From Planctomycetia bacterium (lineage in GTDB: Bacteria; Planctomycetota; Phycisphaerae; Phycisphaerales; SM1A02): a stretch of DNA of 56,792 nt. This document shows positions 1-56,792 of this stretch, one piece after another. Each line of letters begins with the position of its first letter. Position 1 is the stretch's first letter. The notes under the pieces are model-generated. The model worked only from the letters and a program-made list of their open reading frames with translations. It had not been told where the DNA came from and did no database searches. Made by a program: the position numbers and the translations under genes. Location of the stretch: NCBI GenBank assembly GCA_005789005.1, contig SYAD01000141.1, forward strand, positions 1 to 56,792. The letters run 5' to 3'.

Positions 1-322
1 CAGCGCCTTGAACTTTTGCAATGACAGGAATCGAAAGTTTGCGCAAACCCAAACCAACACGCGCGAGACCATGCAGCATGAGTCCCATTTTTTTTGCGTC
101 GTTTAAAACGCCACGAAGATCCATGCCGGCGCAAAATGATTTTCCATTACCCGAAAGAACAAGAACACGGGCGGCGGAATTGGACGCAACCGTAGCCACG
201 GCGTGTTCAAGTTGCTCAATCAATTCAAAATGAAGAGCGTTGCGGGCATCGGGGCGATTGAGTGAAATTTCAACAACACCGGCGGTGTGCGTGGAAGAAT
301 TGATGTGAACCAACTCGTTCAT
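1..322 (-). CDS. enoyl-CoA hydratase/isomerase (crotonase) family protein, N-terminal part; gene runs off the window edge
   Basis: Reverse translation from ATG (complement of 320-322) gives MNELVHINSSTHTAGVVEISLNRPDARNALHFELIEQL...VLVLSGNGKSFCAGMDLRGV, the typical crotonase N-terminus and oxyanion-hole motif. Not in the ORF track because it is open at the edge. Confidence 0.7.
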   Translation of the reverse strand, partial: MNELVHINSSTHTAGVVEISLNRPDARNALHFELIEQLEHAVATVASNSAARVLVLSGNGKSFCAGMDLRGVLNDAKKMGLMLHGLARVGLGLRKLSIPVIAKVQGA

Positions 323-340
323 ACTTTGAAGGGTAGCGAA

Positions 341-1294
341 CTAAAAGCGTTGCTTCCAAACAGCCGCAACACGATCAACGCTCTCTGTGCCGCCAACACC
401 TGAACTACTGGCCGAAAGAGCCGACGTGCGATTTGTGTGGTGTGAAATTGGATCAAGTTTTTGTAGCCAACACTTGGTTGTCAACAGAGCGTGTGGACCC
501 TTTGCTAGCAGTGTGTGTATGAGATTGGAGGTTTCTTGAGCCAATGATTTTTGGTGATTGCTGGAATCCACTTGCCCCACAATGTTTGTGTTGACAGAGC
601 GAGCACCAGCTAAATGAGATGCGAAACCTAGTTCAAACGCGCGCGCGCCATTTATAAATTGACCGCCCAACAATAACTCACGCGCCGCACCCAAACCCAT
701 ACGTGAGGAAAGTGTTGGAGCGCTTATTGCCGGAGATAAGCCGATGGCGTGGGTTGGATATCCAAACTTGGCATCGGGCGTTGCAACGACAAAGTCACAG
801 GACGAGACCAGTGCGCAACCACCGGCGAGCGCCGCGCCCGACACCGCCGCAATAGTGATGGCTGGCAATTGGGAAATAATTTCAACACATTGATGAAGCC
901 GCTGTAAATAGCGAGCCAGCACGGGCTGCGCTTTGTCCGCGTCATTGGCCACGGAGCGAAGATCAAATCCCGCGCAGAAAGACGGGCCGTTGGCGCAAAG
1001 AACAACAATACGCGTGGTGGAATTATCCAACGCTTTGTGTGTGTGGGTGAATTGATTTGTGATTTTTTCACCAAAGACCGCGGAATTATTTTCCTTGCTG
1101 AATGGATTTGCAGCGCAGTTTTTTTGAATGTCGTTCAGCGCGTTCTCAAGCGCGGTGAACATTTCGTCACCAAGCGGGTTGCGACGATCTGGATCATTGA
1201 GCGTGATTGTGGCCACAGATCGCGACGATTTGTTGTCGTTTAAACCACTTGAATATTCCAGTAGAAGAAGAGGCTTGTGCGCAGGCAAAGTCAC
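341..1294 (-). CDS. enoyl-CoA hydratase/isomerase family protein
   Basis: ITLNDPDRRNPLGDEMF...VVLCANGPSFCAGFDLRSV crotonase motifs. I prefer the GTG at 1294, which forms a GTGA overlap with the stop of the upstream phosphatase gene, over the track start at 1360, which would overlap that gene by 70 nt. Confidence 0.8.
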   Translation of the reverse strand: MTLPAHKPLLLLEYSSGLNDNKSSRSVATITLNDPDRRNPLGDEMFTALENALNDIQKNCAANPFSKENNSAVFGEKITNQFTHTHKALDNSTTRIVVLCANGPSFCAGFDLRSVANDADKAQPVLARYLQRLHQCVEIISQLPAITIAAVSGAALAGGCALVSSCDFVVATPDAKFGYPTHAIGLSPAISAPTLSSRMGLGAARELLLGGQFINGARAFELGFASHLAGARSVNTNIVGQVDSSNHQKSLAQETSNLIHTLLAKGPHALLTTKCWLQKLDPISHHTNRTSALSASSSGVGGTESVDRVAAVWKQRF

Positions 1295-1893
1295 CGCCCA
1301 ACTCCAGGACCCGAAGGCACCGCCCCCATGCTCCAAATTACTTTGTTGACGTGCTCCCAACCAAGCACATTCACGCTGCCAGCGCGAATTGAAAAACTCC
1401 TACCGCGCGTAACTGGCAACTCAAGCCACGTTGCGATCAACACGCGCGAAAAATGTCCATGCGTGAACATGGCGATATTTCCATCGAGTGTTTCGCAGCG
1501 ATCAAGAAGTTTGACAGCGCGTTTATGCACATCCGAGAGATGCTCGCCACCCGGACAACCGTGATGCCACAAATCCCAACCTGGATTTTTTGTTGCGATT
1601 TCAAGCGATGTCCAACCCTCGTAGTCGCCGTAATCCCACTCGGCCAACAGTGGTTCAATTTGAACTTGTTTTTCCAGACCGCACAACTGCGCGGTGTGGA
1701 TCGCGCGGGTGCGTGGGCTTGAAAGAACCGTTGCAAATTGCATGGCGCTTATCCATGGCTTTAATTCAACAGCGGCCTGATTCCCACGCGCGGTGAGTGG
1801 AATATCCGTGCTGCCAGTGTGGCGTCCATTTAAACTCCACTCAGTTTCGGCGTGTCGAATGACCCAGATTTGAGGACGGGTATCGGGTTTCAT
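1291..1893 (-). CDS. histidine phosphatase (phosphoglycerate mutase-like) family protein
   Basis: N-terminal IWVIRHAETEWSLNGRHTGSTDIPLT (RHG catalytic motif) and downstream FTHGH motif. Confidence 0.8.
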   Translation of the reverse strand: MKPDTRPQIWVIRHAETEWSLNGRHTGSTDIPLTARGNQAAVELKPWISAMQFATVLSSPRTRAIHTAQLCGLEKQVQIEPLLAEWDYGDYEGWTSLEIATKNPGWDLWHHGCPGGEHLSDVHKRAVKLLDRCETLDGNIAMFTHGHFSRVLIATWLELPVTRGRSFSIRAGSVNVLGWEHVNKVIWSMGAVPSGPGVGR

Positions 1894-1898
1894 TTTTA

Positions 1899-2411
1899 TT
1901 ATTTTATGGATGGAACAACAACGGGCTTGGTTGGCGCGGGCGTTAATTTTTTGGGAGTTGGAATTGGAATTTGGCTTGGGCTTGGAAGCGCCACAAATGG
2001 ATCGCGCAGATACACAAGAACGCTTCCGTCGGTGCCCTGCAATGTCAGTTGATCTATTTCGACGCGCGGAACAAAGGATAATTCCCTGCGTTCTGGCGGC
2101 GGATCAATAATCATTTTTAAAGTACCGGCTGAAACCTTCCATGTGCCGCGTCGCACAAAATCACCCGCGCGGGCGGTCACCACGCCGCCCTCGCCTAAAG
2201 AAAGCGTGGCGCCAGCGGGGCTTTCAATTGCATCATCGGATTTCGCGGCCTTTGGGTCTTGCGCCAACGTGCTATCGCCCGGAGAAAAAATCCAGCGGCC
2301 CACAAGCTGGGGAGTTGGCGCATCAATGTTGCTGATTATTTTTGCGTTTGGCGTGGTGGCGCACGCCGAGGCGAATAAAATAAGTGTTGCAAAGACTGTG
2401 CGGTGATTCAC
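1899..2411 (-). CDS. hypothetical lipoprotein
   Basis: Signal peptide with lipobox (TLILFASAC). No recognisable catalytic motif. Confidence 0.55.
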   Translation of the reverse strand: MNHRTVFATLILFASACATTPNAKIISNIDAPTPQLVGRWIFSPGDSTLAQDPKAAKSDDAIESPAGATLSLGEGGVVTARAGDFVRRGTWKVSAGTLKMIIDPPPERRELSFVPRVEIDQLTLQGTDGSVLVYLRDPFVALPSPSQIPIPTPKKLTPAPTKPVVVPSIK

Positions 2412-2525
2412 GCAGGCATCTTACGAGCAAGCGGCATGAGTTGCGACTATTTAAAAACTACACACCATATTTTCTGTATGAATAGTTTGTGATGGAGATC
2501 TAAGACGCCACACATATGCGCAGTC

Positions 2526-4517
2526 TTAAAGCAAGGGAAGGTGAATATCCAAGCGGTACGCGAAAGCCCGAAGCAACAACAACTCTTGGGTGTTGTAAAC
2601 GTTGTCGGCTGCGGCGACACACACAAGCGCCTTGGCAAGAAGCTGTCGGTCGCTTGGAGCAAGAGCATCTAGGCCTTCAAGCGAAATATGCAGAGCGTCA
2701 AGCGCGCATTCTGCCGCGGATGGAAATGCGAGCGCATTCAATTCACACGCGGCGGCCCCAAGATCAAATGCGCGGGCGGAATGATCCGAACCACCAGCAC
2801 GAGCCAACGTTCCCAGCACAATCCGCATTTCTTGGGAGCATTCTTGCATGGAACGAGTTGGTTTTTTTTGCGACATCGCGCCAAATCGAGTTTCAATTCT
2901 TCGGGTCAGAACAATTCGCGTCATCCACTCGAATAAATCAATTTGACTATCGGAGCGCATGGCGGCGGTGAGCGTGGTGCGAAACGCGACATATTGTTGC
3001 TTGGTCAACTGGGTTAATGTTGGAACACAAAGATCAAGCACAACCAAGCGAATTTCATCAGGCAACTCCAACGTGCTTGAAGCGAGTCGATCCCAACATG
3101 CGACCACAGATTCACCAAGCTGTTTCAGCGCGAGCGCGCGAACCTGATCTCGATTTTTATTTTTAGGATCAGTCACAAGCAGCAACAAAACCGCCTGGAC
3201 ATCCAGTGGTTCACGAGCCGCGACCTGCACGGCCTCGGGAATTTTTTTCAATAACATGCGCGCTCCATCAAGTGATTCTTGTGGAACAACCTTGGACAGG
3301 GTCGCCTGAAAAACATCGTCGCGCGTTAGTGGTCGGCCATCCGCGTGTCTTGCCACGTGAAAATCTGGACGGGGTTCTTGGAGATTTTTTACCGAATCCA
3401 CCGACACACGCGTGCCTACATCACCCACAAATCCAGCCGCCAAATTGCCAGAATTAGAAATTGCACCGATTGAATCCATCGGCGTTGCGCCCGAAGATTG
3501 GCCAACAACATCGTTGATAAATCCACCGTGCTCAATGCGGTGAATGCGCTCAGGAAGCGGAGGGTGGGTGGAAAGCCAAGAGTTGATTGACTTAGAAAAA
3601 AAGAAATGATTTAAACCCGACGCCGCGGGAGATTGAATTGGCGTGAAAGGCAGGCCACCAATTTTGCGAAGCGCCGACGCGATGCCTGTGGGATTTCTGG
3701 AGTATTGAACGGCCGATGCGTCCGCAAGAAACTCACGTTGGCGGCTTACGGCGGCTTGTAGAAGTCGCCCAAAGAATGCACCAATTCCACCGACAATAAG
3801 CAGGCCAAGGCCAACCGCAACAAACGCAAGCGCCGCGCCGCCACGATCATCTTTTTTGCTGGACATGCGCGGGGCGGTGGCTATTCGGCCCGCAACCTGA
3901 AGCATGACGCGTCCAATAAGGGCGATCAACATCACACCAGCCACCACGCACGCAATACGCAAATTCAGACGCGTGTCTTTATGCGCGACATGGCTGAACT
4001 CGTGTCCCGTTACGCCCTGCAATTCATCGCGATTCAGTTGGGTGATGGCCCCTCGGGTAAAACCGAGAACCGCGTCTTGTGGATTTTTCCCCGCCGCAAA
4101 TGCGTTGATCGAATCCTCTTGCAAAATATAAATTGGCGGAACAGGCATGCCGCTGGCGATCGCCATTTCGTCCACAACATCGCGCAGCTTTTGTTCGTCC
4201 GCGTTTTCGGTGGCGCCTTGCAGCGGCTGACCACCAAGAGCCTCGGCCACGGATTTTCCGGTGCCACCAAGGCGAAGGCGCTGCACACCCGCGCCAAGAA
4301 ATATAATCAGGCAGACCGCGCCGGTGATCTCCATAAAAATTTGTGGGTTCCACCAAATTTCCGCGCCCTTTGCGCCGCGATCTTGCGCTTGTGGAACAAT
4401 CACAAACAGGGCGAGCCCGTAAAAACTGAGCGCCACGCACGCAATTGACAATAGAAAAAGAACCACAAGCCAAGTTGTGCGCCGCCTGGCTTGGTCTTGT
4501 TGTTCAAAAAAATTCAT
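2526..4517 (-). CDS. M48-family (HtpX-like) zinc metallopeptidase with ~300-aa C-terminal extension
   Basis: N-terminal TM helices, HEFSHVAHKD (HExxH) motif and further TM segments. Sits directly downstream of LemA, a common pairing. Confidence 0.8.
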   Translation of the reverse strand: MNFFEQQDQARRRTTWLVVLFLLSIACVALSFYGLALFVIVPQAQDRGAKGAEIWWNPQIFMEITGAVCLIIFLGAGVQRLRLGGTGKSVAEALGGQPLQGATENADEQKLRDVVDEMAIASGMPVPPIYILQEDSINAFAAGKNPQDAVLGFTRGAITQLNRDELQGVTGHEFSHVAHKDTRLNLRIACVVAGVMLIALIGRVMLQVAGRIATAPRMSSKKDDRGGAALAFVAVGLGLLIVGGIGAFFGRLLQAAVSRQREFLADASAVQYSRNPTGIASALRKIGGLPFTPIQSPAASGLNHFFFSKSINSWLSTHPPLPERIHRIEHGGFINDVVGQSSGATPMDSIGAISNSGNLAAGFVGDVGTRVSVDSVKNLQEPRPDFHVARHADGRPLTRDDVFQATLSKVVPQESLDGARMLLKKIPEAVQVAAREPLDVQAVLLLLVTDPKNKNRDQVRALALKQLGESVVACWDRLASSTLELPDEIRLVVLDLCVPTLTQLTKQQYVAFRTTLTAAMRSDSQIDLFEWMTRIVLTRRIETRFGAMSQKKPTRSMQECSQEMRIVLGTLARAGGSDHSARAFDLGAAACELNALAFPSAAECALDALHISLEGLDALAPSDRQLLAKALVCVAAADNVYNTQELLLLRAFAYRLDIHLPLL

Positions 4518-4647
4518 TCGCGGACCTGGGCAAAGGACACCGACAAACGCAACTCGCGCGATTTAAATTGCCGTGAGAATTTATTTACGCCTTGGAACAA
4601 TTGCGCAGCGCCGGAAACGTGAAACAGAGATTTGAATATCCATTGCA

Positions 4648-5265
4648 TCATGACATTCGTGCGGAAGGAACCGCGCGCGAATCCTCCGAGGTTGTCCAAA
4701 GCTCGGCGCGCTGAAATCTAAAAACACCCGCGACCAAATTTCCTGGAAACGTGACCACGCCCTCGTTGTAGCGCATCACCGCGTCGTTGAACGCTTGGCG
4801 AGCGAACGCAACTCGATTTTCCGTAGTGACTAATTCTTCCTGAAGCGAATTAAATTGAGCGCTGGCTTTTAAATCTGGATACGCCTCCACGCGCGCGAAC
4901 AATCCGCGCAATGCGCCACCCAAAGCCATGGACGCGGTGGATAGCGCGCGTATAGCGCCAAAATTTCCAGCCGAAGCCTCGCCTGCCGCCGCGTTCACAT
5001 CGCCGCGCGCGCGAATAACCGCCTCCAATGTCGCGCGCTCGTGCTGCATGTAGCCCTTCACAACTTCGATCAGGTTGGGAATTAAATCAGAGCGTCGTCG
5101 CAATTGCACATCGATTTGACTAAACGCGTTGGCCACTCGCACGCGCCGAACCGCAAGCCCGTTGTACAAAACAATCAAAGTGATCAGAGCGATAAACGCC
5201 ACAACGCCACATCCAAACACAATCCCAAAACTGGTGAATGCCGCGAGCGTCATCATTGAAACCAT
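4648..5265 (-). CDS. lemA: LemA family membrane protein
   Basis: Single N-terminal TM followed by YNGLAVRRVRVANAFSQIDVQLRRRSDLIPNLIEVVKGYMQHE, a typical LemA signature. Start moved to ATG 5265, just before the TM helix. Confidence 0.85.
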   Translation of the reverse strand: MVSMMTLAAFTSFGIVFGCGVVAFIALITLIVLYNGLAVRRVRVANAFSQIDVQLRRRSDLIPNLIEVVKGYMQHERATLEAVIRARGDVNAAAGEASAGNFGAIRALSTASMALGGALRGLFARVEAYPDLKASAQFNSLQEELVTTENRVAFARQAFNDAVMRYNEGVVTFPGNLVAGVFRFQRAELWTTSEDSRAVPSARMS

Positions 5266-5315
5266 TATGACCACTTTTATTTTGTTGACACGCCCCGAAC
5301 ACAAGCCTGTTTGGT

Positions 5316-5912
5316 TTATAAATTTGCGCGCTCGCCCACATGCGCTTTCAGCTTTGCGCCCACAAGACACGCCACCTCTTCAATGGCGGCGGCAAGATCA
5401 TCATTGATCACAAACGCGTTGTAAACACCATTCTCTCGGGCGCGTTGCATTTCAATGGTTGATTCACAAAAGCGCCGCTGTATGGAGGCTTCGTCCTCGC
5501 GGCCGCGTAAACGCAGGCGCGCCAACAGCGATTCCTCGCTGGGCGGCAGAATAAAAATTCCAAGCATGTCGGAATATTTGTCGCGCACCAGTTCGGCGCC
5601 TTGGACATCGATATCAAGCACAGCCAACTCGCCCCGCGCCAACGCCGCATCAACGGGTTGCCGCGGTGTTCCATACCAACTGCGGCCAAACACTTGCGCA
5701 AATTCAATGAACAATTTTTGATCGATCATTTGTTGAAAAACTTCAGGCGTGACAAATGAATAGTCCACGCCATTTTTTTCATCGTTTGTTGGCGCGCGCG
5801 TGGTGGCGCTCACGCTGAAGTGTCCGCCAAAGCGCCGAAGCATTTCATGCGCGATCGTGGTCTTGCCAACGCCCGAAGGGCCACTAAGAACCAAAAGTAA
5901 TCCTGCTGCCAT
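5316..5912 (-). CDS. gmk: guanylate kinase
   Basis: P-loop LVLSGPSGVGKTT, SATTR, and the length and pattern of Gmk. Confidence 0.9.
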   Translation of the reverse strand: MAAGLLLVLSGPSGVGKTTIAHEMLRRFGGHFSVSATTRAPTNDEKNGVDYSFVTPEVFQQMIDQKLFIEFAQVFGRSWYGTPRQPVDAALARGELAVLDIDVQGAELVRDKYSDMLGIFILPPSEESLLARLRLRGREDEASIQRRFCESTIEMQRARENGVYNAFVINDDLAAAIEEVACLVGAKLKAHVGERANL

Positions 5913-6110
5913 AGAGCGATGCTACGGAGCGCGCGGGAAATTTGGAAACAGCGATTATTTTAGGCAATTCTTAAGCGATTTAAATGAAGCCACTGCGGAA
6001 ATGACAAACTAAAACACCACAACACACTCAAGTTGATATCACACAGGCGCGAATCGCACCAAACAAAAATCAACGGTGTGTTGGCAAATGAATTTCTACG
6101 CGCGCTCAAT

Positions 6111-6431
6111 CTACGGCACGGCCTTTCTTCTTCTTTGGCCTTGAAATTGTTGATACAGCTTCAACACCGTCTTGTCTGGAAGGGCCGTGCGCCAACGAGG
6201 TCCATATTGATCATTCATATTTTGCGCGAACGCCCACTCTTCTTGCACGGTGTGCGACAACGGTTTTTTCCACCACGGCAAACCAACACCCACATGCGAA
6301 TCAGCACTGCCAGCGCTGGACGCCACGCCAGAGGGGCGCGACACCATGCCTGCGGCCACCGTGCCGGCCGCGCAAATCAACACCAGAAAAATAATTCGTG
6401 TTTTGCGTTGGATATTTAAGCACCGAGACAT
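6111..6431 (-). CDS. hypothetical small membrane-anchored or exported protein
   Basis: ORF with a hydrophobic N-terminal segment (IIFLVLICAAGTVAAGMV). Overlaps the stop of the upstream HTH gene by 16 nt. No homology recognised, and coding status is uncertain. Confidence 0.3.
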   Translation of the reverse strand: MSRCLNIQRKTRIIFLVLICAAGTVAAGMVSRPSGVASSAGSADSHVGVGLPWWKKPLSHTVQEEWAFAQNMNDQYGPRWRTALPDKTVLKLYQQFQGQRRRKAVP

Positions 6432-7660
6432 TGCGCGCCTCCTTGCGGATCTAAAAATTTTGCTTCCCGAAGAATGCGCCAACCTGCGGCGCGGAAGTTT
6501 GGAAATCGCCCCATGGTTCCCGTAAGAATGCGAACCTCCTCGTTATCAAGCACCCACGGCTCGTTGTCCAATCGCTCGTGTCTTTCCAAATCCATTTGAA
6601 ACGCGCGCTCGCGCAAACTCCAATTTTCCAAACGATCCGCGATTTCCATGGCCTTGTTGGTGAAGATGGCCATGGACAACGAAATATCCTCTTCACCTAA
6701 ATGGCGTAGAGCCACATTGCAACCAAAGATGCACCACCACCCCCAGCTTTCAAGCCACTCGCCGGGCGCGTGGGCGGCAACATCAACCACACGATCAAGC
6801 GCCACGGTGAGGCGTTGCAAAACATCCTTGGGCGAAAGATCGCCAAGCACCGCCTCTATTTCCAACAGACCACCACGACACGTGTTGGCCACCGCCGCAT
6901 ATCGATCATCAGCGAATGTGTCGGCAAGATCCTCGTATTCCCTGAGTGCTTGCGACAAATCCGCGTGGGCGCGACGCGCGTGTGTTTGCGCCAAATCACT
7001 TTCAACACAAATCAATCTACGAAAACTATTTCCGCGCACATAGTGCGCAAAAGCGTGGCACACACGCTCGCGCCGCTCCGTCATGGTGGTTGATTCAAGC
7101 AACTCAAGCACTTCACGCGCGGCCGAGCGGCTTTCCGTGAGATTCCAAACAGCGTAATGGGCATTGGCCAAATTCACGGTGAGCATGAGGCGCAAACCCG
7201 AAGGAATTCCACGCTCCGAAAGAGCCGCCTGCAAACACGGCAAACTTTTGTTGTATTGACCCATGCCGTCATATGCGCCCGCGCAACGATTGCAAGCCAA
7301 CGCGCGCTCGCTTGGAGTTTTTGAAACCAGGATCATTTGCTTGGATATGTCCGCCATTTTTCGATAGTCACCTGATCGATGCGCCGCGAGGGCCTGCGCA
7401 TCAAGGGATGAAAAATCACCATCGCAAAGCGGCACATCTTCGCTGGTCCACACACCATCAATCACATCGCCCACCGTCCAATCCAAAGCTTCGGCGATGC
7501 CCACCAATAAATCCAATTTTGGATTGCCACTCGGCGGCAATAATTTTCCTGGATCACGACCCAACGCGCGCGCAACTTCTCCACGCGACCAACCCCGATA
7601 CACCTTGGCTAAATCGATAAATTTCGCCAAACGCTCGCGCCGATCTTCGGCTGTTCGCAT
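6416..7660 (-). CDS. XRE-type helix-turn-helix protein with large alpha-helical (TPR-like?) C-terminal domain
   Basis: N-terminus RERLAKFIDLAKVYRGWSRGEVARALGRDPGKL...LDLLVGIAEALDWTVGDVI resembles an HTH_XRE domain. Start set at ATG 7660. Confidence 0.65.
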   Translation of the reverse strand: MRTAEDRRERLAKFIDLAKVYRGWSRGEVARALGRDPGKLLPPSGNPKLDLLVGIAEALDWTVGDVIDGVWTSEDVPLCDGDFSSLDAQALAAHRSGDYRKMADISKQMILVSKTPSERALACNRCAGAYDGMGQYNKSLPCLQAALSERGIPSGLRLMLTVNLANAHYAVWNLTESRSAAREVLELLESTTMTERRERVCHAFAHYVRGNSFRRLICVESDLAQTHARRAHADLSQALREYEDLADTFADDRYAAVANTCRGGLLEIEAVLGDLSPKDVLQRLTVALDRVVDVAAHAPGEWLESWGWWCIFGCNVALRHLGEEDISLSMAIFTNKAMEIADRLENWSLRERAFQMDLERHERLDNEPWVLDNEEVRILTGTMGRFPNFRAAGWRILREAKFLDPQGGAQCLGA

Positions 7661-7985
7661 TATGTCCAATCCTTTTGTCAGCCCCACGTGACCGACACAC
7701 CGCATCTACACAACAGGATGTTGACACATGTTTTGGTGGTTTCAAAATGAATGGTTCAAATTCATCGTTATTACTAACTTAAATTTAGAACACGAAAAAA
7801 TCGGCCGGCAATCTAAAACCATTAACCACTTATAAACAATACGGATAAATAAACCCTAAACAGAGGTTCATAAAGTGGACAACCCGTTGGCAAGATGGAC
7901 ATGAGTGGTTTGTCCATCAGGCAAAAATGTATTGGCCGAACAAACAAATCCCGTCGATCAAAAACACAGCCGTGACCCGCGCGAT

Positions 7986-9476
7986 TTATCCGTGAATCAC
8001 GCGGCCCTCGGAGGCAAGAGCGGCCTCATGGATACTTTCAGCCATGGTGGGATGCGCATGCACCGTGGAAATAATGTCCTCGATAGTGGCTTCAAGCCGC
8101 TTGGCGATACAAATTTCATGGATCAATTCGCTGGCGTCCTCGCCAAAAATATGCGCGCCCAAAATTTCGCCGTACGGCTTGCTTGCGATCAGTTTCACAA
8201 GACCTTCCGTGGCGCCAACCGCGATCGCCTTACCGTGCGCCTTAAGTGGATATTTTCCAACCGTGTATGACAAACCCTTAGCTTTCACGTCGCGCTCGGT
8301 CATGCCCACGCTTGCGACTTGCGGATTGCAATACGTCGCGCCAGGAATACTGGCGTAATCCACGCCCAAAGTGTGGTGGCCCATGAATCGCTCAACACAA
8401 GCCACGGCCTCTTCGCTTGCAACGTGCGCAAGCCACGGTGGACCAATCACGTCACCAATCGCGTACACGCCGGGCAAGCTTGTTTGATACGTGGGCTCGG
8501 ATTTTTCCGTGTAGTCCGTCCATATATGTCCACGCGCCGGACCCGCGTTCCACATTTTCAAACCAAGCGACGCGTCGCACAATCCTTCCACGCGCGCGCG
8601 CACGCCAGCGGCGACAAGAACCACTTCGCACTCCAAAACTTTTTTGCTGCCATCCTTCACGCTTTCAACGGTGACCTTGGCGCCACTTGCGCCCTTGTCC
8701 ACGGAAGCCGCTTTGTGCCCGGTAAGAAACTGAATGCCTTGCTTCTCAAATGATTTTTGAGCGGCGGCGCAAATGTCGTCATCTTCCACGGGAAGAATGC
8801 GATCTTGCATTTCAATCACGGTGACCTTGGTGCCGAACGAGTTGTAGAAATATGCAAACTCCATGCCGATCGCGCCGGAGCCAATGATCACCATGCTCGC
8901 TGGTTTCTTGGCCAAATTCATGGCTTCATAACTGGAGATCACAACCTTGCCGTCGTTGGGAGCGAACGGAAGTTGCACAGGCTGAGCGCCAGTTGAAATA
9001 AGAATACGGTCCGCTTCTATGGTTTCACCAGCGCCATCACCTGAACCACCGTAGTACGCGCCGGTTGCCTTGCCCACCAGAATTTTGCACGGTTCATTGC
9101 CAACTTTGCCCGCGAGAATTTTTGCGTGACCCACAATGTGCTCAATTTTATTTTTCTTGAACAAGTAGGCGATACCAGAATTCAACGTGCCCGTGATGTT
9201 GCGGCTTCGACCAACAACCTTGCTCCAATCCACGGAGACATCCGTGGGCTTAAATTGAAATCCCCATTCGGCGCCGTGCGTGATCGCCTCGCGATACAAC
9301 TCGGCATTGTGCAACAACGCCTTGGTTGGAATACAACCCCAGTTCAAACACACACCACCAAGTTTGTCGCGCTCAATGCACGCCACCTTTAAACCCATCT
9401 GCGCGGCACGAATGGCGCCGACATAACCACCCGGACCGCCACCAATCACCACAAGATCAAAGCGCTTTAGGGCCAT
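7986..9476 (-). CDS. lpdA: dihydrolipoyl dehydrogenase (E3)
   Basis: FDLVVIGGGPGGY FAD motif, redox-active GGVCLNWGCIPTK disulfide, C-terminal HAHPT(M)AE dimerisation/His-Glu motif. ATG 9476 is preceded by GGAG; the alternative start is 9491. Confidence 0.9.
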   Translation of the reverse strand: MALKRFDLVVIGGGPGGYVGAIRAAQMGLKVACIERDKLGGVCLNWGCIPTKALLHNAELYREAITHGAEWGFQFKPTDVSVDWSKVVGRSRNITGTLNSGIAYLFKKNKIEHIVGHAKILAGKVGNEPCKILVGKATGAYYGGSGDGAGETIEADRILISTGAQPVQLPFAPNDGKVVISSYEAMNLAKKPASMVIIGSGAIGMEFAYFYNSFGTKVTVIEMQDRILPVEDDDICAAAQKSFEKQGIQFLTGHKAASVDKGASGAKVTVESVKDGSKKVLECEVVLVAAGVRARVEGLCDASLGLKMWNAGPARGHIWTDYTEKSEPTYQTSLPGVYAIGDVIGPPWLAHVASEEAVACVERFMGHHTLGVDYASIPGATYCNPQVASVGMTERDVKAKGLSYTVGKYPLKAHGKAIAVGATEGLVKLIASKPYGEILGAHIFGEDASELIHEICIAKRLEATIEDIISTVHAHPTMAESIHEAALASEGRVIHG

Positions 9477-9621
9477 AACTGCAATCTCCATATCGATTCA
9501 ATGTGAACAATGTGATTTCTTGGGACATCCAAGAAAATATACAAGTTTCGTATGAGAAGTTATCGTAGCGATGCTTCAGGTGTTGGGCGGGGAAGTTTCT
9601 TTTCCAAGGAAAATAGCTTTG

Positions 9622-11373
9622 ATGAGTGAAACTACAAATCAAGACAACCCACAGGATGAACGAGACCTTCTAGCCGACGCGTTGCTAGCCGCGGGCCACG
9701 GTGTTTGGCATTGGAATTTGCTGGATGGATCAGCCTGGTATTCGGCGGGATTTAGAAAAATGTTGGGATTTACGGATAGCGCGGAATTTCCGGATCGCTT
9801 TGAAGCATTCGCCAGCCGAGTGCATCCGGATGATATTGGCCGCGTGCATCACGCCGTTGCGACACACTTGGATGGCAATGAAAAATTTGATTTGGAATTT
9901 AGAATGCGCACCAAGGATGGAGCCTGGTCTTGGTTTCGCGCGCGCGGGCGCTCCGTTATTGAGGATGGAAATGCAACCAAGATGCTCGGCACACTGACCG
10001 AGTGGCCGCTTTCTAGCGCCCGCGATCAACTCGCGGCTTCGGCCAGCGACAAACTGGCCGCGGCGCTGCACGATCAAAGTCAAAGTTCCCGCGCGCTTGA
10101 AAAAGCCAATCAGGAGTTGCAGCGCGCGCGCGCAATCGCCGAGGCGGCAACCGTGAGCATGAGCCAATTTTTGGCAAACATGAGCCACGAAATTCGCAAT
10201 CCCATGAACGTGATACTTGGGTTTGTGGATCTTCTTACAGAGGAACAAAAAGATTTGGCGGAGCGGAATTCTATTGTGAATACGATCCAACAAAATGGCA
10301 GACTTCTTCATGACCTCATCAATGACATTCTTGATCTGTCCAAAATTGAAGCGGGTGGCATGGGTGTGGAAATTATTTCTTGCGCGCCGCTGAATATTAT
10401 TCAAGATGTTGTTTCGCTCATGCAACCCCAGGCGCTTGATCGTGGTTTGGAATTATTTGTGGAGTTGAAATCACCTATTCCAGAAATCATCGAGACGGAT
10501 CCAAAGTGCCTACGCCAAATCTTGTTGAATTTGATTGGAAATGCGATTAAATTCACCGAGCATGGCGGGGTGAAGGTGTTGGTTGATTTATCAAGGCAAC
10601 CATTGGAAACAAGGGTTGAACCCGATCAAAGCGACGTGACGCCGGCGGCGACTCGAATTCAAATTCAAGTGATGGACACGGGAATTGGAATTGAGGATGC
10701 GCAGCGACCAAAATTATTCCACCGATTTACACAGGCCGATGCATCAACCACGCGGCGCTTTGGTGGGACCGGTCTTGGTCTAACAATTAGTCGGCGACTT
10801 TCGCGCATGTTGGGGGGAGATATTTCCAGCAGCAGCCAAGTTGGTCTTGGAAGCGTATTCACGGTTGAAATTGGAATCGGCAACGCAAGCCTGGATCGGA
10901 TGATTAAAGTCATCCCGCCACAAACGCCCGCGCAACTGAAATCAAAATCCAAGATACAAGTTGTGGATCCGCGGCAAATAGAGCTCAACGCGAAAATCTC
11001 CGTGCTTGTGGCGGAGGATGGCGAGGACAATCAGCGGTTGATTGTTCACCACATTACGCGCGCCGGGATGAAGGTCACTGTGGCCAACAATGGGGGCGAA
11101 GCGGTCGATCTTGCTATCGCCGCGCAAAAACAAGGACGAGCGCACGATGTGATTTTAATGGACATGCAAATGCCAATCATGGATGGCTACGCGGCGACCG
11201 AAAAATTAAGGTCGTTGGGATGGAAGGGCGTGATTATTGCGATCACCGCCCACGCAATGAGTAGCGACCGAGATCGCTGCATGAAGTCTGGTTGCGATGA
11301 GTACCTGACAAAGCCCATCGATAAAGACGCGCTGATTCAAGCCGTGCAAAATCTGGCCCAAATCAAGAGGTGA
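9622..11373 (+). CDS. PAS-domain hybrid sensor histidine kinase / response regulator
   Basis: PAS-like GVWHWNLLDGSAWYS, HisKA H-box FLANMSHEIRNPMN, HATPase N/G boxes (LIGNAIKFTE, DTGIGI, GGTGLGL), C-terminal REC (ILMDMQMPIMDG...KP). ATG 9622 is preceded by AAGGA. Confidence 0.85.
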   Translation: MSETTNQDNPQDERDLLADALLAAGHGVWHWNLLDGSAWYSAGFRKMLGFTDSAEFPDRFEAFASRVHPDDIGRVHHAVATHLDGNEKFDLEFRMRTKDGAWSWFRARGRSVIEDGNATKMLGTLTEWPLSSARDQLAASASDKLAAALHDQSQSSRALEKANQELQRARAIAEAATVSMSQFLANMSHEIRNPMNVILGFVDLLTEEQKDLAERNSIVNTIQQNGRLLHDLINDILDLSKIEAGGMGVEIISCAPLNIIQDVVSLMQPQALDRGLELFVELKSPIPEIIETDPKCLRQILLNLIGNAIKFTEHGGVKVLVDLSRQPLETRVEPDQSDVTPAATRIQIQVMDTGIGIEDAQRPKLFHRFTQADASTTRRFGGTGLGLTISRRLSRMLGGDISSSSQVGLGSVFTVEIGIGNASLDRMIKVIPPQTPAQLKSKSKIQVVDPRQIELNAKISVLVAEDGEDNQRLIVHHITRAGMKVTVANNGGEAVDLAIAAQKQGRAHDVILMDMQMPIMDGYAATEKLRSLGWKGVIIAITAHAMSSDRDRCMKSGCDEYLTKPIDKDALIQAVQNLAQIKR

Positions 11374-11473
11374 GTCGGTGGTTTGCTTGGATTGCCCACA
11401 AATACGCAATTAATCAAATGTGTTTTTGACGCATGGGCGGTGAAGCCGTAACATTCGTGCCCTTGGAAAAAGC

Positions 11474-12283
11474 ATGCGAATAGGCATCATCAGCGACGTA
11501 CATGGAAATCTGGAGGCACTGCAAACAGTGCTGGCGGATATCGACACCAAAGGCGTTGATGGAATTATTTCGTTGGGCGACATTATTGGCTACGGACCCG
11601 ATCCGGTGGCCTGCGTGGATCTGGTGGCCAAGCGTTGCAAGTGGAGTTTGATGGGCAACCATGACTACGCTGTGATGTATGAGCCAACGAATTTCAACAA
11701 GGCCGCCGAGGAAGCGGCATTTTGGACGCGCGAACAATTTGAGGCCGAGGCGAAGCGCGATCGAGATGGAGCCATCAAGCGGTGGGAATTTCTTGGCAAG
11801 CTGAGGGTGCGCGTGGCCATGGGCCCGTTTCTTTGCGTGCACGGTTCGCCGCGGAGGCCGATCAATGAATACATTTTTCCAGAAGACGCGGAAAAAAGTA
11901 AAATGGCCCAAATTTTTGAGCGCGTAGATAAGTTTTGCATGGTGGGGCATACCCATGTTCCCGGCGTGTTCACTGGCGACAATGAATTTTATAAACCACA
12001 TGAGATGAACTTTGTTTATGAATTCAACGATCAGGAAAAAGCCATTATCAATCCAGGATCGGTTGGACAGCCGCGTGATTCAGACAACCGCGCTTCGTAT
12101 GTGATTTTAGATATGAAGGTGGAAAATGTTGTGACCGACGAAAATGTAAAGAAGGAAATAATTACCGCTGAGCGGGCGCACTTCTACAGACTTGACTATC
12201 CAATTCAACCAGTGGTTGACAAAATTCACGCAATTAAAGAACTGTCCGATTGGCTGGGCGATCGATTGCTTGAGGGAAGATAA
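11474..12283 (+). CDS. metallophosphoesterase (YfcE/MJ0936-like)
   Basis: MRIGIISDVHGN, GDIIGYGPDP, GNHD, GHTH motifs. Confidence 0.8.
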   Translation: MRIGIISDVHGNLEALQTVLADIDTKGVDGIISLGDIIGYGPDPVACVDLVAKRCKWSLMGNHDYAVMYEPTNFNKAAEEAAFWTREQFEAEAKRDRDGAIKRWEFLGKLRVRVAMGPFLCVHGSPRRPINEYIFPEDAEKSKMAQIFERVDKFCMVGHTHVPGVFTGDNEFYKPHEMNFVYEFNDQEKAIINPGSVGQPRDSDNRASYVILDMKVENVVTDENVKKEIITAERAHFYRLDYPIQPVVDKIHAIKELSDWLGDRLLEGR

Positions 12284-12287
12284 AACT

Positions 12288-14507
12288 TTGAGCGAGCAGA
12301 AGAAAAAAGCGCGTTGGCCACTCACACTTGCAGCCTTTCTTGCCACGGCGGGCGTGATTGCAGCGGCAATTTGGGGTCCGGGAGCAAAGAAAAATGGCGG
12401 AGTTGATCCGGCGCTTCCACAAACGGCAGCCAGCGCGGTTGCGCCGACGTCGAATGCGGCGGCAACAGCGACGACAACCGCGGCGATGCCAGCGACAGCC
12501 AACACGGCGGCGCCCGTGGCTGCGGCGAACACAACAAGCGCCACGCCAAACACGCAAGCACCAACTCAAATCACAACCCAAAAATTCACCGCGCAATTGC
12601 CCGCGGGAACAAGCCCGCCCAAGGCGCCAGCCGCGCTGGGATCGCTTGATCCAAGCAAGTTCAAATTTCAAATTCAATTTTCAACAATCAGCGCGGGATT
12701 TTCGCGCATCATCTTCAGCGATTTTTGGAACAACGCCGCTGCGGCGCAGGAGTCGCGTCAAATTCAAAAAGCGCAGGCTCGTAAAGAAACCAGCTCGGCA
12801 ACAATGCCGGATGATTCACAGCGCTATGAATTGCAGACCGTGCAAACACTCGAGGGCTATGAAGTTCCCTTGCTCAGCGCGCGCGCGATCGAAATAGATG
12901 GAAGCCCCGCGAGTTTGTATGGCGCGGTGTGGGCGGAACGATCTCCCGGCGTGTTTGAAACTGAAGTGGTGGGCGATAACGGCGCCACCGTGTTGCGCGT
13001 GACTCGTCAATTCACCTTGGCGGAAAATTCATACGACTTAAGCCTGCGGCAAATCGTGCAAAATGTATCGCCTGACGCGCACACCGTGCGTTGGATTCAA
13101 TATGGTCCGGGCGATCTTTCAATTGATCAAAGCGGCATGATGGATATTCGCCGCTTCCAGTTTGGCTATCTGTACAACGTGCAACGCGATCCAAGCCGCT
13201 CCAATGTTGTGGTGCATGGAGCCATGTTTGAACGCTCCGATGCGTTGAAAAAAATCACCTCGGGTACGCCGCAACTTTGGCCGCAACCAGATCAAAAGTC
13301 GCAGGGATTTGAGTTGAGTTGGTACGGCACAACAAATCGCTATTTCGCCTTGGCGGTGCACGCGCCATTTTCTCCACCTAAAGATTCCTCAAAAATCATG
13401 AGCGCGGTGGAGGGGGTTTTTGTAAAAGCGGATGCTGGTGATGCGACCACGCAAACAATCGTATGTGAACTTCGCAGCGCGCAAACACAAATCGCCGCTG
13501 GAGCGACCACCAATTTTGACATGGGCGTGTATGCCGGTCCACTGAATCCCAAAGTGCTTGCGGTTGTTGAGCCATATCAAGCCTTGCGCATGGATGGTCT
13601 GATTGAATATCTCATGGGTGGTTGCTGCAGTTTCTGCACCTTTAGTTGGTTGGCGGATTTCATCGTGATCATGCTCACTTTCCTGCATGATTATGTTGTG
13701 TTTGATTGGGCCATTGCCATCATGGTGTTGGTCATGGTGGTGCGATTTTTCTTGCACCCCGTCACCAAGCGCAGTCAGATTTCAATGACCAAGGTCACGC
13801 GCGGAATGTCTTCCATCAAGCCAGAACTTGAGGCGTTGCAGAAGCGCTACCCAGGGGACACCAAGAAATTACAGGCCGAGCAAATGCGTTTGTACCGCGA
13901 GAAGGGCATTAACCCAGTGGGTTGCGTGGGCGGAATGTTGCCAACATTCTTGCAGACACCAATTTGGATCGCGTTGTATGCGGTGTTGTATTTCGCGTTC
14001 GCATTGCGTCAACAGCCGGCGTTCTTTGGGGTGTTTCAACAATTCGGCGGCTGGGAATTTTTGGGCGATCTCAGCGCGGCGGATCATTTCATTCGCTTCC
14101 CCGCGCCGCTGATTAAATGGCCGTTTGAGTTTGCGTCCATCAATCTCATTCCAATTCTTATGGGCGGACTTTTCTTCCTGCAACAGAAATACATGACGCC
14201 GCCGCCAAACGCGTCCATGACGCCTGAGCAATTGCAGCAACAGAAGATAATGAAGTGGATGACGGTGGTGTTGTTTCCGGTGATGCTTTACAACGCGCCA
14301 AGCGGACTCACGCTGTACATCATGACCAGCACCACAATTGGAATTTTTGAGGGCAAGCGCATTCGCGCGCAAATGGACAAGATGGATTTCACGCCCAAGC
14401 CACGCGACCCCGCCAAGCAGGATCGCATTGGACGCTTCTATGAGAAGGCCATGGAGCGCGCGCGCAGCAAGCGTGCTCCGCAAAATAAATTCAAGGATCG
14501 CAACTAA
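12288..14507 (+). CDS. yidC: membrane protein insertase YidC (long periplasmic domain type)
   Basis: C-terminal YidC/Oxa1 core (QAEQMRLYREKGINPVGCVGGMLPTFLQTPIWIALY). An in-frame TTG at 12288 lies just after the stop of the upstream gene and immediately before the first TM helix. The track start at 12192 overlaps the phosphoesterase gene by 92 nt. Confidence 0.85.
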   Translation: MSEQKKKARWPLTLAAFLATAGVIAAAIWGPGAKKNGGVDPALPQTAASAVAPTSNAAATATTTAAMPATANTAAPVAAANTTSATPNTQAPTQITTQKFTAQLPAGTSPPKAPAALGSLDPSKFKFQIQFSTISAGFSRIIFSDFWNNAAAAQESRQIQKAQARKETSSATMPDDSQRYELQTVQTLEGYEVPLLSARAIEIDGSPASLYGAVWAERSPGVFETEVVGDNGATVLRVTRQFTLAENSYDLSLRQIVQNVSPDAHTVRWIQYGPGDLSIDQSGMMDIRRFQFGYLYNVQRDPSRSNVVVHGAMFERSDALKKITSGTPQLWPQPDQKSQGFELSWYGTTNRYFALAVHAPFSPPKDSSKIMSAVEGVFVKADAGDATTQTIVCELRSAQTQIAAGATTNFDMGVYAGPLNPKVLAVVEPYQALRMDGLIEYLMGGCCSFCTFSWLADFIVIMLTFLHDYVVFDWAIAIMVLVMVVRFFLHPVTKRSQISMTKVTRGMSSIKPELEALQKRYPGDTKKLQAEQMRLYREKGINPVGCVGGMLPTFLQTPIWIALYAVLYFAFALRQQPAFFGVFQQFGGWEFLGDLSAADHFIRFPAPLIKWPFEFASINLIPILMGGLFFLQQKYMTPPPNASMTPEQLQQQKIMKWMTVVLFPVMLYNAPSGLTLYIMTSTTIGIFEGKRIRAQMDKMDFTPKPRDPAKQDRIGRFYEKAMERARSKRAPQNKFKDRN

Positions 14508-14586
14508 ATTGGTGGCATGCGCCAAGAATGCGCGCGGGTAAATCCTGTGTCGAGTTGATGCAAGTTGACCCAGAGAGTTGGCTTTC

Positions 14587-16125
14587 ATGAAAAATGAAAT
14601 ATCACCGCAAGGCACGCACACAGAACAATGGCAGCTTGATGATGTCATTGTGGCCGCCTCGTCGCCACCAGGAAGATCCACGCGCGCGGTGATTCGTGTT
14701 TCTGGAATCGGTGCGCTGAAAATTTTAAGCAAGATTGAGCGGCTTTTGACGGTGCGCGACCGTGGAATATTTACAACCCGCTTGTTTTTTACATTTGGTG
14801 AATTGCCGGCGTTTGTTGTGGTTATGCCTGGACCCAATTCCTACACGGGCGAGGATTCGTTTGAACTTCTTGTTCCAGGAAATCAAGACCTTGTAGAAAT
14901 GATCGTGGCCGCGATCGAGTTGGTCGACAAGCGTGTTCGTCGCGCCGGTCCCGGTGAATATTCATTGCGCGCGTTTTTAAGTGGGCGATTAACGCTTGAA
15001 CAAGTGGAGGGCGTGGCCGCGACTATTTCCGCGCGCACCGACGCCGAACTTCGCGCCGCGGAATATTTACGCAAAGGCACGCTTGGACAAATTGCCACAC
15101 GAATGTTGGAGGCCCTGGTCGACATGTTGGCGTTGGTGGAGGCCGGAATTGATTTCACCGATCAAGAGGATGTTGTGGCAATCTCACCAGATATTTTGTG
15201 CGCTGGTTTAAGCGCGGCTCTGAAAGAGATTGACAGTATTTTAAATCACAGCGTTCCAATGGAGCAACTTGAAGCTGCGCCATGGGTGGTGCTTGCGGGA
15301 AATCCAAACGCTGGAAAGAGCGCGCTGATGAACGCGTTGTTAAAGCAGGACCGCGCCGTTGTGACCAATCAAGCTGGCACAACGCGTGACGCGTTGGTGG
15401 AGCCATGGATCGTTCCGGTGGCCGGCGGAAACCTTGAGGTTTTACTGGTTGATTCGCCAGGGGCGGAAACGAATAGTGAAATAAACGACACGGCTTCTCC
15501 ACCATCCGAAGAATTACGTGGCGCCAGATTTGGCGCAGATGAAATTTCTTTGCTGCAACAACTCGGTCAAGAGGCGCGCCTGAAAGCCATCAAATACGCC
15601 ACGTTGATACTTCATTGCCACGCGGCGGACGCAGGTTTACCACCAACCGTGGCTGCGAATGAAATTCTTGTGTTGACCAAATGGGATTTGTTCAAGGCGG
15701 ATCAGGCTGGTGGCAAAGAAATCTTGTTGGACAAGAGCGTTGGTTTAAACACGGCAAATCAATCCAACACCATGAACTTCACTGGCGGTGTACATACGGT
15801 TCGCACCAGCGCCCAAAATAAAGTTGGCTTGGATGAACTTGCCTACGCGGTTGGCGCGGCCCTTACCACCATTGGAATTTCAAGGGCTGGAGAAGGCGTG
15901 GCGCTTGCGCTAAGGCATCGAGCGTTATTGGCGGCGTGCGAAAATGATGTAAGGCAAGCTTTATCCGCCGCTGTTTGCGACAGTGGTCGCAGGCATCTTT
16001 CAACTCCGGAACTTGTGGCCAGCGCCATGCACAGCGCAGTTGAAAATCTTGGCGGCATCGCGGGCCGCATGACTCCCGACGACATTCTTGGGCGTATCTT
16101 TTCCAGATTTTGCGTGGGCAAGTAA
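14587..16125 (+). CDS. mnmE: tRNA modification GTPase MnmE
   Basis: G-domain GNPNAGKSALMN, TTRD, DSPG, TKWD, and the diagnostic C-terminal FCVGK motif. Confidence 0.9.
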   Translation: MKNEISPQGTHTEQWQLDDVIVAASSPPGRSTRAVIRVSGIGALKILSKIERLLTVRDRGIFTTRLFFTFGELPAFVVVMPGPNSYTGEDSFELLVPGNQDLVEMIVAAIELVDKRVRRAGPGEYSLRAFLSGRLTLEQVEGVAATISARTDAELRAAEYLRKGTLGQIATRMLEALVDMLALVEAGIDFTDQEDVVAISPDILCAGLSAALKEIDSILNHSVPMEQLEAAPWVVLAGNPNAGKSALMNALLKQDRAVVTNQAGTTRDALVEPWIVPVAGGNLEVLLVDSPGAETNSEINDTASPPSEELRGARFGADEISLLQQLGQEARLKAIKYATLILHCHAADAGLPPTVAANEILVLTKWDLFKADQAGGKEILLDKSVGLNTANQSNTMNFTGGVHTVRTSAQNKVGLDELAYAVGAALTTIGISRAGEGVALALRHRALLAACENDVRQALSAAVCDSGRRHLSTPELVASAMHSAVENLGGIAGRMTPDDILGRIFSRFCVGK

Positions 16126-16214
16126 AAACAAACCTTCAGCCTCGTGACCCACACATTGCTGGGTGCAATTCAAATTGCTAATCAAATATCGCGCACAATC
16201 GCTACCTTGCCCAC

Positions 16215-16598
16215 ATGAAAGGCTCCCTGACTGTGCGTGTGCGATATTGCGAATGCGACCCGATGGGCGTGGTGCATCACACTGTGTATCCAGTTTGGTT
16301 TGAAATGGGTCGCACGGAATTATTGCGCTCAACTGGAAAGACCTACCGTGAAATGGAAGAGGCCGGCGCGTTCTTGGCCATTGTTCGCTTGCAGGTGAGT
16401 TATAAAAAGCCCGCCAAATATGACGATGAGGTGCGCTTGGAAACCACCATGACCGATGTTGGTCAAGTGAAGATTGAACACACCTATGAATTGTTTCGTG
16501 GCGATGAATTGTTGTGCAGCGCGTCCACCACGCTTGCTTGCATTGACCGAGAGGGCAAGGCGCGGCAGATTCCCGCGAATTTATTTAGGGCGCCGTAA
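16215..16598 (+). CDS. acyl-CoA thioesterase, 4HBT/YbgC family
   Basis: VRVRYCECDPMGVVHHTVYPVWFE hot-dog fold signature, ~127 aa. Confidence 0.8.
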   Translation: MKGSLTVRVRYCECDPMGVVHHTVYPVWFEMGRTELLRSTGKTYREMEEAGAFLAIVRLQVSYKKPAKYDDEVRLETTMTDVGQVKIEHTYELFRGDELLCSASTTLACIDREGKARQIPANLFRAP

Positions 16599-16600
16599 CA

Positions 16601-16966
16601 CTAACCGCGCGATTGAGAGTCGTCTTGAAACTTTCCAAGCCGCGTGCGAATGCGCAATAATCCCTGCACCACATTTTTTAAATCGTTCTCCAGGCCGCCG
16701 CGCAATGCGCGATCCACTTCAAACGCCGCCGCGGAGCTTTCCACCAACAACGTCAACGTTCCAGCGCGCATGGATTCAACCGATGCCACTTTTTGCAACG
16801 CCAACGGCGCAAGCTGCATCCACGCGTCGCTTGCGGCGCCGATGGATTTTTCCGTTCGCACAAATTGCTTGGCAAATATTGAAACATCTTTATTGATGGA
16901 TCGATCAGGCTCCCGCCAAGCGCGCCAGCCGCTTAGTTTCTGAAGTCGATGTTCAAGGGGATCCAT
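16601..16966 (-). CDS. DUF721 (DciA-like) protein
   Basis: Size and pattern W..L.P..L...A.V.S...GTLTLLVESSAAAFEVDR match the DUF721 consensus as I remember it. Confidence 0.55.
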   Translation of the reverse strand: MDPLEHRLQKLSGWRAWREPDRSINKDVSIFAKQFVRTEKSIGAASDAWMQLAPLALQKVASVESMRAGTLTLLVESSAAAFEVDRALRGGLENDLKNVVQGLLRIRTRLGKFQDDSQSRG

Positions 16967-17028
16967 AAACTTATGGTAGCGCCCACGCTTGATAGATTGA
17001 AATACGCGTCAACCCACGTGAGTATCCT

Positions 17029-18087
17029 GTGGACACCGTGCTTCCAATTCGTCTGGAAAAATTGCGTTGCGAGTTTGGATCAACCGTTGCGGTGGATTCT
17101 GTCGACCTGCAGATACCCGCGGGCGCGCTGTATTTCATGTTGGGACCATCTGGTTGCGGCAAGACCACATTGTTGCGCATGATCGCCGGCTTTCAAGAAC
17201 CCACCGGCGGAAAGATTTTCTTTGGCGATCGCGATGTCACCAACACGCCGGCTGAAAAGCGAAATACCGGAATGGTTTTTCAAAGCTACGCGCTGTGGCC
17301 ACACCTAAGCGTGTTTGACAATGTCGCCTTTGGACTTCAGGTGCGCGGTGTTTCCGCGGCCGAGCAGAAAAAACGCGTTGGCGCCGCGCTTGAAATGGTG
17401 CGCATGGGAAATTTGGCGCAGCGAAAACCAAACCAACTTTCCGGTGGTCAACAGCAACGCGTTGCTTTGGCGCGCGCCATTGTGTTCAATCCGGAAGTGT
17501 TGTTGTTGGATGAGCCACTTTCAAATCTGGACGCCAAGTTGCGCCTGGAAATGCGCGGAGAAATTAAGCGAATTTGCTCTGAAATTCACATGACCACCGT
17601 GTATGTCACCCACGATCAGAAAGAGGCGCTCAGCCTTGCCGATGGTTTGTTGGTGCTTCGTGACGGACACATTGAGCAGGCGGGAACGCCAAAGAGCGTC
17701 TATCAACAACCACGCAATTCATTTGTGGCGGAGTTCATGGGTGAGACCAATTTTATAGCCGGCACCGTGAAAAGCAGCGACGCCACAAGTTGTGAAATAG
17801 AAACCGCGGCAGGAATATTGCATAGCAATTGTGGCGCCGCCGGCATCGGATCAAAAGTCACGCTGAGCATTCGTCCAGAGTCGTTTCGAATTGACGACGG
17901 TCCCAATTGCATTCGCGGAGTTTGCAAGAGCAGCCTATATTTGGGCGAGATGTCGCAACACCAAATTGATACGCCGGTTGGCGTTTTGAAAGTGTTTGAA
18001 CTTGATCCACGCGAGACCACGCGCGTTGGACAGCAGTTGTCGTTGCGCGCGCAACCCGACGCCGTGGTTGTGCTTGCAGAGAAATAA
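17029..18087 (+). CDS. ABC transporter ATP-binding protein (PotA/MalK/CysA-type importer ATPase with C-terminal TOBE-like domain)
   Basis: Walker A GPSGCGKTT, Q-loop, signature LSGGQQQRVALARA, Walker B LLLDEP, H-loop THDQ. No permease or binding-protein gene is adjacent. Confidence 0.85.
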   Translation: MDTVLPIRLEKLRCEFGSTVAVDSVDLQIPAGALYFMLGPSGCGKTTLLRMIAGFQEPTGGKIFFGDRDVTNTPAEKRNTGMVFQSYALWPHLSVFDNVAFGLQVRGVSAAEQKKRVGAALEMVRMGNLAQRKPNQLSGGQQQRVALARAIVFNPEVLLLDEPLSNLDAKLRLEMRGEIKRICSEIHMTTVYVTHDQKEALSLADGLLVLRDGHIEQAGTPKSVYQQPRNSFVAEFMGETNFIAGTVKSSDATSCEIETAAGILHSNCGAAGIGSKVTLSIRPESFRIDDGPNCIRGVCKSSLYLGEMSQHQIDTPVGVLKVFELDPRETTRVGQQLSLRAQPDAVVVLAEK

Positions 18088-18088
18088 A

Positions 18089-18877
18089 ATGACCCAGATG
18101 GAAGTGAACAACGTTCCCGTAGAGTTGAAGCCGCAAGAAAGGCAAGTGTTCGCGCAGTTGCTGAATTCAATGTTGCCCGCGATGGTGGGTGGTAAAAAAA
18201 TTATTGAATTGCTGTGCAGCGTCATTGCCGAGGGAGGCAAGCGTGGAATTGAGACCACAAATCCCACATATCAAGCGGCGCTGTGGGCCATGTATCAAAT
18301 TGGCGTGCGCGGCGTTCGATTGAATCAAGAAACCAATGCGGCCGATTTAAAAACAGAAAAGTCCACGGAGTTCGATAATCAATCGTTCGAGTCGCATTTC
18401 ACACTTGGCAATATTGCAACGGGTCGCGCCATGGTTGCCGCCATGTTGTTGTTCACCAATCGATCCGTGCGCATAAACAATGTGATGCAACCGGTGGTGC
18501 CCCAAACCATCGAAGTGATGAAGCCAATCAATGAAGCGGTTATGAAATCACGCCTGACAGGCGAGGAAATTCAAGTCACCGCGGCGCGCTATTACATGAA
18601 GATGATCGAGGAGGGACACGCCATGGATTCCACGCAGGTTCGTGGCGCGCTTCAGGTTCTGGCGGATCTTTCCGTGGCCGCATTTTCTTACAGTGTTGAA
18701 AATAAAACCTTCAGCATAGAGGGCTTTAACGAAGCCAACGCCTGCGCCCTTGCCTACTTGCAAGGAATGGATGTCGATCAAATTGTGCAAATGCGTTTAC
18801 GTGCCGCCAACGCAAACGCGCGGATGCGCGGAGCGCCCGCGCCACAAGTTGCCGCGGCGCGCAGACGGCGTTCTTAA
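18089..18877 (+). CDS. hypothetical protein
   Basis: The ATG lies 1 nt after the ABC ATPase stop. 262 aa, no TM helices or motifs I recognise, Arg-rich C-terminus. Confidence 0.5.
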   Translation: MTQMEVNNVPVELKPQERQVFAQLLNSMLPAMVGGKKIIELLCSVIAEGGKRGIETTNPTYQAALWAMYQIGVRGVRLNQETNAADLKTEKSTEFDNQSFESHFTLGNIATGRAMVAAMLLFTNRSVRINNVMQPVVPQTIEVMKPINEAVMKSRLTGEEIQVTAARYYMKMIEEGHAMDSTQVRGALQVLADLSVAAFSYSVENKTFSIEGFNEANACALAYLQGMDVDQIVQMRLRAANANARMRGAPAPQVAAARRRRS

Positions 18878-18933
18878 ATTTATTTTTGCATGCAAAAGTA
18901 GGCTTGGGGCTTTAGCGCGCGTATGAAATAAAA

Positions 18934-19599
18934 TTATTTACGCGGCGCGCAAGTTACGTTGTTGGTGCACCACTCTTGCAAGCCACCAGTTAATTGCAAG
19001 AACACCTCGTCGGGCGATCGACCAGCGTCCACCACAAAAAATTCCTTGGGGTTCTGCTGCGCTTGGCGCAAATATCCTTGGCGAACACGCGCGTGGAATT
19101 CAACGCCTTTGCCCTCCATTCGGTCCATAAGCGGATTCAGCCGACTCATGGCAATGGCGGTGTCCACATCAAACAACACATTTAGATTAGGCCAACGACC
19201 ACCAATGGCAACCTCGGCAACGGCGCGGATTTCGTGCGGCGGCAAGCCACCCGCGGTGCCTTGGTACGCCAACGTGCTTGCGACAAATCGATCGCTTAGA
19301 ACAAATGTTCCATCGCGCAACGCCGGCTCAATGCGCTCCTTCACAAGTTGCGCTCGGCTGGCCATGTACAAAAGCATTTCGCAGCGCACATCCATTTCGC
19401 CGTGACTTGGATCAAGCAGAATGTTTCGCACGCGTTCGCCAATCGCTGTTCCGCCAGGCTCGCGCACGGTGAGCATTTTTAAATTTTTGTCTTTGCAAAA
19501 TTTTTCCAGGCGCGCAATCTGTGTGGACTTTCCGCTGCCATCAGGACCCTCAAAGGCCATGAATTTTCCGCGCAGATTGTTCCACCAACTGTCGGCCAT
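18934..19599 (-). CDS. tmk: thymidylate kinase
   Basis: FMAFEGPDGSGKSTQ P-loop, DRF motif. Start is ATG 19599, or GTG 19605 which forms a GTGA overlap with the yggS stop. Confidence 0.85.
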   Translation of the reverse strand: MADSWWNNLRGKFMAFEGPDGSGKSTQIARLEKFCKDKNLKMLTVREPGGTAIGERVRNILLDPSHGEMDVRCEMLLYMASRAQLVKERIEPALRDGTFVLSDRFVASTLAYQGTAGGLPPHEIRAVAEVAIGGRWPNLNVLFDVDTAIAMSRLNPLMDRMEGKGVEFHARVRQGYLRQAQQNPKEFFVVDAGRSPDEVFLQLTGGLQEWCTNNVTCAPRK

Positions 19600-19601
19600 G
19601 A

Positions 19602-20399
19602 TCACTCTTCAGTGGTCTCGGTCACTTGTGGATCACCAATCACGGCTGAACCCACGCGCACCATGTTGGCGCCGCACTCAATGGCCACTTCAAAATCGTG
19701 GCTCATGCCCATGGAAAGAATATTGAACACGTCTCCACCGATTTCACTGCCTCGAATTTCTTGGAACAATTCATGGCAGCGCTCAAATGTGCGCCGCGCC
19801 GCATCGAGTCCACCCTCAAGCGGACCCATGCACATCAACCCGCGCGCCTTCATGTTGGGCATGCCCATCAGTTGTTCAACCAAATGCTTCACGGCTGGCG
19901 GCGCAATGCCGTGCTTGTTGCTGTCGCCGGACACATTCACCTCCAGCAGCACTTCGGTTGGAGTTGGTCGGCGTGTTGAAGCGTCTTGCACCTCCTCCGC
20001 GATTCGCATGGAGTCAATGGAGTGGATAAGGCGTGCCGTCTCCAAGCATTTTTTAACCTTGTTGCGCTGCAGCGACCCAACCATATGCCAACGCACTTTT
20101 GGAAGCGCGGCCATGGGATCCATTTCCTTGCGACGAGAAATCCATTCGCCAATGTTTGCGGCGCGCTGGGAAAGTTGTTGCACGCGGTTCTCGCCAAAAT
20201 CAACTTGGCCCATGTTCACCATTTCGCGGATTTGTTCAATGCTGCCAGACTTGCTTACCACGATCAACACAACGCTTCCGGCGCGTTGACCAGATTTTTT
20301 TTCAGAGTCGGTCACGCGTTGGCGAACAGAATTGAAACGGTCACGAAGCGCGGTGGCTTGATCAGCGTCAAACGGAACGGATGCTGTTGTTTCTGACAT
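19602..20399 (-). CDS. yggS: YggS-family pyridoxal-phosphate homeostasis protein
   Basis: VVLIVVSKSG (PLP lysine), FGENRVQ, WHMVGSLQRNK, SMGMSHDFEVAIECGANMVRVGSAV. Start set at ATG 20399. Confidence 0.85.
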   Translation of the reverse strand: MSETTASVPFDADQATALRDRFNSVRQRVTDSEKKSGQRAGSVVLIVVSKSGSIEQIREMVNMGQVDFGENRVQQLSQRAANIGEWISRRKEMDPMAALPKVRWHMVGSLQRNKVKKCLETARLIHSIDSMRIAEEVQDASTRRPTPTEVLLEVNVSGDSNKHGIAPPAVKHLVEQLMGMPNMKARGLMCMGPLEGGLDAARRTFERCHELFQEIRGSEIGGDVFNILSMGMSHDFEVAIECGANMVRVGSAVIGDPQVTETTEE

Positions 20400-20483
20400 G
20401 CGCTTCAAGCGTAACAGCACGGCGCAAAAATCGGCAACATAAAATACAACCAAAATTTGCCGTAAAAACAGCACGTTTATCTT

Positions 20484-22283
20484 TTGGTTTTTTATTCGCA
20501 GATTTCACGGCGCGCCATCGGTAAAACCATTCACGCCGGCAACATTGTGGCGCTTTCGTGGCTGTATCCTGACAAAGTGAGCGCATCGCAATCACAACAC
20601 GCAACAGGTCTCGTGGTTCTCATCATTCGCGATGGGTGGGGAAAAAATCCGCACCCCGAGCAGGATTCATACAACGCCGTAACGCTTGCGCGCACGCCAT
20701 GCGCCGACGACCTAGAAACAAACTGGCCGCACACGCTGATCAAGACCAGTGGCGAGGATGTTGGTTTGCCAATCGGCCCCGATGGACCCGTGATGGGCAA
20801 CAGTGAAGTGGGGCACCAAAATATTGGCGCCGGTCGAATTGTGGATCAAGAATTGATGCGCATTACCCGCGCCATTCGTGGCGGTGAATTTGCGCGCAAC
20901 GCGCCCATGATCGCGGCGTTTGAGCACGCCAAAAAATCCGGCGCCGCTGTTCATGTCATGGGCTTGCTCAGCGACGGCCAAGTGCACAGCGACTTGTCGC
21001 ACCTTGAGGCCATTTTGAAAGCGGCCAAAGCCAATGGCGTGAACGCCGACAAACTTTTTGTGCACGCATTTTTAGATGGCCGTGACACGCCGTCCCAAGG
21101 ATCGCTGAAATATGTTCCGTGGCTGCAAAATGTTTTGCGTGAAACTGGCGGACGACTCGCCACCGTGTGCGGACGCTTCTTTGCCATGGACCGCGACCAC
21201 CGCTGGGAACGCGTGAAGAAGGCCTATGACTTGTTGACTAAAAAATCTAATGATGGACCCAACTCTGACACGAAAGAGAATTCCACCACCAATACAAATA
21301 CTGTGGCAGTTTCAGTTCATTCCGCCACCGGTACAAGTCACGCCAACGTTGACGTGATGGCCGCTATTCACCAACACTTTGCGCACCCTATAAGCGACAC
21401 CGAACGCGGCGACGAGTTCATGCCACCCACGCGCTTGCTCAGCGATGGCGTGATTGAAAGTGGCGACACAGTCATATTTTTCAACTTTCGCGGCGACCGC
21501 CCGCGTGAATTATGCAAGGCGTTTGTGCTTGATGACGCCGAGTGGAAAAACATTCAGGGCGGTGGTTTTGACCGCGCCCCTCATCCTACTCAACTTCACT
21601 TTCTCACCATGTCGCAGTATGAACGCGGCTTGCCAACGCAAGTCATGTTCACCCGCCCCGCCAAAATGAAAAACATTTTGGGCGAGTGCGTTTCCAGCGC
21701 GGGCCTGACGCAATTTCGCTGCGCCGAAACAGAAAAATTTCCGCACGTCACGTTCTTCTTCAACGATTACCGCGAAGAGCCGTTCACAGGCGAGCGCCGT
21801 GAAATTATTCCAAGTCCACGCGACGTTCCAACCTATGACATGAAGCCAGAAATGAGCGCGGCCGGCGTGTGTGACGCGGTTTTGCGGCGCATCGCCGCGC
21901 CCGATTGTGAATCACTGATCGTGGTGAACTTTGCAAACCCCGACATGGTTGGACACACGGGTTCGCTGCCCGCTGCCATCAAGGCGTGCGAAGTGACCGA
22001 CGCATGCGTGCAGAAAATAATCAACGCCACTCTCGCGCGCGGTGGTCACCTTGTTATTACCGCCGATCACGGAAACGCTGAACAAATGAAAAACCCCGTA
22101 ACCGGCGAGCCCCAAACTGCGCACACCAATTTCACGGTGCCTCTATATATAGTTTCGCTCGCCCTTCAGTCAGCCAAACTCCGTGGCGACGGACGCCTAG
22201 CCGACATTGCGCCCACACTGCTTCAATTACTCGGCGTTGTGCAACCCGTGGACATGACTGGCCGTTCGCTGATCGGAACATAA
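20484..22283 (+). CDS. gpmI: 2,3-bisphosphoglycerate-independent phosphoglycerate mutase
   Basis: IIRDGWG, MGNSEVGHQNIGAGR, DGRD, FANPDMVGHTG, TADHGNAE motifs. The true start is probably an internal GTG (20547 or 20577) and remains uncertain. Confidence 0.85.
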   Translation: MVFYSQISRRAIGKTIHAGNIVALSWLYPDKVSASQSQHATGLVVLIIRDGWGKNPHPEQDSYNAVTLARTPCADDLETNWPHTLIKTSGEDVGLPIGPDGPVMGNSEVGHQNIGAGRIVDQELMRITRAIRGGEFARNAPMIAAFEHAKKSGAAVHVMGLLSDGQVHSDLSHLEAILKAAKANGVNADKLFVHAFLDGRDTPSQGSLKYVPWLQNVLRETGGRLATVCGRFFAMDRDHRWERVKKAYDLLTKKSNDGPNSDTKENSTTNTNTVAVSVHSATGTSHANVDVMAAIHQHFAHPISDTERGDEFMPPTRLLSDGVIESGDTVIFFNFRGDRPRELCKAFVLDDAEWKNIQGGGFDRAPHPTQLHFLTMSQYERGLPTQVMFTRPAKMKNILGECVSSAGLTQFRCAETEKFPHVTFFFNDYREEPFTGERREIIPSPRDVPTYDMKPEMSAAGVCDAVLRRIAAPDCESLIVVNFANPDMVGHTGSLPAAIKACEVTDACVQKIINATLARGGHLVITADHGNAEQMKNPVTGEPQTAHTNFTVPLYIVSLALQSAKLRGDGRLADIAPTLLQLLGVVQPVDMTGRSLIGT

Positions 22284-22461
22284 ACCCGAGAGTGCTTGAA
22301 TGCACCGCATTATTTAGTTTTTGTAAATAAACAGAAAAGTATTTCATCACGATCCGCGTATCGTGTCACTGATTAACGAGGCGCAGATCATGGATCGCAC
22401 ATTGCATTATGTTGACATTTTCCTTGACTTAGCCCTCCCCAAAATATATTCTTTAAGACCT

Positions 22462-23286
22462 ATGAAAAAAATTATGGTTGTTGTTTGTTTCGCCATTTGC
22501 ATTCTGAAAGCCAATGCCGAGACGACGTATTCAGCACTGCAAAACGTCGACAACTTTGGGTGGCTGAACCAAAGGGATTCTCAGATTGTCGAAGCCACTG
22601 GGCGAAATGGCTGCAACCCGACATCTTGGGTGAACTTGATGGTCAAATTGCAAAACCAATACTCTGATATTTTTCATACAGATCTTGTAGGGGCGACGTA
22701 TGCGGACTGGACTCAGTCTGCCATTACCTTATCTGGGTCATCATATTTGAACACTACTCCTACCAATGGAACAGTTTCAGGAAAGATTGTCTCGGGCATG
22801 GGAAGCTACTTTCAGTCCAAAGGCTTCTCTGCTTTTTCTGTAGCTGAAATTATGTATCCCCGGTGGGACCAACTCTATGAGGCCAGCAGGACGAATGCCA
22901 CTGTGCAGTTGTTGCTGTTGCCCGCGTCGGGAAGCAATGCCACCATCGGTCACGCTGTTTCTTTGAGTGGGTTCAATTGGATAAACACAAATGATCCCGC
23001 GAATCCACCAAGCCAGTCGGACAACGCCAGGCTCTCGTTTCTTGATCCGCAAGATCCTTGGCATGGTTTAGACACAAGCTCTGGTGTTTTTGGAGCGGGC
23101 TTTGCTGACGCGCATGTCTGGGCTGAATATAATGGGGTGAATCAATATTCAATGATTCGTTATGCGAATAACGACTATGAGATCTATTCAGCGTATGTTG
23201 TTGTTCCAGGTCCAACCATTATTCATTGTCTTATTTCCGGAATACTCTCATTCTTTGGGTTTAGTTTCAGGCGAAGATTGGCATAG
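22462..23286 (+). CDS. secreted papain-like (C39-like?) cysteine peptidase-fold protein with PEP-CTERM-like C-terminal anchor
   Basis: Signal peptide MKKIMVVVCFAICILKANA; candidate Cys (GRNGCNPTSW), His (IGHAVSLSGF) and Asp (LSFLDPQDP) in papain order. C-terminus VVVPGPTIIHCLISGILSFFGFSFRRRLA reads as a P-x-P motif, TM helix and basic tail. Clearly more AT-rich than its neighbours. Confidence 0.5.
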   Translation: MKKIMVVVCFAICILKANAETTYSALQNVDNFGWLNQRDSQIVEATGRNGCNPTSWVNLMVKLQNQYSDIFHTDLVGATYADWTQSAITLSGSSYLNTTPTNGTVSGKIVSGMGSYFQSKGFSAFSVAEIMYPRWDQLYEASRTNATVQLLLLPASGSNATIGHAVSLSGFNWINTNDPANPPSQSDNARLSFLDPQDPWHGLDTSSGVFGAGFADAHVWAEYNGVNQYSMIRYANNDYEIYSAYVVVPGPTIIHCLISGILSFFGFSFRRRLA

Positions 23287-23392
23287 TCGCCTTGCGTGAC
23301 CGATGGACATGACTACTTGCTCGCTGAATAGAAGCATTGAATCGATGGTCAACAACTATCTGGCTCGCAGCGTGGCGATTACTTGCTGTTGA

Positions 23393-25171
23393 TTAGGCGT
23401 TTTCACTTGCAAATCGCGCGCGCACTGAGCGGAAGTAACCCTCAAGTTCCAGGGCAATGTCCACCAACTCTGGATCAAAGGCGCGACCAGATTCCTTGCG
23501 TAGGAATTCCGTAACCTGCTCCGCCGTCCACGCATCTTTATAAACGCGCTTGCTTGTGAGCGCGTCATAGACATCCGCCACGGCGACAATGCGCGCAAAG
23601 AGTGGAATTTCAAGTCCGCGCAAGGGCTTCGCGTCTGGGTTCGCTTGAAATTCTGTGGGCATGGCTTCAAGCATGGCCGCATCAAAGAAGCCTGGATATC
23701 CGGTGCTGTCCCACTTTTCGTGGTGATGAGTTATCACTTCGCGCGCGGCATCGTCATATGGAGTGGTGGAGTGGGCAAACAATCGACCACCCCTCACCGA
23801 GTGCGTTTGCATGTATTTGTACTCCGCATCGTCAAGCTTGCCCGGCTTTTTCAGAATGAGATCAGGAATCCCAATCTTGCCAACATCATGCAGCATGGCC
23901 GCAATACGCAATTCGTCGCGGCGTCGATGGCGTTCTGAATCATCAATGTTGTGAAGCGTGGCCCATCGCTCATACATGGCAACCGAGCATTCGGCAACGC
24001 GCTGCACATGCGCGCCGGTTTCCATTGGATCGCGCATTTCGGCGGCGGCGATGATGCGCATGATCATGCCGCGCACCAAACGCGCGCGTTCCACCGCAAG
24101 CGACGCCATTCCAATAAAGAATTCCAGCGCGGCCTCGTCAGCCGCGGTGAAAACAGATCTATCCGACATGGATTTTCCACGACCACGAGCGTTGATGAGT
24201 TGCAGCACGACCAACACCTCATCGCGCCCGTCGCGCAACGGAGCAATCAACATGCTTTGAGTGTTGTAGCCAGCCTGTATTTCAAACTCGGGACGAAATT
24301 GACAAGCAATCGAGGCATCAAGCTTTTGAACATCATCGATACGAAGCAAGCGACCAGTTGTCGCCACATATCCCGCGATGGAAGTGCTGTCGGGTGGAAG
24401 CACAATGTCAGCCAGTGGCAAACGCTCGCCCTTTGCCAGTGTCGCTTCGATCGTGTCGTTCTGTCTGTTCTTCAGACGAACGACGCCTTTTTCAATCATC
24501 CAGATCGATCCAGCGTCGGCGTTTGTAATTGCGCGCGCAAGTCGAAGCGTTTGGTCCAACACTTCATCAAGATCTTGAGCGCGACCAAGCTTGTTTCCAA
24601 ACGCCGCGACCTCGGCGATACGTTCGCGCTGCTCTTGGCTTTCTTCGCCCAGCAACTTGTTCATGGCAAAGAGTTTTCGATTTGCGGCATCCACCTCCGC
24701 GTTGCGACGAACAAGTTCCGATTGGCTCTGCGCCAGCGAACGCATGGCGTTATCACGGTCGCGCTGGGCTCGACCCATGCTTGCGTGGTAGCGAATTCGC
24801 GCAACCAGTTCTAGATCATCAGGAAATTTAACCAGGTAATCATTTGCGCCAGCTCCGAAGCACTTCTCTTTGGTTACAGCGTCCGCATTGGATGAAAGCA
24901 CCACAAGCGGCGTGACCGCAAGATCTGGATTGGCGCGGATGCGCAGGATCTGCTGCATGCCATCAACACCCGGCATGATGAGGTCTTGAAGGATCACGTC
25001 GGGACGCTTGCTTAATGCCAGCGCGAATCCAGTTTCCGCATCTTGCGTGGCGATCAATTCAATATCGCTAAACGATGCAAGTTTTTTGTGCAGTGCTGCG
25101 GCGACAATCAATTGATCGTCAATCAAAAGCACAAGAGTTTTTGTGGCCGAAGGTTCCGTGGTGGATGTCAC
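23393..25171 (-). CDS. response regulator with REC-GAF-HD-GYP domains (putative c-di-GMP phosphodiesterase)
   Basis: REC (LLIDDQ...ILQDLIMPGVDG...KF), central GAF-like region, HD-GYP (MLHDVGKIGIPD...HHHEKWDSTGYPG). GTG start 25171 forms a GTGA overlap with the MFS stop. Confidence 0.85.
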   Translation of the reverse strand: MTSTTEPSATKTLVLLIDDQLIVAAALHKKLASFSDIELIATQDAETGFALALSKRPDVILQDLIMPGVDGMQQILRIRANPDLAVTPLVVLSSNADAVTKEKCFGAGANDYLVKFPDDLELVARIRYHASMGRAQRDRDNAMRSLAQSQSELVRRNAEVDAANRKLFAMNKLLGEESQEQRERIAEVAAFGNKLGRAQDLDEVLDQTLRLARAITNADAGSIWMIEKGVVRLKNRQNDTIEATLAKGERLPLADIVLPPDSTSIAGYVATTGRLLRIDDVQKLDASIACQFRPEFEIQAGYNTQSMLIAPLRDGRDEVLVVLQLINARGRGKSMSDRSVFTAADEAALEFFIGMASLAVERARLVRGMIMRIIAAAEMRDPMETGAHVQRVAECSVAMYERWATLHNIDDSERHRRRDELRIAAMLHDVGKIGIPDLILKKPGKLDDAEYKYMQTHSVRGGRLFAHSTTPYDDAAREVITHHHEKWDSTGYPGFFDAAMLEAMPTEFQANPDAKPLRGLEIPLFARIVAVADVYDALTSKRVYKDAWTAEQVTEFLRKESGRAFDPELVDIALELEGYFRSVRARFASENA

Positions 25172-26457
25172 GCCCTCATCCTATCGGCGGTTGGTCGTGG
25201 ATGGAAGAAAGACAGGTTGCTCTGTGAGTTTTTGGGCATAAGCGCAATGCCAATTAAACCAGCGGCAGTGAACACCATAAATAGCGCCCCCACGCCAAGC
25301 GTGCCGAATTTTTCAGCGACCAACAACATAACGAAGGGGCCGCTGCCACCAACCACCGCCGATGCGCCGTCATATGAAACCGCGATGCCCGACACGCGCA
25401 CGGGCGACGCGAACAACCGCGGCAAAAGACCCAAATACGCGCCAATAAATGCCCCACCCAGCGCGCCCAATGCCACCAACCATGTCGCGCCGCTTGATGG
25501 CACCGATGCGTACGCTGGGAGGGCGCACACAAAGACAGCGAGCAGAGACCATGCGCAGAATTTCTTCGCGCCAACTTTGTCGGCGATCCATCCGCTGAAA
25601 ACGTAAATAATGGATCCACAACCCGCCGACACCAACGCGATAAAGTCGGCCGCTGACTGCGTGGTGTGGCAAGTGAGAATTAAAAATGACGGCAACGCCA
25701 AGTACAGCGCCGCCACAACCCACGCGTGCACGCTGCACATTAAAAATCCAGCGATCATCGCGCGCGGTGAATCGCGCAGCAGTGTGCGCAGCGGAAACGC
25801 GTCAACTTGTCCGCTTGATTTTAGGTTTTCAAACTCGGCGGTTTCGCCAACATGTCGACGCACGAAATATGCGAACACGCCAATGCAACTACCAAAGAAA
25901 AATGCCAGGCGCCATGCCCAGCTCATGGCTTGTTCATGCCCAAATATGAAGGAAATAATTAGCGCCACGATTTGTCCAAGCAGCAATCCAGAGTTCACGC
26001 CCGCAAGCAAAATGGACGTGACTAAACCCGCGCGCCGCGGGCCGGCATGCTCGCTGAGCCAGCACAGTGACGACGGAATTTCTCCGCCAAGCGCCATGCC
26101 TTGCACAAGTCGCAGCACCACCAGCAATATTGGGGCGGCAATTCCAAGCGTGGCGTAACCAGGAAGAAGCCCGATGATAAATGTGGTGGCGGCCATTCCC
26201 AACACCGTGTGAGAAAACACATACGCGCGGCCGCGACGGTCGGCAACGTGCGCCCAAAGAATGCCACCTAATGGCCGCGCGAAATATCCCACCGCGAAAA
26301 TGGCGAAGGCTTTAAGCGTTGCGGACGCGTCGGAGTCCGCGGGGAAAAAGGCCGCTCCAATTTGCGGGGCGAACACGGCGAAAATAACGAAGTCGTAGAA
26401 CTCAAACACTCCGCCAAGCGCGGAGATAAATGTGGTTCGCCAAAGCGGTGCGTTCAT
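25168..26457 (-). CDS. MFS transporter, metabolite:H+ symporter (MHS/ProP-like) family
   Basis: About 12 hydrophobic segments. N-terminal GGVFEFYDFVIFAVFAP and GHVADRRGR motifs are typical of the MHS family. Confidence 0.8.
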   Translation of the reverse strand: MNAPLWRTTFISALGGVFEFYDFVIFAVFAPQIGAAFFPADSDASATLKAFAIFAVGYFARPLGGILWAHVADRRGRAYVFSHTVLGMAATTFIIGLLPGYATLGIAAPILLVVLRLVQGMALGGEIPSSLCWLSEHAGPRRAGLVTSILLAGVNSGLLLGQIVALIISFIFGHEQAMSWAWRLAFFFGSCIGVFAYFVRRHVGETAEFENLKSSGQVDAFPLRTLLRDSPRAMIAGFLMCSVHAWVVAALYLALPSFLILTCHTTQSAADFIALVSAGCGSIIYVFSGWIADKVGAKKFCAWSLLAVFVCALPAYASVPSSGATWLVALGALGGAFIGAYLGLLPRLFASPVRVSGIAVSYDGASAVVGGSGPFVMLLVAEKFGTLGVGALFMVFTAAGLIGIALMPKNSQSNLSFFHPRPTADRMRA

Positions 26458-26482
26458 AACGCAACCCTACCACGCGGCGTAT

Positions 26483-27919
26483 TTACATTCGCATCAGCAA
26501 TTCTTCAACAGCCTTGCGTCGATCGGCTAGTGAATCACCAGTATCACTTCCAACAGGCGTCTTCACGCGCGATGGCGGATTGCCGCTGATAATGCGCGAG
26601 CCCTTGCTGAAAGTGATATACGAAATTGCCCACGACATAAAAACTAGAATTCGATTGTTGAAACCCACCAGCAAAATTAAATGCACAAACAACCAAGCCA
26701 ACCACGCAATGAGTCCGTGAAACTTCAGGCCCGCAACTTCCGCCACAGCCTTGGCTCGACCAATAGTTGCCATTGAACCCTTGTCAAAATATTCAAACTT
26801 TCCGCGCTGTGGTATTTGCGCGCCGTTTGTGGCAATGGCATGTGGCGTTGATTTCGGCGCATTGCTTGTTGGAATTGTTTTGCGCACCCCAGCCCGCACT
26901 TCGCGCGCAATTATTTTTGCCACAAATTGACCCATTTGCGTTGCCGCCGGCGCAACTCCTGGAACCGCGTGCCCGGTTTTGGCGCACTTCATGGACGCCA
27001 TGTCGCCAATCACAAAAACATTTAGAGCGCCCATGACCGAGCAATCTGGTTCCACCAAAACGCGCCCATTGCGATCCAACTTTGCGCCAAGCGATGCGCC
27101 AAGTGAACTTGCTTTCACGCCCGCTGACCACACGATGGTGTTGGCGCGAATAGTTTCGCCGTTCACCACCACGCCAGTTTCATCGACATGTGTGACGGAT
27201 TGATTGAGCCGAATCTCCACGCCAATTTTTTCCAGCGCCTTGAACGCGGCGTGTGAAGAACTTTCGCTCATGCTTGGTAGAAGTCGATTGCCAGCCTCGA
27301 TTAAAATCACACGTGCGTTTTTTGCATTGAAGCGGCGATAGTCCTTGGAAATAGAATCAACACCAAGTTCCTTAATAGCGCCAGCAAGTTCAACGCCCGT
27401 TGCGCCACCACCCACCACAATAAAAGTTAAGTGTTCGCGCAGGGCGGCGGGATTGGTCTCGGCCTCGGCGTCCTCAAAGGCGCGGAGGATTTTATTGCGA
27501 ATAATCATGGCGTCATCAAGCGTCTTCATTCCAGGCGCAAATGGCGCCCACTGATCGTTTCCAAAATAACTTGAACTCGCGCCCGCGGCCAAAATGAGAT
27601 AATCAAAGCGCGCGCTTCGCTTGTTGGAAAATGTAATGCGGCACGCCGCGCAATCAATGGACACCACCTCGTCGTTGAACACATAGGCGTTTGCCTGCTT
27701 GCGAAAAATACGACGAATGGGAAACGCAATGTTGGAGGTGGGAAGCACAGACGTGGCCACCTGATACAGCAGGGGTTGAAATAAGTGGTGATTTTCCTTG
27801 TCAATCAACACCACATTCACGGGCGCTTTGGCCAACGCCTGCACGGCTGAAACTCCGCCAAATCCGCCGCCAATGACAACCACTATGGGTGAGTCAATGT
27901 TTGGTTTTGTCATGGGCAC
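26483..27919 (-). CDS. ndh: type II NADH dehydrogenase (NDH-2)
   Basis: Two Rossmann GxGxxG motifs (VVVIGGGFGG, IVVGGGATGVE), GDMA motif, C-terminal hydrophobic anchor. Confidence 0.85.
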   Translation of the reverse strand: MPMTKPNIDSPIVVVIGGGFGGVSAVQALAKAPVNVVLIDKENHHLFQPLLYQVATSVLPTSNIAFPIRRIFRKQANAYVFNDEVVSIDCAACRITFSNKRSARFDYLILAAGASSSYFGNDQWAPFAPGMKTLDDAMIIRNKILRAFEDAEAETNPAALREHLTFIVVGGGATGVELAGAIKELGVDSISKDYRRFNAKNARVILIEAGNRLLPSMSESSSHAAFKALEKIGVEIRLNQSVTHVDETGVVVNGETIRANTIVWSAGVKASSLGASLGAKLDRNGRVLVEPDCSVMGALNVFVIGDMASMKCAKTGHAVPGVAPAATQMGQFVAKIIAREVRAGVRKTIPTSNAPKSTPHAIATNGAQIPQRGKFEYFDKGSMATIGRAKAVAEVAGLKFHGLIAWLAWLFVHLILLVGFNNRILVFMSWAISYITFSKGSRIISGNPPSRVKTPVGSDTGDSLADRRKAVEELLMRM

Positions 27920-28121
27920 CGCTCACAAAGTTGGTGGTCGGGGTATATCACGCCCGCGATTGTAGGCATGTATTGATGAGCGCCGTTAAGATTGATTTTG
28001 CACGACATTAATTATTTTGCGGTGGAATTGTCGGGCGCCGCCCGCGACACGCGCAATTTCGAATGTAAATGCCAGCTTAAATGTAAACACAAGCGCAATT
28101 TATTTCAGCGGAGAAAACAAA

Positions 28122-28478
28122 ATGCAATCCAAAACCACAATGACGCAACCCAACCACGCACAGTCAACCACTCATTTCACGGCAACCGCTTCTGTCCGTT
28201 CGCGAATTCGCACAATGGCCGCGCCCGCATTACTTGCGCTTGTTGGTTGCGCGGCATTGTTGCTGGCCGCGCGCCCAAACGCCATCACGCAAGAGTCACG
28301 TGGCAAGCCAGTGAGTATTACCAGTGAAAGCACGCCCTACGGAATGAGTTTGTTCCGATTGTGGAGCAACGGCGACATTGAGGTGATGGTGCTTGGCCAA
28401 AACAATGTTTGGTCAGATTGGAAAAGCGTTGCGACCGGCCAGAGCGGTTACGCGCCTAGTACGAATCCGAACCAGTGA
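28122..28478 (+). CDS. hypothetical small lipoprotein
   Basis: Possible lipobox LLALVGC. 118 aa, no homology recognised. Confidence 0.4.
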   Translation: MQSKTTMTQPNHAQSTTHFTATASVRSRIRTMAAPALLALVGCAALLLAARPNAITQESRGKPVSITSESTPYGMSLFRLWSNGDIEVMVLGQNNVWSDWKSVATGQSGYAPSTNPNQ

Positions 28479-28576
28479 TATGTGATTGCGGCGCATCATG
28501 CCAAGATGATTTGCAAAGTGAACAGGACCACGCCTTCACACCGCGATTATGCGTGGTTCACAACGGCCAGTTGGCT

Positions 28577-29848
28577 TTAGTGGGGGCCAATCATCTTGGA
28601 CATGTTGAAGATGGGCATAAGCATCGCGCTGGCAATGCCACCGACCACCGCACCCATGACAACAATCAGGATTGGCTCCACCATGCTGGTGGCGCTTTTT
28701 AGCGACACGTCAAGATCTTCCTCTGCAACCTGCGCCGCGCTTTCAAGCACTTCGGGTAGGCGACCAGATTTTTCACCGGCCGCGATAATGGCGGCGACAT
28801 TGCGTGGAACAAATTTGAACTCACGAAAAGTGGGGGCCAACTCGCCGCCGTGGCTCACGCGCTCCTCGACCAATTTCCACATGGCGTTGTAGCAAAGATT
28901 GTTTGTGACATCTTTCAAAATGCGCACCACATCTAGAAGAGGTACGCCCGCGCTGAGCAGGGTGGCCATGGTGCTGGTAAATCGAGACACATAGAGGTGA
29001 CGAAACATCGGTCCAATCACAGGGAAAGTTAATTTTGCTTTGTCTATCGCTTGTCGACCCATCGCGCTCTTCATCCAATACCAAATTCCAAATCCAAGCA
29101 CGGCAAATCCTGGCAGCCAATACATCCAATCGAAGCGGATAAAATCCGAAAGCGCCAACAACATTTTGGTTGGCAGCGGAAGTTTGTCACCCTGCATGGC
29201 GAACAGCGGGGCAAAGCGCGGCATGACGGTGGTCAGAATTATTGTCACCGCAAGCACCGCAACGATAAGCATGATGGCTGGGTACGCCATCGCGCCCTTG
29301 ACTTGGCGGCTTGTTTTACGCTGTGTTGCAAGATCTTTGGCAACGCGTGCCATCATTTCATCAAGCATTCCGCTGGCCTCGGCCGCGCGAACCAAACTAA
29401 TCATGAGCGAGGGAAATATTTTTGGCCACTTGGCAAGAGCGGCCGAAAAATCTTCACCCTCGCAGACATCATCTCGAATTGCGCGCGCCAACTCTCCAAC
29501 AATTGGGCGCGACGCTTGCTCCGCGAATGTGTCCAGTGATTCTTTCAACGTGACTCCGGTGCGAAGCATGACGGCAATTTGCGCGCAAAAAGAAACCGTG
29601 TCATCTTTACGAAACGCATTTTCAAGTCGGTTCTTACGGCTCTTTATGCTGATGGTTTCACCAACAGACGCGCCGGCGTCGCCAAGCTGAACCTCCAAAA
29701 TAGCAAGGCCTTGTCGGCGAAGCTCGCGCACGGCATCGGCGTGTGTGAGGGCCTCCAAAACCCCGCGCGACATTTCGCCGCCTGATTTGCGCGCCTTGTA
29801 ATTCCATTTGTGCAAAATATTTTCGGGTGGATCAATGACGGCAGGCAT
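28577..29848 (-). CDS. gspF: type II secretion / type IV pilus platform protein (GspF/PilC family)
   Basis: Duplicated T2SSF-domain pattern, three TM regions, C-terminal EPILIVVMGAVVGGIASAMLMPIF. Confidence 0.85.
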   Translation of the reverse strand: MPAVIDPPENILHKWNYKARKSGGEMSRGVLEALTHADAVRELRRQGLAILEVQLGDAGASVGETISIKSRKNRLENAFRKDDTVSFCAQIAVMLRTGVTLKESLDTFAEQASRPIVGELARAIRDDVCEGEDFSAALAKWPKIFPSLMISLVRAAEASGMLDEMMARVAKDLATQRKTSRQVKGAMAYPAIMLIVAVLAVTIILTTVMPRFAPLFAMQGDKLPLPTKMLLALSDFIRFDWMYWLPGFAVLGFGIWYWMKSAMGRQAIDKAKLTFPVIGPMFRHLYVSRFTSTMATLLSAGVPLLDVVRILKDVTNNLCYNAMWKLVEERVSHGGELAPTFREFKFVPRNVAAIIAAGEKSGRLPEVLESAAQVAEEDLDVSLKSATSMVEPILIVVMGAVVGGIASAMLMPIFNMSKMIGPH

Positions 29849-31595
29849 CGTGCACCTCTTCTGGCGTGGTCATGCCGGCCAACACTTTTTGCATGCCGTC
29901 GTCCCAAAGCGATTCAAAACCTTGCTCGCGCAAAAGATTGCGGATAAGCGCCGGATCACAAGTGCCGCACAACAAGTCGTTCATTTTTTCATCTGGCACC
30001 ATCAGCTCATACAAACCAAGTCGACCTTTCAAGCCAGTTTCGCGGCACTTGCGGCAACCCGCGCCCCTTTTGGGCGTGCCTGTTTGATAGGCGTAAATAC
30101 CCATGGAGGTTTTTTGCGACTCATCCAACTCACATGGCGCAGAGCAGCTGGAGCAAATGCGGCGCACAAGTCGCTGCGCCAACACGCCGCGCAAACTTGC
30201 GGCAATAAGAAAGTTTTCCACACCAAGATTGCCCAAGCGGGTGATGGCGCTAGGCGCGTCGTTGGTGTGCAACGTGCTTAGCACAACGTGTCCAGTGAGC
30301 GCGGCCTGCACGGCGATTTGCGCGGTTTCACTATCGCGAATTTCACCAACCATGATCACGTCGGGATCTTGTCGAAGCAAAGATCGCAGCGCGCTGGCGA
30401 AAGTGAATCCCGCCTTGGGATTAATTTGCGCTTGGTGCACGCCCTCAATATTTGATTCAACAGGATCCTCAACCGTGCTCACATTGATGCCGGTGCGATC
30501 GAAATTATTCAAAACGCTGTAAAGCGTTGTGCTTTTACCAGAACCCGTGGGACCAGTGACCAAGATAATTCCATAAGGTTGTTCAATGACCTTCTGAAAC
30601 TTATCCAACATGGTGGGGCGGAAGCCAAGCTTTTCAAGACCCAATTGCGTGCCACTGCTGTCCACAACGCGCATCACTATCTTCTCGCCAAACTTTCCTG
30701 GCAGCGTGCTCACGCGCAAATCAATTGGCCTGCCATTCACGCGCACGCTAATTTCTCCGTCTTGCGGAACGCGGCGCTCGCTGATGTCCATATGCGCCAT
30801 GATCTTAATTCGGCTTGAAATAGCGGCGTTCATGCGCCAAGGTGGCGACATGCGGTTGCTCAGCACGCCGTCAATGCGAAAGCGCACGCGCATTTTTCCA
30901 TCATCAGGTTCAATGTGAATATCGCTGGCGCCTTCTTCAACCGCGGAGCAGATTGCAAAGTTGACCAACTTCACCACTGGACCCATGTCATCGCTGTCAG
31001 AACCGCCAACCATTTCATCGATTTGTTTTTCTTGCAACGTATATGCGCCACCCTGCGTGTCATCCAACATTTCATTCACAATTTCCTGCGCCTTTTCCTG
31101 CACGGCACCTTCGTTTCCCACATCGGAAAGCATGGCGTCCAAGCGATCCTCCGGGCTTGCGACAAATCGAACCCGCAATCCACATTCGCGCTGGGCGATT
31201 TCGCGCACGTGGTCGTTCTGTGGATCGGCCGTGGCCACAACAAGCGTGTCTTGTTCGCGGCGCAGTGGAACAATGCGATGCTCGCGGCGCATGGCATCGG
31301 GTAACAATTTCATGGTGGCGGCGTCGGCGACCAAATTTGGGTCAGCTACAAATTCAATTTCTAAACTTTTCGCCACCGCCTTGAGCATGGTTGCGCTGTC
31401 GACCAATTCCATTTGCAACAACACTTCGCCTAACAATAATCTTTGACTGCTGGCGGATTGACGGCGAAGAGCCTCAAGTAGTTGCGCCATTGTGATGGCG
31501 CCAGTTTCAATGAGCGCCTGACCAACGCGCGGAAGCGACCGCAGTTCGCTGTTCGATGGTGTTGACGAAGGGTGCCCTTGCGGAGATTGGTTCAT
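29832..31595 (-). CDS. gspE: type II secretion / type IV pilus assembly ATPase (GspE/PilB family)
   Basis: T2SSE_N/MshEN-like N-domain (LGEVLLQMELVDSATMLKAVAKSLEIEFV), Walker A GPTGSGKSTT, Asp box, Walker B, His box, and a tetracysteine motif (CSSC...CRKC). Confidence 0.9.
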   Translation of the reverse strand: MNQSPQGHPSSTPSNSELRSLPRVGQALIETGAITMAQLLEALRRQSASSQRLLLGEVLLQMELVDSATMLKAVAKSLEIEFVADPNLVADAATMKLLPDAMRREHRIVPLRREQDTLVVATADPQNDHVREIAQRECGLRVRFVASPEDRLDAMLSDVGNEGAVQEKAQEIVNEMLDDTQGGAYTLQEKQIDEMVGGSDSDDMGPVVKLVNFAICSAVEEGASDIHIEPDDGKMRVRFRIDGVLSNRMSPPWRMNAAISSRIKIMAHMDISERRVPQDGEISVRVNGRPIDLRVSTLPGKFGEKIVMRVVDSSGTQLGLEKLGFRPTMLDKFQKVIEQPYGIILVTGPTGSGKSTTLYSVLNNFDRTGINVSTVEDPVESNIEGVHQAQINPKAGFTFASALRSLLRQDPDVIMVGEIRDSETAQIAVQAALTGHVVLSTLHTNDAPSAITRLGNLGVENFLIAASLRGVLAQRLVRRICSSCSAPCELDESQKTSMGIYAYQTGTPKRGAGCRKCRETGLKGRLGLYELMVPDEKMNDLLCGTCDPALIRNLLREQGFESLWDDGMQKVLAGMTTPEEVHDACRH

Positions 31596-32203
31596 TTCTG
31601 TATTCCACTGGCAGCCGGCTTAGATTGCGCACTCGCGCCGAAGCACACTTCAATCACGCGGTTGTCGTAATCCACCGTCACGGAACGATCCGCGATGGCG
31701 CGCACACTGGCGAATGTTCCATCAGGCAACGCAAGAGCGTCGCCAATGCGAACGGTTTGATCACCAAACACCGCCAACTCGCCGCGAATTACGGCTTTCA
31801 GCATGAGACCAGGTAACATTCCAGGCGTTTTAATTTGGGGGGTAGTCGGCGTGAATGAAGTTTTAGCTTGCTCAACTTCTGGAGCTCCAAAGGCCTTAAA
31901 TGGATCTCGGGTGGGGGAGCGATCAAAAGTCATTTCAATCATTTGTGGTGTTGGCTGGGAATCGACGCCAGCGAACGAAACGGTTGTTGAGCGAATATCG
32001 CTTGAAGGAATTTGGTTCGTGGACATTTGCGTTGACAAATTTACGGCCACGGCCTGCGGAATTTTTTGCGCGGGGCGCGGCGCGAATCTCAATCCCAATG
32101 CAAATACCGCAACGGACAACACGCCAGACAGAATCGCAAACTGTCGTGGCTTCACGCCAAGGCGTGCGCTGAGCAAATTCCATTGTTTTACAAACGCGTT
32201 CAT
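31592..32203 (-). CDS. PilP/GspC-like inner-membrane secretin-coupling protein (putative)
   Basis: N-terminal TM, Pro/Thr linker, RDPF motif, then a small beta domain (LKAVIRGELAVFGDQTVRIGDALALPDGTFASVRAI). Position after pilO-like gene; ATGA overlap with it. Confidence 0.5.
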   Translation of the reverse strand: MNAFVKQWNLLSARLGVKPRQFAILSGVLSVAVFALGLRFAPRPAQKIPQAVAVNLSTQMSTNQIPSSDIRSTTVSFAGVDSQPTPQMIEMTFDRSPTRDPFKAFGAPEVEQAKTSFTPTTPQIKTPGMLPGLMLKAVIRGELAVFGDQTVRIGDALALPDGTFASVRAIADRSVTVDYDNRVIEVCFGASAQSKPAASGIQK

Positions 32204-32823
32204 TTAGAGCCACCCTTCGCATTTTTTGATTGGTTCCCAGCGGTCGCCGCGTCGCTTGCGCGCTCGCTGAAATATTCATCAAATGAGAACGAGGCGTCGA
32301 TCACTGAAATATCTTGCGGAGCCCTTGGGTTACATGCAAATTCAATGGACCTCACAGCGACAAGGGATGGCAAACTTTCGGAGGCTTGAACTGTGCCAAA
32401 GAGCGATTCAAATGTGCCCGTCATTTGCACATCAACCGTGCGGCGCATTGCCTTGGCGCCTTGAACACCAGGGATATCCACACTCGTCAACTTGCCCGAC
32501 TTGGATTGGTGCTTGTACACGCCCTTGTTGTCCGCAGTGCGCGCCAAACTATTCAACAACGCGCCCTTGTCTGGAGTGTTTGGAAGCACTCGGCCGCGCC
32601 GATTCAGCTCAATTCGCAATCGCTCCACATCACGTTGCATTTCCACAAGTCCATCTTGACGAGCCGCCGATTCGTAAGCCACGGCGCGCAATGAGGTGGC
32701 TTCTTTTTTCCAAGCGCCAGCGCGCAAATAGTTTGGAACAATAAACAAGCCCAACAAGCCAAGCGCGATAGCAAGTGGAATCCACGCGGTCAAAACATCA
32801 ACACCGTTTCGTTGATTATTCAA
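32200..32823 (-). CDS. PilO/GspM-like assembly protein (putative)
   Basis: Bitopic: TM (WIPLAIALGLLGLFIV), then coiled coil (EMQRDVERLRIELNRR), then a ferredoxin-like C-domain pattern. The TTG at 32823 forms a TTGA overlap with the pilN-like stop; the track start at 32877 is the alternative. Confidence 0.5.
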   Translation of the reverse strand: MNNQRNGVDVLTAWIPLAIALGLLGLFIVPNYLRAGAWKKEATSLRAVAYESAARQDGLVEMQRDVERLRIELNRRGRVLPNTPDKGALLNSLARTADNKGVYKHQSKSGKLTSVDIPGVQGAKAMRRTVDVQMTGTFESLFGTVQASESLPSLVAVRSIEFACNPRAPQDISVIDASFSFDEYFSERASDAATAGNQSKNAKGGSK

Positions 32824-33431
32824 TTCACACCTCCTTGTGCCATGCGCAGGGTCCCTGGTTTGCATACTTGCACGCACAGGGGAACTTGAAATGACACAGT
32901 GAATTCTTCCACGCGCTTGCCCATGAATTCGCCAGCTTTACTTTCGGAAATTGTGACTGCTCGAAAGGCCGAAGCACTAGCGAGTTTGTTTTCAAAGTTC
33001 GCCAGATCGGTGTTGGTTTGGGCGACGCCATTCATAACCACAAGCATTTGGCGGGGGGAATCGGATATTTCAAGGCGCATGCCAATGAGCGAAACGCGCT
33101 CAGGCAACATGTTGGTCACCGTGGCGAGCACCGATGTTGCGGAAATGGTTGGCAAAAGTCCATCGCTTACGCGCAAGGCGCGCGATAAATTCGATTGCTC
33201 GTGGGCCAAGGTGTTCATCACCTCATCCACGCCAGGCGCATTGGCAACCAGCATGGCTCCAACCGTTCGCTCGGAATCGGCAATGCGCGCGCTATTCCAA
33301 CTATGCGCGCTCACACCAACGCTAAAGAGCAATAATAAAATTCCTAACAGCGCAATACGTCGCTTTGAGCGCTGCGCGTGCACCACGCGGCGAGTTTCGT
33401 TTGGTAGAAAGTCTAGAACTGGAAGAATCAT
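32820..33431 (-). CDS. PilN-like (GspL C-terminal-like) assembly protein (putative)
   Basis: Short cytoplasmic N-terminus (LDFLPNE), TM (IALLGILLLLFSVGV), periplasmic domain. ATG 33431 forms an ATGA overlap with the pilM-like stop. Confidence 0.55.
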   Translation of the reverse strand: MILPVLDFLPNETRRVVHAQRSKRRIALLGILLLLFSVGVSAHSWNSARIADSERTVGAMLVANAPGVDEVMNTLAHEQSNLSRALRVSDGLLPTISATSVLATVTNMLPERVSLIGMRLEISDSPRQMLVVMNGVAQTNTDLANFENKLASASAFRAVTISESKAGEFMGKRVEEFTVSFQVPLCVQVCKPGTLRMAQGGVN

Positions 33432-34447
33432 GCTGCCCTCTTGGTGGAAGTGGTTTGAACATCCAAACTCGCAGCGCCCAGGGCAGCAGCCCATGTGTCA
33501 CTTTTAAGTTCTTCATTGCCGGTGCTCCAACTTGTGCTGCCAACAGATGCGCTCTCCAAGCCACACACACCCTTGAGCGTGCTCAGCAATTCAATGTCGG
33601 TTGATACTGCGCCAGAAACCACAAGACGCGAGGGCCAACTTGATTCACCACATGCTTGACGCATGCATCGCAATGTCTCCTCAGCCAACGAACTCCAACG
33701 CCATGCACCGCCAAAATCAATTGGATCCAGCGCAATTGTGTCTGTTTGACCGTTGTCATTGCTCGCGGTTTCTTGCTCCTGCGCAACGGAAGTCCAATCA
33801 CCTTGCATGGCGCGGACAAATTGAATATGACCATCTTTCATCAACAGCAGAACAGCTTGTTTCGCTTCGACGTGCATGAACGCAACCAAGCCACTGTTCA
33901 AGCCCTCATACTTTTGCTCCGCCGCGCGAAGAGCCGCGCACGCCGCGTTTTCAATACTGCAAGGAGAAAGCCCGGCGTTCATGACAGCTTGTGTCGCGTT
34001 TCGGATCACTGACACGGGAGCCGCCAACAACAACAAGCCGCAACGACCAGCCGTAGCGCAAGGAAGCAGCGCATGTTGAATCATGAAGTCCGCCTCACTC
34101 ACACCAAAATGGTCGATGGCTTCAAAGCGCGCGCTGGCAGCCAGTTCTTGTTCATTCATGATCGGAAGCTGCGCCGTATCCATGCGGAATAGATTTGACG
34201 CAATCGTGACGCGGCAACGGCAGCCATTTAAACCAGCGGCGGAAACCTTGGCGCTAAATTCTTGCAGCGCGGCGTCTTCCATCGATCGATCAAGCGACAC
34301 TGGCGGAAGTTCAAACGCAACTCGTCGTGTCCATGCTCCGTCCGCAGCGCGCTCAATCGCGATGCAACGCAAGGCATCCGCCGCAAAATCAACCGCAACT
34401 GCCATGGTTTGTTTCGTCAGGATGTTTTGAAAGTGTCGCATGAACAT
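33428..34447 (-). CDS. PilM-like actin-fold assembly protein (GspL cytoplasmic-domain equivalent)
   Basis: N-terminal VAVDFAADALRCIAIE (phosphate-1-like) motif, ~340 aa, first gene of an M-N-O-P ordered operon. Confidence 0.6.
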   Translation of the reverse strand: MFMRHFQNILTKQTMAVAVDFAADALRCIAIERAADGAWTRRVAFELPPVSLDRSMEDAALQEFSAKVSAAGLNGCRCRVTIASNLFRMDTAQLPIMNEQELAASARFEAIDHFGVSEADFMIQHALLPCATAGRCGLLLLAAPVSVIRNATQAVMNAGLSPCSIENAACAALRAAEQKYEGLNSGLVAFMHVEAKQAVLLLMKDGHIQFVRAMQGDWTSVAQEQETASNDNGQTDTIALDPIDFGGAWRWSSLAEETLRCMRQACGESSWPSRLVVSGAVSTDIELLSTLKGVCGLESASVGSTSWSTGNEELKSDTWAAALGAASLDVQTTSTKRAA

Positions 34448-34496
34448 GCTCCTAAATCGTCATAATCCGAACCCGCATTCACTCCGCAGTCAAGAA

Positions 34497-34536
34497 AACA
34501 GAGGAACCCCATTTCGGAGTTCCTCTGTTCTTTTTA
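34497..34536. terminator. bidirectional intrinsic terminator-like hairpin downstream of the major pseudopilin gene
   Basis: An 11-bp perfect stem AACAGAGGAAC (34497-34507) / GTTCCTCTGTT (34519-34529), flanked by an A-run upstream and CTTTTTAT downstream. Lies between the pseudopilin stop (34582) and the pilM-like start (34447). Confidence 0.6.
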
Positions 34537-34581
34537 TCTCAACACGATGGTCGTTTCCGACCACCTTCCATCACCCCATGA

Positions 34582-35004
34582 TTATGGAGTGGGGATGAAT
34601 TTGCTTGTGGCCGCGTTCCAAGTCCAGCCCTTGGTTGCGTCGATTTGATTCGCCAGATCATCGGTGGTGCAATACTTCGCCGTGACAAGCGGGGCCAAGT
34701 CGGTGGATGAATACGCCTGGGCATCGGTGAGCGTAATTGTTGCTCCACCTGGCTTGAACTGATTCAGACGGGTCACCATGGTTGTGATTTGTGAGGCGCG
34801 AGCGGAAGCCGCGCTTGTGTTTGCGTCACCCAAGGCACCGACAACGCCGGGAATTACCAAGGCGGCCAACACGCCAAGAATCACAACCACAATCAGAATT
34901 TCAATCAGGGTGAATCCACGACGCATAATTCGTTTCGTACTGTTCTTAATTGTATTTGTGTTCTCAGTCATCATTGTTAGTGTCCTTTCAAAGAGGTGTT
35001 TCAA
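34582..35004 (-). CDS. major (pseudo)pilin, prepilin-type N-terminal cleavage/methylation domain (GspG/PilA-like)
   Basis: RRGFTLIEILIVVVILGVLAALVIPG class-III signal. Small (140 aa or less), monocistronic with its own terminator. The leader is unusually long unless an internal Met is used. Confidence 0.8.
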   Translation of the reverse strand: MKHLFERTLTMMTENTNTIKNSTKRIMRRGFTLIEILIVVVILGVLAALVIPGVVGALGDANTSAASARASQITTMVTRLNQFKPGGATITLTDAQAYSSTDLAPLVTAKYCTTDDLANQIDATKGWTWNAATSKFIPTP

Positions 35005-35024
35005 TCCAAATTTCTCCGACGCTT

Positions 35025-35049
35025 GAACATCAAATCCAATTTGATGTTC
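35025..35049. promoter_or_regulatory. perfect 11-bp inverted repeat (candidate operator) in the divergent pilin/secretin promoter region
   Basis: GAACATCAAAT-cca-ATTTGATGTTC read directly. A second inverted repeat, CAGAGAA-tttt-TTCTCTG, lies at 35061-35078. The intergenic region is AT-rich. Confidence 0.4.
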
Positions 35050-35188
35050 TGCAAATCATTCAGAGAATTTTTTCTCTGATTTTGAAACCATCGACCAGTA
35101 ACTATGGCGACTTCAGTTGGATATTTGGAAAAATCACTTATTTAAAACTTCAGGTTGATCTATAGATGATGTATTGGATGGTCGAAGC

Positions 35189-35680
35189 ATGAATACAATG
35201 GTTTATTCACGCACATTCAAGCAATCGCGACCATCCGCGCGCGGCTTCACTTTGATTGAAGCCCTGATTGCGATTGTGATTGTGGCAACGGTGGCCAGCG
35301 CTGGGGCGGTAGGCATTGGATTATCAGCCGCAACCCAAGAAGAAGCGCGACTAGCGCAACTCGCCACACAAGCGGCACAGCAGCAGGTTTCATTTCTAAT
35401 GGAGAAGCCGTTCGCAAGCATGGTGGACCATGCGGGCACGGAAGCGCTTGGGCAAATGAAGGCACCACTAGACGCCGGCGCCACTGATCGCAGCAAGGTG
35501 TTAACGGGTCAGTGGGCCAAACTTGGTCGCACCACCACATTCACCAACGAGCCAATCACGTTCACGCAGTACAACGGATTTGTGGTTGATGGAATGCGCA
35601 TAGACGTGCAAGTGTTTGGACCAGACGGAACTATCTACGCAACCATTCGACGACACCGAACCAACGAGGCGTCATTATGA
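35189..35680 (+). CDS. minor (pseudo)pilin, prepilin-type N-terminal domain
   Basis: ARGFTLIEALIAIVIVATV class-III signal. Start placed at ATG 35189; the track TTG is at 35174. Confidence 0.75.
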   Translation: MNTMVYSRTFKQSRPSARGFTLIEALIAIVIVATVASAGAVGIGLSAATQEEARLAQLATQAAQQQVSFLMEKPFASMVDHAGTEALGQMKAPLDAGATDRSKVLTGQWAKLGRTTTFTNEPITFTQYNGFVVDGMRIDVQVFGPDGTIYATIRRHRTNEASL

Positions 35681-36291
35681 AGCGCCGCGGTTTCACTCTA
35701 ATTGAAGTTGCGATCGCCTCGTTGATCACAACCGTGGTCGCCGGCGCTGTGATTGGAACCATTCGTGCGATCACAGAAAGCACATACGCCTTGGATACTG
35801 CAGCGCAAGCAATGGCCCGCGTGGCCCGCGCCGACGCACGCTTTGCCGATCACGCAAATCGCGCGCGCATGATCTTGGATCAAAGCACATTGGAAATTCT
35901 TCTGTGGCTTCCAACTGAACCATTCACTTCTAGCGCGACCAACACGAGTGACTACGACTCTATTCAGGGCAATGAATTGGCGTGGTATATCATGAACACA
36001 TCCGCGGGAACACTTTCGCTTGTCTACACCACCAATCGAAATGATCGCACGAAGTATTCGCTCAGCACAAATTGGGCAAATTTACGAACCGCTTTAACTT
36101 CGCAGGGCGCGTTGACAACCATTGCCGTTTTGGAAGGGCTGGCTTCTGGTGGATTTCGTGTGCAAGACAGCGACCCATGCAGCGTGCGTAGATTTTCTTT
36201 TGATGGATTTTTAAGCGATGACCTTGGAGGCTTGAATGTGCAGCTGAGCGGTCGTGCGTTGAACGGTCAAAATCATCCGGATTGTCCATGA
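35677..36291 (+). CDS. minor (pseudo)pilin, prepilin-type N-terminal domain
   Basis: MKRRGFTLIEVAIASLITTVV. ATGA overlap with the upstream gene. Confidence 0.75.
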   Translation: MKRRGFTLIEVAIASLITTVVAGAVIGTIRAITESTYALDTAAQAMARVARADARFADHANRARMILDQSTLEILLWLPTEPFTSSATNTSDYDSIQGNELAWYIMNTSAGTLSLVYTTNRNDRTKYSLSTNWANLRTALTSQGALTTIAVLEGLASGGFRVQDSDPCSVRRFSFDGFLSDDLGGLNVQLSGRALNGQNHPDCP

Positions 36292-38003
36292 AAAACAACT
36301 TAAAGCACAATAGCGCAATTTGGTTGGCGCCTCGCATCGCGCTTAGGCATTCTCTGTGCTGTCAACGCATACATCAACGCAAATATCAACGCAAATATCA
36401 ACGCAAGGGCGCCGCCATGTTGTTGGCCATCTTCGCATTGCTTGTGGTTGGCACAACAACTCTTGCGTTTACGGCCAGTCGCCAAACTACATTTCTTTCT
36501 AGCCGCAACGCGGTGAATTCCATTCGCGTGCGCGAGTTGGCGGACAGTGGCTTGGATTTAGCCAAGGCTATTTTGCGCAGCGACACAACTTCTTGGCGCA
36601 CGAATCACTCGGGTGGAAAATTATTGAACAACTACGCGCTTGATGGCGGCACCGTCACTGTTTCGCTGATCGACATTCTCAAACGCGAATCTGGCGCGTC
36701 CGCCGCCTTGTGTGTTCCAATTTCCACAACCACCGATGTTGAAATTTCTGTCACCGCAAATCTGGATGGCGCCACGTGGACTTCTGTTTCCAACATGAGC
36801 ATTCCAGAGGTGGTGAAGGGGCAGTACGCCATATTCGCCAACAAATTATTATGGATTTACGGCACAAACAATCAAATTGGCCGATGGGATCGTTCGCCAT
36901 TGGCAAGCGAGAAGCGTCGAGTGAATATTGGAACACAGGCTGACTTTGCATCTGCAAATTTCAGCGGCGTGTGGATTGACAGTGACATTCAATTTGAATC
37001 TGAAGTATTGCCAATTGATGCCGCGGATCCACGCACGCTCAAAAGCACATGGGTGTACTACCCATACAACGGTGGAACAAATTTGTGGAGCAGTTCGTTT
37101 CCAATCAACGGACCTGGTCGCGACAAAGTTGCCGCCGTTCGCATGAGCGCCGATGAATCCATTCGCATGGCGGCGGCGCCAGTGCCAGTTGCAGCCGTGC
37201 CAGCGCAGGCGGGAATTTCTGGTGGCAACAACATTACAAGTGGCACGCGCACGCTAGGACCATTTCGTGTGGGCTCGCCATCGGGATCATTTGGCACCAA
37301 TCTCACCACAAACAATTGCACGTTGCTATTGACTGCGGGCACATACGAAATTTATGGAAGCTGGAACGCGCTCAACGCCACCATCCGCATTCAAGGCGCG
37401 GTGAAAATTGTGGTGGCGCCAAAATGGTCAATTTTTAACTGGTTTCCAAGCGGAATTGATTGGACCAACACCACCGTTGAACTGACGGCCGGCGCGGATT
37501 TAGAAGTGAACAATGGCTATAAGTTGACCATGAATAGATGTTGGATTGGTGGCTATTACCAATGTGTGAACGAGCCTGATCCGGAGAAAGCAGTTGGCGA
37601 TCCGCACATGAAAGCCTGGAAGGGTTTGGCATTCCAACAAACCGCGTGCGACACAATTACTCCAGATGAACCCCGTTACTTTCAGCCATGGCATGTGCGC
37701 ATCTATCCAATTAAAAGCACGCTGAGCGCGTTATTTGTTTGGAACTTGACGGACACATGCTTGGTTGGAAGTTTGTTTTTACCCAACAACACCGTGCGCT
37801 TTAATGGCCGCTCTGAAATGTATGGACGCATTGCCGCCGACAGCGTTTTTATTGATGGCACGAGTCGCTTTAGATATGACCACGCGCTTGATGACATTGT
37901 TGGTTTGACCGAAGGCCGCGCGCCAAATCGCGGCGGTGATCCTCAAGAAATATTTCCGATTCGTCCAATTCGTTGGGGTGCTGACAAAGGGACGGGTCCA
38001 TGA
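36288..38003 (+). CDS. large GspK/PilX-like minor pseudopilin or tip-protein candidate
   Basis: ATGA overlap with the upstream pilin gene. Has a pilin-like hydrophobic helix without the G/F-x-x-x-E cleavage motif (KGAAMLLAIFALLVVGTTTLA). C-terminal SLFLPNNTVRFNGRSEMYGRIAADSVFIDGTSRFRYD resembles motifs seen in PilX/TadG-type proteins, from memory. Confidence 0.5.
   Translation: MKNNLKHNSAIWLAPRIALRHSLCCQRIHQRKYQRKYQRKGAAMLLAIFALLVVGTTTLAFTASRQTTFLSSRNAVNSIRVRELADSGLDLAKAILRSDTTSWRTNHSGGKLLNNYALDGGTVTVSLIDILKRESGASAALCVPISTTTDVEISVTANLDGATWTSVSNMSIPEVVKGQYAIFANKLLWIYGTNNQIGRWDRSPLASEKRRVNIGTQADFASANFSGVWIDSDIQFESEVLPIDAADPRTLKSTWVYYPYNGGTNLWSSSFPINGPGRDKVAAVRMSADESIRMAAAPVPVAAVPAQAGISGGNNITSGTRTLGPFRVGSPSGSFGTNLTTNNCTLLLTAGTYEIYGSWNALNATIRIQGAVKIVVAPKWSIFNWFPSGIDWTNTTVELTAGADLEVNNGYKLTMNRCWIGGYYQCVNEPDPEKAVGDPHMKAWKGLAFQQTACDTITPDEPRYFQPWHVRIYPIKSTLSALFVWNLTDTCLVGSLFLPNNTVRFNGRSEMYGRIAADSVFIDGTSRFRYDHALDDIVGLTEGRAPNRGGDPQEIFPIRPIRWGADKGTGP
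36362..36409 (+). repeat. 12-nt in-frame tandem repeat x4 (two perfect copies) in the N-terminal coding region of the GspK-like gene
   Basis: tcaacgcataca / tcaacgcaaata / tcaacgcaaata / tcaacgcaaggg, encoding QRIH-QRKY-QRKY-QRKG. Confidence 0.8.
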
Positions 38004-38560
38004 ATGAAGCCATGAATGAGATCATGAGCACCAACCCCATCAAGTCCATCAACAAAGTATTGGTGTGTCGACGCGGTCAAACACTTGTTGAAATATTGAT
38101 TGTGGCCGCAATTATTGCCGTGCTTGGCGCGCTCAGTGTGAGTTTGTTGAGCCCGCGTGACGAGGAGAAAATAGAAGGGGCGGTGCGCATGTTTGCCCAA
38201 GATGCGGAATGGGCGCGCGGAGCAACGCTGACCAATCCAGACGACCCCGCAAGCATTCGCCTGATGCAAGACCAAACGGGCTGGATAGTGGCCCGTAACT
38301 CCACTCCAACTGTGGCCATGATTTGCAGCGACGGCTCTTCCATGCGTCGCGTTCTTGGGCAAGGAATGTCGCAAGCCGCTGAGGGGGTGCGGCTTGTGTC
38401 GTCAAATACTTCTCAGACCCAAGTTGAATTTGATCCATTTGGTGGCGTAAAGACCTCGCCGGCATCAATTGCCATGTTTTTGCCAGATTCCACTAGCAAA
38501 TGCACAATTACATTCGACTCTGTCACGGGCGCTATGAAGTTGAATTGGTCAAATCAATAA
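38000..38560 (+). CDS. minor (pseudo)pilin, prepilin-type N-terminal domain (GspH/FimT-like?)
   Basis: RRGQTLVEILIVAAIIAVLGAL. ATGA overlap with the upstream gene. Confidence 0.7.
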   Translation: MNEAMNEIMSTNPIKSINKVLVCRRGQTLVEILIVAAIIAVLGALSVSLLSPRDEEKIEGAVRMFAQDAEWARGATLTNPDDPASIRLMQDQTGWIVARNSTPTVAMICSDGSSMRRVLGQGMSQAAEGVRLVSSNTSQTQVEFDPFGGVKTSPASIAMFLPDSTSKCTITFDSVTGAMKLNWSNQ

Positions 38561-38607
38561 AACTTGGGCGCAAGTCACTGGCAAATTGGGTCGAACAAGG
38601 GAGGGCA

Positions 38608-40698
38608 ATGATTATGAATCACACCAACACATCACGGTTTACATCCATTCTTCTAAGCGCGGTGCTGTGTGTGTGTGCCACGTTTGTGTGTGTGCAAACA
38701 CAAACCCACGCTTCAGCCCAGGTGCCATTTCAGGAATTAACACCAGCAACGCGGGCACCAAGGCAATCAACTGCGCCAATCACTGACGCCGCAACGCAAT
38801 CTGGAGCGCAGTCAACTGCAACAACAATTACTCCAGCGCAAGCCGAAGCAGCTAAAAAACTTTCCACACCAAACGGCATGCTTCCACAGTGGAGCGGTTC
38901 CTCAGCGCCCGCCACCACGGCAACTGAAATTACAAACGAAGCTCCAGCCAATCAGCAGGGCATGGAAGAAAAATTAGAAGCCGTCGCCAACGGAGCGCCC
39001 CCCATAGTTGACGTGACCGAGCACGGAACTGTCACTCTTGCAGCGCAAGGAATTGAAATAACCAAGTTGCTTGAATTGCTCAGCATTAAAAGCAAGTTGA
39101 ACATTGTGGCTAGCGAAAAAGTGAAGGCGCTGGTGAGCGTGAGTTTGTACGACGTGCCTGTTGATCAAGCGCTTGACGCGTTGCTGACCGTGAACGGATT
39201 TGTGTGGGAGCGACAGGGACCATTCATTATGGTGTATGCGCGCGCGGAAAAGGAAGCCATGGATAAATCCAAATTGAAGCGTGACGCGCATGTGTTCACG
39301 CTGCAATTTCTTTCGCCAGATGACGCGCTTGCGTTGGTAAAGCCACTTCTGAGCGAAGGCGGCACCGCGGTGTCGCTTGGAAAAGTGAAGGAAGGCTACG
39401 AGCCAACCATCACCGACGGCGGCAGCGACACGTACGCGTTTGCAACACGCGTGCTTGTGAACGACTACCCAGAGGTGATTGAAAAATCCGCCAGAATTTT
39501 GAAGGAAGCGGATGTTCAACCGCAACAAGTTCGCGTGGAAGCCACCATTCTTGTGGCTGATGTGACAGAGGACGACGCATTTGGTTTGGACATTACGGCG
39601 GTTGGCAATATTGATTTTGCCACCGTGACTGGCGGACCCATGAACGCCTTCAATGATTTGAAAAGCGGAGAAATTACACCGGCCAACGCCACCGCCAACG
39701 CGGCCTCCCTATATCCCGCGGGAACAGTTGATCCAACGCTGAAGCTTGGTGTGATTTCAAATGATGTCGCCATCTTTTTGCAGATGCTTGATCAAGTGAA
39801 GAACACCACCGTGCTCGCGCGTCCATCCGTGACAGTGCTGAACCGCCAGAAAGCGCAAGTGAACATTGGCCAGAAGTTGGGTTACTTGTCCACCACTCAA
39901 ACGCAAACCAGCACCACGCAAGAAGTGCAATACATTGACACGGGCATCAAGCTCACCTTCCGCGCGTTTATTAGTCCAGACGGAATGGTGCGCATGGAGC
40001 TTGCGCCATCCATCACCGCGGCCACGTATGAAAATGTGAAGTCGCAAGGAGTTGATTCGCAAATTCCAAATCAAAACAATCAGGATTTGCGTACCAATGT
40101 GCGGGTAAAAAGCGGGCAAACCATTGTGCTAGGTGGACTTTTCCGCGAGGTCAGTTCAACCACCAATCGCCAGATTCCGTTGTTTGGCGACTTGGTTCCT
40201 GGCGCGCTGAGCGGTCAGAAAGACGCCACGCTTCGTCAAGAAGTTATCTTTCTTGTTACGCCAACCATTGTGGAAGACCCCAAGAGTTCCATGGATGGCG
40301 ACATGGCATTGAAGGTGATTGACGCCGTGCAAACTGGCGCGCGCGCTGGCTTGTTGCCTTTCTCACACGCGCAAATTGCCGGCAACTATCAAACACAAGC
40401 GTTGGAGGCGTGGCGCGCGGGCGACACCAAGAAGGCCTCGCTGTATGCGGATCAAGCCATTCGCGTTTCGCCAATGTCACCAAGCATGATTCAGATGCGT
40501 GAGGACATTCGCGCCAACAATTCCGCGCCGTGGAAAACAAAGTTGGACTCGCTTGATTTACTTCCTGATTACATCCGTGAAAAGGGAACCGTGCTTGGAT
40601 TCCCAATGGGCGTGCCCAAGGATGTTTCTGACACCACAAAAAACACGGCGGCAATACCGCCTGATCCAATTCAACCAACCACGGAGATCTTGCCATGA
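38608..40698 (+). CDS. secretin (PilQ/GspD family) with C-terminal extension
   Basis: ATG 38608 is preceded by AAGGGAGGG. Signal peptide; STN/N0-like domain (ITKLLELLSIKSKLNIVASEKVKALVSVSLYDVPVDQALDALLTVNGF); secretin core (TVLARPSVTVLNRQKAQVNIGQKLGY...IPLFGDLV...EVIFLVTPTIV); ~150 aa beyond the core. Confidence 0.85.
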   Translation: MIMNHTNTSRFTSILLSAVLCVCATFVCVQTQTHASAQVPFQELTPATRAPRQSTAPITDAATQSGAQSTATTITPAQAEAAKKLSTPNGMLPQWSGSSAPATTATEITNEAPANQQGMEEKLEAVANGAPPIVDVTEHGTVTLAAQGIEITKLLELLSIKSKLNIVASEKVKALVSVSLYDVPVDQALDALLTVNGFVWERQGPFIMVYARAEKEAMDKSKLKRDAHVFTLQFLSPDDALALVKPLLSEGGTAVSLGKVKEGYEPTITDGGSDTYAFATRVLVNDYPEVIEKSARILKEADVQPQQVRVEATILVADVTEDDAFGLDITAVGNIDFATVTGGPMNAFNDLKSGEITPANATANAASLYPAGTVDPTLKLGVISNDVAIFLQMLDQVKNTTVLARPSVTVLNRQKAQVNIGQKLGYLSTTQTQTSTTQEVQYIDTGIKLTFRAFISPDGMVRMELAPSITAATYENVKSQGVDSQIPNQNNQDLRTNVRVKSGQTIVLGGLFREVSSTTNRQIPLFGDLVPGALSGQKDATLRQEVIFLVTPTIVEDPKSSMDGDMALKVIDAVQTGARAGLLPFSHAQIAGNYQTQALEAWRAGDTKKASLYADQAIRVSPMSPSMIQMREDIRANNSAPWKTKLDSLDLLPDYIREKGTVLGFPMGVPKDVSDTTKNTAAIPPDPIQPTTEILP

Positions 40699-41801
40699 AG
40701 TCACTTCTTTCATCCACATCACTTCTGCTTGTGTTCGCATTGGGCGCTTGCGCAACGCCGCACTCCAAACAAGTGCGTGAAGATGCGCACGATCGATACG
40801 ACCGCGCCAACGCGCAGGTGGTGTTTGATCAGGCCAATCAAAGTTTTCACGCCGGCCAATTTGAAGCCGCCCTGGGACATATTGACAAGGCCATTGCGCG
40901 CTATCCAAAAGATGGAAATTACGAAGTCATGCGCGGACGAATTCTGTTGGAAATGAAACGCACCGATATGGCGCGCGACGCCTTTGTGAAGGCGGCCACA
41001 CTTTCACCAACATCCGCTGATCCTCATTACTACATGGGAATAGTTTTGCAGCGGTGGAACGAGCTGGATAAAGCCGCCGCGGAATACGCCAAGGCATTTG
41101 AGTTGGCGCCGTCGCAGTTGCAATATGTTGCCGCAGAGTGTGAAACATTGATCGCGGTCGGCCGATTGGATGACGCTGAAAATAGATTGCTTGCCGTGCA
41201 AAAAACATTCGAGTTTAGTCCCGTGCTTGATCGCATACATGCGGATCTTGCGGGACAGCGCGGTGATTTAACGGAACGCGAAAGATGGTTAAGCGCGGCG
41301 CGTTTGCGCACCGAGCCAGCCAAGGCGCAGCAACTTATGGAAGAAATAGCCGTAACACGATTTGAGCAGGGCAATTGGGTGGGCTGCATTGATGCGCTTG
41401 AAGATGAGGCGCTGAAAGATTGCGTAAAATCCACCGAACTGGTTCGATTGCGCGCGCGCTGTTTGCTCATGATGGACCGCGCCCGCGACGCGCGTGATTT
41501 AATGTTGACGTTGCGCACACAAACAGATGGCGACGGAAGAAATGCCAGCGTGCTTGGTCTTGCCGCCATGCGTATTGGCGACACGGCGCGCATGATTGAT
41601 GCGGGACACATTCTCACTCAGGCTCGACCAGAGAGCGCCGATGGTTGGGTGCTTCTTGGCGTGGCCGCCATGCAAAATGGTGATCGCGCGGAGGCGGTTC
41701 GTTTGTTAAGCGAAGCCAACAAGCGCGAGCCAAACAAAAAATTACCAAAGCAATTGCTTGCGGCCGCTTCCAACGTGGCTATTGCGCGCGCCACGCCGTA
41801 A
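40695..41801 (+). CDS. TPR-repeat outer-membrane lipoprotein (PilF/PilW-like pilotin candidate)
   Basis: Lipobox LVFALGAC, multiple TPR-like repeats. ATGA overlap with the secretin stop. Confidence 0.7.
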   Translation: MKSLLSSTSLLLVFALGACATPHSKQVREDAHDRYDRANAQVVFDQANQSFHAGQFEAALGHIDKAIARYPKDGNYEVMRGRILLEMKRTDMARDAFVKAATLSPTSADPHYYMGIVLQRWNELDKAAAEYAKAFELAPSQLQYVAAECETLIAVGRLDDAENRLLAVQKTFEFSPVLDRIHADLAGQRGDLTERERWLSAARLRTEPAKAQQLMEEIAVTRFEQGNWVGCIDALEDEALKDCVKSTELVRLRARCLLMMDRARDARDLMLTLRTQTDGDGRNASVLGLAAMRIGDTARMIDAGHILTQARPESADGWVLLGVAAMQNGDRAEAVRLLSEANKREPNKKLPKQLLAAASNVAIARATP

Positions 41802-41876
41802 GCGGGGTGAATTAATGTGCGCTTGTTGTACCGCGCGTTTCAATAAGTGCGTGTTTCAACTACTGCTTTTAGAATT

Positions 41877-42644
41877 TCAGCGTCGACGTCGAACCATCAA
41901 GCCCGCAAGACCCAGCAGCGCAAATGCGCCTGGAGCCGGCACGAACCCGTAGGTAAATGTCTGATCAAAGGAGGGCTGCGATGTAGCTCCGCTGCCTGCT
42001 GTTGTGCCATTCACTTTCATGGTGACATTGCCCCTGAACTGAAGGGTCAGAACATCGGTTGTCAACATATTAGTGGTCTCAACAGAGAAGCGACCAAGCA
42101 TGATGCGTTTGTCGGCGTATGTGCCAGCCAGGGCGATTATGTCTGTTGGATTCCCGGTGAACCAACCCGCGCCTTGATACCTGCCCGCGCTGTTGCTTGC
42201 ACCAACAATGGTGCCGGCGCCAACAGTGTTTGCGTTTAAGAAGTTTGGATCCTTGGCAATGGCGGCGTCGGTGTGATCCTGCGTACGCGCGCCAATAGTT
42301 ACAAATGAATCCCAGTCTTTTGTTGCGGCGCTACCGGAAGGCAGCCAAGTTGTGCCACTGGCTTGCGCAAACCCGGCGCCGTTGGTTGGCGTCACTGCAT
42401 TGCCAGTGTTCCAGACGCCGTTGAGCGAAGTTCGCACAAGTCCGGTGTTTGTTGACGTGCCGTAGTAGCTGACAAGCTTGTCAAAAGCGCCATTGAAGTC
42501 GGCGTAAATATCCATCACTGAGTATTGACGGCTGCCATCAACTACTTGGTAATTGGTGCTTGTTATTCCAAGAAATGCGGCGTTGGCGCCGGCAACGGTG
42601 GTGGCCAAAGTAATAGAACAAACAAAGCAATTTGAGATCTTCAT
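41877..42644 (-). CDS. PEP-CTERM sorting-domain protein, paralogue 1
   Basis: Signal peptide MKISNCFVCSITLATTVAGANA. C-terminal FVPAPGAFALLGLAGLMVRRRR reads as a P-x-P motif, TM helix and Arg tail. Start set at ATG 42644. Confidence 0.75.
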   Translation of the reverse strand: MKISNCFVCSITLATTVAGANAAFLGITSTNYQVVDGSRQYSVMDIYADFNGAFDKLVSYYGTSTNTGLVRTSLNGVWNTGNAVTPTNGAGFAQASGTTWLPSGSAATKDWDSFVTIGARTQDHTDAAIAKDPNFLNANTVGAGTIVGASNSAGRYQGAGWFTGNPTDIIALAGTYADKRIMLGRFSVETTNMLTTDVLTLQFRGNVTMKVNGTTAGSGATSQPSFDQTFTYGFVPAPGAFALLGLAGLMVRRRR

Positions 42645-42787
42645 AGCTACTCCAAGATTGAAAGCACAGCCACTGGCAGAAACATAAACAAGTTCAGTTT
42701 TGCCAGGCACCCACAAGCGGTTGCAGGGGGATTAGGCAAAACACAAGAGCACAACGGCTCCTACAACTATGTAAACGTAAAAAATTG

Positions 42788-42801
42788 GTGACCTTGATCA
42801 C
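42788..42801. promoter_or_regulatory. GTGA-N6-TCAC (CRP/FNR-like core) site conserved upstream of both PEP-CTERM paralogues
   Basis: GTGAccttgaTCAC here and GTGAcggcgaTCAC at 48082-48095, each inside a longer conserved block (...GTAAACGTAAAAAAT.GGTGAC...GATCACGCAATA...). Confidence 0.3.
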
Positions 42802-42861
42802 GCAATACGAAAGATTTGTAAATTTTATATAAAGATGGGTTTGCGGCGTAAAAATCGCGTT

Positions 42862-43950
42862 TTAACGCCCTGCGGCGTCGGCAGCCATGATCGCTTCCGC
42901 CACCATATTCGCCGTTACGGGGAACGGCTCGTTGTGAACAAACTCGCTGGCAATGGTGGCGCGCGCGGCAACTTTGGCAAGCATGTCCTGGCTTAAGTTG
43001 GCGCAACCAATATCGGCCAACGTTGTGGGCAATCCAACTGACTTGCAGAACGCAATCACTTGGTTGATTTGCGCGGGGTCCGATTTTTCCAACATCAATT
43101 GAGCGATCACGCCAAAGGCAACTTTTTCGCCGTGCATGTACGCCTTTGCGCCGGGCACCACGGTGAGTCCGTTGTGAACGGAGTGGGCGCCCGCAAGACC
43201 GGCGGACTCAAAGCCCAAACCAGACAGCAATATGTTGGCTTCAATAACGCGCTCCAGCGCGGGCGTGATTGTTTTTTCTTTGGCGGCGCGCAAGGCGGCC
43301 ACGCCATCGGCCAACAATGTTTTGTAGCACAACTCCGCAATGGCCATTGAAGTAAGCGAGCGCGCACCGCCGCACATGTTTGGTTTATTGGAGCGCATGC
43401 AAGCGCGCGCCTCGAAATATGTGGAGAGCGCATCGCCCATGCCGGCAACAAACGTACGCACCGGCGCGTTGGCGATCACGTGCGTGTCCACAAGAATCAA
43501 CATTGGATTGCGCGGGTGAATGAGAGCTGTTTCAACCACGCCTTGCTCGTTGTACACAACAGAAATGGCGCAGGTTGGCGAATCGGTGGAGGCAATGGTG
43601 GGGCAACATATAAATGGAAGCTCAAGTTCCGCCGCCGCCGCGCGCGAGGCGTCCAATACCTTGCCGCCGCCGGCGCCAACAATAATGGCGCTCTTGGCGG
43701 CGCGCGCTGTTGCAGCAATGCTGGCGATTTCCGCGGCGGTGCATTCGCGCGCAAAGTCATGAATGGAAAACGCGTAGCCGGTTTGCGTGAGCGAGTCACG
43801 CCAAATATTTTCAAGCAACTTGCGCGGCGAGGCGCTAGCCACAATCAACACGTGGCCGCGTAGACCAAGCACTTTCATTTCGGCGCCAAGACTTTGCGTC
43901 GCGTGGGCGCCTTGCGTGTATCGAAGCGGGGAGCAGAAAATTGTGTTCAT
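42862..43950 (-). CDS. gldA: glycerol dehydrogenase (iron-containing ADH family)
   Basis: RYTQG..., IIVGAGGGKVLD, and HNG/HGEKVAFG metal-binding histidines, typical of GldA. Confidence 0.85.
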   Translation of the reverse strand: MNTIFCSPLRYTQGAHATQSLGAEMKVLGLRGHVLIVASASPRKLLENIWRDSLTQTGYAFSIHDFARECTAAEIASIAATARAAKSAIIVGAGGGKVLDASRAAAAELELPFICCPTIASTDSPTCAISVVYNEQGVVETALIHPRNPMLILVDTHVIANAPVRTFVAGMGDALSTYFEARACMRSNKPNMCGGARSLTSMAIAELCYKTLLADGVAALRAAKEKTITPALERVIEANILLSGLGFESAGLAGAHSVHNGLTVVPGAKAYMHGEKVAFGVIAQLMLEKSDPAQINQVIAFCKSVGLPTTLADIGCANLSQDMLAKVAARATIASEFVHNEPFPVTANMVAEAIMAADAAGR

Positions 43951-44051
43951 GCGTGTCAGGGTACTGCTCTACACATCGTGCGCGTAGGATTGAGTTAGAC
44001 TTATTTATCAGGCGTTTCAGCTCAGCATAAACCAAGAAAGATTCAAATCAA

Positions 44052-44564
44052 ATGAGCAACAAAAAAACAATGTGGATGTCTGCAATGGTGATCGCGGCTT
44101 CAGTATGCGTGGTGGCGATTCTTGGCGCAGCGAATCAAGCTTCCGCACCAACGGCGGCTCCAGAGAAGGAAACCCGCGAAGCCGTGGCGCAATTTTATAA
44201 GGCGCTGAATGTGTTGTTCACGGGCGACGTGAAGCCCATGAACGATGTGTGGTCTCATGCCGACGATGTCACCTACATGGGTCCAGCCGGCGGTTTTCAG
44301 ATTGGTTGGAAAAACGTAGGTGAGGAGCTTGGTCGTCAAGCCGCAATGAAGTTGGGCGGAAAGATTGAGCCATCCGACATTCACGTGATCGTCATGGGTG
44401 GCGCGTTGGCCATTGTAAGTAATTACGAGAAGGGCGAGAACGTTGACGCGGCGGGTAAAAAAGTTCCAGTATCAATCCGCGCCACCACCACATTCCGCAG
44501 CGAAGGCGGCAAGTGGAAAATGATTGGGCATCACACGGATTTGTTGCCGTCGCTTGCAAAGTAA
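44052..44564 (+). CDS. exported SnoaL-like / DUF4440 (NTF2 superfamily) protein
   Basis: N-terminal TM/signal, then AVAQFYKALNVLFTGDVKPMNDVWSHADDVTYMGP and a ...GGKWKMIGHH ending, typical of this fold. Confidence 0.6.
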   Translation: MSNKKTMWMSAMVIAASVCVVAILGAANQASAPTAAPEKETREAVAQFYKALNVLFTGDVKPMNDVWSHADDVTYMGPAGGFQIGWKNVGEELGRQAAMKLGGKIEPSDIHVIVMGGALAIVSNYEKGENVDAAGKKVPVSIRATTTFRSEGGKWKMIGHHTDLLPSLAK

Positions 44565-44649
44565 ATCGCGATCAACTTGATGTGAGCGGCTGTATTCTTT
44601 GCACGCCACTTCATCGATCACTGTTTATTCAAGGGCAAGTATTCCAATC

Positions 44650-45840
44650 ATGAATTGCGCATCACATTTTATTTCAGTATTTAAAAATTCCGCCGCGCGC
44701 ATTGCCGCGCCATTTATTTTGGCGGCATTGTCGCTGTTGTCCGGTTGCGCCACCGCTTCATCACGCGCCGCGTATTGCCCACCCAAGGTTGCGTGGGAAA
44801 GAAAGTCGCCCGCAGAAGTTGGCTTTGACGCCAATCAACTTGCCCAAGCCATCGCGTGGGCGCAAACGCAACCAACGGATTGGCCTACGGATTTTTCCAC
44901 ACAGACGGAAATATTTGGCAAGCAGCTTGGTCCAGTGCCCAAGAGTCGCGCCGCCATGAACGGAATTATTCTTCGCCACGGTTACATCGTTGCGGAATTT
45001 GGCGACGTAGAAGCGGTGGACCCTTCATACAGCATGGCCAAAAGTTACTTGTCAACCATTCTTGGTTTAACCATTGATCGCGGCATGATTGGCGACATTC
45101 ACGATGAAGTTGGATTGCTTGTGAAAGATGGCGGCTACGAATCGCCGCACAATTCCAAAGTGACGTGGAAACATCACGCAACACAAAGCAGCGAGTGGCA
45201 GGGCGAATTGTTTGGAAAGTCCACCACCTTTGTTGGCAAGGAAGAATATGGCCACGCCGCAGCGAAGCCGCGCGACATTCACGAGCCCGGGACTTTTTAT
45301 GAATACAACGACGTGCGCATGAATCGCCTTGCGTTGTCGCTGCTTCGCTTGTGGAAACGACCACTGCCCGACGTGTTGAAAACAGAAATCATGGATCCCA
45401 TTGGCGCGTCGAATACTTGGCGCTATATCCCATACGACAACGCGTTTGTTGATGTGAATGGAACGATGATGGGATCGGTCAGCGGCGGCACGCGCTGGGG
45501 CGGCGGACTGTGGATGGACTCGCTGGATCACGCGCGCTTTGGACTTTTAATTTCTCGCAATGGAAATTGGAATGGCAAACAAATTATTTCAAGCGAGTGG
45601 ATTGAACAAGCGACTCGCCCGCAGGGCATGAACCCCGAGTACGGATATTTGTGGTGGCTGAACACAACGGGTCGTTGGCCCGCCGCGCCCAAGACATGTT
45701 TTTCCGCGCAGGGTGCGGGCGACAACTCCATTTGGATTGATCGCGAACACGATCTTGTTGTGGTCTGGCGTTGGCACAAAGGCGCGCAAGTTCCGGCCGA
45801 GTTCTACAAGCGAATCTTGCAGTCACTTACGGATGCGTGA
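44650..45840 (+). CDS. beta-lactamase-related serine hydrolase, lipoprotein
   Basis: Lipobox LSLLSGC and SxxK motif (YSMAKS). Size and pattern fit class C beta-lactamase / esterase-like hydrolases. Start set at ATG 44650. Confidence 0.75.
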   Translation: MNCASHFISVFKNSAARIAAPFILAALSLLSGCATASSRAAYCPPKVAWERKSPAEVGFDANQLAQAIAWAQTQPTDWPTDFSTQTEIFGKQLGPVPKSRAAMNGIILRHGYIVAEFGDVEAVDPSYSMAKSYLSTILGLTIDRGMIGDIHDEVGLLVKDGGYESPHNSKVTWKHHATQSSEWQGELFGKSTTFVGKEEYGHAAAKPRDIHEPGTFYEYNDVRMNRLALSLLRLWKRPLPDVLKTEIMDPIGASNTWRYIPYDNAFVDVNGTMMGSVSGGTRWGGGLWMDSLDHARFGLLISRNGNWNGKQIISSEWIEQATRPQGMNPEYGYLWWLNTTGRWPAAPKTCFSAQGAGDNSIWIDREHDLVVVWRWHKGAQVPAEFYKRILQSLTDA

Positions 45841-45902
45841 AGAGGCAAGCCTGGATTGAATAAGTAAGAACTCGGTTGTGTTCAATTATTTACAATCACG
45901 TT

Positions 45903-47120
45903 CTAGCGTGGCGACTCTTTGCGCGTGCCTTTAATTTTTGGGGCCACTACTGGCGCCGCTACTGGCGCCACTTCTGGCGACACTTCTGGCGGCGCGCACG
46001 GTCCGTAGTTCACCAACTGCAAACCAACATCCGCGCCGTTCACTTCATTGTCGCCGTTCAGGTCGCCGCAGTTCAGTTGCGCGGTGAGGGCGGCGTTGGC
46101 GGTGGTGAGAGCGGCGTTAGCGGTGGTGGCGTCGGACAACAGTTCAATAAAGCTCTTTGCCTGCACTGCAGCAACGTTGTAACCAGATGCGACAATTGAT
46201 GTGACGCCAACAAGGTCCGGCGGCACATTGCACTCGCCTTGGGTGTTGTTGCCCCACACGCGAACCAAGCCGTCCACCTGCAGCGCCACGCTGTTGTAAT
46301 TGCCAGCCGCGACAGCGATGCATGCCCCGATACCAACGGGAACGTTGAGCTGGCCTTGGTAGTTGTCTCCCCACGTACGGACAGTGCGGTTTTCGCGGAG
46401 CGCAATCCCGTGACGATCGCCGATCGCGATTGCGGTGGACGCGCCAACATCCGAGGGCACGGTGCAGACGCCACTAGCGTTAGATCCCCACATGATCACC
46501 GTTCCGTTGGCTTGAATCGCTCCGGAGTTGTCGTCCCCGGCAGCGATGGCCTTGCAGGCCCCAAGGTCCGCAGGCACCGCGCATTGATTCTTGTCGTTCC
46601 TGCCCCATGCGCGCACGATGCCACTTTCCTGCAGGGCAACGATGTGGTTGCTCATGCACGCGATGGCTTTGCAAGCTCCGAGATCTGTCGGAATTGTTTT
46701 CGTGCCGTAAGAATCCGTTTTGCCCCACACGCGCACGATGCCATCCGTGCGGAGCGCGACACTGATAGAGGTACCCGCCGCAATGGCCTTGCAGGCTCCA
46801 AGGTCCGATGGCGCAACCGTCTGGCCATAGTTGAAGTTGATGCCACTGTAGGTATTCGCTCCCCAACCACTAATGCTGCCATTCGGGAGCAGCGCGAGAC
46901 CGTGTTCGGTGCTCAGTGCCACAGCCGTTACCCCCTCAACAATTTGTGGTGGGCTCGCCTGACCCAAGAGATTGGCTCCCCACACGCGGGCCATGCTTTG
47001 CGCGTGTGCGGTGCCAACCACTGCCATCGCCCCCGCGGCAGCGATGAACGCCGCCATCGCGCTAGCACGAACGGAATGCGATGGGGTTACGAACGGTAAG
47101 GATGTGAGTTTAAGTTGCAT
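45903..47120 (-). CDS. secreted RCC1-like beta-propeller repeat protein with C-terminal dockerin/EF-hand-like module
   Basis: Signal peptide. Roughly 40-aa repeats of (V/A)R(V/A)WG.N..GQ..VP.DLGACKAIAAG....VAL. C-terminal CGDLNGDNEVNGADVGLQLVNYGPC followed by a Pro/Val/Ala tail. Confidence 0.7.
   Translation of the reverse strand: MQLKLTSLPFVTPSHSVRASAMAAFIAAAGAMAVVGTAHAQSMARVWGANLLGQASPPQIVEGVTAVALSTEHGLALLPNGSISGWGANTYSGINFNYGQTVAPSDLGACKAIAAGTSISVALRTDGIVRVWGKTDSYGTKTIPTDLGACKAIACMSNHIVALQESGIVRAWGRNDKNQCAVPADLGACKAIAAGDDNSGAIQANGTVIMWGSNASGVCTVPSDVGASTAIAIGDRHGIALRENRTVRTWGDNYQGQLNVPVGIGACIAVAAGNYNSVALQVDGLVRVWGNNTQGECNVPPDLVGVTSIVASGYNVAAVQAKSFIELLSDATTANAALTTANAALTAQLNCGDLNGDNEVNGADVGLQLVNYGPCAPPEVSPEVAPVAAPVVAPKIKGTRKESPR
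45944..45991 (-). repeat. 12-nt in-frame tandem repeat x4 in the 3' coding end of the RCC1/dockerin gene
   Basis: ccactactggcg / ccgctactggcg / ccacttctggcg / acacttctggcg on the + strand, encoding PEVS-PEVA-PVAA-PVVA-type units on the - strand. Confidence 0.8.
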
Positions 47121-47175
47121 GTAAGGGCTTTCTAAAAAATGGAATGAAAGAAATTTGTAAAAGAGTGTTCACCAT

Positions 47176-47943
47176 TCAGCGTCGACGTCGAGCTATCAAG
47201 CCCGCAAGACCCAGCAGCGCAATTGCGCCTGGAGCCGGCACGAACCCGTAGGTAAATGTCTCATCGAAGAACGGCTGCGATGTAGTTCCACCGCCCGCGC
47301 TTGTGCCATTCACTTTCATGGTGACATTGCCCTTGAACTGAATAGCCAGCACATCGGTTGTCAGCATGTTGGTGGTCTCAACAGAGAAGCGACCAAGCAT
47401 GATGCGCTTGTCGGCGTATGTGCCGGCCAGGGCGGATATGTCTGTTGGATTAGTGGTGAACCAGCCCGCACCTTGATAAGCACTTGCGCTATTGCTTCCA
47501 CCAACAATGGTTTCGGCGCCAACAGTGTTTGCGTTTAAGAAGTTTGGATCCTTGGCAATGTCAGCGTTGATGTAATCCTGCGTGCGCGCACCAATAGTTA
47601 CAAATGAATCCCAGCCGTTGCTTGCGGCGCTAGCGGAAGGCATCCAACCTGTGCCGCTGGCTTGAACAAATGCGGCGCCGTTGGTTGGCGTCAATGCACT
47701 GCCAGTGTTCCAGACGCCGTTGAGCGAAGTTCGCACAAGGCCGGTGTGTGTTGTGGTGCCGTAATAGTTGACAAGCTTGTCAAAGGCGCCGCTAAAGTCG
47801 GCGTAAATATCCATCACGGAGTATTGACGGCTGCCATCGACTACTTGGTAATTGGTGCCTGTTATTCCAAGGAACGCGGCGTTGGCGCCTGCAACAGTGG
47901 TGGTTAAAACAATAGAACCAACAACGTAATTCGAAATCTTCAT
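47176..47943 (-). CDS. PEP-CTERM sorting-domain protein, paralogue 2
   Basis: Collinear with 41877-42644, with most residues identical by eye. C-terminal FVPAPGAIALLGLAGLIARRRR. Start set at ATG 47943. Confidence 0.75.
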   Translation of the reverse strand: MKISNYVVGSIVLTTTVAGANAAFLGITGTNYQVVDGSRQYSVMDIYADFSGAFDKLVNYYGTTTHTGLVRTSLNGVWNTGSALTPTNGAAFVQASGTGWMPSASAASNGWDSFVTIGARTQDYINADIAKDPNFLNANTVGAETIVGGSNSASAYQGAGWFTTNPTDISALAGTYADKRIMLGRFSVETTNMLTTDVLAIQFKGNVTMKVNGTSAGGGTTSQPFFDETFTYGFVPAPGAIALLGLAGLIARRRR

Positions 47944-48193
47944 AACGGCTCCAGGGCTAAGCCCCCCCGAGGGCAGAAACTTGAACAACTTCGGTTTCAT
48001 TAAACATCCGCAGGTTGGTGCGGGTGTTTGGCAAAACATAAGAGCAAACAACTCTTACATGCACGTAAACGTAAAAAATGGGTGACGGCGATCACGCAAT
48101 ATAAAATTTTTATTGAGGCGATTTTTCACCCAAGTTATCGGGAGTTTTGAAATGGCTGCCTTTGTGCGGCGCGCGCTTTTTGGGGCGATCACA

Positions 48194-48240
48194 TCAATCG
48201 GTTACGCGTTCGGCGGGGCAGCAAGTATTCGTGCGCAGTG
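48194..48240 (-). pseudogene. remnant resembling the 3' end (and downstream flank) of the Pls-like synthetase gene
   Basis: Minus-strand reading gives ...LRTNTCCPAERVTD* compared with ...ANATYAGCPAERVAD* at the real gene end (49660-49700). Flanking DNA 48139-48193 also aligns by eye with 49594-49659. Confidence 0.45.
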
Positions 48241-48269
48241 CCACACACGTGCTTTGCCAAGCAAAAAAA

Positions 48270-48307
48270 CCGCACGGCTTCTTAGGGCCGTGCGGTGGTT
48301 TTTTTTA
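48270..48307. terminator. bidirectional rho-independent terminator
   Basis: A7 run, 9-bp GC-rich stem CCGCACGGC (48270-48278) / GCCGTGCGG (48287-48295), then TGG-T8. Confidence 0.7.
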
Positions 48308-48336
48308 ACTTTCAATCACCGCTTGTCATGCGCCAC

Positions 48337-48420
48337 TCACTGCGGGCACGGTCCGTAGTTGAGCAACAGCAAGCCAACATCCGCGCTATTACACTTCAAC
48401 TGCGCAAGCCAGGGCCAAGT
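48337..48420 (-). pseudogene. orphan 3' fragment of a dockerin-like-module gene
   Basis: Minus-strand reading gives ...AQLKCNSADVGLLLLNYGPCPQ*, matching AQLNCGDLNGDNEVNGADVGLQLVNYGPC of 45903-47120 in both DNA and protein, with a 27-nt gap. An in-frame stop lies immediately upstream and there is no start codon. The terminator at 48270-48307 lies just downstream. Confidence 0.5.
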
Positions 48421-48443
48421 TCACCGCCTAAGAAAGGGATGAC

Positions 48444-49604
48444 ATGAAGCTGGAAATACTCGTGCATGCACAGCGCATGACCATCACGCTCGCTGGCCAA
48501 CTTGATGTGAATGCGGCGCCAGCTCTTGAGGCGGTGCTCGATCAGCAACTTCAGAACATCACCGAGCTCGTACTCGATGTGGACGGCTTGGAATATGTCT
48601 CGTCGGTGGGGCTGCGCGTGATCTTGCACGCGCAACAAAAAATGAAGGCGGCTCACGGAAATCTGTTGGTGAAGAATGTGAGCCAGCCAATCGCGGACAT
48701 TCTGGAGATGTCCGGCCTTGATCGCGTTCTACATTTTCAGCGCAAGCACAGGCAACTGTCAGTGGCGGGCTTGCAGATGATCGCCAAGGGGGCCAACGGC
48801 GAGTGCTACAAGGTGAATGAAGATACCGTGGTGAAGTTGTACTTTGACTTTGTCGACGATGGATGCGCCGAACGTGAGAAGGAATTGGCGACGAAGGCGT
48901 TCGTGGCCGGCGTTCCAACAGCTCTCTCTTTCGAGGTGGTGCAGTGCGGCACACGCAATGGCGTGATGTATGAGATGCTGAAGGCGGACACGTTGGCGCT
49001 GTATATGGAAAAAAATATTGAGCGCTTGGATGAAGTGGTGGCGATGTACGTGCGCTTTTGCAAGCAGATCCATGCGATTGCGGGTGATACAAGTTCCTTC
49101 CCCGATGCCGTCACGCTGGCGTGCGGATATGTTGATGCCTGCGAATTCTTCAACGATGGTCAGCGCGCGTTCATGAAGGAGCGACTGATGCGCACCGAGC
49201 GGTGCGGGACGCTGATCCACTGGGATATGCATCCAGGAAACATCATGATGCAGGGCGACAGTCTGTGCTTGATCGACATGGGCGACATGGCCGTGGGCAC
49301 GCCATACTTTGATCTTGGGCAAATTAAACAAGTGCTGCACTACTACGCAAGCCTTGGTCTGTGCCACAAGTTCATCGGACTCGGTGATGCCAACGCGATG
49401 CGCGTGTGGCAGATGTTTGTTGTTGGCTACTTCGACAATCCAGACCCGGACGCGTTGAAGGCGATCGAGGCGGATATTGACTTCTACCGCGCGATCAAGA
49501 ACGTGTACTTGTATTTGTGCGGCAGCGGCGGCGAAACTATGCGTGCGCGACGCAGGGACTTTATCTTTCAGATGATGCCGAAGGATTTTGCGGAGTTGAA
49601 ATGA
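48444..49604 (+). CDS. STAS-domain (anti-sigma-antagonist-like) / aminoglycoside-phosphotransferase-fold kinase fusion protein
   Basis: N-terminal ~100 aa: ITLAGQLDVNAAPALEAVL...LVLDVDGLEYVSSVGLRVIL...LLVKNVSQPIADILEMSGLDRVLHF (STAS). The remainder has a nucleotide-binding Lys (VVKLYF), the Brenner motif LIHWDMHPGNIMM (HxDxxxxN) and LIDMGDMAVG. SD AAAGGGA lies upstream. Confidence 0.75.
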   Translation: MKLEILVHAQRMTITLAGQLDVNAAPALEAVLDQQLQNITELVLDVDGLEYVSSVGLRVILHAQQKMKAAHGNLLVKNVSQPIADILEMSGLDRVLHFQRKHRQLSVAGLQMIAKGANGECYKVNEDTVVKLYFDFVDDGCAEREKELATKAFVAGVPTALSFEVVQCGTRNGVMYEMLKADTLALYMEKNIERLDEVVAMYVRFCKQIHAIAGDTSSFPDAVTLACGYVDACEFFNDGQRAFMKERLMRTERCGTLIHWDMHPGNIMMQGDSLCLIDMGDMAVGTPYFDLGQIKQVLHYYASLGLCHKFIGLGDANAMRVWQMFVVGYFDNPDPDALKAIEADIDFYRAIKNVYLYLCGSGGETMRARRRDFIFQMMPKDFAELK

Positions 49605-49659
49605 GTGATTCAATCGCGCGACTGTTTGCGCAGTGCGCGCGCTCTTTCAAGCCATCACA

Positions 49660-52600
49660 TCAATCAGCCACGCGCTCGGCGGGACAGCCGGCGTATGTGG
49701 CGTTGGCGTCAAGGCGCTCGTTTTTCATAATCACACTGTGCGGCGTCACCAGCGCGCCATCGCCAATGTTGGCGCCGTAAAACAGAACCGCGTGATGGCC
49801 CAGCGACGCGTCGCGGCCAATGTGCACGTGGTCAATTTTCAGAATGCGGTCCTCGAAACTGTGCGCTTGAAAGTTGCAGTCCACCGTGGCGTTGTCGCCA
49901 ATGGAAAGCATGTCGGGATCAACCACCTGCGTGAATCCGCCGCCAAGCACCACGCGCTTGCCAATGCGCACGCCAATCATGCGCAGGAACACGGTGAGGA
50001 AAACCGTTCCTTCAAGGCGCTCCAAGAAACCGCGCGCGTACATGCTCCAGGCCACAAACAGAAAATCCCAGCGGCTGCACCAGCAACTCCACAGCACGTG
50101 TTGGCCCGGTTTCACGCGCCCAATGAGCGTCCACTTTAGAAAAATAATGCAGCCGATCATGGCGATTGCGGCCGCAAGTGTTGCCAGCGGCGCAATCACA
50201 AATGCAATCGTTGGTGTGTTGAAATTGGTGTTGGCTCTTGCGGCGGCTAGTGCAACAATCCACGCCGCCGCGACCGCGATGGGATATACCGGCAATAGAA
50301 ATCGCAACGCTTCCCACAAGAGGCGATTGATATATCGAATGGCGCTTGGATTGTGCGTAAGGCTGCGATCCACTTGCACAACTTCGCGCCGCGGAAGTTG
50401 CATGGGTGGATGACCAAACCACGCGGAGTCCGCGCTTGCAATGGATGCGTTGGCCACGGTGCTTACGCCCACAAAGAAATCGTGTGGATACACGTGGCCC
50501 GCGGGAATGACCGCGTGATTTCCAATGAAGGTGTTGTTGCCCAGCGTTGTCGCGCCAATGGTGACCACGTTGCGATGCACGCGCGGCGCGGCAAAATAAA
50601 TTCCGTCGGCAAAGAAACACGTGTCGCCAATGGTGACGGTGTCGGGCACCACATCAATAATGGTGGAGATTTCACAACCGCGACCAATGCGCATGCCGGC
50701 AAGACGCAACCATGTTGGCCAGAACAAAGTTCCGCTAAGCCACAGACACGCGCGCTCTAGCGCATGCGACTTGGCCCAAATGCAAATATATTCCGCGCTC
50801 CAACGATTCACGGCGCCGGGACGAGTGCGCGCTAGCAAACGCAGGGAAAGTGCTTGCGCAAGAAGGCCGGTGATTACGCATGCGGGCGCGCCGACAAGTA
50901 CAAACAACAAGAACGTAAACGGGTTGGTCCGCGGGTTCACGGGCGCGTCTATATATAGATACGTCAGCGCCATCCAGGGCAGCGCGGAAATGGTTGTTTG
51001 CAGCCAGAGTGAAAGCAGCGTGAGCAGCGCGTGCTTCACTGGATCAATTGATTGACCGCGCGCATTGGCGGTGGCAGGTTCCGTCATGCCAACTTTTTCC
51101 GCGGGAACGCCGTCCCATCGTTCACCAGTTGGAATGTATTCACCTTCATGTAGCCACGAGAGCGCGCCAAGTGAGGAACCTGGTTCCATGTTGGTGTTGT
51201 GCGAAACGCCGGCGCGCACATCAATGGTGCAACCGTTGCCAATGGTCACGGGCGCAAGCACAAGTTGTCCATCGCACAGTTCAACCATGCCAACGGAAGA
51301 TTCTTGCGCAAGCGTGACGTTGTTGCCGATGGTCAACAAGTCCCACGCGCCGCCGCGAATGTCAACGCTGCGGTGAATGTGAACGTTCTTGCCAATGCGC
51401 GCGCCAAGCAGCCGCAGAACCGAGTTGAAGAAAATAGTTCCTTCAAGCATGCCCCACGGAATTGTGCGCGCGATTTGTTGCACGCTCCAGAAGCGTAAGT
51501 AGCGCGCGCTGAAAACCGGCATGGTTGTTGCGCGTACGCGGCCAAGTAATACGCGCTTTGCAAGCACGGCAAGCGTAATAGTGAATGCGCTGTAGATGGC
51601 CAGCGCGATGGCAATGAGTACTGGCGAAAGTGCGATGAGTAATTTTATGCTCAGTGTGTTGGCTAGGGCGGGCAGGGCTAGGAACACCAGCGCGTATGCG
51701 GCGGCGCCGGTGGTGATAAGGCTTGCGATGAGTCCAAGTGATTGCGCGAGTGCGGCAAGCAGTGGGTTTGCTGCTCGTTCGCCGGCGCGCACGCGCGGCG
51801 CGGGGGAGTGTTCGGTGGTGGTTGTTGCAGCGGATTTTTGGTGTGCGTTTGTTTGTGTGTTTGCGCCGTTACTGTGAGTTGTGCGTGTGTTTGCGCTTGC
51901 GCTTTCAGTTGAGCCCGCGCTTTCAGGTTCAGCGTGTGTTGCAGCGCGACCTTTGCTGGCGGCAAATTTCAATTGCAATTCTTGCGCGCGCTGCGCAAGC
52001 CGCTGCGTTGTGCGAAACATATACAGATCGCGCACGGTCAGTCGCGCGGTGAGTGGATGCGTGCGCAAGGTGCACAACGCGCCAACCGCGCTCAGCGAAT
52101 CGCCGCCGAGCGTGATAAAGAAATCGTCGTCAATAGAAAGTTCATCCGTGCGTTTGAGCGCGCGCGCGAAGGCGCTGAGAATAATCCGCTCATGCTCGTT
52201 GCTTGGCGCAATCGCGGGCGTGTCGCGCGCTTGAAGCGCAACGCCGGCGTCCACTTCTGGAAGTTTGGCGCGCGCAATCTTTCCGCCAATGGTGCGCGGC
52301 ACGCGGTCAATTAAAACAAACTTGCTGGGCACCATGTACAAAGGAAGCGCCTTGGTGAGCGCGTCGCGCAACGCGTCAAAGTGCGGCGGCGCGTTCGTGT
52401 CGCTGGCGACAATGTGCGCAACAATAATGTGCGCGCCTTCATTACCCTGCACGCGGCACGCGGCTTCAAGCACGCCGTTGCATTGACCAAGCAGCGAATC
52501 AATGGCCGCAAGTTCCACGCGGTAGCCGCGCAATTTCACTTGGCCATCAATGCGACCAAGAAATTCAAAGTTGCCGCACGTGGCAAGGCGCGCCAAATCT

Positions 52601-54078
52601 CCCGTGCGATATATGCGGCCAAGCTCTGGATGATCGACAAATTTTTCCGCCGTCACCTCTGGACGATTGCGATATCCACGCGCCACGCCAACGCCGCTGA
52701 TGCAGAGTTCGCCCTCCACGCCAACTGGAACTTGTTGCATTGACTCATCCAAAATATGCGCGGTATGTCCAATGATGGGCTTGCCAATGGTGACCGCAAC
52801 GCCGCTGTACATGCGCGTTCGAACTACGGTCACCGTGCATTCAGTTGGGCCGTAGCCATTTTCCAACCAGCGACCGTCGCTCCATAAATCAGCCAAATCC
52901 TGGGGCAAAGCTTCGCCGCCCACATAGACCAACTTCACATTGGGCAAAGATTGGCGCGGATTTTCACAACCAGTTGTGCGCAACAATGTTGGCGGCGGAC
53001 AGAACACGCTAATGCGTTCGTTGTTCAGCCACGGAATTAAATCGGGGCCAAGTCGAACGGTTTCATCATCAAGCAACACAAGCGTGGCGCCCACCGCGAA
53101 GGCAAGCCACGTTTCTTCAATTGACGAGTCGTAGGCGGGCGAAGAAAATTGCGCCACGCGATCAGTGTGGTCAAGTCCGTAGCGCGCCTTATCGGCGTTG
53201 ACCAAGTTGGCAACGCTGTGATGTTCAATCATCACGCCCTTGGGCTTGCCTGTTGTTCCAGATGTGTAAATGACATACGCCAATGAGCGCGGATGAATTG
53301 TTGGCGGCGTGAATGTTGAAGTTGGTGGGGGAGTAATTGCTGAAGATGTTTGCAGCGTTGATGCGGAAGATGTTGGCGGCGTAATTTCGGAAACTGGTGG
53401 CGACATAAACGCAAACGTTGTTTGCAAAGGAGATGCGGATTTTGGTTGCGCGGCGGTTGTCAATTCTTTGAGCGGCGTAATTGTGGAAATTGTTTGCCGT
53501 GTTGTGGAAGACGTAGGCGTGTTGGCGTGTGAGCGCGCCGCATGCGTAAGCGCAACAACATCGATCACAAGTCGATCACCCGCAAGATCCTCCGCGGCCA
53601 GCCGAGCCACGCCCGCTGCGTCGGTCAAGATCACGCGCGCGTCCGCGTCCACAAGCACCGCGCGAATGTGGTCATTTGGAAAGAGCGGGTCCAAGCACGT
53701 GAACGCCGCGCCCGCGCGCAACACGCCAAGTTGCGACGCATACAAACTAGCGGTCTCGCGCGGAAGCAGCACGGCGACAATAGATTCATTTTCTTGCGCG
53801 TGCTGTTGCGCACCAGCGCTGTCTTGCTGCACGTGAAGTTGGTCGCCATTATTTATTTCGCGCGCGTGATTTGTGTGCGCATAATTTGCACCCGCATGCC
53901 CAGAATATTTTGCAATCCCCTCACCAACCGCGCGCGCAACGTCGCTGGCCGCGCGGTCCAGTTGCGTATACGTGGTGAGTTGCCTGTGCGCGCGCTCCCT
54001 GCCAGGTGGAACATCAATCGCAACCACGTCTGGATGAAGCGCAACATTGTGCGCAAAAAGATCAGTCAGCAATTGCAT
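49660..54078 (-). CDS. Pls/PosA-family membrane-embedded NRPS-like homopoly(amino acid) synthetase (A-T-TM-C1-TM-C2-TM-C3)
   Basis: Adenylation motifs (YVIYTSGTTGKPKGV, NGYGPTE, YRTGD, GRIDGQVKLRGYRVEL, GGKIARAKL). Carrier motif FFITLGGDSLSAV. No C or TE domain. Three hexapeptide-repeat domains are separated by paired hydrophobic helices. Start set at ATG 54078 (MQLLTDLFAHNVALHPD...). Confidence 0.85.
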   Translation of the reverse strand: MQLLTDLFAHNVALHPDVVAIDVPPGRERAHRQLTTYTQLDRAASDVARAVGEGIAKYSGHAGANYAHTNHAREINNGDQLHVQQDSAGAQQHAQENESIVAVLLPRETASLYASQLGVLRAGAAFTCLDPLFPNDHIRAVLVDADARVILTDAAGVARLAAEDLAGDRLVIDVVALTHAARSHANTPTSSTTRQTISTITPLKELTTAAQPKSASPLQTTFAFMSPPVSEITPPTSSASTLQTSSAITPPPTSTFTPPTIHPRSLAYVIYTSGTTGKPKGVMIEHHSVANLVNADKARYGLDHTDRVAQFSSPAYDSSIEETWLAFAVGATLVLLDDETVRLGPDLIPWLNNERISVFCPPPTLLRTTGCENPRQSLPNVKLVYVGGEALPQDLADLWSDGRWLENGYGPTECTVTVVRTRMYSGVAVTIGKPIIGHTAHILDESMQQVPVGVEGELCISGVGVARGYRNRPEVTAEKFVDHPELGRIYRTGDLARLATCGNFEFLGRIDGQVKLRGYRVELAAIDSLLGQCNGVLEAACRVQGNEGAHIIVAHIVASDTNAPPHFDALRDALTKALPLYMVPSKFVLIDRVPRTIGGKIARAKLPEVDAGVALQARDTPAIAPSNEHERIILSAFARALKRTDELSIDDDFFITLGGDSLSAVGALCTLRTHPLTARLTVRDLYMFRTTQRLAQRAQELQLKFAASKGRAATHAEPESAGSTESASANTRTTHSNGANTQTNAHQKSAATTTTEHSPAPRVRAGERAANPLLAALAQSLGLIASLITTGAAAYALVFLALPALANTLSIKLLIALSPVLIAIALAIYSAFTITLAVLAKRVLLGRVRATTMPVFSARYLRFWSVQQIARTIPWGMLEGTIFFNSVLRLLGARIGKNVHIHRSVDIRGGAWDLLTIGNNVTLAQESSVGMVELCDGQLVLAPVTIGNGCTIDVRAGVSHNTNMEPGSSLGALSWLHEGEYIPTGERWDGVPAEKVGMTEPATANARGQSIDPVKHALLTLLSLWLQTTISALPWMALTYLYIDAPVNPRTNPFTFLLFVLVGAPACVITGLLAQALSLRLLARTRPGAVNRWSAEYICIWAKSHALERACLWLSGTLFWPTWLRLAGMRIGRGCEISTIIDVVPDTVTIGDTCFFADGIYFAAPRVHRNVVTIGATTLGNNTFIGNHAVIPAGHVYPHDFFVGVSTVANASIASADSAWFGHPPMQLPRREVVQVDRSLTHNPSAIRYINRLLWEALRFLLPVYPIAVAAAWIVALAAARANTNFNTPTIAFVIAPLATLAAAIAMIGCIIFLKWTLIGRVKPGQHVLWSCWCSRWDFLFVAWSMYARGFLERLEGTVFLTVFLRMIGVRIGKRVVLGGGFTQVVDPDMLSIGDNATVDCNFQAHSFEDRILKIDHVHIGRDASLGHHAVLFYGANIGDGALVTPHSVIMKNERLDANATYAGCPAERVAD

Positions 54079-54162
54079 CAAATGTATCTTATGAATTATT
54101 ACGCAAAGTAAATGCAAACCCCCCCAGACGCACTTTAAGTACCGCCCGCCAAGTCCCGCGTC

Positions 54163-54337
54163 GCAGAAAGGGTGGCACCACAAGCGAGTTTAGCACCATC
54201 GCAAGCCCTGCTTGCGATGGGTGCGTTGTCTGAGCGACTGGTGCCACCCTTTCTGCAAAGCGTTCACTCGCCAGCAAGCATTACTTTCCCAAGACCTCTT
54301 CTATTTACAAAGCCCAGACTGGCGCCACCCTTTCCGC
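54163..54337. repeat. three copies of an 18-nt motif (GCAGAAAGGGTGGCACCA or its complement). Copies 1 and 2 form an 18-bp perfect inverted repeat enclosing a 9-bp inner hairpin
   Basis: 54163-54180 is the exact reverse complement of 54239-54256. The inner stem is 54197-54205 / 54211-54219. The third copy, 54320-54337, has 2 mismatches and is in direct orientation to copy 2. Each copy contains the GGTG-N-CACC palindrome. Confidence 0.7.
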
Positions 54338-54367
54338 AAAACTCTCCCACCCAAAAAATCCAAAACT

Positions 54368-54396
54368 TTGCTATTTTGGAACGAGCGTCTTAAATA
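54368..54396 (+). promoter_or_regulatory. sigma70-like promoter candidate for the carbonic anhydrase gene
   Basis: TTGCTA-N17-TAAATA, about 30 nt upstream of ATG 54427. AAGGG SD-like element before the start. Confidence 0.3.
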
Positions 54397-54426
54397 CAAC
54401 CACATCAACTTCTCAAGGGTGCATTC

Positions 54427-55167
54427 ATGAAAAATATCCACAAGAGTCAAATTGCTTTCGTCATCGCGGGCTTGCTTGGTTTAAACGTCGCAGTTGGAAT
54501 TGCCGCGCAGAAATCTGATCAAGCGCAACCCACTCGCGCCAGCGCCAACACTTCGCCAGCCGCCGCGATTGCGTATTTGAATTTAAAAAATAGTGCCGGC
54601 GTTGCCACCAAAGAGGCGTACTTTGCAAAAAATCCAGCGGCGCGTGACACCAAGTTGGCGGGCCAGGCTCCGTATGTTGCCATTCTGAGTTGCGCGGACT
54701 CGCGCGTTCCAATGGAGGCGGTGGTTGAATCTGACTCCGGCTCGATGGCTAGTGATATTTTCTCAGTGCGCGTTGCGGGCAATGTGGTTGGTGATGACGC
54801 CATCGCATCACTTGAGTACGCGGTGAAATATCTCAACACACCGTTGCTGCTTGTGCTTGGACATGAACAATGCGGCGCCGTAAGCGCGACCATGGGTGAC
54901 TATGGAGTTGGCGGCGCGCTTCCACAGTTGCTTGGAAAGATTCGACCAGCCGTTCAAATGGGCACAAAAAATTGCGCTGGCTGCACACCAGATCAGTTGT
55001 TGGAAAAGTGCATTGAAGAGAACGTCCGCCTTGGCATGAATGAACTCATGAGCAAGAGCGAGAAAATTCGCACGCTTGTGGGCGAAGGCAAGATTGCGAT
55101 TGGATGCGGCGTGATCAATCTTGCGAACAATAAGATCAAATGGGTCGTTGCTCCAGCCGTTAAATAA
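54427..55167 (+). CDS. beta-class carbonic anhydrase with signal peptide
   Basis: CADSRVP and LGHEQCGAV zinc-ligand motifs. N-terminal hydrophobic signal IAFVIAGLLGLNVAVGIAA. Confidence 0.85.
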   Translation: MKNIHKSQIAFVIAGLLGLNVAVGIAAQKSDQAQPTRASANTSPAAAIAYLNLKNSAGVATKEAYFAKNPAARDTKLAGQAPYVAILSCADSRVPMEAVVESDSGSMASDIFSVRVAGNVVGDDAIASLEYAVKYLNTPLLLVLGHEQCGAVSATMGDYGVGGALPQLLGKIRPAVQMGTKNCAGCTPDQLLEKCIEENVRLGMNELMSKSEKIRTLVGEGKIAIGCGVINLANNKIKWVVAPAVK

Positions 55168-55185
55168 GTCAGTTACGATGGCATC

Positions 55186-56792
55186 ATGGCACTGGCGCAA
55201 ATAGCATCTTTGTTGATGGCTGGCTTGCTGTCACAGGCAACGGGGGGAACGAGTACAACCACCGCGCCCACCAACGCCCAGAGCAGTGGTGGCGTGACTA
55301 CCGGCACAACGCCCGCGCAATCAACGGGTTCAGATGGCTCGAATGCAGCGGCAAACAGCCAAATTCTGCGCGAGATGGAGGCGTTGCGAAAACAGAACGC
55401 CGCGCTTGCGCAGGATATGGAAGCCATGCGCAAGCAGAACAAGTCGCTTGAAGGCAGCGTTGCGGATTTGCAAGTTCAACAAAATGGAAAATGGCTTTCT
55501 GAAGAACGCGCCAAAGAGGTTCGTAATGTTGTGGAGGATGTTCTCAAGGACGCCGACTCGCGCACCTCTTTAACATACGCGGTTCCAACGGCCGGCTTTG
55601 GTGATCGCGGATTTTTTATCGCCAGCCCCGACGGCAACTTTAGATTGAATCTAAGCGGGCAATTACAAATTCGATACGCCGCAAATTTTCTAAGTAGCCG
55701 CGACTACAGCATCTTGAACGCCAACCCCGGCGCCGGAGTGAATCGCAATACCGCCGCCGCGCCATCGCCCAACAGTTACAACAAGAACACATATGGCTTT
55801 GAAATTCGCCGCATGAAGTTGGATTTCTTTGGCCATGTGATTGATCCATCTTGGCAGTACCGCTTGATTCTGATTTATAACCAGAATCAAAATGCGTCAG
55901 CGGTTCCAGGTGGCAATAACGCGGCTGGCAACGGTGGAAGCAGTAACGCCGGCATGGAAGAGGCCATGGTCATTAAAGACATGGGTGACGGATTTAAAAT
56001 AAGTGTCGGCCAATTTAAAAGTCCGTTTCTGCGCGAGGAAATTGTGAGTAGTCGCAGACAACTCGCTGTTGAGCGATCGCTTGTGGACCAAATGTTTTCC
56101 ACCAAATTCACTACTGGCGTCATGGGAACTTGGACGGGCGATCACCTGATGTTTGAAGCCATGTACAACGATGGCGGCAGCAACGCCAACACCGGCGCCA
56201 CCGCCGCGTTTAACAGTGAGTCTGTAGGCAGTCCGCAAAATTTAAATAACGGCGCCGGATTTACCCAGTGGGCCATTACCGCGCATGCGGGTTGGTTGGC
56301 GTACGGACATTGGAATGACTTCAACGACTTAAGCAGTTATCCGGGCGAAGGTGAAGGCTTGATGTTCAACGCATGGCTGAACATGCAGCGCGGCGGTGAG
56401 GGCGCAACTGCCGCAATCCAAGGCACCAACAATATTCCATTGAACGGAAATTCCGACGCAGAGTTTCTTACGTGGAGCGTGGACGCATCGTGGCACTTTG
56501 GCGGCGCGAATTTATTCAGCTACTTTGTCATGAACACCGCGTATGACATTCCGGCAACCACCACCAACAATATCTCCAGCATTAATAGTTACGGCGCGGT
56601 GGTGCAGGGCGGCTACTTCATCACCAACACCGTTGAATTGTTTGGCAGATGGGAATGGTTGAGCACGCAGAACAAGGGCGTGAATGACATTGGCAATGTT
56701 GGCAATGCAACAACGCCAACCGTGGCCAATGTATTTAACGCCGGCAGAACCAGCGCATATACCGCGGGCTTTAATTGGTTTATTCATGGCCG
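55186..56792 (+). CDS. phosphate-selective porin O/P (OprO/OprP-like) family outer-membrane protein; 3' end beyond the window
   Basis: Own translation: signal peptide MALAQIASLLMAGLLSQA, coiled coil (ILREMEALRKQNAALAQDMEAMRKQNKSLE), then FFIASPDGNFRLNLSGQLQIRY...FEIRRMKLDFFGH...GQFKSPFLREE...ERS, typical of the Porin_O_P family. Absent from the ORF track because it has no stop in the window. Confidence 0.75.
   Translation, partial: MALAQIASLLMAGLLSQATGGTSTTTAPTNAQSSGGVTTGTTPAQSTGSDGSNAAANSQILREMEALRKQNAALAQDMEAMRKQNKSLEGSVADLQVQQNGKWLSEERAKEVRNVVEDVLKDADSRTSLTYAVPTAGFGDRGFFIASPDGNFRLNLSGQLQIRYAANFLSSRDYSILNANPGAGVNRNTAAAPSPNSYNKNTYGFEIRRMKLDFFGHVIDPSWQYRLILIYNQNQNASAVPGGNNAAGNGGSSNAGMEEAMVIKDMGDGFKISVGQFKSPFLREEIVSSRRQLAVERSLVDQMFSTKFTTGVMGTWTGDHLMFEAMYNDGGSNANTGATAAFNSESVGSPQNLNNGAGFTQWAITAHAGWLAYGHWNDFNDLSSYPGEGEGLMFNAWLNMQRGGEGATAAIQGTNNIPLNGNSDAEFLTWSVDASWHFGGANLFSYFVMNTAYDIPATTTNNISSINSYGAVVQGGYFITNTVELFGRWEWLSTQNKGVNDIGNVGNATTPTVANVFNAGRTSAYTAGFNWFIHG

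Follow-up and report, generated by a model that had tools for sequence, protein, structure and literature searches.

We found that a 56,792-nucleotide stretch of planctomycete DNA (the window) carries a complete gene. Its product, by our prediction, is probably a functional NRPS-like synthetase that stands alone, has a single module and belongs to the Pls/PosA superfamily, within the branch marked by the substrate-pocket code DSECYGGVTK. The adenylation (A) and carrier (T) domains of this synthetase are intact, and its C-terminal domain is homologous to the Pls/PosA terminal domain over its whole length. A sequence-only reading had proposed a stand-alone Pls/PosA-family enzyme in which A and T are followed by three units of paired transmembrane helices and a left-handed beta-helix (LbH), and that layout agrees with the profile matches, the internal-repeat statistics and the predicted structure.

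The synthetase gene and its setting

The gene runs from an ATG at 54076-54078 to a stop codon at 49660-49662 (Table 1). The reading frame can be opened from an upstream TTG (49660..54183, minus strand; 1507 aa); from the ATG at 54078 the protein is 1472 aa long and starts MQLLTD, an N-terminus that is identical in 5 of the 7 closest homologues, while one of the remaining two starts MRLLTD and the other has an 18-aa N-terminal extension. Compared with the L005 and L001 orthologues, dN/dS for the whole gene is 0.13-0.18. The catalytic parts are under purifying selection (0.08-0.14 for the A core and C-terminal domain), and the three inserts described below evolve faster (0.26-0.39 jointly).

The gene is flanked by one for a beta carbonic anhydrase and one for a fusion of STAS with an APH-like kinase; as the sequence-only reading had stated, no peptidase or tailoring gene lies next to it. 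Its suggestion of a PVC-like context also holds, in that the best named relatives of MnmE from the same window are Phycisphaerales and Planctomycetota proteins.

Table 1. Positions of the synthetase gene and its parts in the window
Feature	Position	Strand	Description and basis
Pls/PosA-type synthetase gene, complete	49660..54078	-	1472 aa; ORF list, homologue N-termini, Pfam/NCBIfam matches, dN/dS
Adenylation domain, aa 1-610	52249..54078	-	A1-A10 core motifs intact; pocket code DSECYGGVTK
Insert 1, aa 56-93	53800..53913	-	His/Gln/Asn/Ala-rich loop, A1-A2; 121-sequence alignment
Insert 2, aa 183-257	53308..53532	-	Thr/Ser/Pro-rich, A2-A3; 121-sequence alignment
Carrier (thiolation) domain, aa 633-696	51991..52182	-	PP-binding E=2.9e-6, above gathering score
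Linker from carrier to first membrane helix, aa 697-772	51763..51990	-	holds insert 3; alignment and composition
Repeat unit 1	51064..51762	-	helices aa 773-809, 818-845; beta-helix C1 aa about 894-1000
Repeat unit 2	50344..51063	-	helices aa 1013-1042 (amphipathic), 1053-1081; beta-helix C2 aa about 1129-1225
Repeat unit 3	49663..50343	-	helices aa 1246-1282, 1288-1319; beta-helix C3 aa about 1369-1472

Adenylation and carrier domains

All 17 motifs quoted earlier from the translation were found in the order given, among them A1 (LTTYTQL, aa 34-40), A3 (aa 268-282), A5 (aa 407-413), A10 (aa 594-606) and the carrier motif FFITLGGDSLSAV (aa 653-665). The putative phosphopantetheine-attachment residue is Ser661, within LGGDSL of the carrier domain, and G659 and S661 are invariant across 70 sequences. 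In Pfam, the synthetase matches AMP-binding (E=3.8e-62), AMP-binding_C, PP-binding and Hexapep; consistent with the earlier claim, no condensation, epimerisation or thioesterase family matched at E<=0.01. The A domain scores 339 bits against the NCBIfam model TIGR01733 (cut-off 317.4), and among PDB entries it matches LgrA (7e-141) and GrsA (3e-75) better than the A domain of Streptomyces albulus Pls (7WEW, 1e-59); its match to Acinetobacter baumannii PosA reaches only E=1e-48. In an AF2 model of the A-T region, the adenylation core has pLDDT >90 and the inserts are the sole low-confidence segments.

The three low-complexity segments described from the sequence are present between A1 and A2, between A2 and A3 and after the carrier, and together add about 150 residues. 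Insert 1 is 38 aa long as compared to 6-22 aa in the closest relatives, and its AF2 pLDDT is <50 over aa 62-80. Insert 2 is limited to the query and P0001-P0007 in the 121-sequence alignment, where it measures 36-62 aa in the latter; it includes an imperfect tandem repeat with a 24-bp unit (53299-53392; 3.9 copies, 68% matches; Tandem Repeats Finder), and aa 188-248 are modelled at pLDDT 26-44 without secondary structure. Insert 3 (aa 699-748) is Ala/Thr/Ser-rich, and in the alignment it occurs only in the tight clade and varies in length. The seven closest relatives, which are 83-92% identical, carry inserts at identical sites with differing lengths. Although the sequence-only reading had listed these segments as unusual, the alignment, AF2 model and dN/dS values point to lineage-specific, predicted-disordered sequence and not to functional additions; the model shows them as disordered, either loops at the surface or linkers, with no predicted catalytic role.

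The C-terminal membrane and beta-helix domain

The profile search that had been suggested as a check gave an end-to-end match to the NCBIfam model TIGR02353, "Pls/PosA family" (E=7.4e-118; aa 796-1467 aligned to positions 19-695 of the 695-position profile), at a score of 394.8 bits that lies below the NCBI curated cut-off of 423.1. Seven other clade members score 348-394 bits; with scores under the cut-off, the clade falls outside NCBI's Pls/PosA-equivalent set, a point against our best explanation.

The AF2 model of aa 761-1472 (pLDDT 92.1, pTM 0.92) contains three repeats, each made of two long helices and a left-handed beta-helix; the six long helices form three pairs. We delimited the repeat units from this model, hydropathy, PDB hexapeptide-transferase matches (weak for unit 1) and internal-repeat alignment. 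Pairwise alignment of the three units, which are roughly 26-33% identical, gives z=14-20 relative to shuffles. Hexapeptide-like motif groups lie at aa 895-923, 1131-1156 and 1372-1426, and the Pfam Hexapep match covers aa 1166-1192 in repeat unit 2. The Kyte-Doolittle 19-residue mean is >=2.0 in 5 of the 6 helices; helix 3 (aa 1013-1042) is amphipathic at 1.27, a weak hydrophobicity that counts against our best explanation.

A Foldseek search with the C-terminal model returned LbH acetyltransferases only (target TM-score about 0.6) and no solved structure spanning the whole domain (query TM-score <=0.19). Each query repeat has the left-handed beta-helix fold of the trimeric LbH acyltransferases (galactoside/maltose O-acetyltransferase, serine acetyltransferase), whose three subunits pack as the three single-chain beta-helices do in the query family. 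In the query, however, the three beta-helices are fused in one polypeptide with a six-membrane-helix anchor, and the acyl donor would be a carrier-protein thioester instead of acyl-CoA.

The epsilon-poly-L-lysine synthetase Pls resembles the query in having a single A and T, no C or TE domain, a stand-alone gene, three pairs of membrane helices around tandem C1-C3, and D235/E239 in the pocket; it differs in that the query's terminal domain scores under the TIGR02353 cut-off and its gene adjoins none for a polymer-degrading enzyme. The delta-poly-L-ornithine synthetase PosA (8G95-8G98) shares with the query a Gram-negative host, a stand-alone gene without co-transcribed partners and the architecture, and our model agrees with the AlphaFold picture of its terminal domain, in which six helices are bent and three left-handed beta-helices pack together (PMC10522769).

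Pocket code and spread of the clade

Using the GrsA sequence of 1AMU as the alignment reference, with chain numbering checked, we identified the pocket residues as D317, S318, E321, C360, Y385, G387, G408, V416, T417 and K600, where V416 and T417 were assigned from the fixed 322+8/+9 spacing and the other eight were aligned directly. The resulting DSECYGGVTK equals the code derived by hand in the sequence-only reading (D235-S236-E239 and, tentatively, C278-Y299-G301-G322-V330-T331-K517). That reading had matched it to nothing; the code is in print verbatim for two CHPA-synthetase homologues, OFZ39577.1 (Bdello_A) from Bdellovibrionales and WP_072382105.1 from Novosphingobium (Patel & Gulick 2023; PMC10522769). 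Both share the A-T-terminal-domain architecture of the query, which differs in its three lineage-specific inserts and its Phycisphaerae-like planctomycete source. Bdello_A also has near-identical motifs, such as LENGYGPTECTVTV and KLVYVGGEALP, as judged from in-frame pieces of OCR-damaged construct DNA only, and clade members in Novosphingobium genomes are 42-48% identical to the query and keep the code.

We found DSECYGGVTK in 107 of 121 aligned sequences (the query and its 120 best relatives) and, among the loci fetched, in 73 of 84; its carriers include Planctomycetota, Acidobacteriota, Verrucomicrobiota, actinomycetes and Novosphingobium. At least 580 stretches from species-representative genomes in GTDB contain the clade, and Pls-type enzymes beyond actinomycetes, including one from the planctomycete Singulisphaera, were catalogued before (PMC10522769), so the implied novelty of such an enzyme outside actinobacteria was overstated. 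Judged by its sequence, the gene is a member of a large, previously noticed branch and not a new family. A BurB-like SET-domain methyltransferase gene lies immediately upstream in 40 of 79 related loci; it is absent from the window, unlike about half of clade loci, which weighs against our best explanation.

For Bdello_A, L-Arg was the best substrate tested, and Patel and Gulick themselves suggested that the true substrate is another analogue, one that can be polymerised (PMC10522769). L-Arg is the only substrate for which activation by a clade member is on record; if it were the real substrate, its guanidino group would be a poor nucleophile for isopeptide polymerisation, which also weighs against our best explanation.

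Proposed function and alternatives

It is highly improbable that the gene is an inactive copy whose A domain was broken by low-complexity insertions. Two of these, of 38 and about 75 aa, do interrupt the A domain in its N-terminal half and one is built partly of the tandem repeat, but the frame is open over 4.4 kb, the core motifs and attachment serine are all retained, dN/dS is low in the catalytic parts, AF2 gives a confident core that excludes the inserts as disordered loops, and the seven relatives keep inserts of differing length at the same sites. The A2-A3 region is known to tolerate insertions, as in interrupted adenylation domains. We also think it quite unlikely that the product is one of the known polymers, epsilon-poly-Lys, delta-poly-Orn, poly-Dap, poly-Dab or poly-beta-Lys. 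The overall architecture is shared and the D235/E239 pair is typical of all known cationic polymer synthetases; however, DSECYGGVTK is unlike the codes for Lys (DAESIGTV(V/I)K; DAESIGTVVK in Pls, with only 5 of 10 positions in common), Orn (DMEHNGTVSK, as in PosA), Dap (DFEALGTV(V/T)K) and beta-Lys (DGESISVVNK), and Bdello_A was no more active with the four known diamino-acid substrates (PMC10522769). Where PosA holds the delta-amine with the polar residues T304 and S313, the query has G and T, and the strict conservation of the code across phyla argues for a distinct substrate.

More weight, though still on the doubtful side, goes to a single transfer of the carrier-bound cationic amino acid to a non-peptide envelope acceptor, without polymerisation; such an acceptor could be a lipid head group or glycan, and the effect an altered surface charge. 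In fold, the catalytic repeats come closest to O- or N-acyltransferases that act on sugars or small molecules, certain clade members carry fused HGSNAT-like and DUF418 membrane acyltransferase-type domains, Arg lacks a good side-chain nucleophile, and the clade gene stands alone among housekeeping-type neighbours in many Gram-negative phyla. Yet all characterised superfamily members are iterative polymerases whose acceptor is a free amino acid or an oligomer (PMC10522769, PMC9205021), no acceptor-synthesis genes are conserved beside clade genes in related loci, and there is no experimental hint of such a product.

Taken together, we favour an iterative synthetase of the DSECYGGVTK branch. By analogy with Pls and PosA, the A domain would adenylate a cationic alpha-amino acid, with D235 holding the alpha-amine and E239 the side-chain cation, and the amino acid would be loaded on the carrier domain as a thioester. 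This monomer is unlikely to be Lys, Orn, Dab or Dap and could be a cationic amino acid that is larger or modified. The pseudo-trimeric, membrane-embedded beta-helix domain would then pass it to the amine of a free acceptor, as in the iterative chain growth described for Pls (PMC9205021), and repeated transfer would yield a short polycationic polymer, which would be secreted and at no point be covalently bound to the enzyme.

The synthetase joins one adenylation and carrier module to a Pls-type terminal domain

The open reading frame of the synthetase spans 49660..54183 on the minus strand, with 1507 open codons from a TTG. Read from the ATG at 54078, the protein is 1472 aa long and begins MQLLTD, and since five of the seven closest homologues share this start, the gene coordinates proposed in the sequence-only reading are right. 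When we located motifs in the translation, all those quoted in that reading were found in the order claimed. The protein has one N-terminal adenylation (A) domain with core motifs A1-A10 (Pfam AMP-binding, E=3.8e-62; TIGR01733, amino-acid adenylation domain, 339.3 bits against a cut-off of 317.4 in an NCBIfam search) and a single carrier (T) domain (PP-binding 27.9 bits, above 20.8), whose LGGDS phosphopantetheine-attachment serine, S661, is invariant in 70 sequences. The other Pfam matches were AMP-binding_C and hexapeptide repeats. Condensation, epimerisation and thioesterase families, said to be missing, indeed gave no Pfam match at E<=0.01, and among the NCBIfam matches listed the multi-domain NRPS models match the A-T region only.

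The C-terminal part had been read as Pls-type, and an HMM search bears this out: aa 796-1467 match TIGR02353 ('Pls/PosA family non-ribosomal peptide synthetase') end to end, over profile positions 19-695 of 695 (NCBIfam, E=7.4e-118). Within this terminal domain, aa 766-1005, 1006-1245 and 1246-1472 can be aligned to one another at 14-20 SD over shuffled controls, with roughly 26-33% identity. AlphaFold2 modelling of aa 761-1472 from 70 homologues (mean pLDDT 92.1, pTM 0.92) gave three copies of a unit made of two long helices (28-37 residues), a few short helices and a beta-helix, which agrees with the claim of three hexapeptide segments that each follow a hydrophobic pair. The best 19-residue Kyte-Doolittle value is 2.0-2.5 in five of the six long helices; the third long helix (aa 1013-1042) is amphipathic, with a value of 1.27 over 19 residues. 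Based on the model and hydropathy, six membrane helices in three pairs are predicted. The second helix of each pair is followed by an Arg/Lys-rich stretch, which fits an arrangement in which all three beta-helices would be cytoplasmic, beside the A and T domains. The model agrees with the AlphaFold model of PosA, in which three left-handed beta-helices pack together above six bent helices, in an approximately three-fold symmetric arrangement (Patel & Gulick, 2023).

A PDB sequence search gave weak hexapeptide-transferase matches in all three segments. The relatives found by PDB sequence and by fold are hexapeptide-repeat acyltransferases and gamma-carbonic-anhydrase-like proteins, each covering one beta-helix; by Foldseek, left-handed beta-helix acetyltransferases had target TM-scores of ~0.6 and query TM-scores of at most 0.19. 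Neither the PDB sequence search nor Foldseek found a solved structure spanning a whole Pls-type terminal domain.

Low-complexity inserts are confined to the closest homologues

Two inserts in the A domain and a linker after the carrier had been described as unusual. In an alignment of 121 sequences, we found that all three segments are present (aa 56-93; aa 189-250, inside a low-complexity region at aa 183-257; and aa 699-748), are missing from most relatives and are restricted to a tight clade. They are common to the seven closest homologues only (83-92% identity), with none in the next relatives at 61%, and their lengths vary among insert-bearing sequences (6-38, 36-62 and 18-58 residues, respectively). 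The second, Thr/Ser/Pro-rich insert is partly encoded by an imperfect 24-bp tandem repeat at 53299-53392 (3.9 copies, 68% matches), which suggests that slippage lengthens and shortens it. When aa 1-700 were modelled with AlphaFold2 (mean pLDDT 83.4), confidence was low only at aa 62-80 and 188-248, which have no secondary structure, and the remaining A domain and carrier were mostly confident (10-residue block means of 57-98). The dN/dS values, computed against two orthologues with available DNA, are 0.08-0.11 in the A core, 0.12-0.14 in the terminal domain and 0.26-0.39 in the inserts. Thus, purifying selection acts on the synthetase gene, and the inserts behave like disordered loops or linkers that the protein tolerates. 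The A2-A3 region is a permissive site, since entire domains are inserted there in 'interrupted' A domains.

The substrate pocket carries a published code

To read the substrate pocket, we confirmed the GrsA-PheA numbering on the 1AMU chain and aligned the synthetase pairwise to GrsA. Residues D317, S318, E321, C360, Y385, G387, G408 and K600 correspond to GrsA positions 235, 236, 239, 278, 299, 301, 322 and 517. Because the alignment has a 3-residue gap right after GPTE, V416 and T417 were assigned to positions 330 and 331 by the conventional fixed spacing from 322; the structure-based numbering of PosA (T304, V312, S313) obeys the same spacing (PMC10522769). The resulting code, DSECYGGVTK, is the one that had been derived by hand. 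It had been left without a match; however, it is already published, as 'D S E C Y G G V T K', for the Bdellovibrionales protein OFZ39577.1 and for Novosphingobium sp. WP_072382105.1, with the substrate unassigned (Patel & Gulick, 2023; PMC10522769). The code differs from the Lys code of the epsilon-poly-L-lysine synthetase Pls, DAESIGTV(V/I)K, and from the Orn code of the delta-poly-L-ornithine synthetase PosA, DMEHNGTVSK. The Asp at the first pocket position and the Glu at the third are both present (D317 and E321, GrsA 235 and 239). In all cationic homo-poly-amino-acid (CHPA) synthetases these two residues are conserved, the Asp for the alpha-amine and the Glu for the side-chain cation (PMC10522769).

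When the A domain of OFZ39577.1 (Bdello_A) was expressed, it activated L-arginine, and the four known diamino-acid substrates gave no higher activity; its authors suggested that the real substrate may be a larger, polymerisable analogue (PMC10522769). Within the DSECYGGVTK clade (the synthetase and the relatives with this code), L-arginine activation is shown for Bdello_A only. A 34% identity between the synthetase and Bdello_A is meaningless because the supplement DNA is OCR-damaged with frameshifts, and only motif-level similarity is readable.

The clade is widespread and lies just below the curated family cut-off

The TIGR02353 score of the synthetase, 394.8 bits, is under the NCBI curated equivalog-domain cut-off of 423.1, and seven other clade members (P0005, P0008, P0015, P0026, P0060, P0078 and P0111) also match TIGR02353 end to end at 348-394 bits, all below 423.1. 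As judged by sequence, homology across the whole terminal domain is beyond doubt; the DSECYGGVTK clade is just outside the curators' functionally equivalent range, hence the generic public name 'amino acid adenylation domain-containing protein'.

Full-length proteins with 43-92% identity to the synthetase make up its best 120 homologues, and the exact code is present in 107 of the 121 aligned sequences (these and the synthetase) and at 73 of 84 fetched loci. Relatives occur in at least 580 stretches of GTDB species-representative genomes, and when 1.84 billion cluster representatives were scanned exhaustively with HMMER, 478 clusters (50% identity) matched the terminal domain at E<=1e-30. Clade hosts include Planctomycetota, Acidobacteriota, Verrucomicrobiota, Gemmatimonadota, Armatimonadota, Spirochaetota, Novosphingobium and Sphingomonas, as well as many cultured actinomycetes (Amycolatopsis, Kutzneria, Lentzea, Planosporangium, Streptomyces). 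The CHPA-synthetase family is recorded from many bacterial phyla, fungi, archaea and some eukaryotes, with the planctomycete Singulisphaera in the published table (PMC10522769). The synthetase had been placed in a non-actinobacterial, PVC-like context, and the window is planctomycete-like: the best named relatives of its MnmE are Phycisphaerales and Planctomycetota proteins, and those of the synthetase come from Phycisphaerales, Phycisphaerae and Tepidisphaera. Given the wide host range and the Singulisphaera record, a non-actinobacterial host is not unusual.

Some clade members are fusions with PF07786 (HGSNAT-like) and PF04235 (DUF418) membrane domains, and one carries a 4'-phosphopantetheinyl transferase domain (PF01648); the fusion proteins are P0035, P0052, P0058, P0066, P0091, P0100, P0101, P0107 and P0115 (~1700 aa) and P0098. 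We found no later characterisation of the clade in the literature beyond Patel & Gulick (2023). The synthetase is a real find that was correctly interpreted from the sequence alone, of a kind already known and flagged.

The synthetase gene stands alone

Features in the window and examples of SET-domain genes upstream of synthetases at related loci (L numbers, outside the window)
Feature	Position	Strand	Remarks
YidC and MnmE	12192-16125		
Type II secretion / type IV pilus-like cluster	28577-41801		GspF-like, GspE-like ATPase, PilN-like, several N-methyl pseudopilins, secretin, TPR protein
Beta-lactamase-fold protein, SnoaL-like protein, Fe-ADH, unknown	within 41877-49604		beyond the RCC1-repeat/PEP-CTERM pair
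RCC1-repeat beta-propeller protein	45903-47120	-	dockerin-like Asp/Asn/Gly-rich stretch near C terminus by eye, no Pfam match for it
PEP-CTERM-like tailed protein	47176-48051	-	no Pfam match; C-terminal signal VPAPGAIALLGLAGLIARRRR; adjoins RCC1-repeat gene
STAS + APH-like kinase fusion	48444-49604	+	downstream of synthetase, convergent; 55-bp gap to synthetase 3' end
Synthetase	49660-54078	-	
Beta carbonic anhydrase	54427-55167		upstream of synthetase, divergent
SET-domain gene	L024:5403-5987		
SET-domain gene	L009:5344-5973		
SET-domain gene	L007:5525-5971		
SET-domain gene	L063:5486-5971		
SET-domain gene	L010:1281-1853		
SET-domain gene	L003:7364-7915		

At the locus of an 83%-identical relative (L001), the gene order is carbonic anhydrase, synthetase, TPR, secretin, and seven genes at 41877-49604 of the window are absent from the corresponding L001:12288-13066; therefore there was either an insertion in the window or a deletion in L001. 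In more distant relatives (homologue loci with listed genes) the neighbours are unrelated. The gene stands alone, as the sequence-only reading had it, and so do pls and posA. Of two candidate functional partners, we rejected the carbonic anhydrase, which among three gene-listed homologue loci adjoins the synthetase in the 83%-identical relative only, and the STAS + APH fusion, which is adjacent in none of the three and is no recurrent neighbour among clade loci by ORF clustering. The fusion itself is unusual, with an N-terminal STAS part of the anti-sigma-factor-antagonist type and an APH/choline-kinase-like partner. L001 has a separate APH-family gene ~5 kb upstream in the locus. The GC content of the window at 46-54 kb is 0.55-0.57, slightly over the window average.

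Between the synthetase and the carbonic anhydrase (54160-54334), GAAAGGGTGGCRCC is present three times within 170 bp, in two direct copies and one inverted. Two of the copies form a perfect ~20-bp stem around a second hairpin, in the synthetase 5' leader (fold z=-5.5). As an Rfam family the leader hairpin was rejected, its single sub-threshold match, a plant microRNA precursor, reflecting generic hairpin resemblance. The repeat motif was not found in any of the 84 related loci.

A SET-domain gene accompanies about half of the related synthetases

When we clustered the ORFs of the 84 related loci and the window for conserved neighbours, the sole recurrent neighbour was a small SET-domain gene (~145-230 aa) directly upstream of the synthetase on the same strand, its end typically within ~100 bp of the synthetase start. 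Of the 79 loci with enough upstream DNA, 40 have this gene, and they represent six or more phyla. A second clustered 'family' (14 loci), whose representative is an ORF antisense to a high-GC actinomycete gene and internal to it, was treated as an artefact. The SET product matches Pfam PF00856 above the gathering score and retains the NHSC and F/Y-x-Y motifs and a Cys-rich tail. Its nearest solved relative is BurB (9L4T; E=7.7e-12, nearly full length), with histone methyltransferases at ~1e-5. BurB converts free L-methionine to S-methylmethionine, a cationic amino acid, as the first step towards a sulfonium acid that is loaded by an A domain onto the malleicyprol assembly line (PMC12542666, PMC7496086). 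In our reading of the alignment, the residue facing the methyl-transfer site is Trp in the SET partner and Ser88 in BurB, so the substrate of the SET partner need not be methionine. Possibly, the clade's cationic monomer is produced or modified by the SET partner; in the literature searched, we found no paper linking SET proteins with Pls-type enzymes, poly-L-lysine or NRPS. When all six reading frames of the 56.8-kb window were searched with a profile, no SET gene was matched, nor was the gene found on the contigs of the two closest relatives. Thus, the SET gene bears on the clade and not on the synthetase locus.

Discussion

The products of Pls/PosA-family enzymes are short polycationic peptides, among them epsilon-poly-lysine, which is sold as a food preservative, and delta-poly-ornithine, which has antifungal activity. 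What we observed in the synthetase is its set of domains, the architecture of its repeats, a conserved pocket and selection acting on its gene. By analogy with Pls and PosA, a cationic alpha-amino acid would be adenylated with ATP and then loaded as a thioester on Ser661, and the membrane beta-helix domain would pass it to the amine of a free monomer or oligomer, with repeated transfer yielding a short secreted polycation. In the main rival reading, the enzyme would transfer one aminoacyl group, once, to an acceptor in the envelope; this is favoured only by the acyltransferase fold of the beta-helices, by the arginine side chain being a poor nucleophile and by the HGSNAT-like membrane-domain fusions of some clade members.

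Tentatively, and with rather less than even confidence, we suggest that the synthetase and the whole DSECYGGVTK clade make a polycationic product of an undescribed kind, from a monomer that is none of the known diamino acids. Candidate monomers for such a polycation are arginine and related guanidino acids, and also methylated cationic amino acids such as S-methylmethionine or basic amino acids with N-methyl groups. The BurB-like SET methyltransferase encoded upstream could then supply the monomer in about half of the clade, and the planctomycete lineage would either encode this partner at another genomic site or do without it.

The locus adds that the branch reaches freshwater Phycisphaerae-like planctomycetes, that large disordered insertions are tolerated in the A domain and in the carrier-to-membrane linker, and that the branch narrowly escapes the NCBI family model. 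It adds little else, and a specialist would not be surprised by it. The SET-methyltransferase partner of the related loci is the more useful lead, as it points to concrete substrates, and cultured clade members (Kutzneria, Amycolatopsis, Novosphingobium) suit the product question better than the uncultured host. The DSECYGGVTK branch is widespread in soil and freshwater bacteria; its product, if identified, would be a new natural polycation and would also add a new substrate class for the membrane polymerase.
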